IMG/VR virus record: IMGVR_UViG_3300025141_000030
Strand: one strand, 5' to 3'
DNA from: a virus
Length of the DNA: 64,000 nucleotides
This document shows, one piece after another, positions 1 to 64,000 of this stretch (the first letter of the stretch is position 1; the number at the start of each line of letters is the position of its first letter). The position numbers and the translations under genes were made by a program. The notes under the pieces are model-generated. The model ran no database searches. It was given only the letters and a program-made list of their open reading frames with translations, and was not told the origin of the DNA.

Positions 1-129
1 GTGCACGAGCGTGGCCACGCCGATTGGTTCTTAGATTCGAATGAGGCCCTTAAACACAATTTGGCAAACCATATTGGAACTCCGCGACTAGAGGTTGAGG
101 TTGGGATTGCATTTAATTTTTATGCATAG
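1..129 (+). CDS. 3' end of a probable ClpP-like protease (partial)
   Basis: Frame 1 reads VHERGHADWFLDSNEALKHNLANHIGTPRLEVEVGIAFNFYA* (TAG 127-129). DWFLDSNEALKHNLANHI resembles the ClpP C-terminal D(W/Y)xxxxEAxxxGLxDxI segment. Only 42 codons are visible. Confidence 0.5.
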   Translation: MHERGHADWFLDSNEALKHNLANHIGTPRLEVEVGIAFNFYA

Positions 130-131
130 CA

Positions 132-159
132 TGTAAAAACTCTTTCCTTGCTGTATTAT
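132..159 (+). promoter_or_regulatory. Class A promoter candidate TGTAAA-N16-TATTAT
   Basis: TGTAAA 132-137 and TATTAT 154-159, followed by an AAGGAG RBS and ATG 178. The same architecture recurs elsewhere in the window. Confidence 0.65.
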
Positions 160-177
160 TCAAGTAAGGAGTGAGAA

Positions 178-606
178 ATGAAAGATTGGATACCTCCAAA
201 ATCTCCACACGGCCTGATCCAGGAAGATTTATGGCCAGACCCGTGGAAAATTTTAGTTGCCTGCCTGCTCTTAAATCTAACGACTCGAAAGCAGGTTGAC
301 AAGGTAATTGATGGGCTTTTTGAACGATATCCAGCTCCCAGAAGCCTTGCCACTGCGCAAGAGGAAGATCTCCATGGCATGCTTCGCTCGCTAGGTATGT
401 GGCGTAAGCGTGCTAAGACATTGATCCGGTTTTCTAATGAATTTTTAGAAGCAGACTGGACAACCGCAAAGGACCTTTATGGTTGCGGGAAGTATGCTGA
501 CGACGCGTGGCATATTTTTTGCGTGGGAGACTGGCGGCAGGTTGCGCCCAGTGATCACGCCCTAAACGATTATCATAATTTTTTAAAGGATGAATTAGAT
601 GCCTGA
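178..606 (+). CDS. MBD4-type HhH-GPD mismatch (T/U:G) DNA glycosylase, catalytic domain only
   Basis: PPKSPHGLIQE..DPWKILVACLLLNLT, GCGKYADDAWHIFC and DHALNDYHNFL parallel the eukaryotic MBD4 glycosylase domain (PPRSPFNLVQE..DPWKLLIATIFLNRT..GIGKYGNDSYRIFC..DHKLNKYHDWL), including the catalytic Asp position. Confidence 0.85.
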   Translation: MKDWIPPKSPHGLIQEDLWPDPWKILVACLLLNLTTRKQVDKVIDGLFERYPAPRSLATAQEEDLHGMLRSLGMWRKRAKTLIRFSNEFLEADWTTAKDLYGCGKYADDAWHIFCVGDWRQVAPSDHALNDYHNFLKDELDA

Positions 607-1408
607 GGGTCCCGAGTGTCGTCAAATCGGTATCCAGCTCGCGAAGAGGGTCTCGAATAGAAAGCTGGTCGATATTAAGATACTGAGCGGCCGCTATGAG
701 AAGCACGGCCCACCCACTGGCTTTGACAAGATAATGGAGTGGACTCCGATTGGAATTCAAGGGGCCGGGGTACACGGTAAGTTCTTATTCTTTCTATTGG
801 ACGCCGAGTGGAGCATTTGGTCTACGTTAGGAATGACAGGTTCATGGACAAATGAGAAGAATGAGCTGCACAGTCGCATTGAATTTGTCTTAAATGACGG
901 ATCAATATTTTTTACTGATTCTAGAAATTTTGGGACCCTTAAGTTTGTGCGGGGAAAACAGCAACTTATTGACAAGCTGGAGTCCTTAGGCCCAGATCTT
1001 CTTGCTGAGGAGATTGATGACTTTAAATTTGCTGAGCATCTCATGAGAAAAAAGACAAAGACAATCGCTCAGGCACTTATGGATCAGGGCGTTGTGTCTG
1101 GTATCGGCAACTATGTAAAAGCTGAAGCGCTATACAATGCTAAGATATCGCCTCATCGCTTAGTGTCAGATTTAGATATACATGAGATGTCTGCACTAAA
1201 TACGTCAATTCGAAAGGTCCTAGTTGAGAGCTTTGAGTCTGGCGGTGCAACAATTAAAACTTATGCTGACATGAACGGTAAAATAGGAGAGTTCAGTCAG
1301 CGATTTGCCGTGTATGGACAGCGAAGCGATCCGCTCGGCAATGATGTTGTCAAGGAAAAAACAAAGGATGGTAGGATGACACATTGGGTGCCGTCCATCC
1401 AGAGATAA
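599..1408 (+). CDS. Fpg/Nei family DNA glycosylase/AP lyase (zincless type)
   Basis: N-terminal MPEGPE, HGK, LGMTG, DxRxFG and the H2TH motif LMDQGVVSGIGNYVKAE. The C-terminus has GRMTHWVP without Cys zinc ligands. Confidence 0.92.
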   Translation: MPEGPECRQIGIQLAKRVSNRKLVDIKILSGRYEKHGPPTGFDKIMEWTPIGIQGAGVHGKFLFFLLDAEWSIWSTLGMTGSWTNEKNELHSRIEFVLNDGSIFFTDSRNFGTLKFVRGKQQLIDKLESLGPDLLAEEIDDFKFAEHLMRKKTKTIAQALMDQGVVSGIGNYVKAEALYNAKISPHRLVSDLDIHEMSALNTSIRKVLVESFESGGATIKTYADMNGKIGEFSQRFAVYGQRSDPLGNDVVKEKTKDGRMTHWVPSIQR

Positions 1409-1420
1409 AAAGGAGAAAAA

Positions 1421-1648
1421 ATGGCATATAAATTGAGTGATAATGTTTTACGTAGGATTGTTCAGGTGATGCAGGAGGGCCTGCTGACAGGAACCGATAT
1501 TACCGATCACATGAGGATGATTCGACTTGAGGAAAATGTTGATGATACGACCCAGCTTGTTTTAACTGATGAGTACAAGGGGATTGTGGAGAATCAGCAT
1601 GAGACAATGCTTCATGAGATTGAGAATATTAAGACGTCGGAAAACTAA
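1421..1648 (+). CDS. Hypothetical protein
   Basis: AGGAG RBS; coupled to the next gene by a TAATG overlap. Confidence 0.7.
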   Translation: MAYKLSDNVLRRIVQVMQEGLLTGTDITDHMRMIRLEENVDDTTQLVLTDEYKGIVENQHETMLHEIENIKTSEN

Positions 1649-2025
1649 TGAGTGAGGACAGGCTTAATGACCTCTTTGAGATGAGGATTAATTTTATGGA
1701 GGCAATTAAAAAGAGCCCTGTTAATGGGGCACCCCCCTGGCCGCTGGATCTTTCCACAAAGGAGCACCAGCAGTATGTCAGGGATATTGCACTTCGTGGT
1801 GTGGAGGAGATGTTTGAGGCACTCCAGCACCTCAAGAATTGGAAGCCCCATCGCCAGACATCAGTCACTGATTTTGACAAGGATGAGTTTTTGGAAGAGA
1901 TAGTTGACGCCTTTAATTACTTTTTTGAGCTGATTCTACTGGCAGGTTTTACGGCTGATGATTTTTTTGAGATGTATGTTAAGAAGGACAAGGTGATTCA
2001 TGAAAGACTTAAAGCCGGATATTAA
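1648..2025 (+). CDS. All-alpha NTP pyrophosphatase (dimeric dUTPase/MazG/T4 gp56-like fold)
   Basis: EEMFEA...WKPH...EEIVD pattern (ExxE..ExxD metal motif plus the W-K-x-W/H segment of dimeric dUTPases). Confidence 0.75.
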   Translation: MSEDRLNDLFEMRINFMEAIKKSPVNGAPPWPLDLSTKEHQQYVRDIALRGVEEMFEALQHLKNWKPHRQTSVTDFDKDEFLEEIVDAFNYFFELILLAGFTADDFFEMYVKKDKVIHERLKAGY

Positions 2026-2965
2026 TTCATTTAATGGACTTCAGGCCGTCCAGCGTCAGTTTTCAGACCTATTTTTTAGTTCTGACCTCCTATCCGTCGA
2101 TGAGAAGGAGGAGATGACAAGGAGCTTTGCCTTGGCACTTCACAGTGAAGTTAGCTCACTTGTGGGTGAGATTAGTTTTAAGGATCACATAAACTCTGGC
2201 CGGTCCGTAAATACGAAAAAGATCCTGTATGAAAGTGTCGACGCCTTTCGTTATATTTTAGCTATTTTGAATTTATGGGGACATAGTTCTGATGATTTTC
2301 TTAGCGCATTTCAGAATAGGGATTCATTTCTTCATACTAGATTTGAGCTGGATAAGCGAAAATGGGAGGGGCAACCTGTTATTGTTGTTGATGTGGATGA
2401 GGTGATCTGTACGTTCAGAAAGGGATTCACTGAGTGGCTGATAGATGAGAAGGGCATTGATGTCGATGTTAATTCCAAGGAATATTATCACGTTGTGCCA
2501 ATTAAAGGTTCAGGTCATTCGCCGGAGGGCCTTTTTGAGGAGTTTATCGATTCAGGTCATTTAAGGGACCTAGACATCATCTCTGAGACTGTCGGCGTTT
2601 TAAATCAGCTTAAGCTAATGGGATTTTGGATTCACCTGCTGACTGCTCGTCCAGATAAAAACCTGCAGTGCCTCTATGACACTTACTACTGGCTGGAGAG
2701 GTCAGGTTTAAACTTTGATCGAGTTTCATTTTCACCTGAAAAAATGATCTGGCTTACAAAGACAGAATACTTTGAAAGCGAGTCTGTCGTTTGTGCCATT
2801 GATGATTCTGTGAAACACACCATGGAGTATGCAAAGCACGGTGTTAAAGTTGCATCACCTAAGATGTCATACAATAAGGAGCTTCGAAATCAGGAGAATG
2901 TGACAATTTACAAGACATCTCAAGAGTTGCTTGATACAATAACACAGTTATCGGGAATGAGATAG
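2000..2965 (+). CDS. Fusion: MazG/dUTPase-like domain plus HAD 5'(3')-deoxyribonucleotidase-like domain
   Basis: The N-half has ALHSEVSSL..YESVDAFRY (degenerate all-alpha PPase). The C-half has HAD motifs VDVDEVI, LLTAR, K and IDDS. Confidence 0.65.
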   Translation: MKDLKPDINSFNGLQAVQRQFSDLFFSSDLLSVDEKEEMTRSFALALHSEVSSLVGEISFKDHINSGRSVNTKKILYESVDAFRYILAILNLWGHSSDDFLSAFQNRDSFLHTRFELDKRKWEGQPVIVVDVDEVICTFRKGFTEWLIDEKGIDVDVNSKEYYHVVPIKGSGHSPEGLFEEFIDSGHLRDLDIISETVGVLNQLKLMGFWIHLLTARPDKNLQCLYDTYYWLERSGLNFDRVSFSPEKMIWLTKTEYFESESVVCAIDDSVKHTMEYAKHGVKVASPKMSYNKELRNQENVTIYKTSQELLDTITQLSGMR

Positions 2966-3225
2966 TGTCAGGCGACGAACGTGATTATAAGGACCTGTAT
3001 TTTAAGGTCCGCCGTGAGTCTTTCATTGCCCAGGTTGCTTACAGTAAGGGTATTGAGCTGGTGAATCTAATTCTTAATCCTGGATCGATTGGTAGCATCG
3101 AGGACTGTGCTCAGCAGTTTAGGGAATCGATTAAAAGCGCCCAACAGTTTATGGACCAGGTCGATGCTGGTGATACTGAGCTGGCAAATTATTTTGACAT
3201 TAGGGCCCGAGAAGATGCTTCTTAG
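2965..3225 (+). CDS. Hypothetical protein
   Basis: GTG start overlapping the upstream stop; in operon context. Confidence 0.55.
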   Translation: MSGDERDYKDLYFKVRRESFIAQVAYSKGIELVNLILNPGSIGSIEDCAQQFRESIKSAQQFMDQVDAGDTELANYFDIRAREDAS

Positions 3226-3379
3226 CGGCTCCCTAGTCAGTTTTATATTTAAAGAGTCAACCACCCTGGGAGTTGTGCTGGGTGACTCTGAGAAATCTAA
3301 ACAAATGTACCGTGTCTTATATGATAATAAGGTTGGTCATTTTTTTGAAAAACAACTTGAACCTATAGAAGGAGACTAA
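3215..3379 (+). CDS. Small hypothetical protein (possible SH3-like beta fold)
   Basis: Re-started at ATG 3215 (MLLSGSLVSF...); fills the gap between neighbours. Confidence 0.45.
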   Translation: MLLSGSLVSFIFKESTTLGVVLGDSEKSKQMYRVLYDNKVGHFFEKQLEPIEGD

Positions 3380-3380
3380 A

Positions 3381-3818
3381 TTGAAAGTTTACATTGCATC
3401 CCCATTTTTTAACCCCAAGCAGATTGATCAGGTCGAATATATTAAGGAGGCCCTCACCAAGTTGGGATATGAGTATTTTTCACCCAAGGATTATTTTGTT
3501 CTGGATCCTAATGCTACCGCCGAGGATCGAAAGAGGATCTTCGACGTGAATGTCGAGAAGATAGAGTGGGCAGATTTTGTCCTGTGTAATACAGAGGCCA
3601 AGGATCTTGGCACTATCTGGGAGGCTGGCTTTTCTCACGGTATTGGCAAGCCTGTCGTATTTTTTGCTGAGGGACTGCCGGATGGTAAGTTTAATGTCAT
3701 GCTCTCAGAGGCAGGAGTGTCAGTCAACACTTCTAGGGAGCAGCTTTATTCTTATCTTCTTGACTGTCGTGAGCAGGATTTTCTAATTAACATTCCATAC
3801 ACGGGGCAGACACAGTAA
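3381..3818 (+). CDS. Nucleoside 2-deoxyribosyltransferase / Rcl(DNPH1)/MilB-like nucleotide N-glycosidase
   Basis: KVYIASPFF N-terminus, DLGTIWEAG with the catalytic Glu, GKPVV and NVML are hallmarks of the NDT fold. GGAG RBS precedes the TTG start. Confidence 0.85.
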   Translation: MKVYIASPFFNPKQIDQVEYIKEALTKLGYEYFSPKDYFVLDPNATAEDRKRIFDVNVEKIEWADFVLCNTEAKDLGTIWEAGFSHGIGKPVVFFAEGLPDGKFNVMLSEAGVSVNTSREQLYSYLLDCREQDFLINIPYTGQTQ

Positions 3819-4834
3819 TGATGTACAATAAACTAGAGTATGTTTGGATAGACGGCGGCATGCCGTGGGGAATTAGGTCTAAGATAAAGGTCGTGCCTGG
3901 TTTCGATCCTACTTTAGATGATGCCCCAACGTGGAGTTTTGACGGCTCTTCGACCCACCAGGCCACGGGTTCGGACTCTGACTGTATTTTAAAGCCAGTG
4001 AGAACGTATCCTCATCCCTATGCAGAGGATTCACTTATCGTTTTGTGCGAAGTGTTGACAGCACTGGGAGAGCCTCATGTTTCTAATCGAAGGACTGCGT
4101 TCTTAGATGTACTGGAAAAATATCGGGACGATGAGCCTTGGTTTGGGTTTGAGCAGGAGTACTCTATAATTCAAAATAATAGGCCTCTTGGATTTCCAGA
4201 CTTTGGCTTTCCCAGTCCTCAGGGAATCTACTACTGTTCAGTTGGCGGCGATCGATCTTTCGGTCGGCACATCGCTAACGCTCACCTAGATGCATGTCTC
4301 ATGGCGGGAATAAACATTTGTGGCACTAATGCCGAGGTTGCCCCGGGCCAGTGGGAGTTTCAGATCGGGGGTCCTAACATTGATGCTGATGTTGTGTGCG
4401 ACGATATGTGGGTGGCTCGATACCTGCTCCTTTACACGGCAGAGGAAGGCGGACTCACGGTTACTTTTGAACCTAAGTGTGTGCCTGGGGACTGGAATGG
4501 TGCCGGATGTCACACTAATTTTTCTACTAGTAAAATGCGTGAGCCCGGTGGCATGAAATACATAGAGGCCGCCTGTAACGCACTATCGGCCAGGACTAAG
4601 GAGCACCTAAGTAACTATGGAGATGATATTGAACTTCGACTGACAGGCGATCATGAGACCTGTTCATATCGAGAGTTTAAGTGGGGAGTCGCTGATCGGA
4701 CTGCTTCGATTAGGATTCCGCGACAGGCTGCGTTGGATGGAATGGGATATCTTGAGGATCGTCGCCCTAATGCTAATTGTGATCCTTATATTGTTGCCCG
4801 GTTAATGATTAAAACTGTGTGTGACGAGTTATAA
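3818..4834 (+). CDS. glnII: Glutamine synthetase type II
   Basis: EYVWIDG, WSFDGSST, PWFGFEQEY, NAEVAPGQWEFQIG, DWNGAGCHTNFST, RLTGDHET and GYLEDRRPNANCDPY; about 340 aa, as expected for GSII. Confidence 0.95.
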   Translation: MMYNKLEYVWIDGGMPWGIRSKIKVVPGFDPTLDDAPTWSFDGSSTHQATGSDSDCILKPVRTYPHPYAEDSLIVLCEVLTALGEPHVSNRRTAFLDVLEKYRDDEPWFGFEQEYSIIQNNRPLGFPDFGFPSPQGIYYCSVGGDRSFGRHIANAHLDACLMAGINICGTNAEVAPGQWEFQIGGPNIDADVVCDDMWVARYLLLYTAEEGGLTVTFEPKCVPGDWNGAGCHTNFSTSKMREPGGMKYIEAACNALSARTKEHLSNYGDDIELRLTGDHETCSYREFKWGVADRTASIRIPRQAALDGMGYLEDRRPNANCDPYIVARLMIKTVCDEL

Positions 4835-4883
4835 ACTTAATTTAATTTTGATATATTGGTATATCTCGTAAAGGAAAACTAAA

Positions 4884-5816
4884 ATGACAAATTGCAGCAA
4901 CGGATTTATGCACATTGGTGTAGAGCTTCTTGATTCCCCAGACATTCCATTTACAACTTTTTGGAATTGGTTTAGGCAGACGTGGATCAGTCTTCATGAT
5001 GAAGAGTACGACCACACTAATCCAGAGCATATTAAGGCATGCCATGATGTCGCCAACAGAAGGGCACTTCCTACTCCTATGGAGGCGACCACCTTTCAGT
5101 TTAAGGTGACCGGCCTGTCGAGGGTAGCTCTTGCACAGATTACCCGGGGTCGTGTTGGATGGGCCTATAACGTTGAGTCACAGATGCCCCAGCACATTCG
5201 GCATTCTGTGACCGTCCCTAGGAACATCTACGAGCATCCTGAGTTTGGTGAGAGGGCAAGGAATTTGACTAGCCAACTGCAGGGACTTTATGATGAGATG
5301 TACGATGCTGGTATTCCGCCACAGGACTGTCGCTACATGACAATGCACGGCCAACAGACTAGCATGGTTTTTCATGTTAACTACGCTGCCCTTTTGGGCT
5401 ATTTTGCTCGTCGATGTGAAAATGGCCTGACTGATGAACTGAATTTAGTCGGCAGGATGATGCGGCATGCCCTGATCACCACTCACCTCAATTCAGATGG
5501 GACAGACAAAATTCCTGGATCTGGCTGGTCATTTTTAATTGGTAAGCTAGAGGCAATGGGAGGTGATAAGGCTTGCCTTAATAACGACCTTGTATTCGGA
5601 AATACGGGCAGGTCCCCCGCAGCGGGTGCCTGGGTTCCTAACTTACTTGATGGAACTTGTGATTATGACTTCTCTAAGTCTGCCTGGTACTACGAGCTCT
5701 GCGAGCTTCCTGAGCATCTCCTCTTCCCCGGCGAGCAGGAGATGATTAACGATTTTAAGTCTGTAGGATTTATTGGTCGACTCCAAAAATTGGACTCGAC
5801 TGCCAACAATGGCTAA
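4884..5816 (+). CDS. ThyX (flavin-dependent thymidylate synthase)-fold protein with a divergent active site
   Basis: TPME..FQF..GLSRVALAQITRGR..AYNVESQ, YDEMYDAGIPPQDCRY and FARR align to ThyX. However RHR reads RGR and SxRY reads SQMP. Confidence 0.75.
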   Translation: MTNCSNGFMHIGVELLDSPDIPFTTFWNWFRQTWISLHDEEYDHTNPEHIKACHDVANRRALPTPMEATTFQFKVTGLSRVALAQITRGRVGWAYNVESQMPQHIRHSVTVPRNIYEHPEFGERARNLTSQLQGLYDEMYDAGIPPQDCRYMTMHGQQTSMVFHVNYAALLGYFARRCENGLTDELNLVGRMMRHALITTHLNSDGTDKIPGSGWSFLIGKLEAMGGDKACLNNDLVFGNTGRSPAAGAWVPNLLDGTCDYDFSKSAWYYELCELPEHLLFPGEQEMINDFKSVGFIGRLQKLDSTANNG

Positions 5817-6099
5817 GAAAAAGCCAGCACATAAGAAAGCTGAACCGGAGACACAGTGCGGTGTTACAATTGGACAGGTCGTGTGGTGCACACTTTGTAC
5901 CGGTGCTGTAGGTCATGGTAGGATTGTTACTGTTCACCCCTTGAATAAGGAGGGTCCTGCCATGACCATTTATGACGAAATATCTGGTGCCTATCGTGTT
6001 GGCCTGATTGAGACTATAACTCCCGGCCGGCCGAAGAAGGATCAGATTTTAAAATTTATGACTGGCCTTGAAAAGAAGTGTTGCGAGGCGAAAAAGTAG
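5809..6099 (+). CDS. Hypothetical protein
   Basis: Likely start at ATG 5809 (MAKKKPAHKK...), overlapping the upstream stop. Confidence 0.55.
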   Translation: MAKKKPAHKKAEPETQCGVTIGQVVWCTLCTGAVGHGRIVTVHPLNKEGPAMTIYDEISGAYRVGLIETITPGRPKKDQILKFMTGLEKKCCEAKK

Positions 6100-6104
6100 A
6101 GAAG

Positions 6105-6665
6105 ATGCGGGAAAAGCAGTGGGTAATAATTTTTGACGGTCCTGACGGCTGCGGCAAAACTAACATTGCCCAGGCTCTTTCGCAGGCCTTAGGCATTCCC
6201 TACTTTAAAAATACTGACGAACACAGGTATTTCAGGAGCGACCCTGACTATTTTATCCACGCAATTCGATACGTGGACACATATTTTACCTCCTATCTTG
6301 AGACTACAAACAGCTCCGTAATATTAGATAGGGCATGGCCGTCGGAGTGGATTTACTCTAAGGCGATGGGTAGGCGGACAGACGAGAATGTCCTGTTGGA
6401 CCTTGATAAAAGGCACGCTAAATTAGGGACAATTATAATCAGTCCCTTTAGGACCGACTATAAAAACGTTGATGAGCAGTACGATGAGGTAAAACGTCGA
6501 CTGCCACAAATTGATAAACTGTACGAGGAGTTTGCCAAGTGGTCCAGGTGTCACGTTCTAAGAATAAACGTTGACAACGAGGACCTCCAGCACCAGCTTC
6601 ACGTAATTTCAGATTTTCTGCAAATTACAGGTAACAGCGCTGATAAATTCTATTATATTAGATAA
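6105..6665 (+). CDS. dNMP kinase (thymidylate kinase-like P-loop protein)
   Basis: IIFDGPDGCGKT Walker A and ILDR motif of the TMPK/dNK family; likely start ATG 6105. Confidence 0.8.
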   Translation: MREKQWVIIFDGPDGCGKTNIAQALSQALGIPYFKNTDEHRYFRSDPDYFIHAIRYVDTYFTSYLETTNSSVILDRAWPSEWIYSKAMGRRTDENVLLDLDKRHAKLGTIIISPFRTDYKNVDEQYDEVKRRLPQIDKLYEEFAKWSRCHVLRINVDNEDLQHQLHVISDFLQITGNSADKFYYIR

Positions 6666-6705
6666 GTGAGGTCAAGTGAGGCCATGCAATGTCATTTAAT
6701 GACAT
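6664..6705. promoter_or_regulatory. Operator candidate: direct repeat plus perfect palindrome
   Basis: AAGTGAGG occurs twice (6664-6671, 6674-6681). ATGTCATT-T-AATGACAT (6689-6705) lies directly before TATAAT and the HTH gene. Confidence 0.55.
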
Positions 6706-6723
6706 CTGGTATAATTATAGCGT

Positions 6724-7029
6724 ATGAGGCTAAGACAGTTCGCCGATGAATTAGGCATTTCATATTCGACTGCCCTTCGAATGTTTAGGAGGGATGAAAT
6801 TCCTGGTGCGTACAAGCTTCCTAGTGGCACAATTGTAATTCCTGAGGGCGCCATAGTGGCTCTAGGGCAACCCGATTTAGTTTCCGATGGAAACCTTATA
6901 GGTGCCATGGAGATCATTGAGGAGGCCTCTAGGGATGTCTTAGGGACTGAGGATGCCACTGATTTAATGCAGTTAATTCAGCGGGTTCTTGTGGAGTATA
7001 CTGGTGGGATAACTTATGACAGCGATTAG
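6724..7029 (+). CDS. MerR/IS607-TnpA-like HTH DNA-binding protein lacking a recombinase domain
   Basis: MRLRQFADELGISYSTALRMFRRDEIPGAYKLPSGTIVI resembles the N-terminal HTH of IS607 serine transposases. No YARVS catalytic motif follows. Confidence 0.7.
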   Translation: MRLRQFADELGISYSTALRMFRRDEIPGAYKLPSGTIVIPEGAIVALGQPDLVSDGNLIGAMEIIEEASRDVLGTEDATDLMQLIQRVLVEYTGGITYDSD

Positions 7030-10000
7030 AGTCATAGAGGCCTCAGGGTCCAATGGTGCAATTCAGTTCGTTTCTGGCTCCGGTAATTTTGACGGAGATG
7101 CCCGCCTTGTATTTGACAGCACATCTGGCCTGCTGAAACTAACTGGGTCCCTTGAGTCCACACTTGGACTGAGCGGCTCCCTTACACAGCTCACCGACGG
7201 CACATCCTATCTCGTTGCTGGTGATAATATCACCATTGTGTCATCCTCTAACGGTGGAGTGACGCTTCACGCCGCCTCAAGCGGCGGCGGCGGGGCTGGA
7301 GATCCAAACGCATCTTTCGTGGTGATGTCCCTAACAGGATCACTTAATGCCGACAGGCAGCTGACAGCCGGCACTGGGTTAAACCTCAACGATGGGGGAG
7401 CCAAGGGTAACGTTACCTTTAGCGTAGATGACTCCACGGTTGCCACCATATCAGGCTCAACGTTTACGGGCGCCGTTGATTTTAATGCTGGCTTGAGCGG
7501 TTCACTTACACGACTTATTGGGGGTACCTCCTACCTGGTTGCCGGCAGTAACATCACCATCACCTCAGCATCCAATGGACAGGTCACCATCACGGGTCAA
7601 TCTGGTGACATAACAGACGTGACAGCCGGGACAGGCCTGACCGGTGGAGGATCATCAGGTGATGTCACCCTGGCTGCCGACGACTCCGTCGTCGCCACCC
7701 TGACAGGATCACAGTTCACCGGCCAGGTCGGCTTCCAGTCCAATGTGAGTACCAGCGGTTCTTTTATCGCCTCAGGTGACTCCACATTCTCAGGTCCGGT
7801 TTATCTGTCAGGCTCAGTTTCGGATTTCACTGCAACTGGTTCTGCCAAGTTCAATGCAGGTTTAAGCGGCTCCCTTACAAAGTTAGTGTCAGGACTGTCC
7901 TACCTGGTCGCTGGCTCGAACGTAACTATCACGTCGGCCTCCAACGGTCAGGTGACCATCGCCGGCACCGCCGGGGACATTACGTCAGTTACCGCAGGCA
8001 CAGGATTAACGGGTGGAGGATCGTCCGGGGATGTCACCCTAGGTGTTGATAATTCAGTTGTGGCCACCCTGACAGGATCCACTTTTACTGGGCCAGTGCA
8101 CCTATCAGGTTCAGTTTCTGATTTCGTTGCAACAGGTACTGTTCAGTTTAATGCGGGTCTTCGTGTTCCTGATAGTGCGGGTGATAATTTTTACACAGTC
8201 GCCGGCACATCATACAACATCGGATCAGATGTTACTGTTACTTTCCCCAACTTAACTGGTGATGATGAGCTCGTTACCCGAACTGCCACACAGGTCCTAA
8301 CCAATAAGACCCTGACCGCGCCTACTATTAATAATGCCCTCAACATAACAGCAGACGCAATTACAGGTTCGTATCTTCGAACGCTGGGTGACCTGAAGGT
8401 CGACGGTGATATGACGGTCTTTGGGACAGCATCGTTCGTTGACACTGAGCACATTCGTGTGGCTGATTCCTTAATCTTACTCAATTCTGGTGCAGTCGGT
8501 GCCAGGAGCGTCTCGGCCATTGCCTTCGCCTCCGGCTCAGCCACTGCCGACCAGGCATTCATCTTCGGTCCGGATGGTACTTCCACAGGTCCCCAACCAA
8601 CCTTCGCCTTCGCAAGGGTCGACGTTAAGGATGGTGCTCTCAACCCGGTCCTGGCATCCTTCAGCAACCTGGTCGATATTAAGGCAGCCGGCCTCAGCGG
8701 TTCCCTGACACGATTGTCAGACAACACATCCTACTTGGTCGCGGGAGACAACATAACAGTCACCTCGGCCTCCAATGGCCAGGTGACCATCGCAGGGACG
8801 GCTGGTGATATAACGGGAGTGGCGGCAGGTACTGGCTTAACAGGTGGGGGTACCTCCGGTGACGTCACACTGGCTGCCGACGACTCCGTCGTCGCCACCC
8901 TGACAGGATCACAGTTCACCGGCCAGGTCGGCTTCCAGTCTAACTTAAGTGTAACAGGTTCCGCACATTTTGCCGCCGGCTTGAGTGGCTCGTTAACACG
9001 GCTTATTGGTGGTGCCTCATACTTGGCCGCCGGCAGTAATGTCACTATCACATCAGCCTCTAACGGACAGGTGACCATCGCAGGAACGGCTGGTGACATT
9101 ACAGCTGTCACCGCTGGTACAGGCCTGTCCGGGGGCGGGACATCAGGTGACGTCGCTCTTGCGATAAGGGACTCCATAGTTGCTACCATATCAGGTTCCC
9201 AGTTCACCGGCCAGGTCGGGTTTCAGTCAAACCTCAGTGCATCTGGATCCTTAATAGCATCAGGAGACACGACGATTAACGGCCCAATATACCTGTCAGG
9301 CTCTGTCTCAGACTTTACTGCCACGGGTTCAGCTAGGTTCAATGCCGGACTAAGTGGCTCTTTGACACGATTGGTGGGTGGTGCTTCTTATATTGCCGCG
9401 GGTGACAACATAACGGTCACCTCAGCCTCTAATGGGCAAGTCATCATCTCTGGTCTTGCGGGTGATATTACATCGGTAACTGCTGGGACTGGACTGACAG
9501 GGGGCGGTGCCTCAGGCGATGTCACCCTTGCCGTTGATGACTCTGCAGTTGCCACCCTGACAGGATCACAGTTCACCGGCCAGGTTGGCTTCCAGTCCAA
9601 TCTTAGTGCATCTGGATCCTTAATCGCCTCGGGTGATACGACATTTAGCGGTCCAGTTTATCTGTCTGGATCAGTTTCGGACTTCACCGCTACTGGATCT
9701 GCTTCATTTAATGCTGGATTAAGCGGTTCACTCACACGACTCACTAGTGGTACCTCTTACTTGGCTGCTGGTTCTAATGTAACGATTACTTCTGCATCTA
9801 ACGGCCAGGTAACGATTGCCTCCTCCGGCGGAGGTGGAAGTATTTCGATATCGTCTGGCTCAACGACAGTGGGAACTGTTAGTAGTATAGACCTTTCACA
9901 GATGGGACTAGTTCAGAACCTAGGTGGGGGAAATGTTGCCGTTACCGGAGCAATAGGAAGCGCCGAGGACGGAACTTATACAGACGGCCTTTTTACTGAT

Positions 10001-13000
10001 TTTACTACGTCGACGCCTATAGGCACGGCTATTGATAAGTTTAATGAGGTCCTTAAGGCACTGTCACCGACGCCTGCTCCCGATTTAGATAATATTAACT
10101 CGACCGAAACTGGTGTGACTGCCAGCCTTTCGTTTGGCGCATCTTCCGCTGTGGGTGGGTATACATCTGTAGGCTCATCAGCAGGTGTGGAATCAGCCGT
10201 AGACATTAATGGAATGTACGCAGTTGTTACGGCAAGTAATAATATTCGTGCCGCAGTTTTTGCCAAGGACACTGCCATAACAGGCACATTAAATTCAGAT
10301 ATTGCTGCCAATAATTACACTAACGGTAACACTAATTACGCTACATCATCCTTTGGAAATGCTGAAATAGGCGTTTTACGATTGGATGTAAATGGAACAG
10401 TTCAAAAGGAGATTGATCTAACCGTTGGGTCAATAGGTGAGGGCGTTCCAGGATCTGGAATTGGTAGGTATGTCAATAGCAATGGTTCAGGTTTCATTGA
10501 TTTCTCTCAGTCTGGATCTGCGGTATTTGAGAATGGAAATACGCTGGTGGCGTTTAAGCACAGGACGGGCAAGTTTGTTGTCGATGATGATGATCAGCGA
10601 AATGGTTGGAACTATGTAAAGGTCCTACATGTTATGACGGGGAATACTATCACCACCAACTACGTGGAGTGGGTTAATGATTCCAACAGCGATGCTCTCG
10701 CTGCTTCCAATCAAAGGTGGGATGGCTTCGATCTAGAGAGGGGACTCTTTGTATCAGGAATTGAGTTTTATGTTAGTGGAAATGCTGACTATAAGGTCGA
10801 TGTCTCCAATGTGTATAAAAACGTCTATCAGTTTGATGCGAGTGCCTCTTACACGACTACTAATTGTACCATTGGTTCCAGCGCTATTCCAATAATTGAT
10901 TATGGGGCTGGCGAAAATAACACCAAGGTGCTGATGCTGACAGGATCGGCATCTATTTCTACGACATCCCTCTTTAATCAGGGGCTGACTTCGTCTGTAT
11001 CCGTGCCACATCCCTTGAAGGCTAACCTCACCAACGGAGGCCAGGCTGACACCGGGGGGATCCTGCTCTACTCCGCGTCCAACACATCCACCGATCAGTC
11101 CGAGACATTTACGCGCGAAAATTACAGGCTTGTCTCAGCATCATACGGCGCCCAGGCTGATGTAACTAACGTTGGTTCTGTGTGGGATTCCACTATACAC
11201 CTTTCAGGCGCCGCTGACCAGACTGACGGCCTTATTTTCTTCTATGGTGATTTGAAATCTCCTCTTAATAATACACTTTCTGGAGATTTTAGGTCTACAT
11301 CGGATGGTGGCAGCATCACTTACGCGCCGACATCAAACCCAAATTATAGCACTCTTACTGGGATAAGGACATTTTATAGGGCATTTAAAAATGAGACCGG
11401 AGGCGCTGTTCGTGATCTTTCCCTAGATATCGACGGCACAGGCACCATAACACAGCAATACGGATCTCTCGGCACTTCCGGACTAAGTGTGCTTATGAAG
11501 TTTCCGGATAATGGCACTTATGAGACTGGCTGGCTCGACGTCTCCCAGGCTTTTGCATTAGAGAGCTATTCTGACGGCGACGGATGCCTTGAGGGGTCGT
11601 TGGACAGCAGTCTAGACGCGACTAACATTGTGACATTCGGATCCCAGTCACTTGCCAATAATGAGTATGTCGTCTTAAAGATTGAAGCTAGTGCATCGTG
11701 GACTGGGAATGCTGATCAAATATCTGTCTCGTTTGGAGCTGGCACTGGTGCTGCGCCCTCTTCGGCCCCTGATCTCGATGACATTGACTCCAATAATACC
11801 GGAACCGCCTGTAAGCTTTCGTTTGGAACTTCGAAGGGTATTACGGGATACACAGACGTTGAGGCATCAGCAGGAATGGGAAGTGCTGTTAACGTAAACG
11901 GTGATTATACAGTCACTAATTCTGGTAATAATCTTAGGAGAGCGGCATTTGGCGGAGACTCGGCGATAGTTGATATAACTGGAGACTTAAATGAGGATGT
12001 AGGCTCAAGCACTCCAAGCTATTCTGCTAACGCTTTTGGCGACGCGCTCAATGGAACTCTTCGACTGGAAGTTAACGGGTCTGTTGTCCACACCACCACG
12101 TTGACATCTAGTTTTGGTTCTGGAGTGCCTGGTTCTGGAGGAGCCTCGGACTTAAATGCTAATGGCTCTGGATTTACTAACATTAGCGTTCCTACTGCAG
12201 GTGAGTACAGCGGAAATAGTGTCTCTGACTACACTAAGATATACCGCACAGGTCGATTTAAGGTGGATACAAATGACCAGAGGCAGGGATGGAACTATGT
12301 TCGTGTCCAACATGTTGCTCCTGGTGGTACCACTATTACGAACTATGCGGAGTGGGTTAACGATTCAAACACAAGTGCCCTGGCATCGTCTAATGAGATT
12401 TTGCATAACTTCTCGGGATCCAGTTTCTATTACCAGTCTGGTGTGAAATATTTTCAGACGTGCTCTTCTAGTTACATTGCACAGGTTGCGAATGTTTATA
12501 AGAATGTCTTCTCTAGGTCATCGACAGCTATCACTACGTCTACCAGCAACTTGACAGTTAATAGCATCTACGTGAGCGGCTCAGGTGTGGATGCAGGCAG
12601 CGTCAGTTCATCCTCTCGAGCGCTGCCTGATCTTCGCACATCTGCAGATTCCCAGGATGCTGACATATTCGTTACAGCATCGGTTACTTTTAGTCGGTCG
12701 TCGGCAGTCCCGGGCACGTATGGAACATCTAATTACACCGCTTCGGCCCAGTTGACTGCGAAACATCCGCTTAAGTCTAACGTGACATCGACTCAGAAGT
12801 CGACTAATAATTTCCTGGTTCATTCTGCCTCACTCACTTCTAACCTGTATACAAATGAATATTTTACGCGGGAGGATTATAGGATCCAGTCAGGCACTTA
12901 CCTGACCCAGGGCTCGATCGGATCAGGAGGCTGGGTGTCTTCCACTTCAATAGATGACGCAGGATCTCCCACATACCAGACCGGCCTATTGACATATAAT

Positions 13001-13519
13001 GGTTACTTGATTCCCCCTGATGAGGGCGGCTCCTCCGGTGACTTTAGAAATTTGGACGAGGGAGGCAGCCTCCAGTCACCTGTAGGTAACGTAAATTACA
13101 GCTCAGTGACTGTTAGCGTTCGGGATTATTATAGGATCTTTGAAAATAACACCACCAATGATGTGGGAAGTATTACTGTTACCTTGTACGGCGATGCTAC
13201 TATTGTGGGCCGACTTGGCACGAATGCTGGCACGCTCGGCGCTAATAAAAATGTTTATGTGGATGTTAAGATTCCTGGCGATTGTGGATTCCTCGACCTG
13301 GGACGCCCCACGGCCGGTTCAGGTAATGTATCGGATGGTGATGGGTGCTTGGTGGGTTCGCTAGATGGCACTGTCGTATCCGACGGAACGTCCAATACAG
13401 CATCATTTAATGGTGTCGCCCTCGCTGGAACGATATCAGGCGCTGAGCAGATGGTAATAAGAGTTAGCACTCATAAAAACTGGACGGGATACTTAACACG
13501 TATCACGATTGCGTATTAG
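7016..13519 (+). CDS. Giant Ser/Gly/Thr-rich repeat protein, probable virion fibre/structural protein (2167 aa)
   Basis: Repeated DITxVxAGTGLTGGGxSGDVTL, GLSGSLTRL and AGxNVTITSASNGQVTI modules, followed by a tandemly duplicated ~560-aa domain. No signal peptide. Confidence 0.7.
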   Translation: MTAIRVIEASGSNGAIQFVSGSGNFDGDARLVFDSTSGLLKLTGSLESTLGLSGSLTQLTDGTSYLVAGDNITIVSSSNGGVTLHAASSGGGGAGDPNASFVVMSLTGSLNADRQLTAGTGLNLNDGGAKGNVTFSVDDSTVATISGSTFTGAVDFNAGLSGSLTRLIGGTSYLVAGSNITITSASNGQVTITGQSGDITDVTAGTGLTGGGSSGDVTLAADDSVVATLTGSQFTGQVGFQSNVSTSGSFIASGDSTFSGPVYLSGSVSDFTATGSAKFNAGLSGSLTKLVSGLSYLVAGSNVTITSASNGQVTIAGTAGDITSVTAGTGLTGGGSSGDVTLGVDNSVVATLTGSTFTGPVHLSGSVSDFVATGTVQFNAGLRVPDSAGDNFYTVAGTSYNIGSDVTVTFPNLTGDDELVTRTATQVLTNKTLTAPTINNALNITADAITGSYLRTLGDLKVDGDMTVFGTASFVDTEHIRVADSLILLNSGAVGARSVSAIAFASGSATADQAFIFGPDGTSTGPQPTFAFARVDVKDGALNPVLASFSNLVDIKAAGLSGSLTRLSDNTSYLVAGDNITVTSASNGQVTIAGTAGDITGVAAGTGLTGGGTSGDVTLAADDSVVATLTGSQFTGQVGFQSNLSVTGSAHFAAGLSGSLTRLIGGASYLAAGSNVTITSASNGQVTIAGTAGDITAVTAGTGLSGGGTSGDVALAIRDSIVATISGSQFTGQVGFQSNLSASGSLIASGDTTINGPIYLSGSVSDFTATGSARFNAGLSGSLTRLVGGASYIAAGDNITVTSASNGQVIISGLAGDITSVTAGTGLTGGGASGDVTLAVDDSAVATLTGSQFTGQVGFQSNLSASGSLIASGDTTFSGPVYLSGSVSDFTATGSASFNAGLSGSLTRLTSGTSYLAAGSNVTITSASNGQVTIASSGGGGSISISSGSTTVGTVSSIDLSQMGLVQNLGGGNVAVTGAIGSAEDGTYTDGLFTDFTTSTPIGTAIDKFNEVLKALSPTPAPDLDNINSTETGVTASLSFGASSAVGGYTSVGSSAGVESAVDINGMYAVVTASNNIRAAVFAKDTAITGTLNSDIAANNYTNGNTNYATSSFGNAEIGVLRLDVNGTVQKEIDLTVGSIGEGVPGSGIGRYVNSNGSGFIDFSQSGSAVFENGNTLVAFKHRTGKFVVDDDDQRNGWNYVKVLHVMTGNTITTNYVEWVNDSNSDALAASNQRWDGFDLERGLFVSGIEFYVSGNADYKVDVSNVYKNVYQFDASASYTTTNCTIGSSAIPIIDYGAGENNTKVLMLTGSASISTTSLFNQGLTSSVSVPHPLKANLTNGGQADTGGILLYSASNTSTDQSETFTRENYRLVSASYGAQADVTNVGSVWDSTIHLSGAADQTDGLIFFYGDLKSPLNNTLSGDFRSTSDGGSITYAPTSNPNYSTLTGIRTFYRAFKNETGGAVRDLSLDIDGTGTITQQYGSLGTSGLSVLMKFPDNGTYETGWLDVSQAFALESYSDGDGCLEGSLDSSLDATNIVTFGSQSLANNEYVVLKIEASASWTGNADQISVSFGAGTGAAPSSAPDLDDIDSNNTGTACKLSFGTSKGITGYTDVEASAGMGSAVNVNGDYTVTNSGNNLRRAAFGGDSAIVDITGDLNEDVGSSTPSYSANAFGDALNGTLRLEVNGSVVHTTTLTSSFGSGVPGSGGASDLNANGSGFTNISVPTAGEYSGNSVSDYTKIYRTGRFKVDTNDQRQGWNYVRVQHVAPGGTTITNYAEWVNDSNTSALASSNEILHNFSGSSFYYQSGVKYFQTCSSSYIAQVANVYKNVFSRSSTAITTSTSNLTVNSIYVSGSGVDAGSVSSSSRALPDLRTSADSQDADIFVTASVTFSRSSAVPGTYGTSNYTASAQLTAKHPLKSNVTSTQKSTNNFLVHSASLTSNLYTNEYFTREDYRIQSGTYLTQGSIGSGGWVSSTSIDDAGSPTYQTGLLTYNGYLIPPDEGGSSGDFRNLDEGGSLQSPVGNVNYSSVTVSVRDYYRIFENNTTNDVGSITVTLYGDATIVGRLGTNAGTLGANKNVYVDVKIPGDCGFLDLGRPTAGSGNVSDGDGCLVGSLDGTVVSDGTSNTASFNGVALAGTISGAEQMVIRVSTHKNWTGYLTRITIAY
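7670..8940 (+). repeat. Exact 71-bp direct repeat (7670-7740 = 8870-8940) within the fibre-like gene
   Basis: CTGGCTGCCGACGACTCCGTCGTCGCCACCCTGACAGGATCACAGTTCACCGGCCAGGTCGGCTTCCAGTC occurs twice, 1200 bp apart. Diverged copies lie near 9190, 9550 and 14520. Confidence 0.9.
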
Positions 13520-13528
13520 GTGAATTAG

Positions 13529-16123
13529 ATGGCTGGAAAGACAGATAGAACACAGCTTCAGTTCCTCTTTAAGAAGGCGCTAGGTTTTGCCAACACGTCT
13601 AACTTGTTCACTGAGAACGAGGAGACAATTCCCTCCACGAATCAATTGTCCACGCAGACGATCTTTGGTGAGGACATTCCACGCGCTGTCAGTAGGACGC
13701 TTTACACTGTCCAGGACTCTACTGCTGAATACGTTATCCTAACGGCATCAGTCCTGGCAGGCACCACATATGATGCCAATGACACCGGCGGCGGGGGTGA
13801 TGGCTCACAGTCGCCAGGTCCACACGCGTACGCCTTCCAGCTAGCTGGCGACTATCAGGCCAGTTCTAGCAATGCGAAGGCTGGCACATTTCCATTTGTG
13901 GACAGTCAGTATCTCTACCAGACATCCGGAACACTTCAGTTAATTGGCCCATCATTTTCAGGTAACTCTCCCAACCCTTATTTGATGAAACTTTATGAGG
14001 ATGATGGTTCCGGAGGCATTGGCGATGAAATATCACTGACAGATGAGATCGACTGGTTGGTGGACTATTATAACGGTGTCCTATTTGTGCAGGATTATGA
14101 CAGCGGCCAGCTCCCGGCGTTTGCCAAGGCTTTCATTTATACTGGAAATATGCTCAGCGCCTCCATTGGTGGTGGCGGTTCTGGTGACATAACTGGTGTG
14201 ACCGCTGGCACCGGCCTGTCAGGTGGCGGGTCGTCAGGTAATGTTACACTTTCAATCAACGACTCGACAGTTGCTACGCTGAGCGGATCTATTTTTTCAG
14301 GGGTTGCAAAGTTTAATTCTGGACTTAGCGGGTCATTAACCCGTCTAGTTGACGGCACATCATTCCTCGAGGCCGGCAGTAACGTTACGATCACATCAGC
14401 TTCCAACGGGCAGATAACCATTGCATCCACAGGTGGAGGAGGCGGAGGTGACATAACTGGAGTGGCAGCCGGTACTGGTCTGACGGGAGGTGGGACATCA
14501 GGTGACGTCACTCTGGCCGCAGACGACTCCGTCGTCGCCACGCTGACCGGCTCTCAGTTTACTGGCCAGGTCGGATTCCAGTCAAATGTCAGTGCCAGCG
14601 GCTCCTTTATAGCTTCAGGTGATTCCACTCTTTTAGGTCCGGTTTACCTATCAGGCTCTGTCTCTGACTTTACAGCCACGGGTTCCGCCAAGTTCAATGC
14701 AGGTTTAAGTGGCTCCTTGACGAGATTAGCATCGGGACTGTCATTCCTTGAGGCCGGCACTAATGTGACTATTACCTCGGCTTCAAATGGATCAATAACT
14801 ATATCAGCAGCCGGCTCAGGTGGCGGATCATCCTCTGGAGTAGGATGGATTGGTCGAAGTTCAGGGCAGATAGACACTACTGGCTCTGTGGGAATAACCG
14901 GATCACTTCATGCGCTAGGAAGTAATATTTTCGGCTCATCACCGTCGAATTTTCATATCATTACGGGATCCGCCATACTGTCGGGAGCTCTCAGCATATC
15001 CGGAACACTGAGCATGTCAGGATCCATTATACCAGCCAGCGCATCGGCATTTGACCTGGGCAGCGCTACATATCCTTGGAAAGAGCTTTACCTGGCCGGA
15101 AATTCCCTTCATCTCGGAGGACAGACAGTCACGGCCGGTACTAACACTATATCTTATGGTGCTGGTGCAACTGAGAAGAAGTTTATTGTGGGCAATCTTG
15201 CCCTTTCTAGCTCTATTATTACTGGTGGCAATAATGCCGATCTGCGCCTCATAGGTCCCAGTTTTTTTGGGGGCACCGCCAATGTGCTTATTCAAACGAC
15301 TCGTGCACAAGTTTCAGGTGTCTTGGATGTCAAAAATGGAATATCAGGCTCTCTCACAAGACTGCCTACTGGCGCCTCATTTATCGAAGCAGGTGATAAT
15401 GTAACGGTGACCTCGGCCTCTAACGGAGCAATTACGATCGCCGCCGACGGAGGTGGCAGCGGTGATATAACAAACGCCAGTAATCTCGGGTCTGGAGAAG
15501 GCCTGTTTGCGCAGAAGACAAGCACAGTCTTGGACTTTAAGGGCCTGACAGTGGGATCTGGCCTCAATATATCCTCTAATACTACGACTGTCACCTTGAC
15601 AACTAACTTTGACAGTCTTGCCAGGCAGAAGGGGACATACGAGGTGACCCAGTCACATGCCGCTAATACTCCGTTAGTTGTAGGTGCTGATTTTAGTGCT
15701 GCGGCCTATAACCCTAACCTAATTGATGTTTTCTTGAATGGCCAGCTTCTTGCGTCCGGCACCCAGGTGCAAGTTAGCGCAGGCACAGCTGATTACACGC
15801 TTTATGCAACAGACAGCGTAAAATTTGGATTTGTCCTAGATCGTGACGACACGGTCAACTCTATTATTATTAATAACAGTGCAGCTGGCGGCGGCTCGAC
15901 TAGTCTAACACTTAATGAAACGCCTGCTGGCACCGTTAACGGGGTGAATGACACATTCACACTTGGTACGACCCCCTCACCTTCTTCGAGCCTTATGTTA
16001 TTTATAAACGGGCAATTAATTACGCAAAATGTCGACTATACTTTATCCACCGCCACAATAACATTTGTGGCCTCTGCCATCCCCATGAGTGGCGATGTGC
16101 TAGCGGCTACATACCAATATTAG
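13529..16123 (+). CDS. Ser/Gly/Thr-rich repeat protein, probable virion fibre/structural protein (864 aa)
   Basis: Carries the same AGTGLxGGG and LSGSLT modules as 7016, the DLGSATYPWKELY fibre-type motif, and C-terminal FLNGQL/FINGQL beta domains. Confidence 0.7.
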   Translation: MAGKTDRTQLQFLFKKALGFANTSNLFTENEETIPSTNQLSTQTIFGEDIPRAVSRTLYTVQDSTAEYVILTASVLAGTTYDANDTGGGGDGSQSPGPHAYAFQLAGDYQASSSNAKAGTFPFVDSQYLYQTSGTLQLIGPSFSGNSPNPYLMKLYEDDGSGGIGDEISLTDEIDWLVDYYNGVLFVQDYDSGQLPAFAKAFIYTGNMLSASIGGGGSGDITGVTAGTGLSGGGSSGNVTLSINDSTVATLSGSIFSGVAKFNSGLSGSLTRLVDGTSFLEAGSNVTITSASNGQITIASTGGGGGGDITGVAAGTGLTGGGTSGDVTLAADDSVVATLTGSQFTGQVGFQSNVSASGSFIASGDSTLLGPVYLSGSVSDFTATGSAKFNAGLSGSLTRLASGLSFLEAGTNVTITSASNGSITISAAGSGGGSSSGVGWIGRSSGQIDTTGSVGITGSLHALGSNIFGSSPSNFHIITGSAILSGALSISGTLSMSGSIIPASASAFDLGSATYPWKELYLAGNSLHLGGQTVTAGTNTISYGAGATEKKFIVGNLALSSSIITGGNNADLRLIGPSFFGGTANVLIQTTRAQVSGVLDVKNGISGSLTRLPTGASFIEAGDNVTVTSASNGAITIAADGGGSGDITNASNLGSGEGLFAQKTSTVLDFKGLTVGSGLNISSNTTTVTLTTNFDSLARQKGTYEVTQSHAANTPLVVGADFSAAAYNPNLIDVFLNGQLLASGTQVQVSAGTADYTLYATDSVKFGFVLDRDDTVNSIIINNSAAGGGSTSLTLNETPAGTVNGVNDTFTLGTTPSPSSSLMLFINGQLITQNVDYTLSTATITFVASAIPMSGDVLAATYQY

Positions 16124-16175
16124 AAGAAGAATTCTCTCTTTTTTAATATTTAACATTGGATATCGAGAGCATGAA

Positions 16176-16400
16176 ATGAACAACACATTTGAGACGTCTG
16201 ACCTAGCATTTGCAGCATTCCTGTGTATGCGGGGATTTCGCCTGACACAGGCAACGAGGGATCCCACTGGTCGCTTTAGGTTTGTTTTTGATGATCCCAC
16301 TGCGTCCGCCGCTGGAATGCAGGCAGTTTTTCTAGCTTCAGAGTTTCCAATTTTCGATAATTTTGTCAAAATACTGAAGAAACGAATATATACTAATTGA
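16176..16400 (+). CDS. DUF5659-like small protein
   Basis: FETSDLAFAAFL..GF.L....FVF pattern recalled for this family; preceded by ATATTTA (16146-16152). Confidence 0.55.
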   Translation: MNNTFETSDLAFAAFLCMRGFRLTQATRDPTGRFRFVFDDPTASAAGMQAVFLASEFPIFDNFVKILKKRIYTN

Positions 16401-16567
16401 TGGCCTTTGCTATCTCGACGTTGAAGTTTTTTTATTCGTTCCGTCCTAAGTTTTTTGTAAAAGTCTTGTTTCCTTGTTGCGGTTTATGTACGGCTGTTTG
16501 TCTATTGTAGTATTTAAGTTCTTAGTTTTGCCATTAACGCTTAATAAACCTATAGGAGGAATAAAAA

Positions 16568-19500
16568 ATGGCTAATAAAACACAAATGAGGCTCCAGCAG
16601 CTCACCGGATCACTTATTGATCTGGCGTACTCAGGATCAAACTCAAGCGCAGCATCTGCGGCGGCTATCGTCGACACCGATCTCGGCGCTGTCCTGGGCC
16701 AGTTCGCTGGTGCCATCGGGCGTATTTCCGGTAAGAATAGCACCGGAACTAGCGCCTTTACCAATGTGACTGCGGGTCACTTTCACCAAAATTTACACGT
16801 TACAGGTGCACTTCTCGACTTTAACCAGGCCACTGAAATTAAGACAGCTGCCGGTAATTTAACACTCGAATCCGCCGCTGACATCATCCTCGATGCCAAG
16901 GACGCTGACGTCAGCTTTAAGGATGACGGTACTGCGTTTGTCAAGTTTACAAACAGCTCAGGCGACTGCGAGATTATAAACGGTTCTGCTGACGGAGACA
17001 TTAAGTTTAAAGACGCCGGTGGTAACGAGGTCTTCCGAATGGACGGCGGTGAGGAGTCCCTCCTCATGGCATCCGGCAAGAAGCTAATGCTTGGTGCAGC
17101 AGAGGAGTATGTCTCCGGTGACGGCACCGATATCACGTTCGTGGTCGGAGCAGGCGGCGACATCAACCTTCCAGCTGACATCGGACTTACTTTCGGAGAC
17201 GACGGTGAGAAGATTGAGGGCGACGGAACTAACCTGGCGATCGCTTCTAGCGGTGAGCTTGACCTTACGGCTACTGGATTGATTGATATTAATGGTTCTG
17301 CGAACCTTGATGTTGATATTACAGGCACAGTCGCGATAGACGCTACCTCGACATTCTCTGTGGATGCAGTCGGAACTTCTAATGTTACAACCAATGGCGC
17401 ACTGACACTTTCGGGATCGACTGGCATTAATGTCTACTCCCATGGTGGCGATGTGGACATTGACTCAACAAACGGCGCGGTCGACCTAGTCGCGGGCACA
17501 ACGGTCAGCATTGATGGAGCTTCTGGTATTAATCTTGGAACCTCTGCTGATACCGCAATCGACGTCGACTCGTCGACCTTCGACCTCGATGCCTCTGGCG
17601 CAATCACAATTGATGCATCCGCAGCCGGTATCTCTCTCGATGCTGCTGCTGCTTCTAACTTCAGTACTTCTGCTGGTGCACTAACACTTACTTCAGCTGC
17701 TGCGACCACCTGGTCGACTTCAGCCGGCGCGCTTGTGATAGATGGTGCTGCTGGTCTAACCCTGGACTCTGACGGTACTGATGCAGTCAATCTTGGTACT
17801 GAGGCTGTGGCAAAGACAATTACTATCGGCAATGCTGCGTCGACTAAGGTCGATATCAATGCATTGGCACTCGATTTTGATTCGGCTGCTGCAACTGATA
17901 TTCTGGCTGCGACAACTCTCACCGCGAAGGGTGCCACTGGTGCTTCTTTCGGTGATGACACTGGTACATGGGAATTTGATGGATCAGGTGCACTGTCTGA
18001 GACAGGAGTGACCACAGTTTCAATCACACCGTCAAGTACTTTTGACATTGACGCTGGTGGAGCTGTGACTATTGATGGATCTGCTATCACCATAGGCGCA
18101 GATGATTCTGGTGTCGCGATTGTCCTGGGTCACGGAACGTCCGAAGTGAGTGTGATGGATAACCTGACCATTTACGGTGACCTAACAGTTAAGGGCACTG
18201 AGCACATAATTGACTCCGACCACCTCCGGGTTAAGGATCCACTTATTATTCTCGGTTCCGGCTCTCTCGGTATTAGCTCGATGGGTGCCATTGGTTTTGC
18301 CTCTGGTTCCAGCACTGCTAAACAGTCACTAATCTTTGGTAACCTCGGGGTAACCGCGGCGAATACTTTCGCTGTTGCCAGGCAGGATATTCAGGATGGT
18401 GAGCTGGCTTCCAGTTCATTGGACTACAGCAACCTGGTTAACTTCCGCGCGGCTAGGTTAGAGGCTGGCAACGGCAGTAACTTCCTGAACCTCGACGGTG
18501 GTAATCTTGGTGTTACATCCTCGGCCGATATTCGCTTGAATGCTGGATCTGAGATCGTTCTCGATCCGAACGGTGGTACAGTTATATTCCAGCAAGCCGG
18601 GACGACCTCAGGACATATCTCTGCAGATGGTTCCGACCTCAAATTTGAGGATGCCAGCCAGACTGAGATATTCAGGCTTGATTCCGATCAGGACTCTCTC
18701 CTCATGGCCGGTAGTAATAAGCTCCAGTTTGCCGATTCCAATTCTTACATAAATCAAGATGGTACAGACCTTCAGCTTGTTACGACCACTGATATTAACC
18801 TTAAGCCTGCTGCTGACCTACTGGTCGACGCTGGTGGTGATGTCATTCTCGATGCTGGCGGTACAAATGTTGTCTTCAAGTCTGCTGGAAATCAGATGCT
18901 TGATATCACGTATGATGGCGGCGACGCTCTGTTCAAGGATGCAGACGGCACTGAGATCTTCCGAATCGATAAGTCTGCTGACTCACTACTGATGGCTTCT
19001 GGTAAAAAGATTGAGCTTGGCGATGCGAATAACTCTTTGGTCTATGATGGGACTGATGTCATCATCGATGCCGCGAATGACATTCGGCTTGATGCTGGTG
19101 CCGGTGAGTGGCAATTCTATGAAGGTGGAGAAAGTAAGTTCCTTCTAAACAACAGCTCAGGCGATTTGATCCTGTCGCAGTCGACGGCTGCAAAGGACTT
19201 TATTTTTAATGTAAATCCTTCCGGTGGTAGTTCTACTGAGTACTTCCGGATCGCTTCCAGTAACGCTGAGGTTGTCGTCAATGAAGGCAGTTCCAACTCT
19301 ATTGACTTCCGAGTTGAGACTGGTAACTATGCCAATGCATTATTTGTAGATGCTGCTCAAGACGCCATCGGTATGGGTTCTGTTGACGGCTCTTCAATGG
19401 CAAATACAAACGCGGTACTTAACATTAGCGCCTCATACCCAAGCGTTGGTGGGCTCCAGCTCAGCGGCGACGGTGGAGCTTCTGTCAGTCTAGGTGACTT

Positions 19501-21133
19501 CCTGCAGGTGGTCAGTGGAACTGCACAGACAGAGACGCTGGTTATTAATAATGAGGGCGCGTTGCAGATTGCATCTGCCATGGCTCTTAGCTTTAACGGT
19601 AGTACTAACACCATGAAGATTACCGCCAACAACGGAAGTAACATGAACATTAACGCTCCCGGTGACATCGTCTTTAACGCCGGCGGTCTAAATGTCAGTC
19701 CTGAGAATTCAGCCATTTCACTCGGCGCTACAGATGCTGAGTGGGCTAACGTCTATACAGGATTAACGGGTTCCCTCTTCCTGGGTATCACCCAGCAGCA
19801 CTCCATTGCTGACGGCAATACTGGCCTCCTGATCGACTCCTCGGAGGCGATTGAGATCAACTCGTCAGCTGGCCCGATCAAGATTGGTAGCGATGATATC
19901 GACCAGGACATCACCTTCGGTGCTCAGGGTGTGAGGACGATTACAGTCGGTAACGATGCCTCAACAAAGGTTGACGTTAATGCGTTAGCCATTGAGCTGG
20001 ATTCTGCTGGAACAATTGTGACGAATTCTGTCACAACCACTGATATCGTTGCTGCTACTGCACTGACTTTAACTGCTGGTGCAGCTTCGACCTGGTCGAC
20101 CTCTGCAGGCGATCTTACTATTGATGCTGCTGCGGCCTCTCTCGTTCTAGATAGCGGCGAGGCCTCCACGGCAGATTCAGTTCGGATTGTTGCGTCTCAC
20201 GCGGCTGGCGGAATTGACATGGACTCCGGAACTAGTGGTTACAACAACACCTCGACGGGTGCCTTACAGTTGACTTCGTCGGTGGCATTGCATGACGCCG
20301 GCATCGCGATTGTGGCTTCCGGCGAGGAGTCAGGCCTAGTGATTGAGGCTGCGGGCAATATTGAGGTCTATGTTGGCGGCAACACCGTCGACAGCGGCTA
20401 CGGTGCTTTCGCAGTGCTGTCAGGTTCTGCTGTCGACAACTCCGACAACACATTCACATTGTTGACGGCCGAGCCTTCGACTACTCCTAACCAGGGTGTG
20501 ATCGTCATGGGTCTGCTCGACGCGGAGGCCGTGACAGCAGCCGAGGGCGGAGGTAAGAACGGCTCGCTGCTGTTCGGTTCATCGTCGATGAACGGTTTTA
20601 GTGCTGTTGTTCGCTCTGCCGAAAATGGCTCTATGCTAAGGACCGGTGGTCAGCACCAGAGTCAGATACTGGCGATTTCCGGTTCTAAGCTTAGGTTTGC
20701 TGATGATTATGTCACGGGTTCTAACATGACGCTACCATACATGCAATTGGCAGACTCACGGGCAGAGTATAATAGCTTTGCTAGCAACTTTGGTGCTGCC
20801 AAGAGCCTAATCGGTGCTATTAATAGTAACGCCTCGGCGCAAAGTTCCGCATCGAAGGTCTCCGGATCTATTTCGGGTGTTGTGGCGGCGGGAACTGCTG
20901 TCGGCGGAGCCAATAAGGGCATGTCGACTGTTGACCTTTCGTCGCTTACTGATGAGAAGATTAGTAAGCAGGTTGACCTCTATGTTAATGGTCAGCTTTT
21001 AATGTCGGGTACCGAAGCACAGCGATCTGCTGGAAGTGCTGATTATCTCTGGTCCACTGTGGGAGCCTCTGGCGACTTCAAGCTCAGCTTTGCACTTGCC
21101 GCTGATGACGTGATTCAGGTGACTATCCGATAA
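16568..21133 (+). CDS. Giant acidic beta-repeat protein, probable virion fibre/structural protein (1521 aa)
   Basis: Strong AGGAGG RBS. Internal repeats include FxDxxGxEIFRxD..SLLMASGKK (three copies) and TWSTSAG. It shares modules with 7016 and 13529. Confidence 0.7.
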   Translation: MANKTQMRLQQLTGSLIDLAYSGSNSSAASAAAIVDTDLGAVLGQFAGAIGRISGKNSTGTSAFTNVTAGHFHQNLHVTGALLDFNQATEIKTAAGNLTLESAADIILDAKDADVSFKDDGTAFVKFTNSSGDCEIINGSADGDIKFKDAGGNEVFRMDGGEESLLMASGKKLMLGAAEEYVSGDGTDITFVVGAGGDINLPADIGLTFGDDGEKIEGDGTNLAIASSGELDLTATGLIDINGSANLDVDITGTVAIDATSTFSVDAVGTSNVTTNGALTLSGSTGINVYSHGGDVDIDSTNGAVDLVAGTTVSIDGASGINLGTSADTAIDVDSSTFDLDASGAITIDASAAGISLDAAAASNFSTSAGALTLTSAAATTWSTSAGALVIDGAAGLTLDSDGTDAVNLGTEAVAKTITIGNAASTKVDINALALDFDSAAATDILAATTLTAKGATGASFGDDTGTWEFDGSGALSETGVTTVSITPSSTFDIDAGGAVTIDGSAITIGADDSGVAIVLGHGTSEVSVMDNLTIYGDLTVKGTEHIIDSDHLRVKDPLIILGSGSLGISSMGAIGFASGSSTAKQSLIFGNLGVTAANTFAVARQDIQDGELASSSLDYSNLVNFRAARLEAGNGSNFLNLDGGNLGVTSSADIRLNAGSEIVLDPNGGTVIFQQAGTTSGHISADGSDLKFEDASQTEIFRLDSDQDSLLMAGSNKLQFADSNSYINQDGTDLQLVTTTDINLKPAADLLVDAGGDVILDAGGTNVVFKSAGNQMLDITYDGGDALFKDADGTEIFRIDKSADSLLMASGKKIELGDANNSLVYDGTDVIIDAANDIRLDAGAGEWQFYEGGESKFLLNNSSGDLILSQSTAAKDFIFNVNPSGGSSTEYFRIASSNAEVVVNEGSSNSIDFRVETGNYANALFVDAAQDAIGMGSVDGSSMANTNAVLNISASYPSVGGLQLSGDGGASVSLGDFLQVVSGTAQTETLVINNEGALQIASAMALSFNGSTNTMKITANNGSNMNINAPGDIVFNAGGLNVSPENSAISLGATDAEWANVYTGLTGSLFLGITQQHSIADGNTGLLIDSSEAIEINSSAGPIKIGSDDIDQDITFGAQGVRTITVGNDASTKVDVNALAIELDSAGTIVTNSVTTTDIVAATALTLTAGAASTWSTSAGDLTIDAAAASLVLDSGEASTADSVRIVASHAAGGIDMDSGTSGYNNTSTGALQLTSSVALHDAGIAIVASGEESGLVIEAAGNIEVYVGGNTVDSGYGAFAVLSGSAVDNSDNTFTLLTAEPSTTPNQGVIVMGLLDAEAVTAAEGGGKNGSLLFGSSSMNGFSAVVRSAENGSMLRTGGQHQSQILAISGSKLRFADDYVTGSNMTLPYMQLADSRAEYNSFASNFGAAKSLIGAINSNASAQSSASKVSGSISGVVAAGTAVGGANKGMSTVDLSSLTDEKISKQVDLYVNGQLLMSGTEAQRSAGSADYLWSTVGASGDFKLSFALAADDVIQVTIR

Positions 21134-21164
21134 TTCGGACTGTCATTACTGAGATATAAAAACT

Positions 21165-21201
21165 TGGCGGGTGGGACTTGTTCCCACCCGCCATTTTATT
21201 T
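21165..21201 (+). terminator. Rho-independent terminator
   Basis: 12-bp stem TGGCGGGTGGGA / TCCCACCCGCCA with loop CTTGT, followed by TTTTATTT, just after the stop of 16568..21133. Confidence 0.9.
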
Positions 21202-21245
21202 ACCCTTAACGTGTTCTATATTATAATGCATGGGTACTTATATTT

Positions 21246-21794
21246 GTGGAGGAACAGAGCAGAATGACTGAAGCATATGATGAAGAGATTTTAAAGCTTG
21301 AGGCCAAGATCGAGGGCTATGACACCCTTGAGTCAATATTAGGCTCGAAGATGCAGGACATAAAAATTGCAGGCCAGCTTAAGGATCAATATTATGCCCA
21401 TTGCATGAAGATGGTAAGTAGCATAAGAAATGATATGTCAGACGCAAAGAAGGCTGCTGTTTTGGCTGACACACCGAATGCAGCCGTTTCAGTTTTGTGC
21501 GACGCTTTTTCTAGGATAGAGGATATATTATTGGAATACCTTAGGGAGCAGGCACAAAATGCGACTACTGATTCAGGAGCCCTTTCTCTTTTAAGGCCGC
21601 TTATTACATACTTAAATGAAACAACTGCAGGCGCTAACGAAAAAATAGAAGCGTACCAGAGAATGCTAGATGATCCTGCTCTCGCGGAGGAAGTTAAGAT
21701 TCGTCGTACCATTGGCGCTCACCCGGAGAAGCTTAGAAATAAGCGCGCGTTTAAGGAAGTCAATAGCAGCGGTTCTAAGGATCCTGAAGAATGA
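21246..21794 (+). CDS. Hypothetical helical protein
   Basis: 182-aa ORF after TTTACC-N17-TATAAT; ATGA overlap with the next gene. Confidence 0.65.
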   Translation: MEEQSRMTEAYDEEILKLEAKIEGYDTLESILGSKMQDIKIAGQLKDQYYAHCMKMVSSIRNDMSDAKKAAVLADTPNAAVSVLCDAFSRIEDILLEYLREQAQNATTDSGALSLLRPLITYLNETTAGANEKIEAYQRMLDDPALAEEVKIRRTIGAHPEKLRNKRAFKEVNSSGSKDPEE

Positions 21795-22222
21795 GCATAA
21801 AACTTTTGAAGCAGGTAAACTTTGGTCAATCCCAAGGAGGCCTTTCCACTGTGGGTTTTACGTTAATTGACGGAGTTGGAGTCGCATCCGGTTCACGCTC
21901 CACCACAGGAGTTCATGAGGTTGGTACATCTACTGGTATTTACGCGGCACAGATAACTTTCACAACTCAGTTTAGTGGCTCTATTTTATGGGATACTGGA
22001 AGTGGTGATCCAGCTTACGCTGCTGAGCAGTACAATCCGACCGCAGAGAACATAGAGTTTATTAAGGATATCGAGGGAGGCCGATGGACTATTGATAGTG
22101 ACACAAATCAGATGGTATTTTATAAGGCTGATAATGTCACCGAGGTTGCCAGGTTTGACCTACAGGACTCAGCTGGCAGTGCTTCTGTAAGCGAGGTATT
22201 CTCACGACTGCGAGGCAGTTAA
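21791..22222 (+). CDS. Hypothetical beta-rich protein, possibly virion-associated
   Basis: Ser/Gly/Thr-rich with SGS motifs like the fibre-like proteins. Confidence 0.6.
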   Translation: MSIKLLKQVNFGQSQGGLSTVGFTLIDGVGVASGSRSTTGVHEVGTSTGIYAAQITFTTQFSGSILWDTGSGDPAYAAEQYNPTAENIEFIKDIEGGRWTIDSDTNQMVFYKADNVTEVARFDLQDSAGSASVSEVFSRLRGS

Positions 22223-22223
22223 T

Positions 22224-22595
22224 TTGCCCGCAGTTTCTCCAATTGTCACTCGTGGTTTTTCTGCCAATCAACGAATTATTACGCGTGGATATGGTCCTGG
22301 ATTTATTCCAGCCGTAGCCGAGGCTGTTCGTGCTACTTTTGGAGGGACTAAGCGCAAGTTAAAGGAGTATCATGAGGAGCTCCGAGAGTTTACGGTGACT
22401 GCTATGCTGATTGCCGTTAACGGAACAGATATGCTTGATCCTAAGTCAGGCAAGGCATCCGGTGAAATAACTGACCTTGATGTCAAGATGACAGCCACCT
22501 TTAAGGCTATTAATAGGTTAGGTTACTTAACTGAGCGCATAATTATAAATGCCTTTAGAGTTGTGCGAAGAGGTTTTAAGAAGATTGAGGATTAG
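22224..22595 (+). CDS. Hypothetical protein
   Basis: TTG start with GAGG RBS; short IxTRG(F/Y) repeat at the N-terminus. Confidence 0.55.
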   Translation: MPAVSPIVTRGFSANQRIITRGYGPGFIPAVAEAVRATFGGTKRKLKEYHEELREFTVTAMLIAVNGTDMLDPKSGKASGEITDLDVKMTATFKAINRLGYLTERIIINAFRVVRRGFKKIED

Positions 22596-22597
22596 TT

Positions 22598-23113
22598 ATG
22601 GCCGATTTTGATGTTCACCTTGACGAAGAAAATGAATTGAGGTTTAATATAACCACCGAGGGGACGGATGCCACTGCATCCATCAAAACCAGGATGGTCC
22701 TTGAGTCCAGTAAGATGGACTTTATGTTTCCAGGGACTTCCATTCCTGGAGGAGAGGTCACCGTCATTGTTCCAAGCTTGAAGGGTGTCTTAAACGAGGG
22801 CCTCTACAATACACGACTTGAGGTGCTTATTGATGACAGGATTTTTACTCCTTTGGAGCTGACGGCGAATTTTAAACAGTCGGTCAAAGTCGTTGCTGAG
22901 GCTGTTGTTACCCGAAGGCCTTCACACCCGAGTGTTCGTGCCAATGTCGTCCGTGTTAATCCTTCACAAAAGTCAAAGCCCGTTAAAAATTCCTTAACTG
23001 AATCACCAAATTTACCTAAAATAGGTAAGAAGGATAAGGCGAGTAATACTTCTGGCTCAAGGAATGAAGAGCTGCGTGATTTGTTACGCCGAGTAATCAA
23101 GAAACAAGGGTAA
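22598..23113 (+). CDS. Hypothetical protein (Ig-like N-domain plus basic tail)
   Basis: GAGGA RBS; beta-strand-rich N-terminus. Confidence 0.6.
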   Translation: MADFDVHLDEENELRFNITTEGTDATASIKTRMVLESSKMDFMFPGTSIPGGEVTVIVPSLKGVLNEGLYNTRLEVLIDDRIFTPLELTANFKQSVKVVAEAVVTRRPSHPSVRANVVRVNPSQKSKPVKNSLTESPNLPKIGKKDKASNTSGSRNEELRDLLRRVIKKQG

Positions 23114-23115
23114 AA

Positions 23116-23352
23116 ATGATTGAGGCGGTAATTTTGGTTTATGTACTGCTGTGCGCAGCACATGTTATGTGGCATGCATTAAGTGCCTCCCAGTCACATC
23201 AGCTTTCTAATTTGGCTCGTGGTAAAGAGTTGACACAATTTTATAACATAAGGGCTAGGCAGTCTCTTTCACATTTAAAATGGGCACCCCTCTGGCCAGT
23301 TCCCCTGCTTAGGGGATTGATTGCATTGCTAAAGTGGCACTTTTCAAGGTGA
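23116..23352 (+). CDS. Small membrane protein
   Basis: Hydrophobic N-terminal segment and a WAPLWPV C-terminal segment. Confidence 0.5.
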   Translation: MIEAVILVYVLLCAAHVMWHALSASQSHQLSNLARGKELTQFYNIRARQSLSHLKWAPLWPVPLLRGLIALLKWHFSR

Positions 23353-23359
23353 GTTTTGT

Positions 23360-24157
23360 GTGGCCTCTAAGTTTCGAAGTCAGCTTAAGCCAAACGATGA
23401 TCGGCGCCTTAAGAAGCTAACATATCAGTTAAAGTTTTTACGTGAGGAATCTCTAGAAAGAAATGAGTTTCTTTCCCTGTACAGGTTAGAGCTTCGCGAA
23501 GCGCTATCAGAGTATCTTGCAGAGCTTGGACTTATAGATTCTTCATCAAGCGATCCGGGTGATCCACCTGCACCACCCGATTCAGGAATAGTTCATGACG
23601 ATAATTTTGATGTGCATCCTAAAGAAGAGGATGGCTCGGAAGATGACGAGGAGTCTGAAGACCTCACAGAGCTAAAAAAACTTTATCGAAAAATTGTTAC
23701 CTTCACACACCCAGACAAAGTGCAGCACATGACTGATCTCACTACTGAGGAAAAGCTGGACAGGGCTCAGATATATCGCCAGGCCTGTGAGGCATTTGAG
23801 CTTAGAAGGATGGATGATCTCATTGAGCTGGCCGTGTACCTGGGAATTGACGTTGATATTCCAACGTCTGTTAAGATTGATAGAATTCAGAACCAGATAG
23901 ATCGAATAACGACAGAGTTGGATTCGATGGCTAGCATGATCGAGTGGGTATGGGGAAATAACTTTGGTAATAACTTGGTTCGTGCGCGAATACTTGGAGC
24001 TGTGTGTCACCAGGTGGGAGTAGAACATCAGGATGATGAAAAGCTTATTGATTTTATAAGTCGATATGACAGTGAAGAGGCTCGAGCTAATCGCCGTAAA
24101 GTGGGTACCCGTCCTGAGAGGCGAGGTCATGGCGAGGCTCCGAAAAGACGTGAATGA
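23360..24157 (+). CDS. J-domain (DnaJ-like) co-chaperone protein
   Basis: LKKLYRKIVTFTHPDK carries the J-domain helix II and the HPD motif. Confidence 0.7.
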   Translation: MASKFRSQLKPNDDRRLKKLTYQLKFLREESLERNEFLSLYRLELREALSEYLAELGLIDSSSSDPGDPPAPPDSGIVHDDNFDVHPKEEDGSEDDEESEDLTELKKLYRKIVTFTHPDKVQHMTDLTTEEKLDRAQIYRQACEAFELRRMDDLIELAVYLGIDVDIPTSVKIDRIQNQIDRITTELDSMASMIEWVWGNNFGNNLVRARILGAVCHQVGVEHQDDEKLIDFISRYDSEEARANRRKVGTRPERRGHGEAPKRRE

Positions 24158-24161
24158 TGCG

Positions 24162-24189
24162 TGTAAATCTAGCGTATTTTTGATAATAT
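24162..24189 (+). promoter_or_regulatory. Class A promoter candidate TGTAAA-N16-TAATAT upstream of dnaE
   Basis: TGTAAA 24162-24167 and TAATAT 24184-24189. The ATG is only 6 nt downstream, so the transcript may be leaderless. Confidence 0.65.
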
Positions 24190-24195
24190 TAACTC

Positions 24196-27100
24196 ATGGC
24201 AATGACTAAAGAAATTTTCTCACGGATCCGGCCCCCCGACCGGTATGTATCACTTCACAACCACAGCACATTTAGTCCTTTCGACGGCCTAGGTGAACCC
24301 AAGGAACACATTGATTTTGTGCTTTCAAATGAGATGGATTCCTGGGCCCTTACGGATCACGGCAATGGTAACGGCCTGGCACACGCTCACGCCCATGCCA
24401 AGAGGCTTAAGTCAAAGGGTCGAAATTTTAGACAGATCTACGGGGTCGAGTTTTACTTCGTGCCAGACTTAGCAGAGTGGCAACAGCAGTACAACACATA
24501 TCGTCAGGAAAAGAAGCGACCTCCAGAGTCCGAAGACGCCGGTCACGTTGTTGAGGACGCCGATGAGACCAGGTCAAAGCGTTCGGCTACTGATTCCTTT
24601 AAGAAGAGATATCATGTTGCTGTGACCGCCTATAACCACACAGGCCTCCAGAACCTATTCACGTTGGTCAAGAAGAGCTTTAAGTTTGGCTTCTATAGGT
24701 TTCCTCGTATTGACTTTAAGATGCTTAAGGAGCACTCCGAGGGCCTGACTGTGACGACTGCCTGCGTGGGCGGGTATCCCAGCGGCCTAATATATCAGAG
24801 TTTCCCCGATGTTGGATTTATGGACCTTAAGCCCGATCTTGTGGATGATCCTATTGTCATTCGAGAGATTATGGGGAGACTTGAGAACTGTGTCGATCGA
24901 TTCGTGGACGCAGTCGGCCAGGAGAATTTCTTTCTAGAGCTTCAGATGAATAAGATGAACGCCCAGAACCTGACAAATCGGTGTCTGATTGACCTCTCCC
25001 AGAAGACGGGTGTTCCTCTTGTCGTCACAAGCGACGCCCATTATCCAGGTCCAGACTACTGGGAGGCCCGAGAGCTTTATCGTAAGTTACGACCAGGCAT
25101 GCTGGATAAGGAGGGAGCCAATGTGCTACCTGCTCTTGAGGAGCTCCAGTCAGAACTATACCCGAAGAATGCCTCACAGATGTGGGAGGAGTACCAACGG
25201 CAGTATGCCGATAATGAATTCTACCAGGGCACAGAGGAACTAGTCCGTGATGCTATTGAGCGGACTCATGACATGGCCTGGCAACGGTATGAGGAGGTCT
25301 GGTTCGACCAGTCAGTTAAGCTCCCATCTTTTGACAGTCCTGAAAAGTCTGCCTTTAACCAGCTCGTTGACTTGGTCAAGGAGGGCTTGAATCGCGAGGG
25401 CCTCTCTGATAACGAGGAGTACCTACAGCGAGCGTACATGGAACTGTCAGACATTAAGTTTTTGGGCTTTGAGAATTACTTCTTAACTCTTCAAAAGACA
25501 CTGAAGGTTTCAGAGAACGGCACGCTCCCAGGTCCAGGCCGAGGCTCCGGTGCCGGATCCTTAGTCAACTATCTTTTAGACATCACGCATGTCGATCCCC
25601 TCAAGCACGATCTGCTGTGGGAGCGATTCTTGCATCGAAACAAGGCCGGCTGGCCTGATATTGACCTAGACATTGGCAATCGTGATGTGGTTATTGATGC
25701 CGCCAGGCAGCTGTTTGGTGATGATTCGGTCATCCCAGTGTCGAATTTTAACACCCTAAAACTTAAGTCGCTGGTCAAGGATGTCTCTAAGTTCTATGGC
25801 ATTCCGTTTCATGAGGTCAATGCCGTGACAGGACCGCTGGAATCCGAGGTCCAGAATAAGGCTCGCGATCCTAACATGGAGAAGTCAATGTTTGTGCTTC
25901 GACACGAGGACTGCATGAAGTACTCTTCCCGGTATCGTGAGTTCATGCAGGCATATCCACAGGTAGAGGAGAAGGTTGTTGACCTATTCATGCAGAATAG
26001 GTCCATCGGCCGCCATGCCGGTGGCGTGCTAATTTGTCCTGAGCTCGAACGACACATGCCTGTTATCAAGGTTCGCGGAGAATTTCAGACATCCTGGTCA
26101 GAGGGTGTCAATATTCGTAACCTGGAGGAGAACGGATTTTTAAAGTTTGACTTCCTAGGGCTCAAACAGATGAAGATGGTGGAGGACTGCATTAGGCAGA
26201 TTGTAGCTAAGAACCTGGGCCGAGAACCTAGTTTTAGTGAGGTCAAGGCCTTCTATGATGAAAACCTCAACTGTAGGTACCACGAGCCGGAAGATGCCAG
26301 CGTGTTTAGCTATGTCTACCAGCAGGGGCGTTGGCCTGGAATCTTTCAGTTTACTTCGACAGGGGCCCGTAAGTTCTGCGTAGCCGCACAGCCAAAAAAT
26401 ATTACCGAGCTCGCCGCGATCACTGCTATCTATCGGCCCGGCCCGCTCAAGGCCAACGTGCACATCAAGTATGTTAAGGCCAGGAGGGACCCAAGCTCAG
26501 TCGAGTTTGACCATCCGGTACTGAAGGATGTGCTAGGCCCAACCTACGGTTTTATCGTGTTTCAGGAGCAGTTCATGCTCCTGGCCCAGAAGCTCGCTGG
26601 TTTTACTCCAGGCGAGTCCGACAAGATGAGAAAGACCCTTGTCAAGAAGGACCTGACCTCCCTCGGTAAGAAGGTCACCGAGAAAGAGGAACTCCGCAAG
26701 AAGTTTGTTAGCGGCGCTGTCGAGGTTGGAAATATGCCCCGTCGTGATGCCGAGAGCCTATTTGAGAAGATTGCGTTCTTCTCACTGTACGGCTTTAATA
26801 AATCACACGCCGTGGCGTATGCCATCGCCTCCTATTATGGAGCATGGCTGATGACACACTACGAACACGAGTGGCTTTCAACCTGCCTGCAGTCTGAGAA
26901 TCACAACGTCAAGAAGCTTCCAGTCATGATTGCCGAGATTAAAAAGCTCGGATATAAGTTCGCCTCTGCTGATATTAACTTGTCAGGCCGAACGTGGACA
27001 TACTCACTCGAGGCAAAGGCTCTCGTTCCACCGCTTAGCTCATTCAAGGGTGTCGGTGATGCTGCCATGGGGGAGATCCTAGAGAATCGACCGTATCGAA

Positions 27101-27750
27101 ATCTTGACGAGCTGCTTTATGACGAGACAGGAGCGTGGAAGCACTCCAAGATGAATAAGCGCTGCTTTGCAGCACTGACAAAGATGGAGGCGTTTGGGTC
27201 ACTCGAGGAGTTTGATGCCGGTATCCTAAATAACCATCGGCAGATGCACGACCTTATTATTGAAAATTACGATGTGTTAAAGAAGAATCGCTATGGGATG
27301 TCTATTCGAAAGGCGAGAAAGCTCGATGCACCATCCCAGCTTCCTCCTCTGCTGGGTGCTGTTTCAAATATCGAAGACTGGACCCGCGTCGAGAAGATTT
27401 CAAATTTTGCCGAGATTGGTGGCTCCGTAAACGAGGAGCTTGTTTTCCCAGCAGAGGTGATGGCAAAAATTGAGGAGTCTCAGCTTCCATCCCTTCCGAG
27501 TCTATCAGGAAACATTAGGAAAATTGCATGGGGATGCCTGCAGGATATTATCAAGAAGACGTCTAAGAACGGCAAGACATTTTACAGAATCAAGGTGATC
27601 GATCCGCAGAGCAACTACTGTTGGCTTAGGGTCTGGGGTGATATTCCCCCGGCCGCTGCACCTTACACTATTTGGATCTTTGACGTGTCTAATAACGAAC
27701 AGTGGGGCGCCAGCACCAATTCATCTAAAATGAGGCCTGTCGTTGTCTAA
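24196..27750 (+). CDS. dnaE: DNA polymerase III alpha subunit (family C)
   Basis: PHP domain (SLHNHSTFS, TDHG, GVE, SDAHY), GRGSGAGSLV, PDIDLD, GRHAGG, KFDFLGL and YGFNKSHAVAY. No intein is apparent. Confidence 0.97.
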   Translation: MAMTKEIFSRIRPPDRYVSLHNHSTFSPFDGLGEPKEHIDFVLSNEMDSWALTDHGNGNGLAHAHAHAKRLKSKGRNFRQIYGVEFYFVPDLAEWQQQYNTYRQEKKRPPESEDAGHVVEDADETRSKRSATDSFKKRYHVAVTAYNHTGLQNLFTLVKKSFKFGFYRFPRIDFKMLKEHSEGLTVTTACVGGYPSGLIYQSFPDVGFMDLKPDLVDDPIVIREIMGRLENCVDRFVDAVGQENFFLELQMNKMNAQNLTNRCLIDLSQKTGVPLVVTSDAHYPGPDYWEARELYRKLRPGMLDKEGANVLPALEELQSELYPKNASQMWEEYQRQYADNEFYQGTEELVRDAIERTHDMAWQRYEEVWFDQSVKLPSFDSPEKSAFNQLVDLVKEGLNREGLSDNEEYLQRAYMELSDIKFLGFENYFLTLQKTLKVSENGTLPGPGRGSGAGSLVNYLLDITHVDPLKHDLLWERFLHRNKAGWPDIDLDIGNRDVVIDAARQLFGDDSVIPVSNFNTLKLKSLVKDVSKFYGIPFHEVNAVTGPLESEVQNKARDPNMEKSMFVLRHEDCMKYSSRYREFMQAYPQVEEKVVDLFMQNRSIGRHAGGVLICPELERHMPVIKVRGEFQTSWSEGVNIRNLEENGFLKFDFLGLKQMKMVEDCIRQIVAKNLGREPSFSEVKAFYDENLNCRYHEPEDASVFSYVYQQGRWPGIFQFTSTGARKFCVAAQPKNITELAAITAIYRPGPLKANVHIKYVKARRDPSSVEFDHPVLKDVLGPTYGFIVFQEQFMLLAQKLAGFTPGESDKMRKTLVKKDLTSLGKKVTEKEELRKKFVSGAVEVGNMPRRDAESLFEKIAFFSLYGFNKSHAVAYAIASYYGAWLMTHYEHEWLSTCLQSENHNVKKLPVMIAEIKKLGYKFASADINLSGRTWTYSLEAKALVPPLSSFKGVGDAAMGEILENRPYRNLDELLYDETGAWKHSKMNKRCFAALTKMEAFGSLEEFDAGILNNHRQMHDLIIENYDVLKKNRYGMSIRKARKLDAPSQLPPLLGAVSNIEDWTRVEKISNFAEIGGSVNEELVFPAEVMAKIEESQLPSLPSLSGNIRKIAWGCLQDIIKKTSKNGKTFYRIKVIDPQSNYCWLRVWGDIPPAAAPYTIWIFDVSNNEQWGASTNSSKMRPVVV

Positions 27751-27767
27751 TACAAATAACCAGTGCT

Positions 27768-28007
27768 ATGTATGATAGTATATTAATCTGTCAGGAGGGT
27801 GTTTTTATGAGAAGTTTTGATGAGGTAGTGTTTAGGTCTATTATGGAAACTATTGACGGTGTTCGAGATGATATTAATCTCGCCTCTGAGCCGGCAAAGA
27901 ATGCTATTACTGTGGAAATTTTTGAGAGTGTCATGAGTGCTTGTAGCGATTTTTTAATCTCTTTTCGTGCTGACGGTGAAGAAGATGTGCTTATGCTAGG
28001 CGACTGA
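27768..28007 (+). CDS. Hypothetical acidic protein
   Basis: The likely true start is the second ATG (MRSFDE) after AGGAGG. Confidence 0.55.
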   Translation: MYDSILICQEGVFMRSFDEVVFRSIMETIDGVRDDINLASEPAKNAITVEIFESVMSACSDFLISFRADGEEDVLMLGD

Positions 28008-28008
28008 T

Positions 28009-28578
28009 ATGAGCCCAAGAGCGAATCCTGAGCTGGTCATTTTTACGGGACCCATGTTTAGCTCGAAGACGACTAGGCTTTTAGACATCTTGGATAGGTC
28101 TACCTATCAGAAAAAGAAGTCAATTTTATTTAAGGCCAGCATGGACAATAGGTATTCTAGGTCCGCCGTCTGCACCCATTCGGGTGTTAAGATGGAGGGC
28201 ATTGCTATTGATTCCGGATCTTCGCTGCTGGAATTCCTATCCCAGTCAGATGAGGTCTATGACACCATCGCCGTCGATGAGGCATTTATGATCGAGGGTG
28301 TGGCTGAGGTTCTTGTTTGGTTGTTTAAGAGGGGAGTTAACATTTATGTGTCATCGCTAGCACTTTCATATAGCGTTAGTGTTTTTGATGAGATGAGTGT
28401 TTTGTTACCGTGGGCAACAAGGGTTGAGGTCTGCACCGCAGTTTGTACAAAGTGTGGGAGTGACGCGTTTTATACCCATAAGAAATGTGACGATGGGAAA
28501 GTGATCGCCGTGGGCGGTGATGATATGTACGAGCCTAGGTGTTGGAAGCACCATCTTATTAGTGAGCAGGATGATTAA
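28009..28578 (+). CDS. tdk: Thymidine kinase (type II)
   Basis: GPMFSSKTT, DNRY, VDEAF, zinc-site CTKC...RC and VGGDDMYEPRC. Confidence 0.93.
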   Translation: MSPRANPELVIFTGPMFSSKTTRLLDILDRSTYQKKKSILFKASMDNRYSRSAVCTHSGVKMEGIAIDSGSSLLEFLSQSDEVYDTIAVDEAFMIEGVAEVLVWLFKRGVNIYVSSLALSYSVSVFDEMSVLLPWATRVEVCTAVCTKCGSDAFYTHKKCDDGKVIAVGGDDMYEPRCWKHHLISEQDD

Positions 28579-28589
28579 CAGGAATTAGT

Positions 28590-29531
28590 ATGATTGAACC
28601 TACAAGCGTAAATTGCGTGATTTATCATGCCGACTGTACCGATGGTTTTGGTGCGGCATACGCTGCATGGAAGCAGCTCGGCAACAGGGCTGAATATCAC
28701 CCCTGTAAGCACGGGTCTGCTCCACCGAACGTGAAGGACAAGGTAGTCGCGATTCTGGATTTCTCATTTGACAATGAGACTACCAAGAAGATGATTGTAG
28801 ATGCCACTGACCTGATCGTGATTGATCATCACAAGTCTGCGATGGTAGAACTACACGATATTACTAATACGCACTTTGACATGGCGAAGTCCGGTGCGAT
28901 GCTGTCATGGGATTTTTTCCATCCAGGCAAGGAGTCACCAAAGTTTATCCAGTATATCCAGGACCGTGACCTCTGGAAGTGGGAGCTTCCGTACTCCAAG
29001 GAGTTTAGCGCAGCATTTGACATGGTGCCCTTCGAGTTCGAGGAGTTTGAGAAGTTTGAGGACGACTCTGTCTTCGATGACGCCGTTAAGCGAGGATCCT
29101 ATATTCTTGCGTACTCTAAGACTGTTGTCAAGAAGGTGTGTGACAAGGCCTCATCTAGGAAGTTTGATGGCATGGATGTCATGGTTGTAAATTCCTCTCA
29201 CTGGATGTCAGAGATTGGTGCTAGGCTGGCCCCTGACTGCGACTTCGCGATGATCTGGTATTATGACCATGAGGATAAGTTTATTAAGGTCAGCCTGCGA
29301 TCTTTTCATGACAAGATTGATGTGTCTGAAATATCCAAGAAGTTTGGGGGAGGCGGCCATCGAAAGGCCGCGGGCTTCCAGCTTCCAGGTAATGCCATCG
29401 TTGATGACCTATTTGACAAGAGGACAACAAGTGGACGACGAAAGAAAAAAACAGCTACGCCAAAGAATTCAGGAGGCGGGTCAAAGGCTGGAGGGAAAGC
29501 TCCCACCAAGTCCGATGCATCCAAGGGGTAG
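28590..29531 (+). CDS. DHH/DHHA1 family phosphoesterase
   Basis: YHADCTDG, LDFS, IDHH, QDRDLW, VSLRS and GGGGHRKAAG. Confidence 0.9.
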   Translation: MIEPTSVNCVIYHADCTDGFGAAYAAWKQLGNRAEYHPCKHGSAPPNVKDKVVAILDFSFDNETTKKMIVDATDLIVIDHHKSAMVELHDITNTHFDMAKSGAMLSWDFFHPGKESPKFIQYIQDRDLWKWELPYSKEFSAAFDMVPFEFEEFEKFEDDSVFDDAVKRGSYILAYSKTVVKKVCDKASSRKFDGMDVMVVNSSHWMSEIGARLAPDCDFAMIWYYDHEDKFIKVSLRSFHDKIDVSEISKKFGGGGHRKAAGFQLPGNAIVDDLFDKRTTSGRRKKKTATPKNSGGGSKAGGKAPTKSDASKG

Positions 29532-29658
29532 GAATCCTTACGCCCATATCGCAAAGGTGATAAAGGGTGTCCTGGGCATGTCATACACAGAGGCTCCCAA
29601 CGAGCTGTACGATGATGTCATGGGAATAATTGAGCACTGCGAGCGGAATCCATTCTAG
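29431..29658 (+). CDS. Small hypothetical protein overlapping the DHH gene 3' end
   Basis: GAGGA RBS (29420-24) and GTG 29431. The product (DDERKKQLRQRIQEAGQRLEGKLPPSPMHPRGRNPYAHIAKVIK...) is protein-like. Confidence 0.65.
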   Translation: MDDERKKQLRQRIQEAGQRLEGKLPPSPMHPRGRNPYAHIAKVIKGVLGMSYTEAPNELYDDVMGIIEHCERNPF

Positions 29659-29666
29659 GACTTGCT

Positions 29667-29855
29667 GTGGAAATAATGATTGTAGTACTTTGTATCGCCG
29701 CCGCATTCTACGCCTGGAGTCGATCGAGAATGTCGACGCATCTCCTGAGGTTTCAAATTTATGTCCTGTCAAAGAGTATAACAGAATCCCTTCACCGCAC
29801 TGAAGAGAATTGTCGACAGATGGAGGGTAATAATGAGCCGCCCGACATGGGATGA
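29667..29855 (+). CDS. Small membrane-anchored protein
   Basis: N-terminal hydrophobic helix. Confidence 0.45.
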   Translation: MEIMIVVLCIAAAFYAWSRSRMSTHLLRFQIYVLSKSITESLHRTEENCRQMEGNNEPPDMG

Positions 29856-30255
29856 GATCTGGATGGGCGTTGCGATGATAATCGCCCGAAGGTCGGTCGA
29901 TCCAAGGAATAAGGTGGGCGCCGTCATTGTCAACCATGACGGTACACAGGTTCTCTCCGTGGGATATAATGGTGATTATAAGGGAGGGCCTAATATTGTA
30001 GAGTCTCACGATCCCGGGGAGTCAGGCATGATACACGCCGAGATTAATGCGCTCATTAAGCTGGACTACAACTATCCTCAGGACAAGGTGATGTACCTGA
30101 CACTGTCTCCATGTCGAATGTGTGCCAAGTCCATTGTTAACGCTGGAATTGGTGAGGTGGTCTACAGTCAGGAGTATCGAGACACCTCAGGAGTGGACAT
30201 ACTTCAGGCCGCTGGGATAAAAGTCAGGAAGTTCCCTTCGGATAACAATATTTAA
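29833..30255 (+). CDS. dCMP deaminase (ComEB-like)
   Basis: RPTWDE, KVGAVI, GYNG, HAEINA and SPCRMC zinc motifs. Confidence 0.92.
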   Translation: MSRPTWDEIWMGVAMIIARRSVDPRNKVGAVIVNHDGTQVLSVGYNGDYKGGPNIVESHDPGESGMIHAEINALIKLDYNYPQDKVMYLTLSPCRMCAKSIVNAGIGEVVYSQEYRDTSGVDILQAAGIKVRKFPSDNNI

Positions 30256-30290
30256 TTGGTGTACCTTTGTATTGGTTAGGGATGTGAAAT

Positions 30291-31559
30291 ATGACTAGAA
30301 AAACTTACGTTCAGCAAATGTGCGAGATGGTTGAGGGGCTTTATCCCGAATCCGACGTTCTCGCTCTTAATGAGCGCCGCCTCGGGCCGTTTTTGTTTGA
30401 GGCTTCTGCTGCGGAGATCAGGGACCAGGCGAAGGAGCTCCGCGATGAAGTCGCTGTTACTCGTGAGAGGCTCGACAAGACTGTCGCTCTGATGCCTGAT
30501 TCTATGGGCTATACACGAAATTTCTTTGAAAAGGTGATAGCAGGAATGCCCAGCGCCTCGAAGATTGCCAATCAGATGGCCGGCGGCGATATGGATGAGA
30601 TGAAGGCCACCGTCGCGTTGGTGGGTACGCAGCTTGCCAATGTCGACGCGATTGAGAGTGTTTTTAGGGCCGGTGCAAACGAGCTGAATACTGTGCTCGA
30701 TACCCTTCCGTCCTGGTCCTCCGCTGGCGCTAACGAGACTATTAAACAGCTTATAGATGGCGATGATGAGCTGGAGGAAAAGAATTTTGAGAGCGTCTTT
30801 CAGAGGAACTGGCGTCCCGCATCCCAGGATGCTGGTTTTTTAAAGAGCGCCACTCGTGCTATTAGTCGGTGGTTTAGTAGCGATAAGCTTATGACCTGGG
30901 CTGGACTGGATCCCAAGCGTGTCTTTCCTGAAATGATAGCACTCAAGAAGGAAGACTTTGAGAGCCTCATTGAGGGACTGCCTGCTGAACGTGAGTCTGT
31001 TGGGGCTGACGACGAGGAAGTTATCGTGTCAGCGGCCGAGGAGACGACAGAGGCACCCGGCGGCGCTGACGACGCCGGTGAAGCTGAAGGTGGTGAAGCT
31101 GAAGGTGGTGAAACTGAAGGTGGTGAAGCTGAAGGTGGTGAAGCTGAAGGTGGTGAAGCTGAAGGCGGAGAGGAAGGCACCGGAGACGAGGCCGATCCCG
31201 AGGATGTGGATGCACCTGGATCGACGCCTGAGCTAAAGATTAGAAAGAACTCGAGGGAGGCGATGGGTCGTGCTAAGGCTAGGATTGAAAAGCTTCGTAC
31301 CGCTATTGCTGCCTATGAGACCAGTCTCGATTCACCTGCCCGAACTACCGCGGCCAGAGAAGCCCGTGAGGAACTACGTGTGGCTATCGCCGATATTATC
31401 GACAGTCTTGCCGGCCAGGACGTGGTCTCCGAGGGTCGAATGGATGACAGGGAGCTGCTTGGACTTGCCAAGGACATCGTGGCCGAGTCAACGAGCGCTG
31501 GAATTACTCGACAGGTGGACGACTACAGGCGCTGGCGCCAACTTGCCGGCATGGTGTAG
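30291..31559 (+). CDS. Acidic protein with EAEGG repeats, possible head-internal/scaffold-like protein
   Basis: Preceded by ATATTTA (30248-54); very acidic linker; ends in RRWRQLAGMV. Confidence 0.65.
   Translation: MTRKTYVQQMCEMVEGLYPESDVLALNERRLGPFLFEASAAEIRDQAKELRDEVAVTRERLDKTVALMPDSMGYTRNFFEKVIAGMPSASKIANQMAGGDMDEMKATVALVGTQLANVDAIESVFRAGANELNTVLDTLPSWSSAGANETIKQLIDGDDELEEKNFESVFQRNWRPASQDAGFLKSATRAISRWFSSDKLMTWAGLDPKRVFPEMIALKKEDFESLIEGLPAERESVGADDEEVIVSAAEETTEAPGGADDAGEAEGGEAEGGETEGGEAEGGEAEGGEAEGGEEGTGDEADPEDVDAPGSTPELKIRKNSREAMGRAKARIEKLRTAIAAYETSLDSPARTTAAREAREELRVAIADIIDSLAGQDVVSEGRMDDRELLGLAKDIVAESTSAGITRQVDDYRRWRQLAGMV
31077..31166 (+). repeat. 15-bp coding tandem repeat x6 (GGTGAAGCTGAAGGT; GEAEG)
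   Basis: Six consecutive units, with single mismatches in units 3 and 6. Confidence 0.92.
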
Positions 31560-31561
31560 CC

Positions 31562-31840
31562 GTGGGCAAGCTGACCGATAGCGAGATTATTGGTCTCATC
31601 CGCGAGGAGTACCAGAAGAAGGTGCGAGAGGTCGTGGATGAACTGGACTCTTTTATCAAGCTGGGAGCATCGGGCGATGTCAATATCCTCAGTCCAGGCC
31701 TGAAGATTAGAGATCGCGATGCCGGCCTGCTTTATACAATAGAACTCGTTCGTCCCGACGGCTGTCAGGTGGTCAGTGCCGTCGGCGTTGAGTTCTTTAT
31801 CAAGAACGACGAACTTCGAGACAGGTATATACTCGACTAG
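31562..31840 (+). CDS. Hypothetical protein with an IxEE leader
   Basis: KLTDSEIIGLIREE N-terminus. Confidence 0.6.
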   Translation: MGKLTDSEIIGLIREEYQKKVREVVDELDSFIKLGASGDVNILSPGLKIRDRDAGLLYTIELVRPDGCQVVSAVGVEFFIKNDELRDRYILD

Positions 31841-31849
31841 GGAGCTGCT

Positions 31850-32545
31850 ATGGATTATAAGGATATCACTAAAAATATACGTGAGTCGATGGGACTCCCC
31901 AATGACGAGGCTGAGAAGGAAACGCTTACCGAGGCTTTTGTAGCCCAGCCTAAGAAGTTCGATCTCGGCACCGAGAAGCTCAGTCAAAAGACGAAGACAG
32001 CACACCTGGAGCTCTATAACAACTATATATCGTGCTTCAATCGCACCTCAGCTGAACTGGATGGGGTTTCACGCGACGACGCTAACTCATCGTGCTCCCT
32101 TTTTAGGGACATCAAGCTGGCCGAACAGTTTAACATGGGCGCAGTCTACTTGCACGAACTTTACTTTGCCAATATCGCCTCTCACGCCTCGGAGCTGTCC
32201 ATGGACTCCCTCACCTATATGCGACTTGCTCGCGACTGGGGATCGTTCGACCTGTGGCAGCGGGATTTTATCGCCTGCGCCATGTCAGCTCGTTCCGGCT
32301 GGGCAGTCTGCTGCTACAACACATACATCCAGGGCTATGTCAACGTTATAGTCGACGGCCACACTGGAAACGTGCCGATGGGATGCATTCCAGTTATTGT
32401 GATGGACATGTGGGAGCATGCCTACTACAAGGACTACCTCAATAATAAGAAGCAGTACCTCTATAACATGATGAGTGAGCTCAACTGGGACGTTATCGAG
32501 AATCGAGTCAAGCGCGCCGAGCGGATGGCGCAGGTTGCGAGGTGA
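31850..32545 (+). CDS. Fe/Mn superoxide dismutase family protein
   Basis: DMWEHAYY signature, LHELYF, AHLELY and SGWA. It has an N-terminal extension of about 30 aa. Confidence 0.88.
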   Translation: MDYKDITKNIRESMGLPNDEAEKETLTEAFVAQPKKFDLGTEKLSQKTKTAHLELYNNYISCFNRTSAELDGVSRDDANSSCSLFRDIKLAEQFNMGAVYLHELYFANIASHASELSMDSLTYMRLARDWGSFDLWQRDFIACAMSARSGWAVCCYNTYIQGYVNVIVDGHTGNVPMGCIPVIVMDMWEHAYYKDYLNNKKQYLYNMMSELNWDVIENRVKRAERMAQVAR

Positions 32546-32549
32546 CACC

Positions 32550-33278
32550 GTGTCTGAGGACCTCTTAAGGGAGTACATCACAGAGTCACTCTCTGAGGCG
32601 GGAATCATTTCTACCCTTGCTAAAGGTGTGGCAGCGACGGGAAAGGCTGTGAAACAGGGCCAGCGTGTCGGAAATTTATTGTTCCAGCATGATTTTATGG
32701 GAGCCTTCGAGGCTTGGCTACCACCTGAGCTAAAGGACAAGTTAATTAAGCTGAGCTCCAAGGAGTTTTCCCAGGAGGACATAGGGGCCAGACGAAGGGA
32801 ATTCGACAGGACTACTACTGATCTCGAGGCTGAGGTCTTGAAAAGACGGGATAAATTGAAAACCGTCGACCCGGCTGATGACGAGGCTAGGAAGAAGATT
32901 GAGCTTCAAATATCCCAGTTAAATGATGCGATAAGTGCGCTGCAGGACCAGAAGGATGCGCTAGTAGTAACTCCCTCTCGAGGCCTTGCGTCCAAGCTCA
33001 CGCATCGCATAGCTCGTGATATTAAAGGTGTGAATATAGATTCCGAGACATCTGGAATAAGGCAGGCGCTAGGTAAGCACTATAAAAAACTGGGGGTTAG
33101 TAACGACAAGGAAGGATTTTTGAAAGCCTTAATGATGCCGCCAACCAGTGAAGTCAGGGACTTTTATATCGAAGTCGCCAAGAGCTATCACGGCATCCAG
33201 AAGATACAGATCGAGACAGGCGATCTTGCAAGATTGCAGGACAAGCTTGCTGTTGCAGTTGCAGCGGCGAGGAAATAG
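32550..33278 (+). CDS. Hypothetical coiled-coil protein
   Basis: Re-started at GTG 32550 after GAGGTG; VSEDLLREYITESLSE leader. Confidence 0.6.
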   Translation: MSEDLLREYITESLSEAGIISTLAKGVAATGKAVKQGQRVGNLLFQHDFMGAFEAWLPPELKDKLIKLSSKEFSQEDIGARRREFDRTTTDLEAEVLKRRDKLKTVDPADDEARKKIELQISQLNDAISALQDQKDALVVTPSRGLASKLTHRIARDIKGVNIDSETSGIRQALGKHYKKLGVSNDKEGFLKALMMPPTSEVRDFYIEVAKSYHGIQKIQIETGDLARLQDKLAVAVAAARK

Positions 33279-33308
33279 TTATAACATGATTTATCGGTGG
33301 AGTCAGTG

Positions 33309-33872
33309 ATGAAATTATCCAGAGAGTTTTTAAGAAGGCTAATTGTCGAGGAGGCCCTGAAGCCGCAGGATGATGCAGCTGTCAAGGAGCCCATGGGGCT
33401 TTCATCCGATTCCCTCGACGACCAGATCGATGCCCTGTTTATTAAGTACGAGAATCAGGCAATCGGATCCGTATCCGAGTCTAGGTCACTTAGGTCAGAG
33501 CTACCCCACCTGTTTGAGCAGGAGGGTGGCGAGGAGGAGGAATCCGAGATAAGCGGCGGTGACTCTGAGATCGTGGGCAGTGAGGAAATGACTGCCGAGG
33601 AGCCCGCCGAGGAGCGCCAGCCGCCCCTTAACATCGACAACTTCGCCGGGTCTGTCGCCAGATTGATAATGAACTACGACAGCCTCTTGGATCCCGTGAC
33701 TGTCATCCTTAATCGAGCAATGAACTTTTTGGACAACCGGTATGAAAAGAGCGTTGCTGACAATTTTACAGAGATAATGGCGCAGCAGTATGGTATGGAG
33801 CTGAATCCTATCGATGACACGCAGCCACCTCCGGCCGCTGCCGGAGCAGGATCGACGCCTGCTGGAGCATAA
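33309..33872 (+). CDS. Acidic hypothetical protein
   Basis: GGAG RBS; MKLSREFLRRLIVEE leader. Confidence 0.65.
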   Translation: MKLSREFLRRLIVEEALKPQDDAAVKEPMGLSSDSLDDQIDALFIKYENQAIGSVSESRSLRSELPHLFEQEGGEEEESEISGGDSEIVGSEEMTAEEPAEERQPPLNIDNFAGSVARLIMNYDSLLDPVTVILNRAMNFLDNRYEKSVADNFTEIMAQQYGMELNPIDDTQPPPAAAGAGSTPAGA

Positions 33873-33876
33873 CTTC

Positions 33877-34152
33877 ATGGACCTGGATCACAGGAAGAGC
33901 GTGCATATTAAGCTGCTGACTGACACGCATGCTAACTTTCGGATCGCATCATTTAAGCTTAAGCTTTCCATGCAGGAAATGTTTGAGGAGTTTGCCCAGC
34001 GAGTGATTGCTGAGGACCCTAAGGTAATGCGCATACTTCAGGACCTTGCTGATCGCAAGAAGAAAAAATTAGTTAAAAAGTTATCGAAGAGTGACGCGAG
34101 CACAATTCTTGATATAATTGACTCGGAGAGTCCATTTTCACAGGATTTATAG
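33877..34152 (+). CDS. Possible ribbon-helix-helix DNA-binding protein
   Basis: RKSVHIKL strand followed by two helices (SMQEMFEEF); start ATG 33877. Confidence 0.45.
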   Translation: MDLDHRKSVHIKLLTDTHANFRIASFKLKLSMQEMFEEFAQRVIAEDPKVMRILQDLADRKKKKLVKKLSKSDASTILDIIDSESPFSQDL

Positions 34153-34156
34153 CGCT

Positions 34157-34438
34157 ATGCTTAAGGCAATAATAGAGGGTTCAATTAGGGCCCGACTGGC
34201 AGACATATATGAGAAGCTGGCACTTACATCTAGGGGAATTGCAGATCTCAGTGAGAAACTGATGGACCTAATAGATCATGTTTCTGAGAATCGCAAGTCG
34301 ATCAATGTGTTAATTGAGATGCACACCCAGATGATGCAGGCCGTTATGGAGGAGGAAGAGCGTTCAGCTAAAAGGGGCGTTCCCACTTTAATGGACCTGC
34401 TTGGCGCGCCTGTTGATGATGATGATATGCCAAACTAG
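34157..34438 (+). CDS. Hypothetical coiled-coil protein
   Basis: Start ATG 34157; heptad pattern. Confidence 0.55.
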   Translation: MLKAIIEGSIRARLADIYEKLALTSRGIADLSEKLMDLIDHVSENRKSINVLIEMHTQMMQAVMEEEERSAKRGVPTLMDLLGAPVDDDDMPN

Positions 34439-34447
34439 GAGAAAATT

Positions 34448-34636
34448 ATGAAAAAAGGATGGATGGATATAATTGTAGAGAAGCTAATAAGTCGCAAGCT
34501 GCTGACATTCGCGACAGCAACCGGCCTACTGGCATTCTCTGACCTTGACAGCGAGACGTGGGGGATGATTGCAGTCGTCTATATTGGATCGCAGGCCGCA
34601 GTCGATATTGTCAAGGCCTACCGGGAAAGTGGCTAA
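34448..34636 (+). CDS. Small two-TM membrane protein (holin-like)
   Basis: AGGAG RBS; SRKLL followed by two short hydrophobic helices and a charged C-terminus. Confidence 0.5.
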   Translation: MKKGWMDIIVEKLISRKLLTFATATGLLAFSDLDSETWGMIAVVYIGSQAAVDIVKAYRESG

Positions 34637-35043
34637 TGCTGACGCTGGTGGGACTCAAGAAGGCCTGGTCGTGGCTTAAGGCACACTGGTACTGGCCTGT
34701 CATTGCCACACTGGGTATTGTCACCCTTGTCGTTACCAGAAAGCCACCTACGTGGGTTTTTGAGATGATGAAAAAGAATCGTGAGTTCATGGATGAGGAA
34801 CATGCCGCTATAGACCGTGCTGAGGCCGACGCCGCTGAGGCTAAGTTTGCCGCCGAGGATAGGTTCAACGAGGTGGTGGAGGAGATTGAGAAGAATCATA
34901 CTGATCGCAAGGCAGAGCTGGACAAGAAGAAGGAACGGGAGATACGCAGGATTATCAAGGACACCAAGAACGATCCGACAGCCATCACCAACGAGATTGC
35001 CGAGAGGTTCGGTTTCACCGTCATCCTTCCGGAGGAGTCATGA
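34636..35043 (+). CDS. N-terminal TM plus coiled-coil protein (inner-spanin-like topology)
   Basis: TAATG coupling; WYWPVIATLGIVTLVV TM segment followed by a charged helix. Confidence 0.5.
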   Translation: MLTLVGLKKAWSWLKAHWYWPVIATLGIVTLVVTRKPPTWVFEMMKKNREFMDEEHAAIDRAEADAAEAKFAAEDRFNEVVEEIEKNHTDRKAELDKKKEREIRRIIKDTKNDPTAITNEIAERFGFTVILPEES

Positions 35044-35516
35044 GGAAGATCATCGCCTCCATGTGCATCGGCCTGATGTGCTTTATTTCACTGCCGACCT
35101 ACGCGCTGGCCGACGACGATGTCGGAGAGGCCGTCGCGCCGCTTAACAAGAACCAACGCGCTCCATTTACAGGCACGTTGTTCAGCACCGAGGCTGCCGC
35201 CCGACTGTTGATCGACGCTGAGTTTAACTTGGAGGTTGCCCAGCTTGAGACGGATCGACAGCTTCTCATTCAGGCCGCACAGTTTCAACTGGAGATAGAT
35301 CGGCGTGATGTGGACATCCTAATGTGGGAGACTAAGTACGTCGATGTCCTGTCTATCCGTGACCAGCAGGTGACATACCTGGAGGACAGGCTGGAGAAGC
35401 TGGCTCGCCCTGACCACAAGGAGCTGATATTCATCGGAGGGGTGGCATCAGGTATTGTGGTGGTCCTTTTAACTGCGCTGGCTGTTAACGGAATAAATAA
35501 TCAGCTGGCACAATGA
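35040..35516 (+). CDS. Secreted/membrane protein with signal peptide, coiled coil and C-terminal TM
   Basis: GGAGGAG RBS; MRKIIASMCIGLMCFISLPTYA signal; IFIGGVASGIVVVLLTALAV TM segment. Confidence 0.6.
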   Translation: MRKIIASMCIGLMCFISLPTYALADDDVGEAVAPLNKNQRAPFTGTLFSTEAAARLLIDAEFNLEVAQLETDRQLLIQAAQFQLEIDRRDVDILMWETKYVDVLSIRDQQVTYLEDRLEKLARPDHKELIFIGGVASGIVVVLLTALAVNGINNQLAQ

Positions 35517-35555
35517 TCAGCTAGATAATATTTATCTGGTGTGCTAGGAGTAGAC

Positions 35556-37205
35556 ATGAATTACAAACAGCTTAGGAGGGTCCTGAGAGAACGTCTGGAC
35601 GCCCCCGGATCGCAAGGCGATGATGACCAAAGGCCTGAGGAGGAGCATCATCCTGTGGCCGTCCAGGAGCTTCCTGTGCAGGACCTGCCCGTTAACGTGG
35701 CCGACCTGACTGGCGAGGAGCTAGTCGCGCCTCCTGTCAATGACGCCGAGTTCCTACCAGGGAACCTACAGCAGCTGCAGCAGGCCGCTAGCGTTTTGGT
35801 CCAGCAGGTGCCCCCGCTTCAGATCCAGGACTTCTATCACCGCCTCCGACGACTGATCGGAACTGTCATCCGCCAGCAGAATATGGCGGGCGAGAATGAC
35901 GCCGAGCTCTCCCAGGAGCCGGGCGTCGGTCAGTCCATCGAGAGGGCCGACAATCCTGACGAGCCTGATTCCGCCGAGTCCGCCACTCCTGAGGTCTCCG
36001 AGGCGGCGAAGAGGATCCGCCGAGTGGTTCGCCAACAGGTGACAGAGCACAGGGTTAGGAAGGCTGTTAGACAGGTGCTTGTGGAACAATCGTCCCAGCA
36101 GGAGATCTTAGACGGGTTTAATCGAGAAGGCTTAGATTATAGGGATCCTTGGAATGATTTTCGAATGATGAATCCATGGATAATAAGACGCCTTAGCGAG
36201 AAGCCGATGGAAGAGATTCAGGCCATGCACGCTGAGTTTGAGTCAGCCGATGACTCGAGAGCAGACGATATTGTTAGAGATGTTCAGCGTGCCTATCTGC
36301 CTGGAGCTATTGGTGCTTTAAGAAAGCTAGGCCCACCTTTCTGGACTGACGCACATGAGGCCGCATATAAGGGAAGCAAGGATAGGGCAGCTACTGGCAA
36401 GACTGGCTCTGAGTCTGAACTATTAAAGAAGATTTCTGAGCAGCTTAAGGCCGAGGGCGTTAAAATGGGCGTTAGCGCAATTAGGAATGTTTTGGGCAGG
36501 TTTAATGAGAATTTAGGAATTAGATACTTTTTTGACAACAAAGGTGTGGTTATTCCCGAGAAGAAGAGCACATATGAAAAACTCTTACCTCTACTTGTAA
36601 TGAGCTTTAATCAATTATTTAGGACAGGTGTGAAGTCCTTTGTTTTTACGTCGCTTTATAATGGAGATCTTAGCGTTGAGCCCTATCAGGATAAGTCCCA
36701 GTCCCAAAATGAGATGGTTTTAAGGGAATTATATGACGCCTTTGGCTTGGAGTTTATGGATAATGAAAGCTTCGCTGAGCTGTCTAAAAGAATTTTTTCC
36801 GAGGTGCTTTTGGGTGGGTTTGAAGATGTGAAACTTAAGCCCGGCGCAGGTGGTTATGTAGGTCTTCCGTCTGCTACTGATAAGTCACGAAGAGCTGAAT
36901 ATGAAACCGAATTTGGTGCGGAGAATGTCCCCGCAAAACAAAGTGAATACACCAAGCTTGAAGAGGAAAATCCAGAGATAATACTTAGAAATGCCAAGAA
37001 AATTAATGTCAGACTAAAGGAGTTTGAGGATGATGTCTCCCGCCTACTCAGGACGTTTACAAAGGATGCTGCCGATGGATACATTAAGCAGACTGAGGAC
37101 GTTGTTGAGACATTTGAGGGAAATGAAATGGCTAGAGAAGTTCTTGAAACCGTGGGACAGGCATTTAAAAAACACCAAAAACACGCTGAGAAATTGAAGA
37201 AATAG
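35556..37205 (+). CDS. Large hypothetical protein with repeated LxE-ending amphipathic segments
   Basis: ATATTTA at 35528 and AGGAG RBS. Starts MNYKQLRRVLRE, with internal IRRVVRQQVTE and VRKAVRQVLVE. Confidence 0.65.
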   Translation: MNYKQLRRVLRERLDAPGSQGDDDQRPEEEHHPVAVQELPVQDLPVNVADLTGEELVAPPVNDAEFLPGNLQQLQQAASVLVQQVPPLQIQDFYHRLRRLIGTVIRQQNMAGENDAELSQEPGVGQSIERADNPDEPDSAESATPEVSEAAKRIRRVVRQQVTEHRVRKAVRQVLVEQSSQQEILDGFNREGLDYRDPWNDFRMMNPWIIRRLSEKPMEEIQAMHAEFESADDSRADDIVRDVQRAYLPGAIGALRKLGPPFWTDAHEAAYKGSKDRAATGKTGSESELLKKISEQLKAEGVKMGVSAIRNVLGRFNENLGIRYFFDNKGVVIPEKKSTYEKLLPLLVMSFNQLFRTGVKSFVFTSLYNGDLSVEPYQDKSQSQNEMVLRELYDAFGLEFMDNESFAELSKRIFSEVLLGGFEDVKLKPGAGGYVGLPSATDKSRRAEYETEFGAENVPAKQSEYTKLEEENPEIILRNAKKINVRLKEFEDDVSRLLRTFTKDAADGYIKQTEDVVETFEGNEMAREVLETVGQAFKKHQKHAEKLKK

Positions 37206-37252
37206 TTTTGGTATTTTACCTCTACTAAATATACACGGTTATTTAATCTCCT

Positions 37253-37268
37253 TCCTATTTAATATAGG
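37253..37268 (+). promoter_or_regulatory. Class B motif, identical 16-mer TCCTATTTAATATAGG (second copy 53594-53609)
   Basis: Exact 16-nt match in two intergenic regions upstream of + strand genes; CCTAT/ATAGG arms are complementary. Confidence 0.6.
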
Positions 37269-37296
37269 GTCTTAAGTCCCCCGACGGGAGGGATCT

Positions 37297-38241
37297 GTGA
37301 GGAGAGTTGTAAGTTTAGTTGTTTGTCTCTTGGTTGTTGTCTTTGCTGGAAGCTGCTCTGACTATACGATCTCAAGCGTTCGGCCTGACCCGGTAGTTAT
37401 AATTCAGAATGACTATCCGGATGTTGATGTCTGGGTGGACTCATTCTTCCAGCCTAACCCTGTCAACGGTGTGGACATTGTCTGGGTCATTGACACATCC
37501 GGCTCCATGACGCAGCATGACCAGCGACTTCTTGCGGGCATTGAGGCAATGATGAATGCGCTGCCCCCTTCGGGCTGGCGCCTTAACATGATCTCGGCAT
37601 CTCCCCCCAACGTTCTTAATGAACAGCAGTTTCCGCTGGTGCCTGGTGACACCGTGGTGCAGGCCACTGACATGTACGCTCACATGACCGTGGGCCACCG
37701 TGAGGCCGGCCTAGAGGCTATAATGGAGTACATTAACAACAACATCTACTCCTATACTTGGATGCGTCCTGATGCAGCCCTGCTGGTCGTGTTCGTCTCT
37801 GATGAGGAGGACCAGAGTAATCTTTTGGTTCCCGACTTTAACCAGTGGTACGCCTTTCAGCGTCCCAACGTATTTCTGGCATCAATTGTCAACTTAGCGC
37901 CTGCTGAGTCCCTCTGTAACCAGCGTCCCTATGATACCGGGGATCGATACATGGACGCAACTAATGCTTTCAACGGCACTATCGTTGATATCTGCTCGGA
38001 CGACTGGTCGCCTGGCGTTGTTGATGCCAGCGTTCAGATACAACCCTATGAGTTCTGGGACCTTTCCCACGCTCCTGTTGCAGATACAGTCAGGGTATTT
38101 TTTGATAGAGTACTAATAGAAACGGACTGGAGTTATGACTCTTCGCTGAATAGGGTGATATTTAGTGTATTGCCTCCACCCGGTGTTTTGGTGGAGATTG
38201 GCTACGTTCTTGACCAGCAAGAAGAGCCTGAAGAGGAGTAG
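37297..38241 (+). CDS. von Willebrand factor A domain lipoprotein
   Basis: Lipoprotein-like signal ending FAGSC; MIDAS motif VDIVWVIDTSGSM; VVFVSDEED. Confidence 0.8.
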   Translation: MRRVVSLVVCLLVVVFAGSCSDYTISSVRPDPVVIIQNDYPDVDVWVDSFFQPNPVNGVDIVWVIDTSGSMTQHDQRLLAGIEAMMNALPPSGWRLNMISASPPNVLNEQQFPLVPGDTVVQATDMYAHMTVGHREAGLEAIMEYINNNIYSYTWMRPDAALLVVFVSDEEDQSNLLVPDFNQWYAFQRPNVFLASIVNLAPAESLCNQRPYDTGDRYMDATNAFNGTIVDICSDDWSPGVVDASVQIQPYEFWDLSHAPVADTVRVFFDRVLIETDWSYDSSLNRVIFSVLPPPGVLVEIGYVLDQQEEPEEE

Positions 38242-38249
38242 GAAGTCAC

Positions 38250-38651
38250 ATGAAACTTAATGAGATTTTTGGCGTACGCTCAATGAAGGAATCGTTTGGA
38301 CGAGGTAACTCTTACGTCCCTCCCCTTATAAGGGAGTTTGCAGGCGAACCTGAACCTGAGGAGGACCCAGGCCTTAAGGGAGATGAGTGGAATATGCTCC
38401 ATGATCCCAATCGCCTAGTTCGGCAGTTTGATTTTGATGATGCCAGTATTATGAGGCGTTTTGTGACTGAAGTACTGAGTTTTCAGGAGGATGCTAATCA
38501 CCACGGCTCACTGTTGATTGAGAATGATTCCATCCGCGTAGAGGTGTGGACACATGATGTGAATGATGTTACTGAGCTGGATCGTGAATATGCCGCTGAG
38601 CTTTCTGATATCTACGGAGATGTGATGGGGACTTACAGTAATGTCGGATGA
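38250..38651 (+). CDS. Pterin-4-alpha-carbinolamine dehydratase (PhhB/PCD-like) with N-terminal extension
   Basis: W..L.R.FDF, NHH, VWTHD and VTELD motifs. Confidence 0.75.
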   Translation: MKLNEIFGVRSMKESFGRGNSYVPPLIREFAGEPEPEEDPGLKGDEWNMLHDPNRLVRQFDFDDASIMRRFVTEVLSFQEDANHHGSLLIENDSIRVEVWTHDVNDVTELDREYAAELSDIYGDVMGTYSNVG

Positions 38652-39051
38652 CATTCCACACACCCAGGAGACATTTTTTGTCAGTGAATCGATAGCTAGC
38701 GAAATTGATATGAATCAGTTCGCCTCCGGCGATGAAGATACTCTCACAGCTGCCGTCCTATCAGCTGAAATTTTTTTAGAGTCTGGCGAGTCGTTTAAGC
38801 TTGGTGTGACATCCTGCTCCACTTCTACCGGCGAGTCGTTTGGTATTGTGGCCAGCGTGGACTCGCCTCGTGTCCTGTCGCTGCTAATAGGACAGCACAT
38901 AACTTCCATCGCGCTGATCCTTTCTGATGAGTTAGTATTTGACGTGGATGTTGATGACATGAAGAGGACCATAGAAGTCCAGGCAACTGGAGGACAGTAT
39001 TTTCTTGTTGCACTTAATTTTGAAAAGAAGAACCTAATTATAAAAGGTTAA
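38641..39051 (+). CDS. Hypothetical protein
   Basis: In operon context. Confidence 0.55.
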   Translation: MSDDIPHTQETFFVSESIASEIDMNQFASGDEDTLTAAVLSAEIFLESGESFKLGVTSCSTSTGESFGIVASVDSPRVLSLLIGQHITSIALILSDELVFDVDVDDMKRTIEVQATGGQYFLVALNFEKKNLIIKG

Positions 39052-39062
39052 GGAGTATTAAA

Positions 39063-39272
39063 ATGAAAGACGACTTTGTAAGTGATGAGGCCAAGCAGGT
39101 TCAGGATCTTGGCTGGGATAAATTTATGGATGATATTGTTAAGCGTGAGGTTGATGCTTCTGAGGCACATCGCAGATACGTTGATGCTCACCAGGATCAT
39201 CCTACTAGGAAGCTTGATCGTAGAATTCGTGAGACCCCTCACAATAGGACCCGGTACATTAGGAAGAAGTAA
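39063..39272 (+). CDS. Hypothetical protein
   Basis: AAGGAG RBS; CTAATTA motif upstream. Confidence 0.6.
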   Translation: MKDDFVSDEAKQVQDLGWDKFMDDIVKREVDASEAHRRYVDAHQDHPTRKLDRRIRETPHNRTRYIRKK

Positions 39273-40003
39273 TGTCTAATAAGATTACTGCATTAATAGA
39301 TCGGCTGGTGCGTAGCGCCTTGACCGAGGCTGAGTCATCCACCGGCGTCAGGATTAAAACTGAACGGAATCTTGCAAATGAGATTGCCCTGTCTCTGGAT
39401 GAGCAGGAGGAAGAGGAAGAAGAGGCAGCCGAGGAGGAAACAGAGGCTCCTCCTGCTGATGACCCCGAGCCGGTCGGCGATATTTTAGACACTGAGGAGA
39501 CTGCCGAGGAAGAGACAGGTGGCGGTGAAGAGGCATCTGCTGAGGTCGATGTCGAGGTAACAGACGATTCCGAGCCTGATGCGTCATCTAAGCCTAAGAG
39601 GAAGATGTCGCCCCCGAAAGTGGCGACAGGCACCTCATACAAGGATTTTAAGCATAATTTTAATATAATCAGGTCTGCCCGCGCGATTAGTAAGCCCGTT
39701 AACGGTGAGAAGATGATTACCAAGACGGGAGTCAGGCTTCGTAATTATTTTGAGGGACTGACAGGTGCTGAAAAACAGGCACTTCAGAGGTTTATGGTGG
39801 GCCTTGCGCAGGTACTTGTGGTTGGAAAGCCTGCCGCGGATGCCACACGCCCAGACATTAAGAAGACAGAGCCAGAGGCCGTCGACGTTAAGGTGATTGA
39901 GCCCGAGCAGACTGACGTTGAAATTGGGGAGAATCCTCCTGTACGTGTTGTGGGATCTAAATTAGAGGGCATGATGAGATCTAAGAGGAAGCTTTTTACT
40001 TAG
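39272..40003 (+). CDS. Acidic hypothetical protein
   Basis: IDRLVRSALTE leader and a poly-Glu tract. Confidence 0.65.
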   Translation: MSNKITALIDRLVRSALTEAESSTGVRIKTERNLANEIALSLDEQEEEEEEAAEEETEAPPADDPEPVGDILDTEETAEEETGGGEEASAEVDVEVTDDSEPDASSKPKRKMSPPKVATGTSYKDFKHNFNIIRSARAISKPVNGEKMITKTGVRLRNYFEGLTGAEKQALQRFMVGLAQVLVVGKPAADATRPDIKKTEPEAVDVKVIEPEQTDVEIGENPPVRVVGSKLEGMMRSKRKLFT

Positions 40004-40018
40004 GCCTTATACAAGTAC

Positions 40019-40255
40019 ATGCGGCATGTGGTACCCTATAACATGCAAGTTAAAAATTACGAAACATTGAAAATTCCAGTCCGGGGCGGCAATAATCTAG
40101 AGGTTTCAATAACCGAAGAGTTCAAGGCCAAGGTCCGCCAGGCTATGTCCCTTAAAGAGAATGAGGATATTACTGACGATCAGATCGTTAATTTTATCTA
40201 CTCTTCCTTTAAAAATGCTATTGACAAGGAGAGCCTGAGCCATGGGAAGGAATAA
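40019..40255 (+). CDS. Hypothetical protein
   Basis: In operon context; start uncertain. Confidence 0.55.
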   Translation: MRHVVPYNMQVKNYETLKIPVRGGNNLEVSITEEFKAKVRQAMSLKENEDITDDQIVNFIYSSFKNAIDKESLSHGKE

Positions 40256-40475
40256 CAGCCAGTGGCGTCGAGAGCAGCGGAATGAAGAGGCACTTGAAAG
40301 ACAGGCACTCTATGACAAGTTATCATTGCAACAGAAGATTGAGCAGCTGGACAAGACGTTTGGCGTGGGAAAAGGCGCTACGCGTCAGCGCGCTCGACTG
40401 ACATCACTGATAGAGTCCCCGCCACCATCGAAAAAAACCAAAAAGGGCGGCAAGAAAAAAGGGCGGAACAAGTAG
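40242..40475 (+). CDS. Small basic protein
   Basis: AAGGAG RBS; Arg/Lys-rich. Confidence 0.6.
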   Translation: MGRNNSQWRREQRNEEALERQALYDKLSLQQKIEQLDKTFGVGKGATRQRARLTSLIESPPPSKKTKKGGKKKGRNK

Positions 40476-40478
40476 GCT

Positions 40479-41318
40479 CTACTCTGTTCCGAACCGCTGT
40501 AGGATATCTCGTTCTATTACTCTTCGACACACTGGTCGTTCGCTTTCTAGGCGGCATGCCTGCAGGAGGACACGATGTAGGTCGATGGTGCTTGCGGGTG
40601 ATGCATAGATAAGGTCCTCTTGTGCCTGCGGCATCACAAATACCTCCACATCAACTCCCCATAAAATGGCGACTAGCTGCGCTCTCTCATTAAACAGGCA
40701 CGATCCTGAAGATCCAAACCACCCGTATGTGTGAACTAATATTGCGCTCCTATTAGCACGTGAATCGATTGTCTCAAATCCCGCGATCTTCCCCTGGAAT
40801 GTCAGCATATCATGCTGACTTGGAAAGCCAGTGTAGGTTAAAATATCGCCTGCCTGCGGCGGTTCATTTTGAATGTTTAGGACTAGCGGTGTCCTGCTAC
40901 TTAATCGTTGATGTGTCAACATAATAGCTATATCATTTTGAGGGTCAGCATAAATTAGTTTAGATTCAACGCTTTCGTTATCTTTGCCCATTATTATAAT
41001 TTGGTTAGGGTCCATGTCATCTACAACATGCAGTGCTGTGATTATTAGCTTGAATCCCTTGTAAGTAAAGAAAGTTCCAGACCCGTGCCCTTGTCGACTT
41101 GGACTTGTGACCTTGACCGCTGCATTTCTTACTCGTCTTTCTACTAGCGTTTGCAGCGATATGGTGACATTTTCCACTCCGCTCTCTGAAAAAAGCTCGT
41201 TTATTTTATCGGTCTCTGGTGAGATGTCGCTTATGTTTTGTGTGCTTAGCGAATTACAGCTTAATAATATTGTTGAAACAAGTGCAAGCGATAGGTGTAA
41301 AATGAACTTATAAAACAT
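40479..41318 (-). CDS. Trypsin-like (S1) serine protease, probable lipoprotein
   Basis: GSG, ITALHVV (His), NDIA (Asp) and GWFGSSGS (Ser); signal ending LLSC. This is the only credible minus-strand gene, and ATATTTA lies upstream on the minus strand (41337-43). Confidence 0.8.
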   Translation of the reverse strand: MFYKFILHLSLALVSTILLSCNSLSTQNISDISPETDKINELFSESGVENVTISLQTLVERRVRNAAVKVTSPSRQGHGSGTFFTYKGFKLIITALHVVDDMDPNQIIIMGKDNESVESKLIYADPQNDIAIMLTHQRLSSRTPLVLNIQNEPPQAGDILTYTGFPSQHDMLTFQGKIAGFETIDSRANRSAILVHTYGWFGSSGSCLFNERAQLVAILWGVDVEVFVMPQAQEDLIYASPASTIDLHRVLLQACRLESERPVCRRVIERDILQRFGTE

Positions 41319-41383
41319 TGAAAAATCCCTTGCATATAAATATGACGATTTTAATAACAGGGATGAAATTAGGAGAATAAGCG

Positions 41384-41614
41384 TTGAGTCAGGACCAGAA
41401 GTTAGTTAAGGAGCTCTTAGGAAAACTTGAGACGATCGAGAACGAGGTGACCCTTTTGAGGGATGATCGAAAGACGGTGATTGAAGAGTATAAGGAAAAA
41501 TTAGACGTGAAGGCGTTTCGTGCCGCCATGAGGATCTTGAAGATTCGCCAGCAGGCAGATAACGACTTTGTGATAGATGAGATGCTAGATGCCATGGAGG
41601 GTAACAATGGATAA
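41384..41614 (+). CDS. GapR/DUF2312-like DNA-binding protein
   Basis: L..IENE...L.DD.K.V.EE.K..LDVKAFR..MRI.K pattern; AGGAG RBS before a TTG start. Confidence 0.65.
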   Translation: MSQDQKLVKELLGKLETIENEVTLLRDDRKTVIEEYKEKLDVKAFRAAMRILKIRQQADNDFVIDEMLDAMEGNNG

Positions 41615-41972
41615 TAAGAGTGGATGGGTCCCTGAGATTTTGTACGAGCAGGATGAGGGAGGCCTCTCCTCTAAGATTCCCTTTGTTCAGGTGCCTGATG
41701 GTGAGGAAATGCCAAACATGCTTTTTGTTTTTGAGTCCCGCGAGACAGGAGAAGTCGAACCGGGCCCAGAGGGTGAAGAGATTCCTGTCGTAGAGCTGGA
41801 CCTGCACCAGTATGCTGATATGAGCGTCCTTAAGGAGAAGCTGACATTTATCGAGTATGACAATGTTAGGTTTGCACTCGGCCTTGAGTCTTTTAAGACT
41901 GCGTCCATCAAGGGACGTGAAATTACGAGTAACATTCGGGTTAATATAGAAGAGGAAAATTTAGGGGAATAG
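41607..41972 (+). CDS. Hypothetical acidic protein
   Basis: GGAGG RBS; ATG 41607. Confidence 0.6.
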   Translation: MDNKSGWVPEILYEQDEGGLSSKIPFVQVPDGEEMPNMLFVFESRETGEVEPGPEGEEIPVVELDLHQYADMSVLKEKLTFIEYDNVRFALGLESFKTASIKGREITSNIRVNIEEENLGE

Positions 41973-42004
41973 CGACGACGTTAGCAATATTTATTTAAGA
42001 CGTC

Positions 42005-42508
42005 ATGACGGCTTTTACCAAAACAATGCTAGAGCACCTCGCTGGCCTATCCGACCCGCAGGATCGATTTACTCTGGAGGAGGAACGCCAGGAGTGTGTT
42101 TTTTATCCAGCTGAAGAGCCTGAGGATGAGATAACCCGTCGACGCCTTCACCGCGCCACACATCAGAAGATGGAACGCATGGCTGAGGATCGCGCGATGG
42201 GTCAAGTGAGTCGTCAACGTGTTCCGATGTATAGTCCCAATGCCGGTGTCAGGGCTCCCCAGTCTTACCTGACTGACCCCCAATTCGATGATCCTATCCC
42301 CACAGGACATACACTTCGTGATATATTTTTAACGCCAGATGATGAACTCGAAGCTGAGGCTGAGGCTCCTCCAGAGGAATTTGAGGAGGAGTCTGAGACG
42401 CCGACCGACACCGTAAACTCCTACGGGTATGGCCATGGCCGACAGTCAGGACGCCGTCCTGGATTTGGTGCCAGATCAGCCGGATACATTACTAATAATT
42501 CTGAGTAG
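42005..42508 (+). CDS. Hypothetical, likely disordered protein
   Basis: ATATTTA at 41987-93 upstream. Confidence 0.55.
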   Translation: MTAFTKTMLEHLAGLSDPQDRFTLEEERQECVFYPAEEPEDEITRRRLHRATHQKMERMAEDRAMGQVSRQRVPMYSPNAGVRAPQSYLTDPQFDDPIPTGHTLRDIFLTPDDELEAEAEAPPEEFEEESETPTDTVNSYGYGHGRQSGRRPGFGARSAGYITNNSE

Positions 42509-42531
42509 AATTTATTAAATTAGGAGGAAAT

Positions 42532-42705
42532 ATGAAACTTCACGATTCTGTCGTTGAGGCTATAATGCGCATTGTGGATATTTACGGAGGACACCGAGAG
42601 GAAATTAAGCTCCGACAGGAGATTGAGAAGATAGACTTGACTGTGTACGAGCAAAAAAATCCGCCCCACGCTAGGTTTTTAGTTGAGTCAAAGAATATTA
42701 AGTGA
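42532..42705 (+). CDS. Small hypothetical protein (57 aa, not in the ORF track)
   Basis: AGGAGG RBS, ATG 42532, MKLHDSVVEAIMRIVDIYGG..., TGA 42703-05. Confidence 0.65.
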   Translation: MKLHDSVVEAIMRIVDIYGGHREEIKLRQEIEKIDLTVYEQKNPPHARFLVESKNIK

Positions 42706-42719
42706 CCTTTGACATCTCG

Positions 42720-42747
42720 TGTACACATGATTGTTTTAGGATAATAT
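42720..42747 (+). promoter_or_regulatory. Class A promoter candidate TGTACA-N16-TAATAT
   Basis: Lies upstream of the 42766-exonuclease-groEL block. Confidence 0.65.
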
Positions 42748-42765
42748 AGAGGTATGGAGTGAGTC

Positions 42766-43257
42766 ATGGTTAAATATGAAGTAGGGCAGGTTCTATTTAT
42801 TCTGGCTGGTGCAAGTCGGGGTGTTGTTCCGGTCCGTATCTGTGAGGAGATTAAGAGAAAATCCCTTACTGAAACGACTACTGATTATCTTGTAAATTTT
42901 CCTGGCCGAGAAGAACCGGTAAATTTAAAGCAGGCCGACAAGCACGTGTTTGTTAGCGAACTCGAAGCCAAGAAATACATGATGAATAATGCTGAGTTGG
43001 CCGTTGATAACTTATTAAAGAAGGCCGTTGTTGTCGCTAAGAAGACTTTTGACTATAGTCGCAATGTGGCCGAGCCATCGCCACCATCCCCTAAGGAAAA
43101 TACCGCACCAGACTTGATGGAGAGTATAATGACAGGCGAGGAGGACGCAACCCCGGCCGAAATAGAGGTCAATGGTACCGAGATGCTTCTCGAGGACGGC
43201 GTGACCGCAAGGATTCACCTCCCGCCAGAGTTTCAGGACCTTATAGGGTCGGGCTGA
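42766..43257 (+). CDS. Hypothetical protein
   Basis: GGAG RBS; YEVGQVLF SH3/KOW-like start. Confidence 0.6.
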   Translation: MVKYEVGQVLFILAGASRGVVPVRICEEIKRKSLTETTTDYLVNFPGREEPVNLKQADKHVFVSELEAKKYMMNNAELAVDNLLKKAVVVAKKTFDYSRNVAEPSPPSPKENTAPDLMESIMTGEEDATPAEIEVNGTEMLLEDGVTARIHLPPEFQDLIGSG

Positions 43258-43262
43258 CAGGC

Positions 43263-44069
43263 ATGAGGGTTTTAATTCTTGACGGCTATAACCTTCTTCA
43301 TCGTGCCTACCACGGAAATCGATTTGGCCAGTTCCATACAGTCTTTAATTTCTTTAGGTCTTTACGACCAGTAGTCGAGAAGTTTAATCCGGATCGCGCA
43401 TACTTCGTTCTTGAGGGCTACCCCGTAGGGAATGTCCAGGCGCTGCCTAGCTATAAGGCTAATAGGGGTACAGCATCCGATATATTTAATGAACATAAAC
43501 ACGTATGTCTCAGTTTGCTTACAACGCACTTTCCTATTGAAGTGGTAAGGCATCCTAATTTTGAGGCCGACGATGTCGTCGGCGCGCTCGTAAGGCATTG
43601 GCACCCCGGCGATGATGTTACGGTGGTGTCTAGTGACACTGATTTTATTCAGCTTCTTAATGAGTTTAGCTCAGTTCAGCTTTATGATCCGATTCGAAAG
43701 AAATTTGCGGAGACACCTGACTATGATTATGTTATGTGGAAGGCGCTCCGTGGCGACTCGGCCGATTCAATTCCAGGTATTCCTGGCGTTGGAGACAAGA
43801 CAGCAACAAAGATGATCCATGATCCTACATTAATGGAGTCGAAACTGTCTAAGGATGATAATCGCCAGGTTTTTGAAAGAAATTTGAAATTAATTAAGTT
43901 CGATACGCTCGATGGTGAGATGGAGAGCCTGGAAGTCTCTGCACCCTCTGAGTCGTGGGAAGATGTTAGGTCAGTTTTTGCGGAATTTGAGTTCAATTCA
44001 ATTGTCAATGACAAGAGCTGGAATAAGTTTACAGAGACTTTTGAAAATCTTTGGACCGAGCTTAGTTAA
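43263..44069 (+). CDS. 5'-3' exonuclease / flap endonuclease (stand-alone Pol I N-domain; T4 RNase H-like)
   Basis: LILDGYNL, YKANR, EADD, SSDTDFIQL and GDSADSIPGIPGVGDKTA. Confidence 0.92.
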   Translation: MRVLILDGYNLLHRAYHGNRFGQFHTVFNFFRSLRPVVEKFNPDRAYFVLEGYPVGNVQALPSYKANRGTASDIFNEHKHVCLSLLTTHFPIEVVRHPNFEADDVVGALVRHWHPGDDVTVVSSDTDFIQLLNEFSSVQLYDPIRKKFAETPDYDYVMWKALRGDSADSIPGIPGVGDKTATKMIHDPTLMESKLSKDDNRQVFERNLKLIKFDTLDGEMESLEVSAPSESWEDVRSVFAEFEFNSIVNDKSWNKFTETFENLWTELS

Positions 44070-44099
44070 CAGCTCATCGTTTTCTATTAAAATTAGATT

Positions 44100-44297
44100 A
44101 TGATTATCAAAAATAAAAACGACCTATCTAACAATGATATTGCCACACTTCGAGAGAACGGCCTCCTCATGCAAAATGAGACGGCCATTGTTGAAGGTGA
44201 TCTTCTTGTTGCCGTGAATGTTGTAACACAGCGTCGTCGTGTCCTGGTGGTGGACGGCTTGATTCTAGAATGCAAGCGAACGCTGCTTAGGGACTAA
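44100..44297 (+). CDS. Small hypothetical protein
   Basis: 65 aa, directly coupled to groEL; no recognisable GroES motifs. Confidence 0.55.
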   Translation: MIIKNKNDLSNNDIATLRENGLLMQNETAIVEGDLLVAVNVVTQRRRVLVVDGLILECKRTLLRD

Positions 44298-45902
<1,605 letters not shown>

Positions 45903-45931
45903 TACTTATATGGAGTAATTCGGTGGGTTAA

Positions 45932-46201
45932 ATGTCAGTATTAAGAAATTTTATCTTTAGAACTATTAATGAGGCCGCTAAGGTGGAGGTGAAGGCGAAG
46001 TCTGCCTCGTTGACCGGCCTACAATCAGATTTAGAAGTTGCGCTGCCTAATCTAAAGGCGCGAGGCTATATTCAGTCTCACGGTAAAATTAAGAATGTTT
46101 CGCCTGGTAAGTCCAGGGTTAGTGTAAAGTACACAGGATCTAAGGGCACTCTTGTCGACAATATCATTAATTTTTATGGTCAGTTTATAAAGGTTACATA
46201 G
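45932..46201 (+). CDS. Hypothetical protein
   Basis: ATACTTA upstream (45902-08); MSVLRNFIFRTINE leader. Confidence 0.6.
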   Translation: MSVLRNFIFRTINEAAKVEVKAKSASLTGLQSDLEVALPNLKARGYIQSHGKIKNVSPGKSRVSVKYTGSKGTLVDNIINFYGQFIKVT

Positions 46202-46202
46202 A

Positions 46203-46820
46203 GTGAGCCTCCGCGATGTAGTACTGCTGGTCTTAGAGGAATACAGCGCATCTCCTGTTAATTTTAACGTTGATGCTGATGCTGGCCTTGACGATGTCGG
46301 TGAGCCCAATATCGATATAAGGATTCGAATCGATGGCGATTTTGATCGTGATGCCCTCGAGGCAGAGCTTTATGAGACGATTGTCCATGAGATGACACAC
46401 CTCGGCCAGGACAGCCTGGAAAAAGTTGGGCAGTCTTGTGGCCTAGATTATTTTGCCTGCTTTACCGAGAGTGAGGCATTCGCCTCAGGTCTCCTGGCCC
46501 GGGCCGTCCGGGCACATAGGAGCTTACCGGATGTGATTGATGACTACCTTCAAGCTCAGGTTACAGCCGACAGATTAAATGCTGAAAATGTGGCTACAGT
46601 TAAAGACACATGGCTGAAACAGGCTTCACGATTAGTACCTGAAATTGAACGTGAGAAACAAGTGTATGCGGCCCATGCCGTTCCAGAAATTTTAAAAACT
46701 ATTGATGCTAATGCCTCCACGACAGAGCCACTCGTGTATCATGGATATCCTTATATCGCCGATGTTGATGAAACAGATATTTTTACTATTGCATATGCTG
46801 TGAACTATTCTGCCAGTTAA
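46203..46820 (+). CDS. HExxH (zincin-like) domain protein
   Basis: ETIVHEMTH with a downstream Y....ESEAF motif. Confidence 0.55.
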   Translation: MSLRDVVLLVLEEYSASPVNFNVDADAGLDDVGEPNIDIRIRIDGDFDRDALEAELYETIVHEMTHLGQDSLEKVGQSCGLDYFACFTESEAFASGLLARAVRAHRSLPDVIDDYLQAQVTADRLNAENVATVKDTWLKQASRLVPEIEREKQVYAAHAVPEILKTIDANASTTEPLVYHGYPYIADVDETDIFTIAYAVNYSAS

Positions 46821-46866
46821 CAAATTCTTCTTTTCTCCATATTTATAATCAGTAGGAGGAATTATA

Positions 46867-47058
46867 GTGAGGTGGTGGCCCATAGCGCCCATTACTCCCA
46901 CCAAGCGCCCAGGTAATGAGCGCCAGCAAATTCCTTTGCCTATTCCCGGTCCGTACATAGAGCCACGACGTGACCCAATACACGATGAGGTATACGATCA
47001 AAAAAGTGAACGGGAATCGGAGGTGCCTAAGCGAGGCGTCATAATCATAGACATGTAG
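46867..47058 (+). CDS. Small Pro-rich protein
   Basis: ATATTTA at 46839 and AGGAGG RBS before GTG. Confidence 0.55.
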   Translation: MRWWPIAPITPTKRPGNERQQIPLPIPGPYIEPRRDPIHDEVYDQKSERESEVPKRGVIIIDM

Positions 47059-47064
47059 GAAATA

Positions 47065-47424
47065 ATGACAGATCAGGCTGCTTTAAAGGCACGGATTGAT
47101 CGCTTAAGTCAATTTAATTTAGGCGTATCACTTACAATTTTATTACTCTTAAACGTTATAGATGCATTTTTTACAATTATTTTTGTAGACGCTCTCGGCC
47201 TTCAGGAGGCTAATCCAATCGTGGCCCCACTTTTTTTATGGGGTCCGATGACATTCTTAGTGTGGAAGTTAGCAACGGTGGCTTTTTGTTGCGTAATTAT
47301 TTATGCTTCTTGGATAAAAAATCGCAAAGAGTGGGTACAGAAATTTGTTAATATTTTACTGATTATATATGGCATTTTAGTGTTAACACACGCTGGGGTA
47401 TTCATTAAAATTTTATTATCGTGA
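47065..47424 (+). CDS. DUF5658-like membrane protein
   Basis: LNVIDAFFT...G.QEANP...K pattern with TM helices. Confidence 0.6.
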   Translation: MTDQAALKARIDRLSQFNLGVSLTILLLLNVIDAFFTIIFVDALGLQEANPIVAPLFLWGPMTFLVWKLATVAFCCVIIYASWIKNRKEWVQKFVNILLIIYGILVLTHAGVFIKILLS

Positions 47425-47561
47425 TATATTTGAATGATGTTTGCCAGTTTCTTTTAATTGTATTGTTGGGGCATTTTGCACCATCACCGAAAGGCTAGCG
47501 TTAATTTTTCGGGAGTCTATCCAATTTTCGATCGAATATTTTTTACACACGAGGATTATGC

Positions 47562-47723
47562 ATGAAAAGAATTCTTAGAATAGTTTATCTTGCTTCTGCT
47601 ATTATGGGAGTGCTTGGCGGTATTCTTGCAATTTTAACGGACGACACATCAGAGTTTTTTGCCTGGTTTACGGCGGTGGCCATGGCCGGTGCAGGTTTTA
47701 TTCGTGAGACAGATGAAGAATAA
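47562..47723 (+). CDS. Small two-TM membrane protein (53 aa, not in the ORF track)
   Basis: GAGGA RBS; MKRILRIVYLASAIMGVLGGILAIL...FFAWFTAVAMAGAGFIR. Confidence 0.55.
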   Translation: MKRILRIVYLASAIMGVLGGILAILTDDTSEFFAWFTAVAMAGAGFIRETDEE

Positions 47724-47795
47724 AATGGTGTACATACCGTGCTCTAATGATTATTATTAGCTTATAATTGATGTCGTGTTAGGAGACGGTCAAAA

Positions 47796-47975
47796 ATGGA
47801 TAATGAATCAATAAAAATGTTAGCTGAGCTTAGGAAGCACGTTGTGCAACGTTATGAAAAGCTTGACAAAGAGAATCCTGCAGCAGTTATGAAGGAAAAT
47901 GATTGTGCGCTTGAGCTTGAGACTGTTATTAAGAGTCTCGATGATTTGATGCGACCTTACGTTAAGTTCGTGTAA
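47796..47975 (+). CDS. Small hypothetical protein (59 aa, not in the ORF track)
   Basis: AGGAG RBS; TGTACA-N17-TATTAT upstream (47729-57). Confidence 0.6.
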   Translation: MDNESIKMLAELRKHVVQRYEKLDKENPAAVMKENDCALELETVIKSLDDLMRPYVKFV

Positions 47976-48007
47976 TGTAGCTGCCCACATGTTATTATCA
48001 ATATAAC

Positions 48008-48205
48008 ATGCTGGCCTTTAGAGTTTTACTATGTTTTTTGTTCCCACCCTTTGCCATAGCTGACAAGGGGTGCGGGACATCTTTAATTGTTATTTTTATG
48101 ACATTTGCCTGCTGGCCTATTGCGGTGATTATTGCATTTACCGTTTGCATGTCTGAAGAGATTAAAGGCTTTCTTGATGAAAGTCGCGCGTGTAACGTGA
48201 AATGA
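48008..48205 (+). CDS. YqaE/Pmp3 family membrane protein
   Basis: RVLLCFLFPPFAI..KGCG...T...W...I.A pattern; TGTAAT-N16-TATTAT upstream (47971-98). Confidence 0.7.
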   Translation: MLAFRVLLCFLFPPFAIADKGCGTSLIVIFMTFACWPIAVIIAFTVCMSEEIKGFLDESRACNVK

Positions 48206-48218
48206 CAAATGGTATATT
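48191..48218 (+). promoter_or_regulatory. Class A promoter candidate TGTAAC-N16-TATATT upstream of the sigma factor
   Basis: Followed by an AAGGAG RBS. Confidence 0.6.
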
Positions 48219-48237
48219 ATATCAGTAAGGAGAAAAA

Positions 48238-49020
48238 ATGGCATCTACACTACAGCCTTATTTTAAGGAACTGTCTAAAAACAAGCTTTTAACCAAGGAG
48301 CAGGAGATTGAACTGTCGAAAAAGATCGAGATAGGAGATTCTTTTTCGAGGAATAAGATGATTGAGTCGAATCTTCGACTAGTCATTTCAATTGCTAAAA
48401 AGTACCAAAACCGCGGTGCGTCCCTCGAGGACTTAATTCAGGAGGGTAATATCGGCCTGATGAAAGCAGTCGACAAGTTTGACTGGCGTCGAGGGTGCAG
48501 GTTTAGCACTTACGGCTGTTGGTGGATCCGACAGTCTATTACTCGACACCTGGAGGATGTTGGCAGGACCATTCGTGTGCCAGGGCACGTTACAGGACTA
48601 TACATCAAGATTAAGCGCCTGACCGAGGAGTATGAGGACGAGTTTGGACACAAGCCTACGAATCCCGAAATTGCCGAAATTTTAGGTGTGACCGAGAGTC
48701 AGGTTGACAATGTGATGAAGACTAATGTCTGCACTGTGTCGATCGATGCTGTCTTTCCAAATAGCGAGGACGCTTCCAATGATATGCACAGGCGACTTCA
48801 CGATGACAGCGCCCCTATGCCGGACGAGATCCTTGAGCAGGAGCAGTTGCTAGATCAGGTCAGGGGTGTGCTACACACTTTGGACAGCAAGGAAGAGAAG
48901 ATTATCAGGCTTCGTTTTGGCATTGCCGAAGAATTAACTTCCGATTCCCCAGAATTTGCGATTACTAAAGATGAAATGCGCCGTATCTTAAATAGTGCCG
49001 CGGCACCCGTGGAGAAATAA
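48238..49020 (+). CDS. RNA polymerase sigma70-family factor (regions 1.2-4, no region 1.1)
   Basis: [47 protein letters not shown] and IIRLRFG. The region 4.2 HTH looks degenerate. Confidence 0.93.
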
Positions 49021-49022
49021 AA

Positions 49023-49514
49023 ATGAGTGATACAATAATTTCTGAGCTAACGCCACCCAAGAGCTTTGCCTACTATAATGGACGAATTATTAGGGGAAGA
49101 TATCCCGATACCGCAGCTGTTAAGTTTATTACTAAGCTGGGTGTGAGGAAATTCGTTAGCTTAGGTGTCGGTTTTCCTGGTATTCCTGAGCGTAACCTTG
49201 GTAAGGTCAATAAAATTGAGCTGACCCACTATCCTATGTCAATTGGTGATTATGCTGAAACTGGCCCTCACGTTGAGAAGCAGCTTACTGATGTCATTAA
49301 TTACATTCTGGTAAAGAACTCTGGTTCGAAGATTTATATCTACGACGATGATGGCTTTACCATGGTCGGTGTTGTCTGCGCAATTCTTAGAAGGATTGAG
49401 GGCTGGGATACAATGTCGGCCATCGCTGAGTGTGCCAGATTTTTTCCAGGGGGCAATTTCGATATTGATACTGCCCGAATGATTACAAATTTTGATATCG
49501 CCGAGTGGCGTTAA
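49023..49514 (+). CDS. Siw14/Oca-like tyrosine-phosphatase-fold protein lacking the catalytic Cys/Arg
   Basis: RGRYP, FITKLGVRKFVSL and IYIYDDDGFTMVGVVCAILRRIEGW....AIAE parallel the HCxxGxxRTG...LR..Q.W region. Confidence 0.55.
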   Translation: MSDTIISELTPPKSFAYYNGRIIRGRYPDTAAVKFITKLGVRKFVSLGVGFPGIPERNLGKVNKIELTHYPMSIGDYAETGPHVEKQLTDVINYILVKNSGSKIYIYDDDGFTMVGVVCAILRRIEGWDTMSAIAECARFFPGGNFDIDTARMITNFDIAEWR

Positions 49515-49535
49515 ATTAAGGAAGTTAATATTTAT

Positions 49536-49817
49536 ATGAGTATGCCAAAAGGATATGTTGTTGAAGGTGGATATGCCACCGTGTCTAAGGAGTACCAGGG
49601 CCATGATTATCGAACCATTTCAGAGATCATGTCAGCTGACGGATATAAAATGAACCATGCCACAGCCAGGAATAAGTTCCTGCAGGTGATGGCGAAGTTT
49701 GCCAAGAAGATCTGCGATGAGAATGGCATTGACGGCGACCCCAGCGCAATTGCTAGAAACCCCCAGTTTCAGGCGGGAATCTGCGAGATTATGCAGGGTC
49801 TGGATGTCAATAGGTAG
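49536..49817 (+). CDS. Hypothetical protein, possible HTH
   Basis: DYRTISEIM..GYKMNHATARN is HTH-like; ATATTTA lies immediately before the ATG. Confidence 0.6.
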   Translation: MSMPKGYVVEGGYATVSKEYQGHDYRTISEIMSADGYKMNHATARNKFLQVMAKFAKKICDENGIDGDPSAIARNPQFQAGICEIMQGLDVNR

Positions 49818-49822
49818 GAAAA

Positions 49823-50182
49823 TTGGAAATAGACTCCATTGCGCTTGAAGAAGTTTTTAATGAAATTGATTCGATAGGCATCAATGCGCACTTTTATGCT
49901 GCGCTGGAGGATCCTGATGAGGCTGCCAAGATTATCCTGGACGCTTTAACACAGATAGTTAATATTCATATTTATGCATCATATGATCCAAGTTTTGAAG
50001 TTGGCGATAGCGAAAATTTTTATGAGATTATTCACTTAAACATGACCAACGAGTTAGGTGATAATACTTTGGAGGCGCTACACAGCTGGATTGATGATGT
50101 CGTAATGAACTTGGCTGTGGGCGCGCTATGTTTGGATAGGTTTGTCGAGGGTCGCAATGAAGACAGGATGTTAGATGAGTAA
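49823..50182 (+). CDS. Hypothetical acidic protein
   Basis: AGGA RBS before a TTG start. Confidence 0.55.
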   Translation: MEIDSIALEEVFNEIDSIGINAHFYAALEDPDEAAKIILDALTQIVNIHIYASYDPSFEVGDSENFYEIIHLNMTNELGDNTLEALHSWIDDVVMNLAVGALCLDRFVEGRNEDRMLDE

Positions 50183-50375
50183 GCACAGGCATCATTATCA
50201 TCATCATGATAAATTTGATGTGGATATTATTCGTCGACCTAGTCGTGAGAACAAGAGGTCGATGATTAGCGGCGATAAATTCCCCAACCCCCAGGCGGTG
50301 GCCACTATGAATGACATACCCCTCGAGGCGCTGTTTAATTTTGACGACCTAAGAGTCGAGGAGGAAGAATGTTAA
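50175..50375 (+). CDS. Small hypothetical protein with His-rich N-terminus
   Basis: MSKHRHHYHHHD. Confidence 0.45.
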   Translation: MSKHRHHYHHHDKFDVDIIRRPSRENKRSMISGDKFPNPQAVATMNDIPLEALFNFDDLRVEEEEC

Positions 50376-50812
50376 GTTGGAATTATTTTTGTCGAAGAAA
50401 GCGATTGAACGTAGATGCGTGGCTTGATGCGAACGGGCTGACCACCTACGCCGCGCTTCGTAAGCATCTCCTCGGCCTTGGTGTGGAACCTCCGTCGTTT
50501 GAAGATTCACCTGTCCAGAACGAAGCGCCCCCACCAGTTGTTAAAAAGTACGACCCGCGCCTAGACCCTGGTCTTCTGCGTCCTGATCCCCTCCCGTCTC
50601 GAAAGCCTCCTGAGGTGCCCGTGAGCCCTCCGACCCCAGATCCCCTCCCAGCTGCTAAACTTAAGGCGACTTCGCCTAAGCCTAAAAAGCCTAAGTCTGC
50701 GGTTAAGAAAACTGCAACTAGCGTTTCAAAAACTAAAAAAACAAGCGCTAAGCGATCAACGGCCGCCAAGAAGGCGACGGGCACCAGTGCGACTACTAAG
50801 AAGACATCTTGA
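50369..50812 (+). CDS. Protein with a Pro-rich linker and histone-H1-like Lys/Ala/Thr tail
   Basis: GAGGAGG RBS; KPKKPKSAVKKTATSVSKTKKTSAK. Confidence 0.6.
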   Translation: MLSWNYFCRRKRLNVDAWLDANGLTTYAALRKHLLGLGVEPPSFEDSPVQNEAPPPVVKKYDPRLDPGLLRPDPLPSRKPPEVPVSPPTPDPLPAAKLKATSPKPKKPKSAVKKTATSVSKTKKTSAKRSTAAKKATGTSATTKKTS

Positions 50813-50993
50813 TGAAGTAGGCATGACCTATGTCACGCACCTGCTGGGAGCGCTTAGGTTTTCTGTTTTGTCTGCCACCGCTGCATGTCTGTTGCTGATT
50901 CACGCATTTTTCCCATTTCTTTTCGTTTCAACCGGCTCGACAATAATTAAAAATATTAAAAACGAGATGGTTCACAATGACAGCAACACATGA
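50787..50993 (+). CDS. DUF6356-like small membrane protein
   Basis: HLDEVGMTY..H...A.......A...IHAFFPFLF...S pattern. Confidence 0.6.
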   Translation: MRLLRRHLDEVGMTYVTHLLGALRFSVLSATAACLLLIHAFFPFLFVSTGSTIIKNIKNEMVHNDSNT

Positions 50994-51819
50994 CACCTGC
51001 TCCATGGGTACACCTGTAGTCTTATTCGATGTTGATGGTACTCTGACCGAGCATCGTCGTGAGCTCAAGCCTCACGTCCTTAAGGCGCTCTTGGAGCTTT
51101 CCGAACTAGCCACCATTGGTTTGGTGACCGGCAGTCCCTTGTCACTTATTGAGGAGCAGATGACATCATTTTTTAGCGCGCAACATGCATCAGTCGCAGA
51201 AAATGTTGATATTTTTCCTTGCAATGGTACGCAGCATTTTTACTGGGAAGCCAGTGACTCTAAGTTTATTTGTTCGTCGAAGTGCTCTATGCGTTCTAAG
51301 CTTGGAGAATCACACTTCAGAAAGTTAATTTTAGTCACGCAAGAGCTTCAGCAGCACTTTATTGAGGATTTTGCACTTCCACTCGACATTCCAGTATGTG
51401 GAAATTTTGTGGATTATCGTGGGTCGTTGCTTAACTGGTGCCCTATCGGCAGAGCTGCAAACTTCGATGATCGAAAGAAGTTCATTGAGCATGATATGTC
51501 CTTAGCTATTAGGCAGCAGCTGATGAAAAAGTTTTTAGATTTAACGGCCGTCGTCCCCGGAATTGCAGTCAATTATGGGGGCCAGACTAGCTTTGACATC
51601 TTTCCAGTTGGGTGGGATAAAACTTTCTGCCTGGGAAGTTATGGGGACTCTGCTGTCTGGTTTGTAGGAGATCGATGTGAGCCAGGAGGTAATGACTATG
51701 AGATCTTCGAGGTGGTGAATAAGCACGGTCGCGCCTTTCAGACAAGCTCGCCTGCTGAGACTGTCAAGATAATAAAGAATATTTTGGTGCCACAAATCAC
51801 AGATTTTCTTTTGAAGTGA
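50977..51819 (+). CDS. Phosphomannomutase, eukaryote-type HAD-IIB (PMM)
   Basis: LFDVDGTLT, NG, FVDYRGSLLNWCPIGR, GGQTSFDIFPVGWDKTFCL and FVGDRCEPGGNDYEI. Confidence 0.88.
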   Translation: MTATHDTCSMGTPVVLFDVDGTLTEHRRELKPHVLKALLELSELATIGLVTGSPLSLIEEQMTSFFSAQHASVAENVDIFPCNGTQHFYWEASDSKFICSSKCSMRSKLGESHFRKLILVTQELQQHFIEDFALPLDIPVCGNFVDYRGSLLNWCPIGRAANFDDRKKFIEHDMSLAIRQQLMKKFLDLTAVVPGIAVNYGGQTSFDIFPVGWDKTFCLGSYGDSAVWFVGDRCEPGGNDYEIFEVVNKHGRAFQTSSPAETVKIIKNILVPQITDFLLK

Positions 51820-51860
51820 TGCGATTAATTCATCCGATTACTGATATTTAATCTATACGG

Positions 51861-52238
51861 GTGGGCCCTACAATGAGACGAAATTTATTTGAGGAGAGAC
51901 AGACAAAAGAGACTGAGCTTAAACTGATAGAGTTTGGCGTCACTTTGGAACTCTCCAAAAAGATTAATATTTCTAACGTCTTGACGGCGATTAGAATTGC
52001 CCAGGGTGTTGCAACTGCGACGCAGCTCGACCCGGCTGTGAAGTCACCAGGTGGTCGCCGCGTTTTGCTCTTGAACATTCGCTATGTGCCGGATGTGGGT
52101 GTGCCTGTCGATCAGGTGCATGAGCTGGCCGATACTCTCAAACTTAAGGGAATCTATTCTATACGAATTGACACTCGTGAAAATGCCCCCGTATTTAAAA
52201 AAGGTGGCAAGAAATTCGTTATATCAGGACCCGGCTAA
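51861..52238 (+). CDS. Hypothetical protein
   Basis: ATATTTA at 51844-50 upstream. Confidence 0.55.
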   Translation: MGPTMRRNLFEERQTKETELKLIEFGVTLELSKKINISNVLTAIRIAQGVATATQLDPAVKSPGGRRVLLLNIRYVPDVGVPVDQVHELADTLKLKGIYSIRIDTRENAPVFKKGGKKFVISGPG

Positions 52239-53309
52239 ATGGAAATTACCCTCGACAGCCTACAGGTTCATGGCGAACTCGATCCCGAGCTGTGGGATAA
52301 TTTTAAACTTAAGCCAGGAATAAGAAAGGCACTGCTTCGAATAGCGGCCGAGTTTCTTATTTCACTTGGGACTGAGGTGGAGCTGAGTGACGTGACCGTC
52401 ACGGGCAGTCTCGCTAATTTTAACTACACACCTGCCAGCGATATCGACCTTCATATTATCTTTGACTACACGGCTATCGCTGAGGACGTCGACGTTGTCA
52501 AGGAGATGTTGGCTGCCAAGCGAACGCTGTGGAACCTTAAGCATGGCATAACTGTTAAGGAGCATGAGGTTGAAGTGTATCCCCAGGATTCTACCGAGCC
52601 TCATCACTCTACGGGTGTCTATAGCCTGATAAGGGATGACTGGGTCACCCGACCTCGTCCTAGCTCCCCGGCTGTTGACACGACAGCAGTATCCCAGAAA
52701 GCTCGAGCAGCAGCACGTTTTATTGACGACATTCTCATGATGGATGATCGAATGATGTTTATCCCTATGATTAGAGAAAAGCTCACGACAATGAGAAAGT
52801 CAGGTTTGGATTCTGCTGGTGAATACTCGGTGGAAAATTTAGTGTTTAAAATCTTAAGGCGTCATGGCTACTTGGATAAGCTGGCCGAAGCAGAGCTTCA
52901 CGATCGCGATGTTTCATTGTCTTTGGCACAGGAAGGAAATATAATGAAAGTATCAAAGTCTATCTTTGCAGAAATTTTAAGGGAGGAATTTGGAGAGCTG
53001 GAAAATCCGCGCCACCGCGGAGGCTCCCATGAGAGATCCCAGGCCGGCGACTTTGAGCCCCCTGATGACCTCCTCTTAGGCGGCGATGACGCTGATGAAT
53101 GTGATGAGGGGTGTGGGTGTGGGCAACACGTTCCAGCGCACGACAACCACATGGTCTTGACCGCCTCAGAGGAGATTAACTCCCTGGCCTCAAAAATAGC
53201 TGATGCCTCTGCATCACGATCTGACTTGCCAGATTGGGTGGATTTTAAGCTTTCTAGTTCCCTGACTCACCTTCGCGATATTTACCTCTATTTGAAAGGA
53301 AGCGACTGA
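52239..53309 (+). CDS. Pol-beta-superfamily nucleotidyltransferase fused to an acidic C-terminal module
   Basis: TGSLANFNYTPASDIDLH (GS..DxD), EVEVY and GEYSVENLVFKILRR. Confidence 0.75.
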   Translation: MEITLDSLQVHGELDPELWDNFKLKPGIRKALLRIAAEFLISLGTEVELSDVTVTGSLANFNYTPASDIDLHIIFDYTAIAEDVDVVKEMLAAKRTLWNLKHGITVKEHEVEVYPQDSTEPHHSTGVYSLIRDDWVTRPRPSSPAVDTTAVSQKARAAARFIDDILMMDDRMMFIPMIREKLTTMRKSGLDSAGEYSVENLVFKILRRHGYLDKLAEAELHDRDVSLSLAQEGNIMKVSKSIFAEILREEFGELENPRHRGGSHERSQAGDFEPPDDLLLGGDDADECDEGCGCGQHVPAHDNHMVLTASEEINSLASKIADASASRSDLPDWVDFKLSSSLTHLRDIYLYLKGSD

Positions 53310-53560
53310 TGCATGAAAAGAAGCACACCAAAAAAGTGGTAATCGAAGGAAAAAAGGAAGGCAAGAAAATTACGACTGCCAGGAGAGTGATTAATCCACG
53401 CCGTCGTATTGAAGATGTTCCGATGCCTGGTACGGATGAGGAGTGGGACCAGTATTTCACTGATCACCAATATGGGTATGGGGCCGATTTAAAGAAGCAT
53501 GCCCTAGATTATGCGACCGATGTCAGGCCCCTGGGTCCGTGGTTTGAAAGGCTTCCGTAG
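53309..53560 (+). CDS. Hypothetical protein
   Basis: TGATG coupling; ATATTTA at 53278. Confidence 0.5.
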   Translation: MHEKKHTKKVVIEGKKEGKKITTARRVINPRRRIEDVPMPGTDEEWDQYFTDHQYGYGADLKKHALDYATDVRPLGPWFERLP

Positions 53561-53611
53561 TTTGTAATTTACGATATTAATTGACCTGCACAATCCTATT
53601 TAATATAGGCA

Positions 53612-54058
53612 ATGATTATGAGAATAAGGCGATCGACATTTAAGAAGATACTCCAGGAAGAGCTGGGATCCGCCGTGGTTAAGGGGACGGACGGCGGCCT
53701 CGGTGAGCAGGTCACGTTTGCAGAGTACACATCCCAGAATTTTGATATATGCCCGGGTGCCGTTAAGGCTTTTGTTAGGCTTAAGGACTTGGTTTCCGAA
53801 CAGGACGAAGTTGCGGTTGCGGAGGATGCCATGGAATCTGTCGATGATCTTTTAGGGATTGAAAAGGATGCGCTTGCTAAGGGGTTCGCCACAGAGGATG
53901 AGTTTGATCAGATTCTCAATTTAGCCGGCCATGCCCGCGTAAAGATTGGGCAACTCGGCGCCTTGATGGGAAAAAGTGTCGCCCAGGACTTTTCCTTTAT
54001 TAACCAGCATATTATGACTGTTGCAAAAATGTTAGAGGGTAGACAAGATGAAGATTAA
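53612..54058 (+). CDS. Hypothetical protein
   Basis: MRIRRSTFKKILQEE leader; NFDICPGA motif. Confidence 0.6.
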   Translation: MIMRIRRSTFKKILQEELGSAVVKGTDGGLGEQVTFAEYTSQNFDICPGAVKAFVRLKDLVSEQDEVAVAEDAMESVDDLLGIEKDALAKGFATEDEFDQILNLAGHARVKIGQLGALMGKSVAQDFSFINQHIMTVAKMLEGRQDED

Positions 54059-54572
54059 CAGAGACAACTTGCGAAATTTAATTGCAAACACAATATCTGA
54101 AGAAGTTGGCACCCCCTCTTTTCCGTTAGATCCGAACAAGGACGGGAACTTAACCCCAATGGAACTTTTTCATCACTTCGATCTCGACGGTGATGGCCAG
54201 GTTTCTGTGCAGGATTACGAAGAGCACGTGCGATGGCACTGTAAAAACGATGATGGCTTTCAGCAGGAAATGACAATCGAGCAGACGGTGCCGCTCCACC
54301 TGGCCGACTCCTCTATTCATGGCACTGGTGTCTTCGCTACCGATGACATACCAGCAGGAACTAACTTGGGTATTTCTCACATAGCTGCAGGTGATGGGTT
54401 TATTCCTACTAACCTTGGTGCCTTTCACAATCACAGCGCTGAGCCTAATGCCGGGAATGCCCTACGCCGCGGCGTTCGAAGGATTTTTGCGTTGACTGAC
54501 ATACCAGCTGGGACTGAAATAACCGTGGATTATGTCCAGCAACCCGACCTCGAGCAGCCGGATAATTTTTAA
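54048..54572 (+). CDS. EF-hand pair plus SET-domain lysine methyltransferase
   Basis: DPNKDGNLTPME and DLDGDGQVSVQD loops; SET motifs IHGTGVFA, NHS.EPN and GTEITVDY. Confidence 0.8.
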   Translation: MKINRDNLRNLIANTISEEVGTPSFPLDPNKDGNLTPMELFHHFDLDGDGQVSVQDYEEHVRWHCKNDDGFQQEMTIEQTVPLHLADSSIHGTGVFATDDIPAGTNLGISHIAAGDGFIPTNLGAFHNHSAEPNAGNALRRGVRRIFALTDIPAGTEITVDYVQQPDLEQPDNF

Positions 54573-54580
54573 AATATAGC

Positions 54581-54608
54581 TGTAAAGTCGTACGCCAGAT
54601 GTTATATT
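54581..54608 (+). promoter_or_regulatory. Class A promoter candidate TGTAAA-N16-TATATT
   Basis: Heads the helicase-to-pckA run of tightly coupled genes. Confidence 0.65.
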
Positions 54609-54618
54609 AGACAGGCTG

Positions 54619-56256
54619 GTGAAAATGACTGTAAATTACGATAAATTTTTTCCCTATGAGTCAATTAGGGAATCCCAGCGTACTGCCATTGAGCGTACGC
54701 TTTCTGCTTTTAATGCGGGTAAGCGTTTTGTAATTGTTGAGGGGGGCACCGGCGTCGGAAAGTCGGCAATCGGTGTGACTGTAGCGCGTTATTTTGATAG
54801 TTTTACAACACTCCCAGCGGAGGGGTACAAGCGTGGCGCTTATTTTGTGACGACCCAAAAGCTCCTTCAGGACCAGTACACCTCTGATTTCGGTATACCA
54901 TCCGGAGTGATGACGTCTATTAAGTCATCCACTAACTATCAGTGCAAGTTTCACAAGACGAACAGTTGTTCAGAATCGCAGTCAGCATTAAGGACGGAGC
55001 CTCGAGACAGTAAATTCTTCAAGACGTGCACTAAGTCATGCCGCTATAAGCTTGCCAAGAAGGATTTTTTGAATTCTGCCGAGTCGGTTACAAATTTTCC
55101 TTACATGCTGACTGAAGCGAACTATTCGGGAAAAATTGTGCCTCGAGAATTGCTAGTTGTCGATGAGGCACACAATGCCGAGTCGGAGCTAAGCAAGTTT
55201 GTGGAAGTCACCGTCTCTGAGAGGTTTTGCCGACAGATGCTTGACATTCCCTGGCCTCGAAAGACCACGCAGTTCCAGGCATTTAAGTGGATCAGGGACG
55301 TCTATTTTCCAAAGATCAAGCGACAGCGGGACCATGTCGAGAAGATGATTGACCGATTCTCAGACTTGGAAAAGACGATGAAGGAGTTCGGAAAGATCGC
55401 CCGCGAGTTCGACCTCCTTAGGGGCCACTGCGGGAGGCTTGAGACTTTTCTTAGTGTCTATGATGCCGACAACTGGGTCTTTGAAAATGTTGCCGCCTTT
55501 GGTAGGTCGAAGAGAAAGATGACATTTAGGGCGATTGATATTGCCCCCTTTGCCGATGCCTATCTCCTTAGGCTGGGAGAGCGTGTGCTGCTGATGAGCG
55601 CTACGATCCTTGACAAGGAGGCGTTCTGTCGATCCCTTGGGATCCGTCAGCCGGATGCCGAATTTATCAGCATTCCGTCTCCGTTTCCCATCGACCACCG
55701 CCCGGTCTTTTCGTTAGGTGTTGGGAGTATGAACAAGAGCAATATCGAGTCCTCCTTGCCTAAATTGACAGCCACGATCCAGGAGATTTTAAACCAACAT
55801 AAGGGCGAGAAGGGGATTATTCACACCCACACATTTCGTATCGCCAAGGCAATTAAATTCGGAATTAAAGGCTCAGCCAGCAAGCGACTTCTAATCCACA
55901 CATCAGATGATCGCGAGGAGGTCCTGAGGCATCACCTGAGCTCCCCTGAGCCTACCGTCCTATTATCACCATCTATGACTGAAGGGGTTGACCTCAAGGG
56001 CGACCTGAGTCGCTTCCAGGTGGTCTGCAAGGTGCCTTACCCCTACTACGGGGATCCCCTGGTGAGAAAGCGAATGAACAAGTGGTCATGGTGGTACCCA
56101 CTGCAAACAGCCAAGACGCTGATCCAGGCATCGGGTCGAAGTATTCGTGACGCTAATGACTACGCCGTTACCTACATTCTCGACGCAGACTGGATATCAT
56201 TCTTTGGTCGATCCGGTCGTTTCTTTCCTGCGGACTTTAAGGAAAGGCTTCAGTGA
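54619..56256 (+). CDS. DinG/XPD-family SF2 helicase
   Basis: Q motif, GTGVGKS, Cys cluster, DEAH, MSAT, SPF, EGVD, KVPYP and QASGRSIR. Confidence 0.9.
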   Translation: MKMTVNYDKFFPYESIRESQRTAIERTLSAFNAGKRFVIVEGGTGVGKSAIGVTVARYFDSFTTLPAEGYKRGAYFVTTQKLLQDQYTSDFGIPSGVMTSIKSSTNYQCKFHKTNSCSESQSALRTEPRDSKFFKTCTKSCRYKLAKKDFLNSAESVTNFPYMLTEANYSGKIVPRELLVVDEAHNAESELSKFVEVTVSERFCRQMLDIPWPRKTTQFQAFKWIRDVYFPKIKRQRDHVEKMIDRFSDLEKTMKEFGKIAREFDLLRGHCGRLETFLSVYDADNWVFENVAAFGRSKRKMTFRAIDIAPFADAYLLRLGERVLLMSATILDKEAFCRSLGIRQPDAEFISIPSPFPIDHRPVFSLGVGSMNKSNIESSLPKLTATIQEILNQHKGEKGIIHTHTFRIAKAIKFGIKGSASKRLLIHTSDDREEVLRHHLSSPEPTVLLSPSMTEGVDLKGDLSRFQVVCKVPYPYYGDPLVRKRMNKWSWWYPLQTAKTLIQASGRSIRDANDYAVTYILDADWISFFGRSGRFFPADFKERLQ

Positions 56257-56987
56257 GAATTATTCCTATTAGTGACCTTCATGTTGACAAGATGAGGCCA
56301 GGGACGTTGGAGGAGATGATCGAGGCCATTCCCGGCGATATTGATGTGCTAGTTGTCGCCGGAGATGTGAGTGATTCTGCAGGAAGAGTCCCGTCTCTTT
56401 TTCAGGCGCTGTGTGGGCGATTTAAAGATGTCATTTATGTCCTGGGTAATCACGAGTATTACCACAACTCAGTTGAGGATTTACGCGGTATAATGAGCGG
56501 ACTGGTCGATACATACACTAATCTTCACTGGCTGGATAATAGCACCGTAACTTTGGGTGGCGTTAGGTTTGTTGGGTCCACGCTTTGGTTCCCATTTCAG
56601 GAAGCGAACAAGGCATACGAGCGACCTATGAGTGATTTTGGTCAAATTCCAGAATTTCGTGAGTGGGTGTATCAGGAGAATCGAAAGGCGCGGGATTTTT
56701 TACAGGATACGATCAGGTCAGATGATGTGGTGATTACTCACTTCTTGCCAAGCGATCGATCTGTGGCACACCAGTACATGGCATCGCCATTTAACAGGTT
56801 TTTTGTGTGCTCAATGGATAGCCTGATTGAGGAGGTGCAGCCTCGATACTGGATTCACGGCCACACCCACTCTGCCTGCCTCTATAAAATTAATAAAACG
56901 AGTGTGGTGTGTAACCCTTTTGGGTATGAAATAATAGATGAGGTTAGCGGTTTTTGTCCGTGGTTGATCCTGGAGATTGAAGTATGA
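56253..56987 (+). CDS. Calcineurin-like metallophosphoesterase
   Basis: SDLH, AGD, GNHE, THFLP and HGHTH. Confidence 0.9.
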   Translation: MRIIPISDLHVDKMRPGTLEEMIEAIPGDIDVLVVAGDVSDSAGRVPSLFQALCGRFKDVIYVLGNHEYYHNSVEDLRGIMSGLVDTYTNLHWLDNSTVTLGGVRFVGSTLWFPFQEANKAYERPMSDFGQIPEFREWVYQENRKARDFLQDTIRSDDVVITHFLPSDRSVAHQYMASPFNRFFVCSMDSLIEEVQPRYWIHGHTHSACLYKINKTSVVCNPFGYEIIDEVSGFCPWLILEIEV

Positions 56988-57991
56988 TAAGTGCAATTTG
57001 TTTCGACGATGTTTTACTGGTACCACAAATGTCCACAATTAAATCTAGGGCAGAGATTGATATTGGGTCTAGCTTGGATAGCAATATTCGACTTGATATT
57101 CCCATAATTTCTAGCCCTATGGACACTATTAGTACATCACCAATGGCCTCGGCCATGGACAGCCTGGGCGGTATGTCAATTATTCATCGCTATAATTCAA
57201 TAGACACCCAGTGTCGACATGTTGAGTGCCTGCCAGCCGATCTTGCCGTTGGAGCAGCTGTTGGTGTCAGTGGTGATTATATTGAGCGGGCTACCGCGCT
57301 TTATGATGCCGGCGCCCGAATTCTATGTGTGGACATTGCCCATGGTCACCACATCCTTATGAAGAAGGCACTTATTTCTTTGCGTGAAATTTTTGGCGAT
57401 GTGGTGCATCTAATGGCAGGCAATGTAGCCACGCTGGAAGGATTTAATGACCTTGCTGATTGGGGAGCCGATTCTATTCGGGTGGGAATAGGAGGCGGAA
57501 GCATATGCTCCACCCGCACACAGACAGGCCATGGTATGCCAACGCTAGAGTCGATTATGAGGTGTGCTCAGTCAGATCGAAATGTAACACTAATTGCTGA
57601 TGGCGGCCTTAGGACATCAGGGGATATTGTAAAGGCCTTGGCGGCTGGTGCTGACTTTGTCATGCTGGGATCCATGCTCGCTGGAACAGAGGAGTCCCCT
57701 GGTGAAATGATTGTTGTGAACGGGGAGGCACGAAAGGTCTATCGTGGAATGGCGAGTAAGGACGCGCAGATTGATTGGCGTGGCCACACTGCATCGATCG
57801 AGGGGGTCTCTTCCACTGTTCCTTATCGTGGGAGTGTTCGAGGTCGTATTGATGAGATCTGCACCGGGATACGTAGCGGCCTGTCATACGCAGGGGCTCG
57901 GAACATTTCAGAATTGCAGGCGAAGGCCCAGTTTATGAATCAGTCCTCCTCAGGAACGAGGGAGGGGCTTACCCACATTAATTTGCGATGA
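56984..57991 (+). CDS. IMP dehydrogenase/GMP reductase family protein (no CBS domains)
   Basis: [35 protein letters not shown] and YRGMAS. The flap lacks the IMPDH RY dyad, which suggests GMP reductase. Confidence 0.9.
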
Positions 57992-58251
57992 ACAAGCGGT
58001 GGAAAGTCTATATAGTTTGTTGTGCTGACAACTCGCTGTACACAGGTATTACGGTGGATCTTGACAGAAGGTTGAAGGCCCACAATTCAGGTCGCGGCTC
58101 TAAATATACACGCAGCAGAAGGCCGGTGACTTTAGTTTATGTGGGGCCTGTTGTCGAGCAAGGTGATGCCTTGAGGGAGGAAAAGAGAATTAAATCTTTA
58201 ACTAGGGCTCAAAAATTAATGATAATAAAGGAATATTCCGAGGAGGAATAA
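57988..58251 (+). CDS. GIY-YIG nuclease (YhbQ-like)
   Basis: VYIVCCADNSLYTGIT, RR...HN.G.GSKYTR.RRP and A...E..IK. Confidence 0.88.
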   Translation: MNKRWKVYIVCCADNSLYTGITVDLDRRLKAHNSGRGSKYTRSRRPVTLVYVGPVVEQGDALREEKRIKSLTRAQKLMIIKEYSEEE

Positions 58252-59183
58252 TGGCAATTGATAAGCACTTTTATAACGAAGCATCCGCTGCGAAGCTCAG
58301 CTGGGATCCCTCTTGGTTTGGTGAGGAAGAGTTTGGAGAAGAGCTGATAAAGGCAGTTAAAAAGTTTCAGCGGTCTCACGGCCTCACTGCTGACGGGCTA
58401 GTTGGACCAGTAACATATCGACGTATCTGGACCGATCGAGAGGCAAACATTAGCGCTACATCTGCCGGGCCATCTGGCAGGCTGATGAGGGTTTCTTCCA
58501 ATAATCACATTGTGCACAATGGCAATCTTTATCCTATTGACTGGGATGCCGTTGTGCTGTGGGATGAGGCTGATGGACTGACCACGAAGGAGGGTCAGTA
58601 CTACTCTTACGCTGGAAAGCCCGATCGAAAGCCAACACTTTTTGTCAATCATTGGGACGTTTGTTTATCATCCAAGTCCTGCGCTAAGGTGCTTGCACAG
58701 CGCGGCATATCAATTCATTTTTGTATTGATAATGATGGCACCATTTATCAGCTTTTAGATACCCAGCACGGCGCCTGGCATGCCGGAGGTCGTTCTTGGA
58801 ATCAATCGAGTATCGGTGTGGAGATTAGTAACGCGTACTATCTTAAGTACCAACAGAACTATGTGAAGATGGGATTTGATGAGCGACCGCTTGTTGAGGG
58901 AGCCACATGCCATGGTCAAAATATGAAGCCGTTTACAGACTTTTATCCAGTTCAGCTGGAGGCGCTAAAGGCGCTTTGGGTCGCCGTTCACAATGCAGTT
59001 GGCATTCCGCTTGAGTGCCCAACTGATGATGATGGCAAGCTTGTGACAACAGTAGATGCAGATAGCATTAATAATAAATTTGAAGGTTTCGTTAACCATT
59101 ACAATCTTACACGTAAAAAGATTGACTGCGCAGGCCTTGACCTAGTTGGTTTGCTGCAGCAGGCCAAGGCAATGAAAGGATGA
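58251..59183 (+). CDS. Endolysin: peptidoglycan-binding domain plus N-acetylmuramoyl-L-alanine amidase (Amidase_2)
   Basis: AVKKFQRSHGLTADGLVGPVT (PG_binding_1), NHWD, HFCIDNDGTIYQL, AWHAG, SIGVEI and NH......KIDC. Confidence 0.88.
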   Translation: MAIDKHFYNEASAAKLSWDPSWFGEEEFGEELIKAVKKFQRSHGLTADGLVGPVTYRRIWTDREANISATSAGPSGRLMRVSSNNHIVHNGNLYPIDWDAVVLWDEADGLTTKEGQYYSYAGKPDRKPTLFVNHWDVCLSSKSCAKVLAQRGISIHFCIDNDGTIYQLLDTQHGAWHAGGRSWNQSSIGVEISNAYYLKYQQNYVKMGFDERPLVEGATCHGQNMKPFTDFYPVQLEALKALWVAVHNAVGIPLECPTDDDGKLVTTVDADSINNKFEGFVNHYNLTRKKIDCAGLDLVGLLQQAKAMKG

Positions 59184-59184
59184 T

Positions 59185-60756
59185 ATGATTACAGTAACAG
59201 GGGATAATGTTTATCCAGAAATTTTAACACGAGAGGCGTTGGTCTTTCTTGAGTCGCTGCATACTATGTTCATGCCTATTAGAAATGAGCACCTTACCAC
59301 CCGTGCTGAACTAGCGCAGCATCGCAGGACCACAGGATCGGGCCTAGATTTTCCATTTGTTACTGCAGGTGTTCGATCAGCCGACTGGAAGTGCGCCCCC
59401 ATCCCACCAGACCTCCGCGACCGCCGTGTCGAGATTACCGGTCCCACTGATCGAAAGATGGTTATAAATGCCTTAAATTCAGGAGCCAAGGTATTCATGG
59501 CGGACTTTGAGGACTCTTTGTCACCTACGTGGAGCAATGTCATGGAGGGCCAGGTTAATTTACGTGATGCCGTTAGGGAGACTATCACATATGAGCATCC
59601 TACCAAAGGAACGTACAAGCTGCAGGACTCGCCTGCCGTTTTAATGGCCCGTCCTCGAGGCCTCCACCTGTTAGAGGAAAATATCTGCGTTGACGATGAG
59701 CCGATGTCGGCCAGCCTTGTTGACTTCGGGCTTTACTTTTTTCATAACACACAGGCCTTAATTGAAAAAGATTCTGGTCCGTATTTTTACCTACCTAAGC
59801 TTGAATCGGCCGGCGAGGCTAATCTATGGAACTGCATATTTGAGTATGCTCAGGACTACCTGGGTGTTCCCCGAGGAACTATTCGGGCGACCGTGTTGAT
59901 TGAGACGCTTCCAGCTGCCTTCGAGATGGAGGAAATTTTATATGCTCTGCGCGATCACTCTGCTGGTCTTAACTGCGGCCGCTGGGATTACATCTTCAGC
60001 TATATAAAGACCGTCGGCCATGACCCAAGGTATATCTTGCCGGATCGATCTCAGGTGACAATGACGTCTCCCTTTATGGACGCTTACGTTCGTAAGCTTA
60101 TTGACACCTGCCACCGTCGCGGAGTGCATGCCATGGGAGGCATGGCAGCTCAGATTCCTATTAAGAACGATCCCCAGGCTAATAGGTTGGCTTTGGAGGC
60201 TGTGAGTCGTGACAAGTCTCGCGAGGTTAACATGGGCCATGATGGGACATGGGTCGCTCATCCTGCGCTGGTTTCGCTAGCCACAGAGATTTTTGACTCG
60301 GCGATGCCCTCTCCTAACCAGATAAGCGTACCCACAGCTGCAGACATTATTGCTGTGTCAGCTTCTGACTTGGTTTCACCAGCTACGGGTACCTCTACTC
60401 GCGAGGGATTAATTAAGAACATTGACATTGCATTGCGATATATAGAATCGTGGCTGCGAGGAGCCGGGTGTGTTCCGCTTTATAACATGATGGAAGACGC
60501 AGCTACAGCCGAGATATCCCGAGCCCAGATCTGGCAGTGGGTATATCATGGATTGACGCTGGATTCTGGTGAGCTAGTCACAATGAAACTTGTCAATGAT
60601 TACATTGCTGATATTGTTGGTAAAATTCAAAATGAGCATAAAAACTTTTTAGAAAGCAGGATCGAGGATGCAGCCTGGATTCTTCGGGAGACTACCCTTG
60701 CTAGTGAGATGACTCCCTTTTTAACACTTGAAGCATATGAAATGCTGGAGAACTGA
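59185..60756 (+). CDS. aceB: Malate synthase A
   Basis: DRRVEITGP, MADFED, RPRGLH, YFYLPKLES, LIETLPA, GLNCGRWDYIFS, GGMAA, DGTWVAHP and MEDAATAEISR. Confidence 0.97.
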   Translation: MITVTGDNVYPEILTREALVFLESLHTMFMPIRNEHLTTRAELAQHRRTTGSGLDFPFVTAGVRSADWKCAPIPPDLRDRRVEITGPTDRKMVINALNSGAKVFMADFEDSLSPTWSNVMEGQVNLRDAVRETITYEHPTKGTYKLQDSPAVLMARPRGLHLLEENICVDDEPMSASLVDFGLYFFHNTQALIEKDSGPYFYLPKLESAGEANLWNCIFEYAQDYLGVPRGTIRATVLIETLPAAFEMEEILYALRDHSAGLNCGRWDYIFSYIKTVGHDPRYILPDRSQVTMTSPFMDAYVRKLIDTCHRRGVHAMGGMAAQIPIKNDPQANRLALEAVSRDKSREVNMGHDGTWVAHPALVSLATEIFDSAMPSPNQISVPTAADIIAVSASDLVSPATGTSTREGLIKNIDIALRYIESWLRGAGCVPLYNMMEDAATAEISRAQIWQWVYHGLTLDSGELVTMKLVNDYIADIVGKIQNEHKNFLESRIEDAAWILRETTLASEMTPFLTLEAYEMLEN

Positions 60757-60763
60757 CTAAGAA

Positions 60764-62008
60764 ATGACTGACAGATGGAACGGGATTAAAAGGGATTACA
60801 CGGAGGAGGATGTAAATCGCCTGCGTGGAAGCATTAGGGTTGAGCACACTCTTGCTCGAAGGGGTGCCATACGCCTTTGGCAGGCGATGACATCAGGTGC
60901 GACTGTTCGTGCCTTAGGAGCCCTGACTGGTAATCAGGCTGTTCAGCAGGTGCGCGCCGGCCTTGGAGGTGTTTATGTTAGCGGGTGGCAGGTTGCTGCT
61001 GACAATAATCTTTCTGGTCACATGTACCCGGATCAGAGTCTTTATCCTGCCAACAGCGTTCCTAACCTTGTCAAGAAAATAAATCAAGCGCTGCAGCGTG
61101 CTGATCAGGTCGAGAGCTCGGAAGGCGAAGTAAGTCGAGATTGGTTTGCCCCTATCGTCGCTGATGCCGAAGCAGGCTTTGGCGGACCGCTCAATGCCTT
61201 TGAGATGATGAAGGGCATGATCGAGGCCGGAGCTGCCGGCGTTCACTTTGAGGATCAGCTAAGCTCTGAAAAGAAGTGCGGCCACCTCGGCGGCAAGGTG
61301 CTAGTTCCAACATCCCATTTTATTCGCACCCTGAAGGCTGCCCGCCTTGCTGCTGATGTCATGGACGTCCCGTCCGTTTTAATTGCGCGCACTGATGCCA
61401 ACAGCGCCAAGCTTTTGACTTCCGACGTGGATGAGAGGGATCGCCGATTTATTACGAGAAGTGGAGGCACCCTTGATCGGACTCCGGAAGGATTTTATAG
61501 GATAACAGGCGGACTAGATGTGGCGATCGCACGTGGCCTAGCCTACGCGCCGTATGCTGACATGATCTGGTGTGAAACATCAACACCCAGTATAGAAGAG
61601 GCACGCCAATTTGCTAGCGCAATTCATGAAAGATTCCCCGGGAAGATGTTGGCATACAACTGCTCGCCTTCATTTAACTGGTCAAAACACCTGAAAGCCC
61701 CTGAGATTCGTACATTCCAGGATCAGCTTGCTGAAATGGGATACATGTTTCAGTTCGTGACATTGGCTGGGTTTCATTCCCTTAACATGGGAATGTTTGA
61801 GCTGGCCAGAAATTATGAGAGCACTGGGATGAAGGCATATTCAGAACTTCAAAATCATGAGTTCAATCAGGCGCATCTCGGCTACACGGCCGTTAAGCAC
61901 CAGCGCGAGGTTGGGACTGGTTACTTTGATGATGTCTCTAACGTGATATCAGGAGGCACATCTTCTACTACTGCTATGGCTGAATCTACTGAGTCGGAGC
62001 AATTCTGA
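60764..62008 (+). CDS. aceA: Isocitrate lyase
   Basis: [48 protein letters not shown] and HQREVG. Confidence 0.97.
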
Positions 62009-62017
62009 GAGTGTATA

Positions 62018-63712
62018 ATGCAACACAATTCGAGGCCTTTTGATGTTCGTTATTTAACGAACCCACCACAGGTCGAGCTAAGGTCGCTGGCCCTTGATCA
62101 CACTCCTTGTGTTTTTGAGACAGCCTACGGCAATATTATGAAGGTGAGCCGGAATAAGGCTCGAATGGCTAAGTATACCTACGTCATAGATAGCTTAGAT
62201 AATTCCTATCTTTATTCACACCAGGTCATGGAGCGCCCTCAAGCTGACGCTCTTATTGATAGGCAGCGCCAGTATATCGAGGCCCGTGGTGAGCTGATCG
62301 ATATCCGGGGCTCTTTGGGGGTAGGTTCGAGAGCTGTGCCGGTGCAGTGGCTTTACACACTCGAGGCTGCCAACATTGCGGGCATGCAGGCACATATGAC
62401 ATTCTTGGATAGCAGCGCTGCTCCTGATCCTACATTTCAGATAATTTATACGCCAGGCCTCCAGCTTGAAGATATGCCAGGTGGCCAAGTCATATTGGTG
62501 GATTTGGCAAATTACATCACGTACATCATCGGGCCCGATTATTTTGGTGAGTCTAAGAAGGCAGCACTGCGTATGCTCAATGACTACGTTTATGAGAGAG
62601 GTGGCCTTGTGCTTCATGCAGGTGCTAAGCTTGTAGAAAAGGATGGTGAGCGCATGACAATGACAATCATGGGCTTATCTGGCACTGGGAAGACGACGAC
62701 AACATTTTCACGCCAGGGTGATTTAACGCAGCCAATTCAGGACGATATGGTCGCGATCTGGCCCGAGGGAGAGATGTCAGTTACAGAGTCCGGGTGTTTT
62801 GCCAAGACATTTGGACTGACTCGATCAGCTGAGCCAGTTATTTATGATGGCACTTTAGATCCATCGGCTTGGGTAGAAAATACTTTTATTGACGAAGTCG
62901 GCCGGTTTGATTTTCACAAGACAGCTATGAATAAGTTTGATGTCCATCGCTTTAGGGCCGTCTTAAATTTAACCGGTTTTGACGATGATAAAATCGAGGC
63001 ATTTCTTTCTGGTGAGATAGATCGAGAGTGTGTAGTCGATAATACAGGTGTGCTTGAGGATGGGTGGGAATTTATTGATTGGACTCAAAACGGTCGGTCT
63101 GTTATACCCATGTCGGTCATCGAGAATGTAGCTGACCTTACCAATATTCCCAGCGTCTCCAGCATGGGTATTTTAAACAGAGATGAAGGCACCGATGCCG
63201 GCACCCCAGGCATTGTAAGGTTTTCAAGTCCGGATCAGGCAGCAGCCTATTTTATGTTGGGGGAGACCACGAAGACCTCGGCAGCCGGTAAGGAAGTGGG
63301 CAAGACACGGTCTCCCTTCACACAGCCGTTTTTTCCCCGATCTTTCGGCCTTCAAGCTAGCAGGTTTTCTGAGCTGGTGGCATCGATGCCGTCTACGAGC
63401 TTGTGGATGATGAACACGGGATATGTAGGATCCAATATTAAGGTGAAGATTCGTCACTCCTCAGCTATGCTGGAGGCGCTTTTGGCGGGCAATATTGCCT
63501 GGAAGACCGATCCTGATTTTGGCTATGACATTGTGGACATAGATTCCCCGGCTAATGTCGACCTCCTCGCCACCGTCCCGGCTGAGATATTAAATCCCAC
63601 CCTCGCTATTGAGGAAGAGATATACCGGGACTGGGTTGAACGAATGAAAAAAGATCGCCGTGAGTTTCTACGATCTCATAATGTCGCCGCGACTATTATT
63701 AATACAATTTAA
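62018..63712 (+). CDS. pckA: Phosphoenolpyruvate carboxykinase (ATP-dependent), divergent
   Basis: YFGESKK, LHAG, GLSGTGKTT, QDD, E.GCFAKT, ENT, NGR, PFF and NTG. Confidence 0.88.
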   Translation: MQHNSRPFDVRYLTNPPQVELRSLALDHTPCVFETAYGNIMKVSRNKARMAKYTYVIDSLDNSYLYSHQVMERPQADALIDRQRQYIEARGELIDIRGSLGVGSRAVPVQWLYTLEAANIAGMQAHMTFLDSSAAPDPTFQIIYTPGLQLEDMPGGQVILVDLANYITYIIGPDYFGESKKAALRMLNDYVYERGGLVLHAGAKLVEKDGERMTMTIMGLSGTGKTTTTFSRQGDLTQPIQDDMVAIWPEGEMSVTESGCFAKTFGLTRSAEPVIYDGTLDPSAWVENTFIDEVGRFDFHKTAMNKFDVHRFRAVLNLTGFDDDKIEAFLSGEIDRECVVDNTGVLEDGWEFIDWTQNGRSVIPMSVIENVADLTNIPSVSSMGILNRDEGTDAGTPGIVRFSSPDQAAAYFMLGETTKTSAAGKEVGKTRSPFTQPFFPRSFGLQASRFSELVASMPSTSLWMMNTGYVGSNIKVKIRHSSAMLEALLAGNIAWKTDPDFGYDIVDIDSPANVDLLATVPAEILNPTLAIEEEIYRDWVERMKKDRREFLRSHNVAATIINTI

Positions 63713-63715
63713 ACC

Positions 63716-64000
<285 letters not shown>

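Follow-up and report, generated by a model that had tools for sequence, protein, structure and literature searches.

What does a tightly packed run of nucleotide-metabolism and repair genes do in a phage genome? The question is raised by positions 178–6665 of the window analyzed here (the whole stretch of 64,000 nucleotides, from an uncultivated, T4-like marine phage), where all genes lie on the plus strand and either abut or overlap by 1–26 nt. The first-pass annotation read this block as a candidate modified-pyrimidine pathway built around a rewired protein of the ThyX fold. By family, profile and structure-database matches, each of the genes it named is present, intact and co-oriented and, as it stated, the genes for thymidine kinase (tdk, 28009–28578, plus strand; PF00265, E = 2e-36) and dCMP deaminase (29833–30255, plus strand; PF00383, E = 1e-20) are located outside the block, about 22 kb away. 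The pathway itself survives in part: the rewired ThyX-like paralogue and a core of linked genes are borne out, but not glutamine synthetase and the MBD4-type glycosylase as members, an Rcl-type NDT-fold enzyme, or a second active pyrophosphatase.

We read the block as an example of a cassette, widespread among viruses, that acts on the nucleotide pool through five predicted activities. The gene-neighborhood survey of homologs delineates a conserved core that consists of an NTP pyrophosphatase, a 5'-nucleotidase, an NDT-fold enzyme, the ThyX-like protein and a TMPK-like kinase; at least 20 related loci (23 surveyed) share this core, which is also present, with some roles filled by analogous enzymes, in 38 phage groups further removed; many unrelated uncultivated phages carry it. 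In the distant groups, the genes for NDT, an HD nucleotidase, the ThyX-like protein and the kinase are consecutive, with all three partners present in 28 of the 38. There, the HAD nucleotidase gives way to an HD (YfbR-like) enzyme and the all-alpha pyrophosphatase to a trimeric dUTPase (fused or nearby in 17 of the 38 groups), which implies that the nucleotidase and NTPase roles were kept by non-homologous replacement. The ThyX-like family has so far been seen in viral and metagenomic sequences only; isolate phages gave no match, and none of the 185,579 species genomes scanned by pattern contained a member. Clustered nucleotide genes are common in large phages, and it could be argued that the block simply brings ordinary, unrelated nucleotide and repair genes side by side within the replication module of such a phage; two of the genes in the block, those for GlnII and the MBD4-type glycosylase, are indeed incidental. 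However, the order and content of the core recur where the proteins share only 25–60% identity, and also where the replication module differs and analogous enzymes stand in. Such recurrence, in related loci and distant groups alike, contradicts a chance grouping, which we consider highly improbable.

The two incidental genes, for which conserved membership had been proposed, are local additions outside the core, each confined to a few close relatives. Glutamine synthetase GlnII (3818–4834; NCBIfam NF041605, 446 bits, full length), which interrupts the cassette as an accessory metabolic gene, is found near it only in the closest relatives (L001, L009 and L010). The likewise accessory MBD4-type HhH-GPD mismatch glycosylase (178–606; residues 2–138 match MBD4 glycosylase domains in the PDB, E = 6e-39) has homologs near the cassette only in L015/L016, and none were found in five large relatives. 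The other repair gene, encoding an Fpg/Nei DNA glycosylase/lyase (599–1408; Pfam H2TH, Fapy_DNA_glyco and C-terminal domains; TIGR00577, 173 bits, under the cut-off of 203 bits), accompanies the cassette in 14 of the 23 related loci. Four small open reading frames complete the block. A conserved 75-aa protein encoded 5' of the pyrophosphatase gene (1421–1648) has homologs in the same position in 13 loci and no family match; an 86-aa frame (2965–3225), also with no family match, is restricted to the phage's own contig and its closest relative, L001; a 54-aa frame (3215–3379) is a called gene in L009 with a homolog only in L001; and a non-conserved 96-aa frame that separates the ThyX-like gene from that for the kinase (5809–6099) is a called gene in L009/L010, with no homolog elsewhere in the surveyed loci.

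The first two core activities are encoded by adjacent genes. The product of 1648–2025 is an all-alpha (MazG/dUTPase_2-like) NTP pyrophosphatase (phrog_12184, E = 1e-19; PF08761 at threshold) with intact catalytic residues, the invariant ExxE...EExxD motif corresponding to E54/E57 and E83-E84/D87; this family is present in 17 of the 23 related loci. Domain matches and alignment show that the protein encoded by 2000–2965 is a fusion, present in 15 of the 23 loci, of a degenerate all-alpha domain (about residues 1–120) with a HAD 5'-deoxynucleotidase of the NT5C type (about 125–321). Motifs I–IV of the HAD half are intact, with DxDxV, T215, K248 and D268-D269 invariant. The N-terminal domain is homologous to the 1648–2025 family (E = 2e-7) and has lost most of the metal-binding acids, so that, of the two all-alpha pyrophosphatases originally counted here, one is intact and the other is catalytically degenerate. 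The two products are predicted to form a heterodimer, with an ipSAE of 0.63 compared to 0.02 for the best control (58 of 80 solved complexes attained the mark applied, as did 2 of 110 mismatched pairs), at least 85% agreement of contacts between runs and a partner pLDDT of at least 74. All-alpha pyrophosphatases are known dimers, and the score of the pair may reflect likeness to these; nevertheless, from the structural models, the nucleotidase is probably held to the pyrophosphatase via the degenerate all-alpha domain.

The NDT-fold enzyme (3381–3818; PF05014, E = 1e-16), encoded in 20 of the 23 related loci and 33 of the 38 distant groups, retains invariant Y4, D65, D75, E81 and N105. It had been likened to Rcl/DNPH1, which it does not clearly resemble, being closer to true nucleoside 2'-deoxyribosyltransferases (PDB 6evs, E = 3e-15). 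The kinase (6078–6665; phrog_761 thymidylate kinase, E = 9e-11) is a P-loop enzyme of the TMPK/dNK type that is dedicated to the cassette; alignment reveals the P-loop and DR motif, and hhalign against canonical phage TMPK gives 91.5%. In 22 of the 23 related loci, its gene lies downstream of that for the ThyX-like protein, and in most the two are directly adjoining.

The ThyX-like protein (4884–5816; PF02511, Thy1, 70.5 bits) falls below the NCBIfam ThyX equivalog threshold (TIGR02170, 51 bits against a cut-off of 87.9), and hhalign with canonical phage ThyX gives 93%. Its AF2 model (pLDDT 92) retrieves ThyX and PolB in Foldseek searches (E of about 1e-9, TM-score by target 0.67–0.71). The fold is thus common to this protein, Thermotoga maritima ThyX TM0449 (PDB 1O26) and the UMP/dUMP methylase PolB (PDB 4P5B), whereas a C-terminal extension of about 110 residues and a set of replaced His, Arg and Tyr residues are found in the ThyX-like protein alone. 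The equivalents of T. maritima Q75, R78, R80, S88, R147 and R174, positions that contact the nucleotide phosphate, are retained, as are those of N85, E86, N163 and E182. By contrast, His53, His79, Arg90, Tyr91, Arg165 and His178 are replaced in every member; the losses include the RHR histidine, the Arg and Tyr of SxRY and the folate-stacking His, with the motif serine retained. Several flavin- and folate-contacting residues are gone, which makes even the cofactor uncertain and weighs against the pathway proposed below. The altered motif, RGR...SQMP, is invariant in the family (32 members, 47–87% identity), and the arginine that follows the motif serine is missing in members down to 20% identity. 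The evidence supports a conserved, rewired paralogue, as proposed, rather than a drifting copy.

A second, canonical thymidylate synthase was found in relatives and not in the source phage. At least six relatives (G001–G004, L008 and L015/16) encode a canonical ThyX alongside the ThyX-like protein, ThyA being absent from the five large relatives G001–G005, and L014 carries an overlapping canonical ThyX–TMPK gene pair 10 kb from the ThyX-like–kinase pair. This coexistence, in one case including a separate canonical TMPK, suggests that the ThyX-like protein and its kinase handle a different nucleotide. In about 114 kb of the source phage (roughly 27 kb lay outside the search), there is no second ThyX or ThyA, and in three complete 58-kb relatives (G006–G008) the ThyX-like gene is the sole thymidylate synthase found; in these phages, the ThyX-like protein could simply be the thymidylate synthase.

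Judging from its genes, the cassette probably makes a non-standard pyrimidine nucleotide. From gene content and linkage, which are directly observed, we infer the following steps. The pyrophosphatase–nucleotidase pair would convert a canonical pyrimidine dNTP to the nucleoside, and the NDT enzyme would transfer the deoxyribose of that nucleoside to another base. The ThyX-like enzyme would add a one-carbon unit to C5 of a pyrimidine dNMP, and the dedicated kinase would move the modified product toward the triphosphate for replication. Either the substrate or the product would set this enzyme apart from ordinary ThyX: dCMP might replace dUMP, for example, or the added group might be hydroxymethyl. 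A five-activity nucleotide-pool cassette with an altered ThyX-fold C5 modifier is, taken whole, the best explanation available, and one to which we give roughly even chances of being right.

Its main competitor, which we rate as possible and clearly less probable, sees in the ThyX-like protein an ordinary, if very divergent, dTMP synthase within a deoxyribose salvage route that channels host deoxynucleotides into dTTP: the nucleotidase would yield deoxynucleosides, the NDT would exchange their base for uracil or thymine, the product would be re-phosphorylated by a kinase, the ThyX-like enzyme would methylate dUMP, and the TMPK-like kinase would form dTDP. Every enzyme has a place in this linear route, the kinase is TMPK-like, the NDT residue pattern, that of true nucleoside transferases, fits plain salvage and so speaks against a modifier, and the trimeric dUTPase of the distant cassettes suggests a supply of dUMP as in ordinary dTMP synthesis; the phages with no other synthase detected point the same way. 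Against salvage stand the joint presence of canonical ThyX and the ThyX-like protein in relatives, one with two synthase–kinase pairs, the subthreshold equivalog score, and the invariant replacement of the RHR His, the SxRY Arg and Tyr and His53, which, to our knowledge, are common to all characterized ThyX. Furthermore, the predicted coupling of pyrophosphatase and nucleotidase would waste dUMP, were dUMP wanted. Alternatively, the cassette might rebuild or rebalance dNTP pools depleted or corrupted by host defenses such as dCTP deaminase or dNTPase, with the ThyX-like protein serving as a nucleotide-binding or regulatory subunit or acting on a damaged nucleotide. Interconversion of dNTP, dNMP and deoxynucleosides together with base swapping could regenerate a depleted dNTP, repair glycosylases adjoin the cassette, and flavin- and folate-contacting residues are partly gone. 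We nevertheless find this unlikely: no known family of defense or anti-defense genes was encountered here, the fixed adjacency of synthase and kinase better suits a biosynthetic step, and retention of the ThyX fold, with many invariant polar residues aligned to ThyX nucleotide-binding positions, makes the protein look like an enzyme.

The overall logic proposed for the C5-modifying cassette would be that of T4 and SPO1-type phages, with the ThyX fold replacing the ThyA fold. The hydroxymethylcytosine pathway of T4 comprises the dCTPase gp56, the dCMP hydroxymethylase gp42 and the dNMP kinase gp1, alongside td; a thymidylate synthase-family paralogue beside a housekeeping synthase (here, in relatives), a dNTP pyrophosphatase and a dedicated kinase are common to both. 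The cassette differs in using the ThyX fold and in adding a 5'-nucleotidase and NDT as fixed partners, and no glucosyltransferase is seen here. Thymine replacement of the SPO1/PBS2 type employs a dTTPase-dUTPase, a dTMP 5'-nucleotidase, a dUMP hydroxymethylase and an hmdUMP kinase, the modifiers being ThyA homologs; the cassette matches this set in its NTP pyrophosphatase, 5'-nucleotidase, C5 modifier and kinase, with dCMP deaminase encoded elsewhere in the genome. However, the coexistence of canonical ThyX with the ThyX-like gene in relatives is ill-suited to total replacement of thymine.

A ThyX-fold modifier, put forward by the first-pass annotation as unfamiliar from characterized phages, is not a wholly new idea. 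Bacillus phage SP-15, with dihydroxypentyluracil in its DNA, encodes two Thy1 proteins, and the divergent one, gp130, has been hypothesized in print to be a hydroxymethyluridylate synthase (PMC5977210). In SP-15, the canonical ThyX gp9 is encoded next to dNK, gp130 is preceded by an NDT gene at a distance of 1 kb, and an HD 5'-nucleotidase is encoded elsewhere, so that a canonical ThyX with a second, divergent ThyX-fold protein, NDT and HD 5'-nucleotidase all have counterparts in cassette-bearing phages; profile comparison of gp130 with the ThyX-like family detected no specific relationship. In Z-genome phages, the NDT-family DmtZ and dUTPase-fold dNTPases (DutZ) remove the canonical nucleotide and build its replacement (PMC12884076). 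Base replacement there relies on an enzyme of the NDT family and on Dut-like dNTPases, although that system is a purine one, with PurZ, and DmtZ acts on a 5'-phosphate, dAMP (PMC12884076), whereas the cassette NDT looks nucleoside-type. A C5 modifier of the thymidylate synthase family is also paired with an NDT-fold enzyme in nucleoside antibiotic biosynthesis (MilA/MilB and BcmA/BcmB), where ThyA-fold enzymes act on CMP and the free base is released for the natural product (PMC4081090, PMC5175136), whereas the cassette belongs to a phage replication context and has a kinase attached.

The ThyX-like protein, the product of 4884-5816 on the plus strand, matches the Pfam Thy1 model (PF02511) with 70.5 bits against a cut-off of 24.8, and its AlphaFold model (pLDDT 92) matches PolB and ThyX structures in Foldseek with probability 1.00 over the core only. 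Against the ThyX equivalog model TIGR02170, the protein scores 51.1 bits and fails the 87.9 cut-off. The ThyX signature RHR-X7/8-S-x-R-Y is replaced by RGR-X8-S-Q-M-P, which is invariant in all 32 aligned members; about 50 positions are invariant in this alignment, many of them within roughly 110 extra residues at the C-terminus that have no counterpart in ordinary ThyX. Residues were mapped in two steps, by a profile alignment of the ThyX-like family to canonical phage ThyX (significant, 93%) and by aligning one of these canonical proteins with Thermotoga maritima ThyX. The equivalents of T. maritima Q75, R78, R80, N85, E86, S88, R147, N163, R174, E182 and T55/E58 are retained; those of H53, H79, R90, Y91, E144, R165 and H178 are changed, His53 to Leu, His79 to Gly, Arg165 to Ala and His178 to Gly in the profile alignment. 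We take H53 of the T. maritima enzyme to stack on the folate, R90 to lie at the uracil, and H79, R165 and H178 to lie at the FAD. Given these roles of the kept and replaced residues, the sequence of the ThyX-like protein looks like that of an enzyme built for holding a nucleoside monophosphate, with the base pocket and the one-carbon-donor site changed; it is probably still built to hold a flavin.

A protein database search with the ThyX-like protein yielded 150 matches at E ≤ 0.001, and the 120 of these that were listed, which come from JGI, ENA, Logan, Tara and NCBI sources, are 47-87% identical to it. An exhaustive profile search identified about 30 full-length cluster representatives with identity down to 20%. 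The Arg after the motif Ser is missing in all of these representatives, and the Arg/Tyr of the signature are missing in the wider relatives; the invariants peculiar to the wider family are SR, TR, RY, R177 and DE-x-N. In tblastn searches of 50,697 isolate phage records, the ThyX-like query (P0001) produced only partial matches to ordinary ThyX, at ≤32% identity, and two distant family members produced no match; a pattern scan covering the genomes of 185,579 bacterial and archaeal species detected zero members. Full-length matches in BFVD were restricted to uncultured phages. In a PDB sequence search, the family profile retrieved ThyX only at E ~3e-4, and the top matches, designer PPR proteins, were dismissed as spurious repeats.

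The ThyX-like gene is one of twelve genes packed on the plus strand of 178-6665, where neighbours abut or overlap by 1-26 nt; the gene list proposed for this block in the first-pass annotation was borne out by family and structure searches. An all-alpha NTP pyrophosphatase of the MazG/dUTPase_2 kind (1648-2025) has an invariant metal site, ExxE...EExxD. The overlapping gene (2000-2965) encodes a fusion of an all-alpha N-terminal domain, from which the metal-binding acids are mostly gone (D81 is kept and E50 mostly kept), to a HAD nucleotidase of the NT5C type in the C-terminal half, with HAD motifs I-IV intact and DxDxV (D131, D133), T215, K248 and D268-D269 invariant. The score of this fusion against Pfam NT5C is 18.9, under the 24.8 cut-off, and PF06941 appears in the precomputed annotation of a relative (L007); PDB sequence searches with the pyrophosphatase and the HAD fusion gave no useful match. 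The NDT-fold enzyme (3381-3818) aligns with PDB 6evs (E 3e-15), and the catalytic residues of the NDT superfamily, Y4, D65, D75 and E81, are invariant in its family, as are D75 and N105 in the sugar 5' pocket, the same as in 6evs. Kaminski and Labesse reportedly described, in 2013, Ser/Ser at this pocket in Rcl, the 5'-phosphate type, as against Asp/Asn in the nucleoside type. The P-loop kinase with a DR motif (6078-6665) is a distant homologue of thymidylate kinase, and its matches among PDB sequences were to Walker A only. The salvage genes tdk (28009) and dCMP deaminase (29833) lie outside the block. No operon boundaries could be read from a scan of 1-7200, in which terminator-like sites were not in excess (6 against 6.0 in shuffled sequence) and promoter-like sites were about 2 standard deviations higher than in shuffles (20 against 12.0, sd 3.6).

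The block further contains an MBD4-type HhH-GPD glycosylase (178-606) that matches the catalytic domains of human and mouse MBD4 in the PDB (E 6e-39, residues 2-138), keeps the Asp after the HhH as in MBD4 (..KYADD.. versus ..KYGND.. in the alignment) and has a C-terminus without a Cys cluster and hence no Fe-S cluster, as expected of an MBD4 domain. A role in the repair of deaminated 5-substituted cytosine would fit this enzyme; that a tailed phage encodes a stand-alone MBD4-type domain is itself unusual. Next to it, family searches identified an Fpg/Nei glycosylase (599-1408). A 75-aa protein without a family match (1421-1648) is encoded between Nei and the pyrophosphatase, and homologues of it occupy the same place in 13 of the 23 related loci compared. 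Finally, 3818-4834 encodes a near-canonical GlnII (446 bits, residues 3-338, slightly below the equivalog cut-off of 500 bits; the matches to the two GS domains of Pfam are above threshold). An amide-forming step of hypermodification was considered for this protein and rejected, given its near-canonical nature and its absence outside the closest relatives.

The near set of loci for comparison comprises 23 relatives with ThyX-like proteins 58-88% identical. The kinase gene is located downstream of the ThyX-like gene in 22 of these, directly adjacent in most, and the NDT enzyme is present in 20, the intact pyrophosphatase in 17, the HAD fusion in 15 and Nei in 14. The distant set consists of 38 groups of quite different phages, with ThyX-like proteins 25-43% identical, including complete 50-59 kb genomes with terminal repeats and others with Prim-Pol/D5 replication. 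There, four consecutive co-oriented genes encode NDT, an HD-domain YfbR-like 5'-deoxynucleotidase, the ThyX-like protein and a TMPK-like kinase; the HD nucleotidase is found in 34 groups, NDT and the kinase in 33 each, and all three together in 28; in 17 groups a trimeric dUTPase is encoded nearby or forms a fusion with the HD domain. Non-homologous enzymes fill the same places in the near and distant cassettes, and therefore the nucleotidase and NTP-pyrophosphatase roles are conserved whereas the folds differ. The survey of homologous neighbourhoods proposed in the first-pass annotation thus finds the core of the cluster conserved in both sets; the inclusion of glutamine synthetase and the MBD4 glycosylase in the cassette did not hold up, GlnII being confined, among the near loci, to the closest relative and this phage's own contigs, and an MBD4 homologue near the cassette to L015/L016, with none in any of the five large relatives searched for it.

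The pyrophosphatase and nucleotidase activities tend to be physically joined in both versions of the cassette, the join in the distant phages being a fusion. In the near subfamily, the active pyrophosphatase and the degenerate domain of the nucleotidase probably form a heterodimer, as suggested by structure prediction: the product of 1648-2025 paired with residues 1-120 of that of 2000-2965 gives an ipSAE of 0.63, versus 0.02 for the best control, with at least 85% of contacts shared between runs and partner pLDDT of at least 74. Of 80 solved complexes, 58 attain the ipSAE mark used here, as do 2 of 110 mismatched pairs; all-alpha pyrophosphatases are known as dimers, so that passing it may reflect this likeness. 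Such a heterodimer, if formed, would tether the pyrophosphatase to the nucleotidase.

Whether a second, canonical thymidylate synthase accompanies the ThyX-like gene, a check suggested in the first-pass annotation, has a divided answer. Canonical ThyX is encoded in addition to the ThyX-like gene in four of the five large viral records (G001-G004), with Thy1 scores of 129-162 bits compared to 59-70 bits for the ThyX-like proteins, and also in L008 and L015/16; ThyA is absent from all five large records. In another relative, L014, genes for canonical ThyX (3-671) and canonical thymidylate kinase (668-1249) share a 4-nt overlap, and 10 kb downstream lies the ThyX-like gene together with its own kinase; if both of these synthase-kinase pairs made dTDP, their coexistence would be difficult to account for. 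Conversely, the ThyX-like gene is the only gene of the thymidylate synthase families in three complete 58-kb genomes (G006-G008), and neither canonical ThyX nor ThyA was found in this phage, in a search that covered about 114 kb, all but the first 14.5 kb or so of the record and some 13 kb beyond the window. Some of the "canonical" ThyX of relatives are themselves odd, their RHR motif reading KHR or KYQ and one of them having a long insertion (L027 214-987, L008 2780-3397). Two complete genomes of 50-51 kb (G009 and G010, the records of L062 and L067) contain an extra frame of 181-186 aa with weak, split Thy1 matches (~37-38 bits).

In T4 and in phages of the SPO1/PBS2 type, replacement of a pyrimidine at the pool level involves a dNTPase, a dNMP nucleotidase, a C5 modifier of the thymidylate synthase type and a dedicated kinase, and the gene content of the cassette corresponds to the same list of activities. 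An apparently intact dNTP pyrophosphatase, to judge by its invariant metal site, is linked to the putative modifier in 17 of the near loci, and a TMPK-like kinase that would be dedicated to it accompanies it in nearly all near loci and most distant groups. Because this gene content fits pool replacement, and because two cases in the literature lend plausibility to the additional partners, the reading that we favour, and to which we give an even chance, is that the cassette is a pathway yielding a non-canonical pyrimidine dNTP. One of these cases is SP-15, which contains dihydroxypentyluracil in its DNA and encodes a canonical ThyX adjoining dNK along with a second, very divergent Thy1 protein, the hydroxymethyluridylate synthase proposed by the authors (PMC5977210); the idea of a ThyX-fold modifier is accordingly not wholly new, having been published as a hypothesis for this phage. 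In the SP-15 record (KT624200), an NDT gene (L115 1730-2680) is located 1 kb upstream of the gene for the divergent ThyX-fold protein gp130 (L115 3670-4911), and an HD YfbR-like 5'-nucleotidase is present as well (L114 325-987). These three functions are also those of the cassette, and SP-15 apparently acquired the combination independently. Membership of gp130 in the ThyX-like family was considered and rejected, profile comparisons being insignificant. The other case is the Z-genome phages, which use an NDT-family enzyme and dUTPase-fold dNTPases to strip the canonical nucleotide and build its replacement (PMC12884076). Our literature search found no characterised ThyX-fold modifier and no description of this cassette.

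The more specific proposal, that a ThyX-fold family so far known only from viral and metagenomic sequence makes a pyrimidine dNMP other than dTMP, which the NTPase, nucleotidase, NDT and kinase channel into phage DNA, we hold tentatively, at a little short of an even chance; the candidate products would be 5-hydroxymethyl-dUMP or a 5-substituted dCMP. In the main alternative, the cassette would act as a funnel by which deoxyribose of any dNMP ends up in dTTP, the ThyX-like protein being a very divergent dTMP synthase. The apparently nucleoside-type residues of the NDT enzyme, the dUTPase as a partner and the genomes without any other synthase all suit such a funnel, for which the two synthase-kinase pairs of L014 are awkward if both give dTDP; overall, we consider it quite possible, but less likely than the reading that we favour.

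To our knowledge, every phage enzyme so far characterised as modifying pyrimidine nucleotides ahead of replication is a homologue of ThyA. A ThyX-fold counterpart, if real, would represent a second, independent origin of pre-replication pyrimidine modification and a new reaction for the ThyX flavoenzyme family, which is under study as a drug target. A DNA modification made by an uncharacterised pathway would then be present in hundreds of uncultivated phages from marine, other environmental and human-associated samples; a large group of metagenomic phages would thereby be marked out as having DNA resistant to restriction enzymes, and some sequencing methods may under-represent or misread such DNA. 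If the ThyX-like protein is instead a plain dTMP synthase, it would redefine which ThyX residues are truly essential. Given that the cassette is sharply bounded, consists of a compact set of four or five genes and occurs widely among uncultivated phages, the hypothesis is directly testable by expression of a few genes.

As for the phage itself, the window is identical to part of a 128-kb ENA metagenome contig (15 kb compared), which encodes, upstream of the window, a T4-like structural module (large terminase, Portal_T4, Gp23, gp13, sheath and baseplate) as well as UvsX/RecA, gp32, DnaB, RNR and ClpP. The window had no DNA-level match to phage isolates, and an exact 50-mer from it had no match in IMG/VR. 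The phage, whose head, neck, sheath and baseplate genes are T4-like, encodes a DnaE-type (Pol III alpha) polymerase at 24196-27750, and a gene for a 399-aa product resembling a DNA_pol_A fragment is located upstream (L030 5079-6278). Many other genes in the window are host-like metabolic or housekeeping genes, including those for a GMP reductase/IMPDH-family enzyme (56984-57991), pterin-4a-carbinolamine dehydratase (38250-38651), phosphomannomutase (50977-51819), Fe/Mn superoxide dismutase (31850-32545), GroEL (44298-45902) and a sigma-70 factor (48238-49020).
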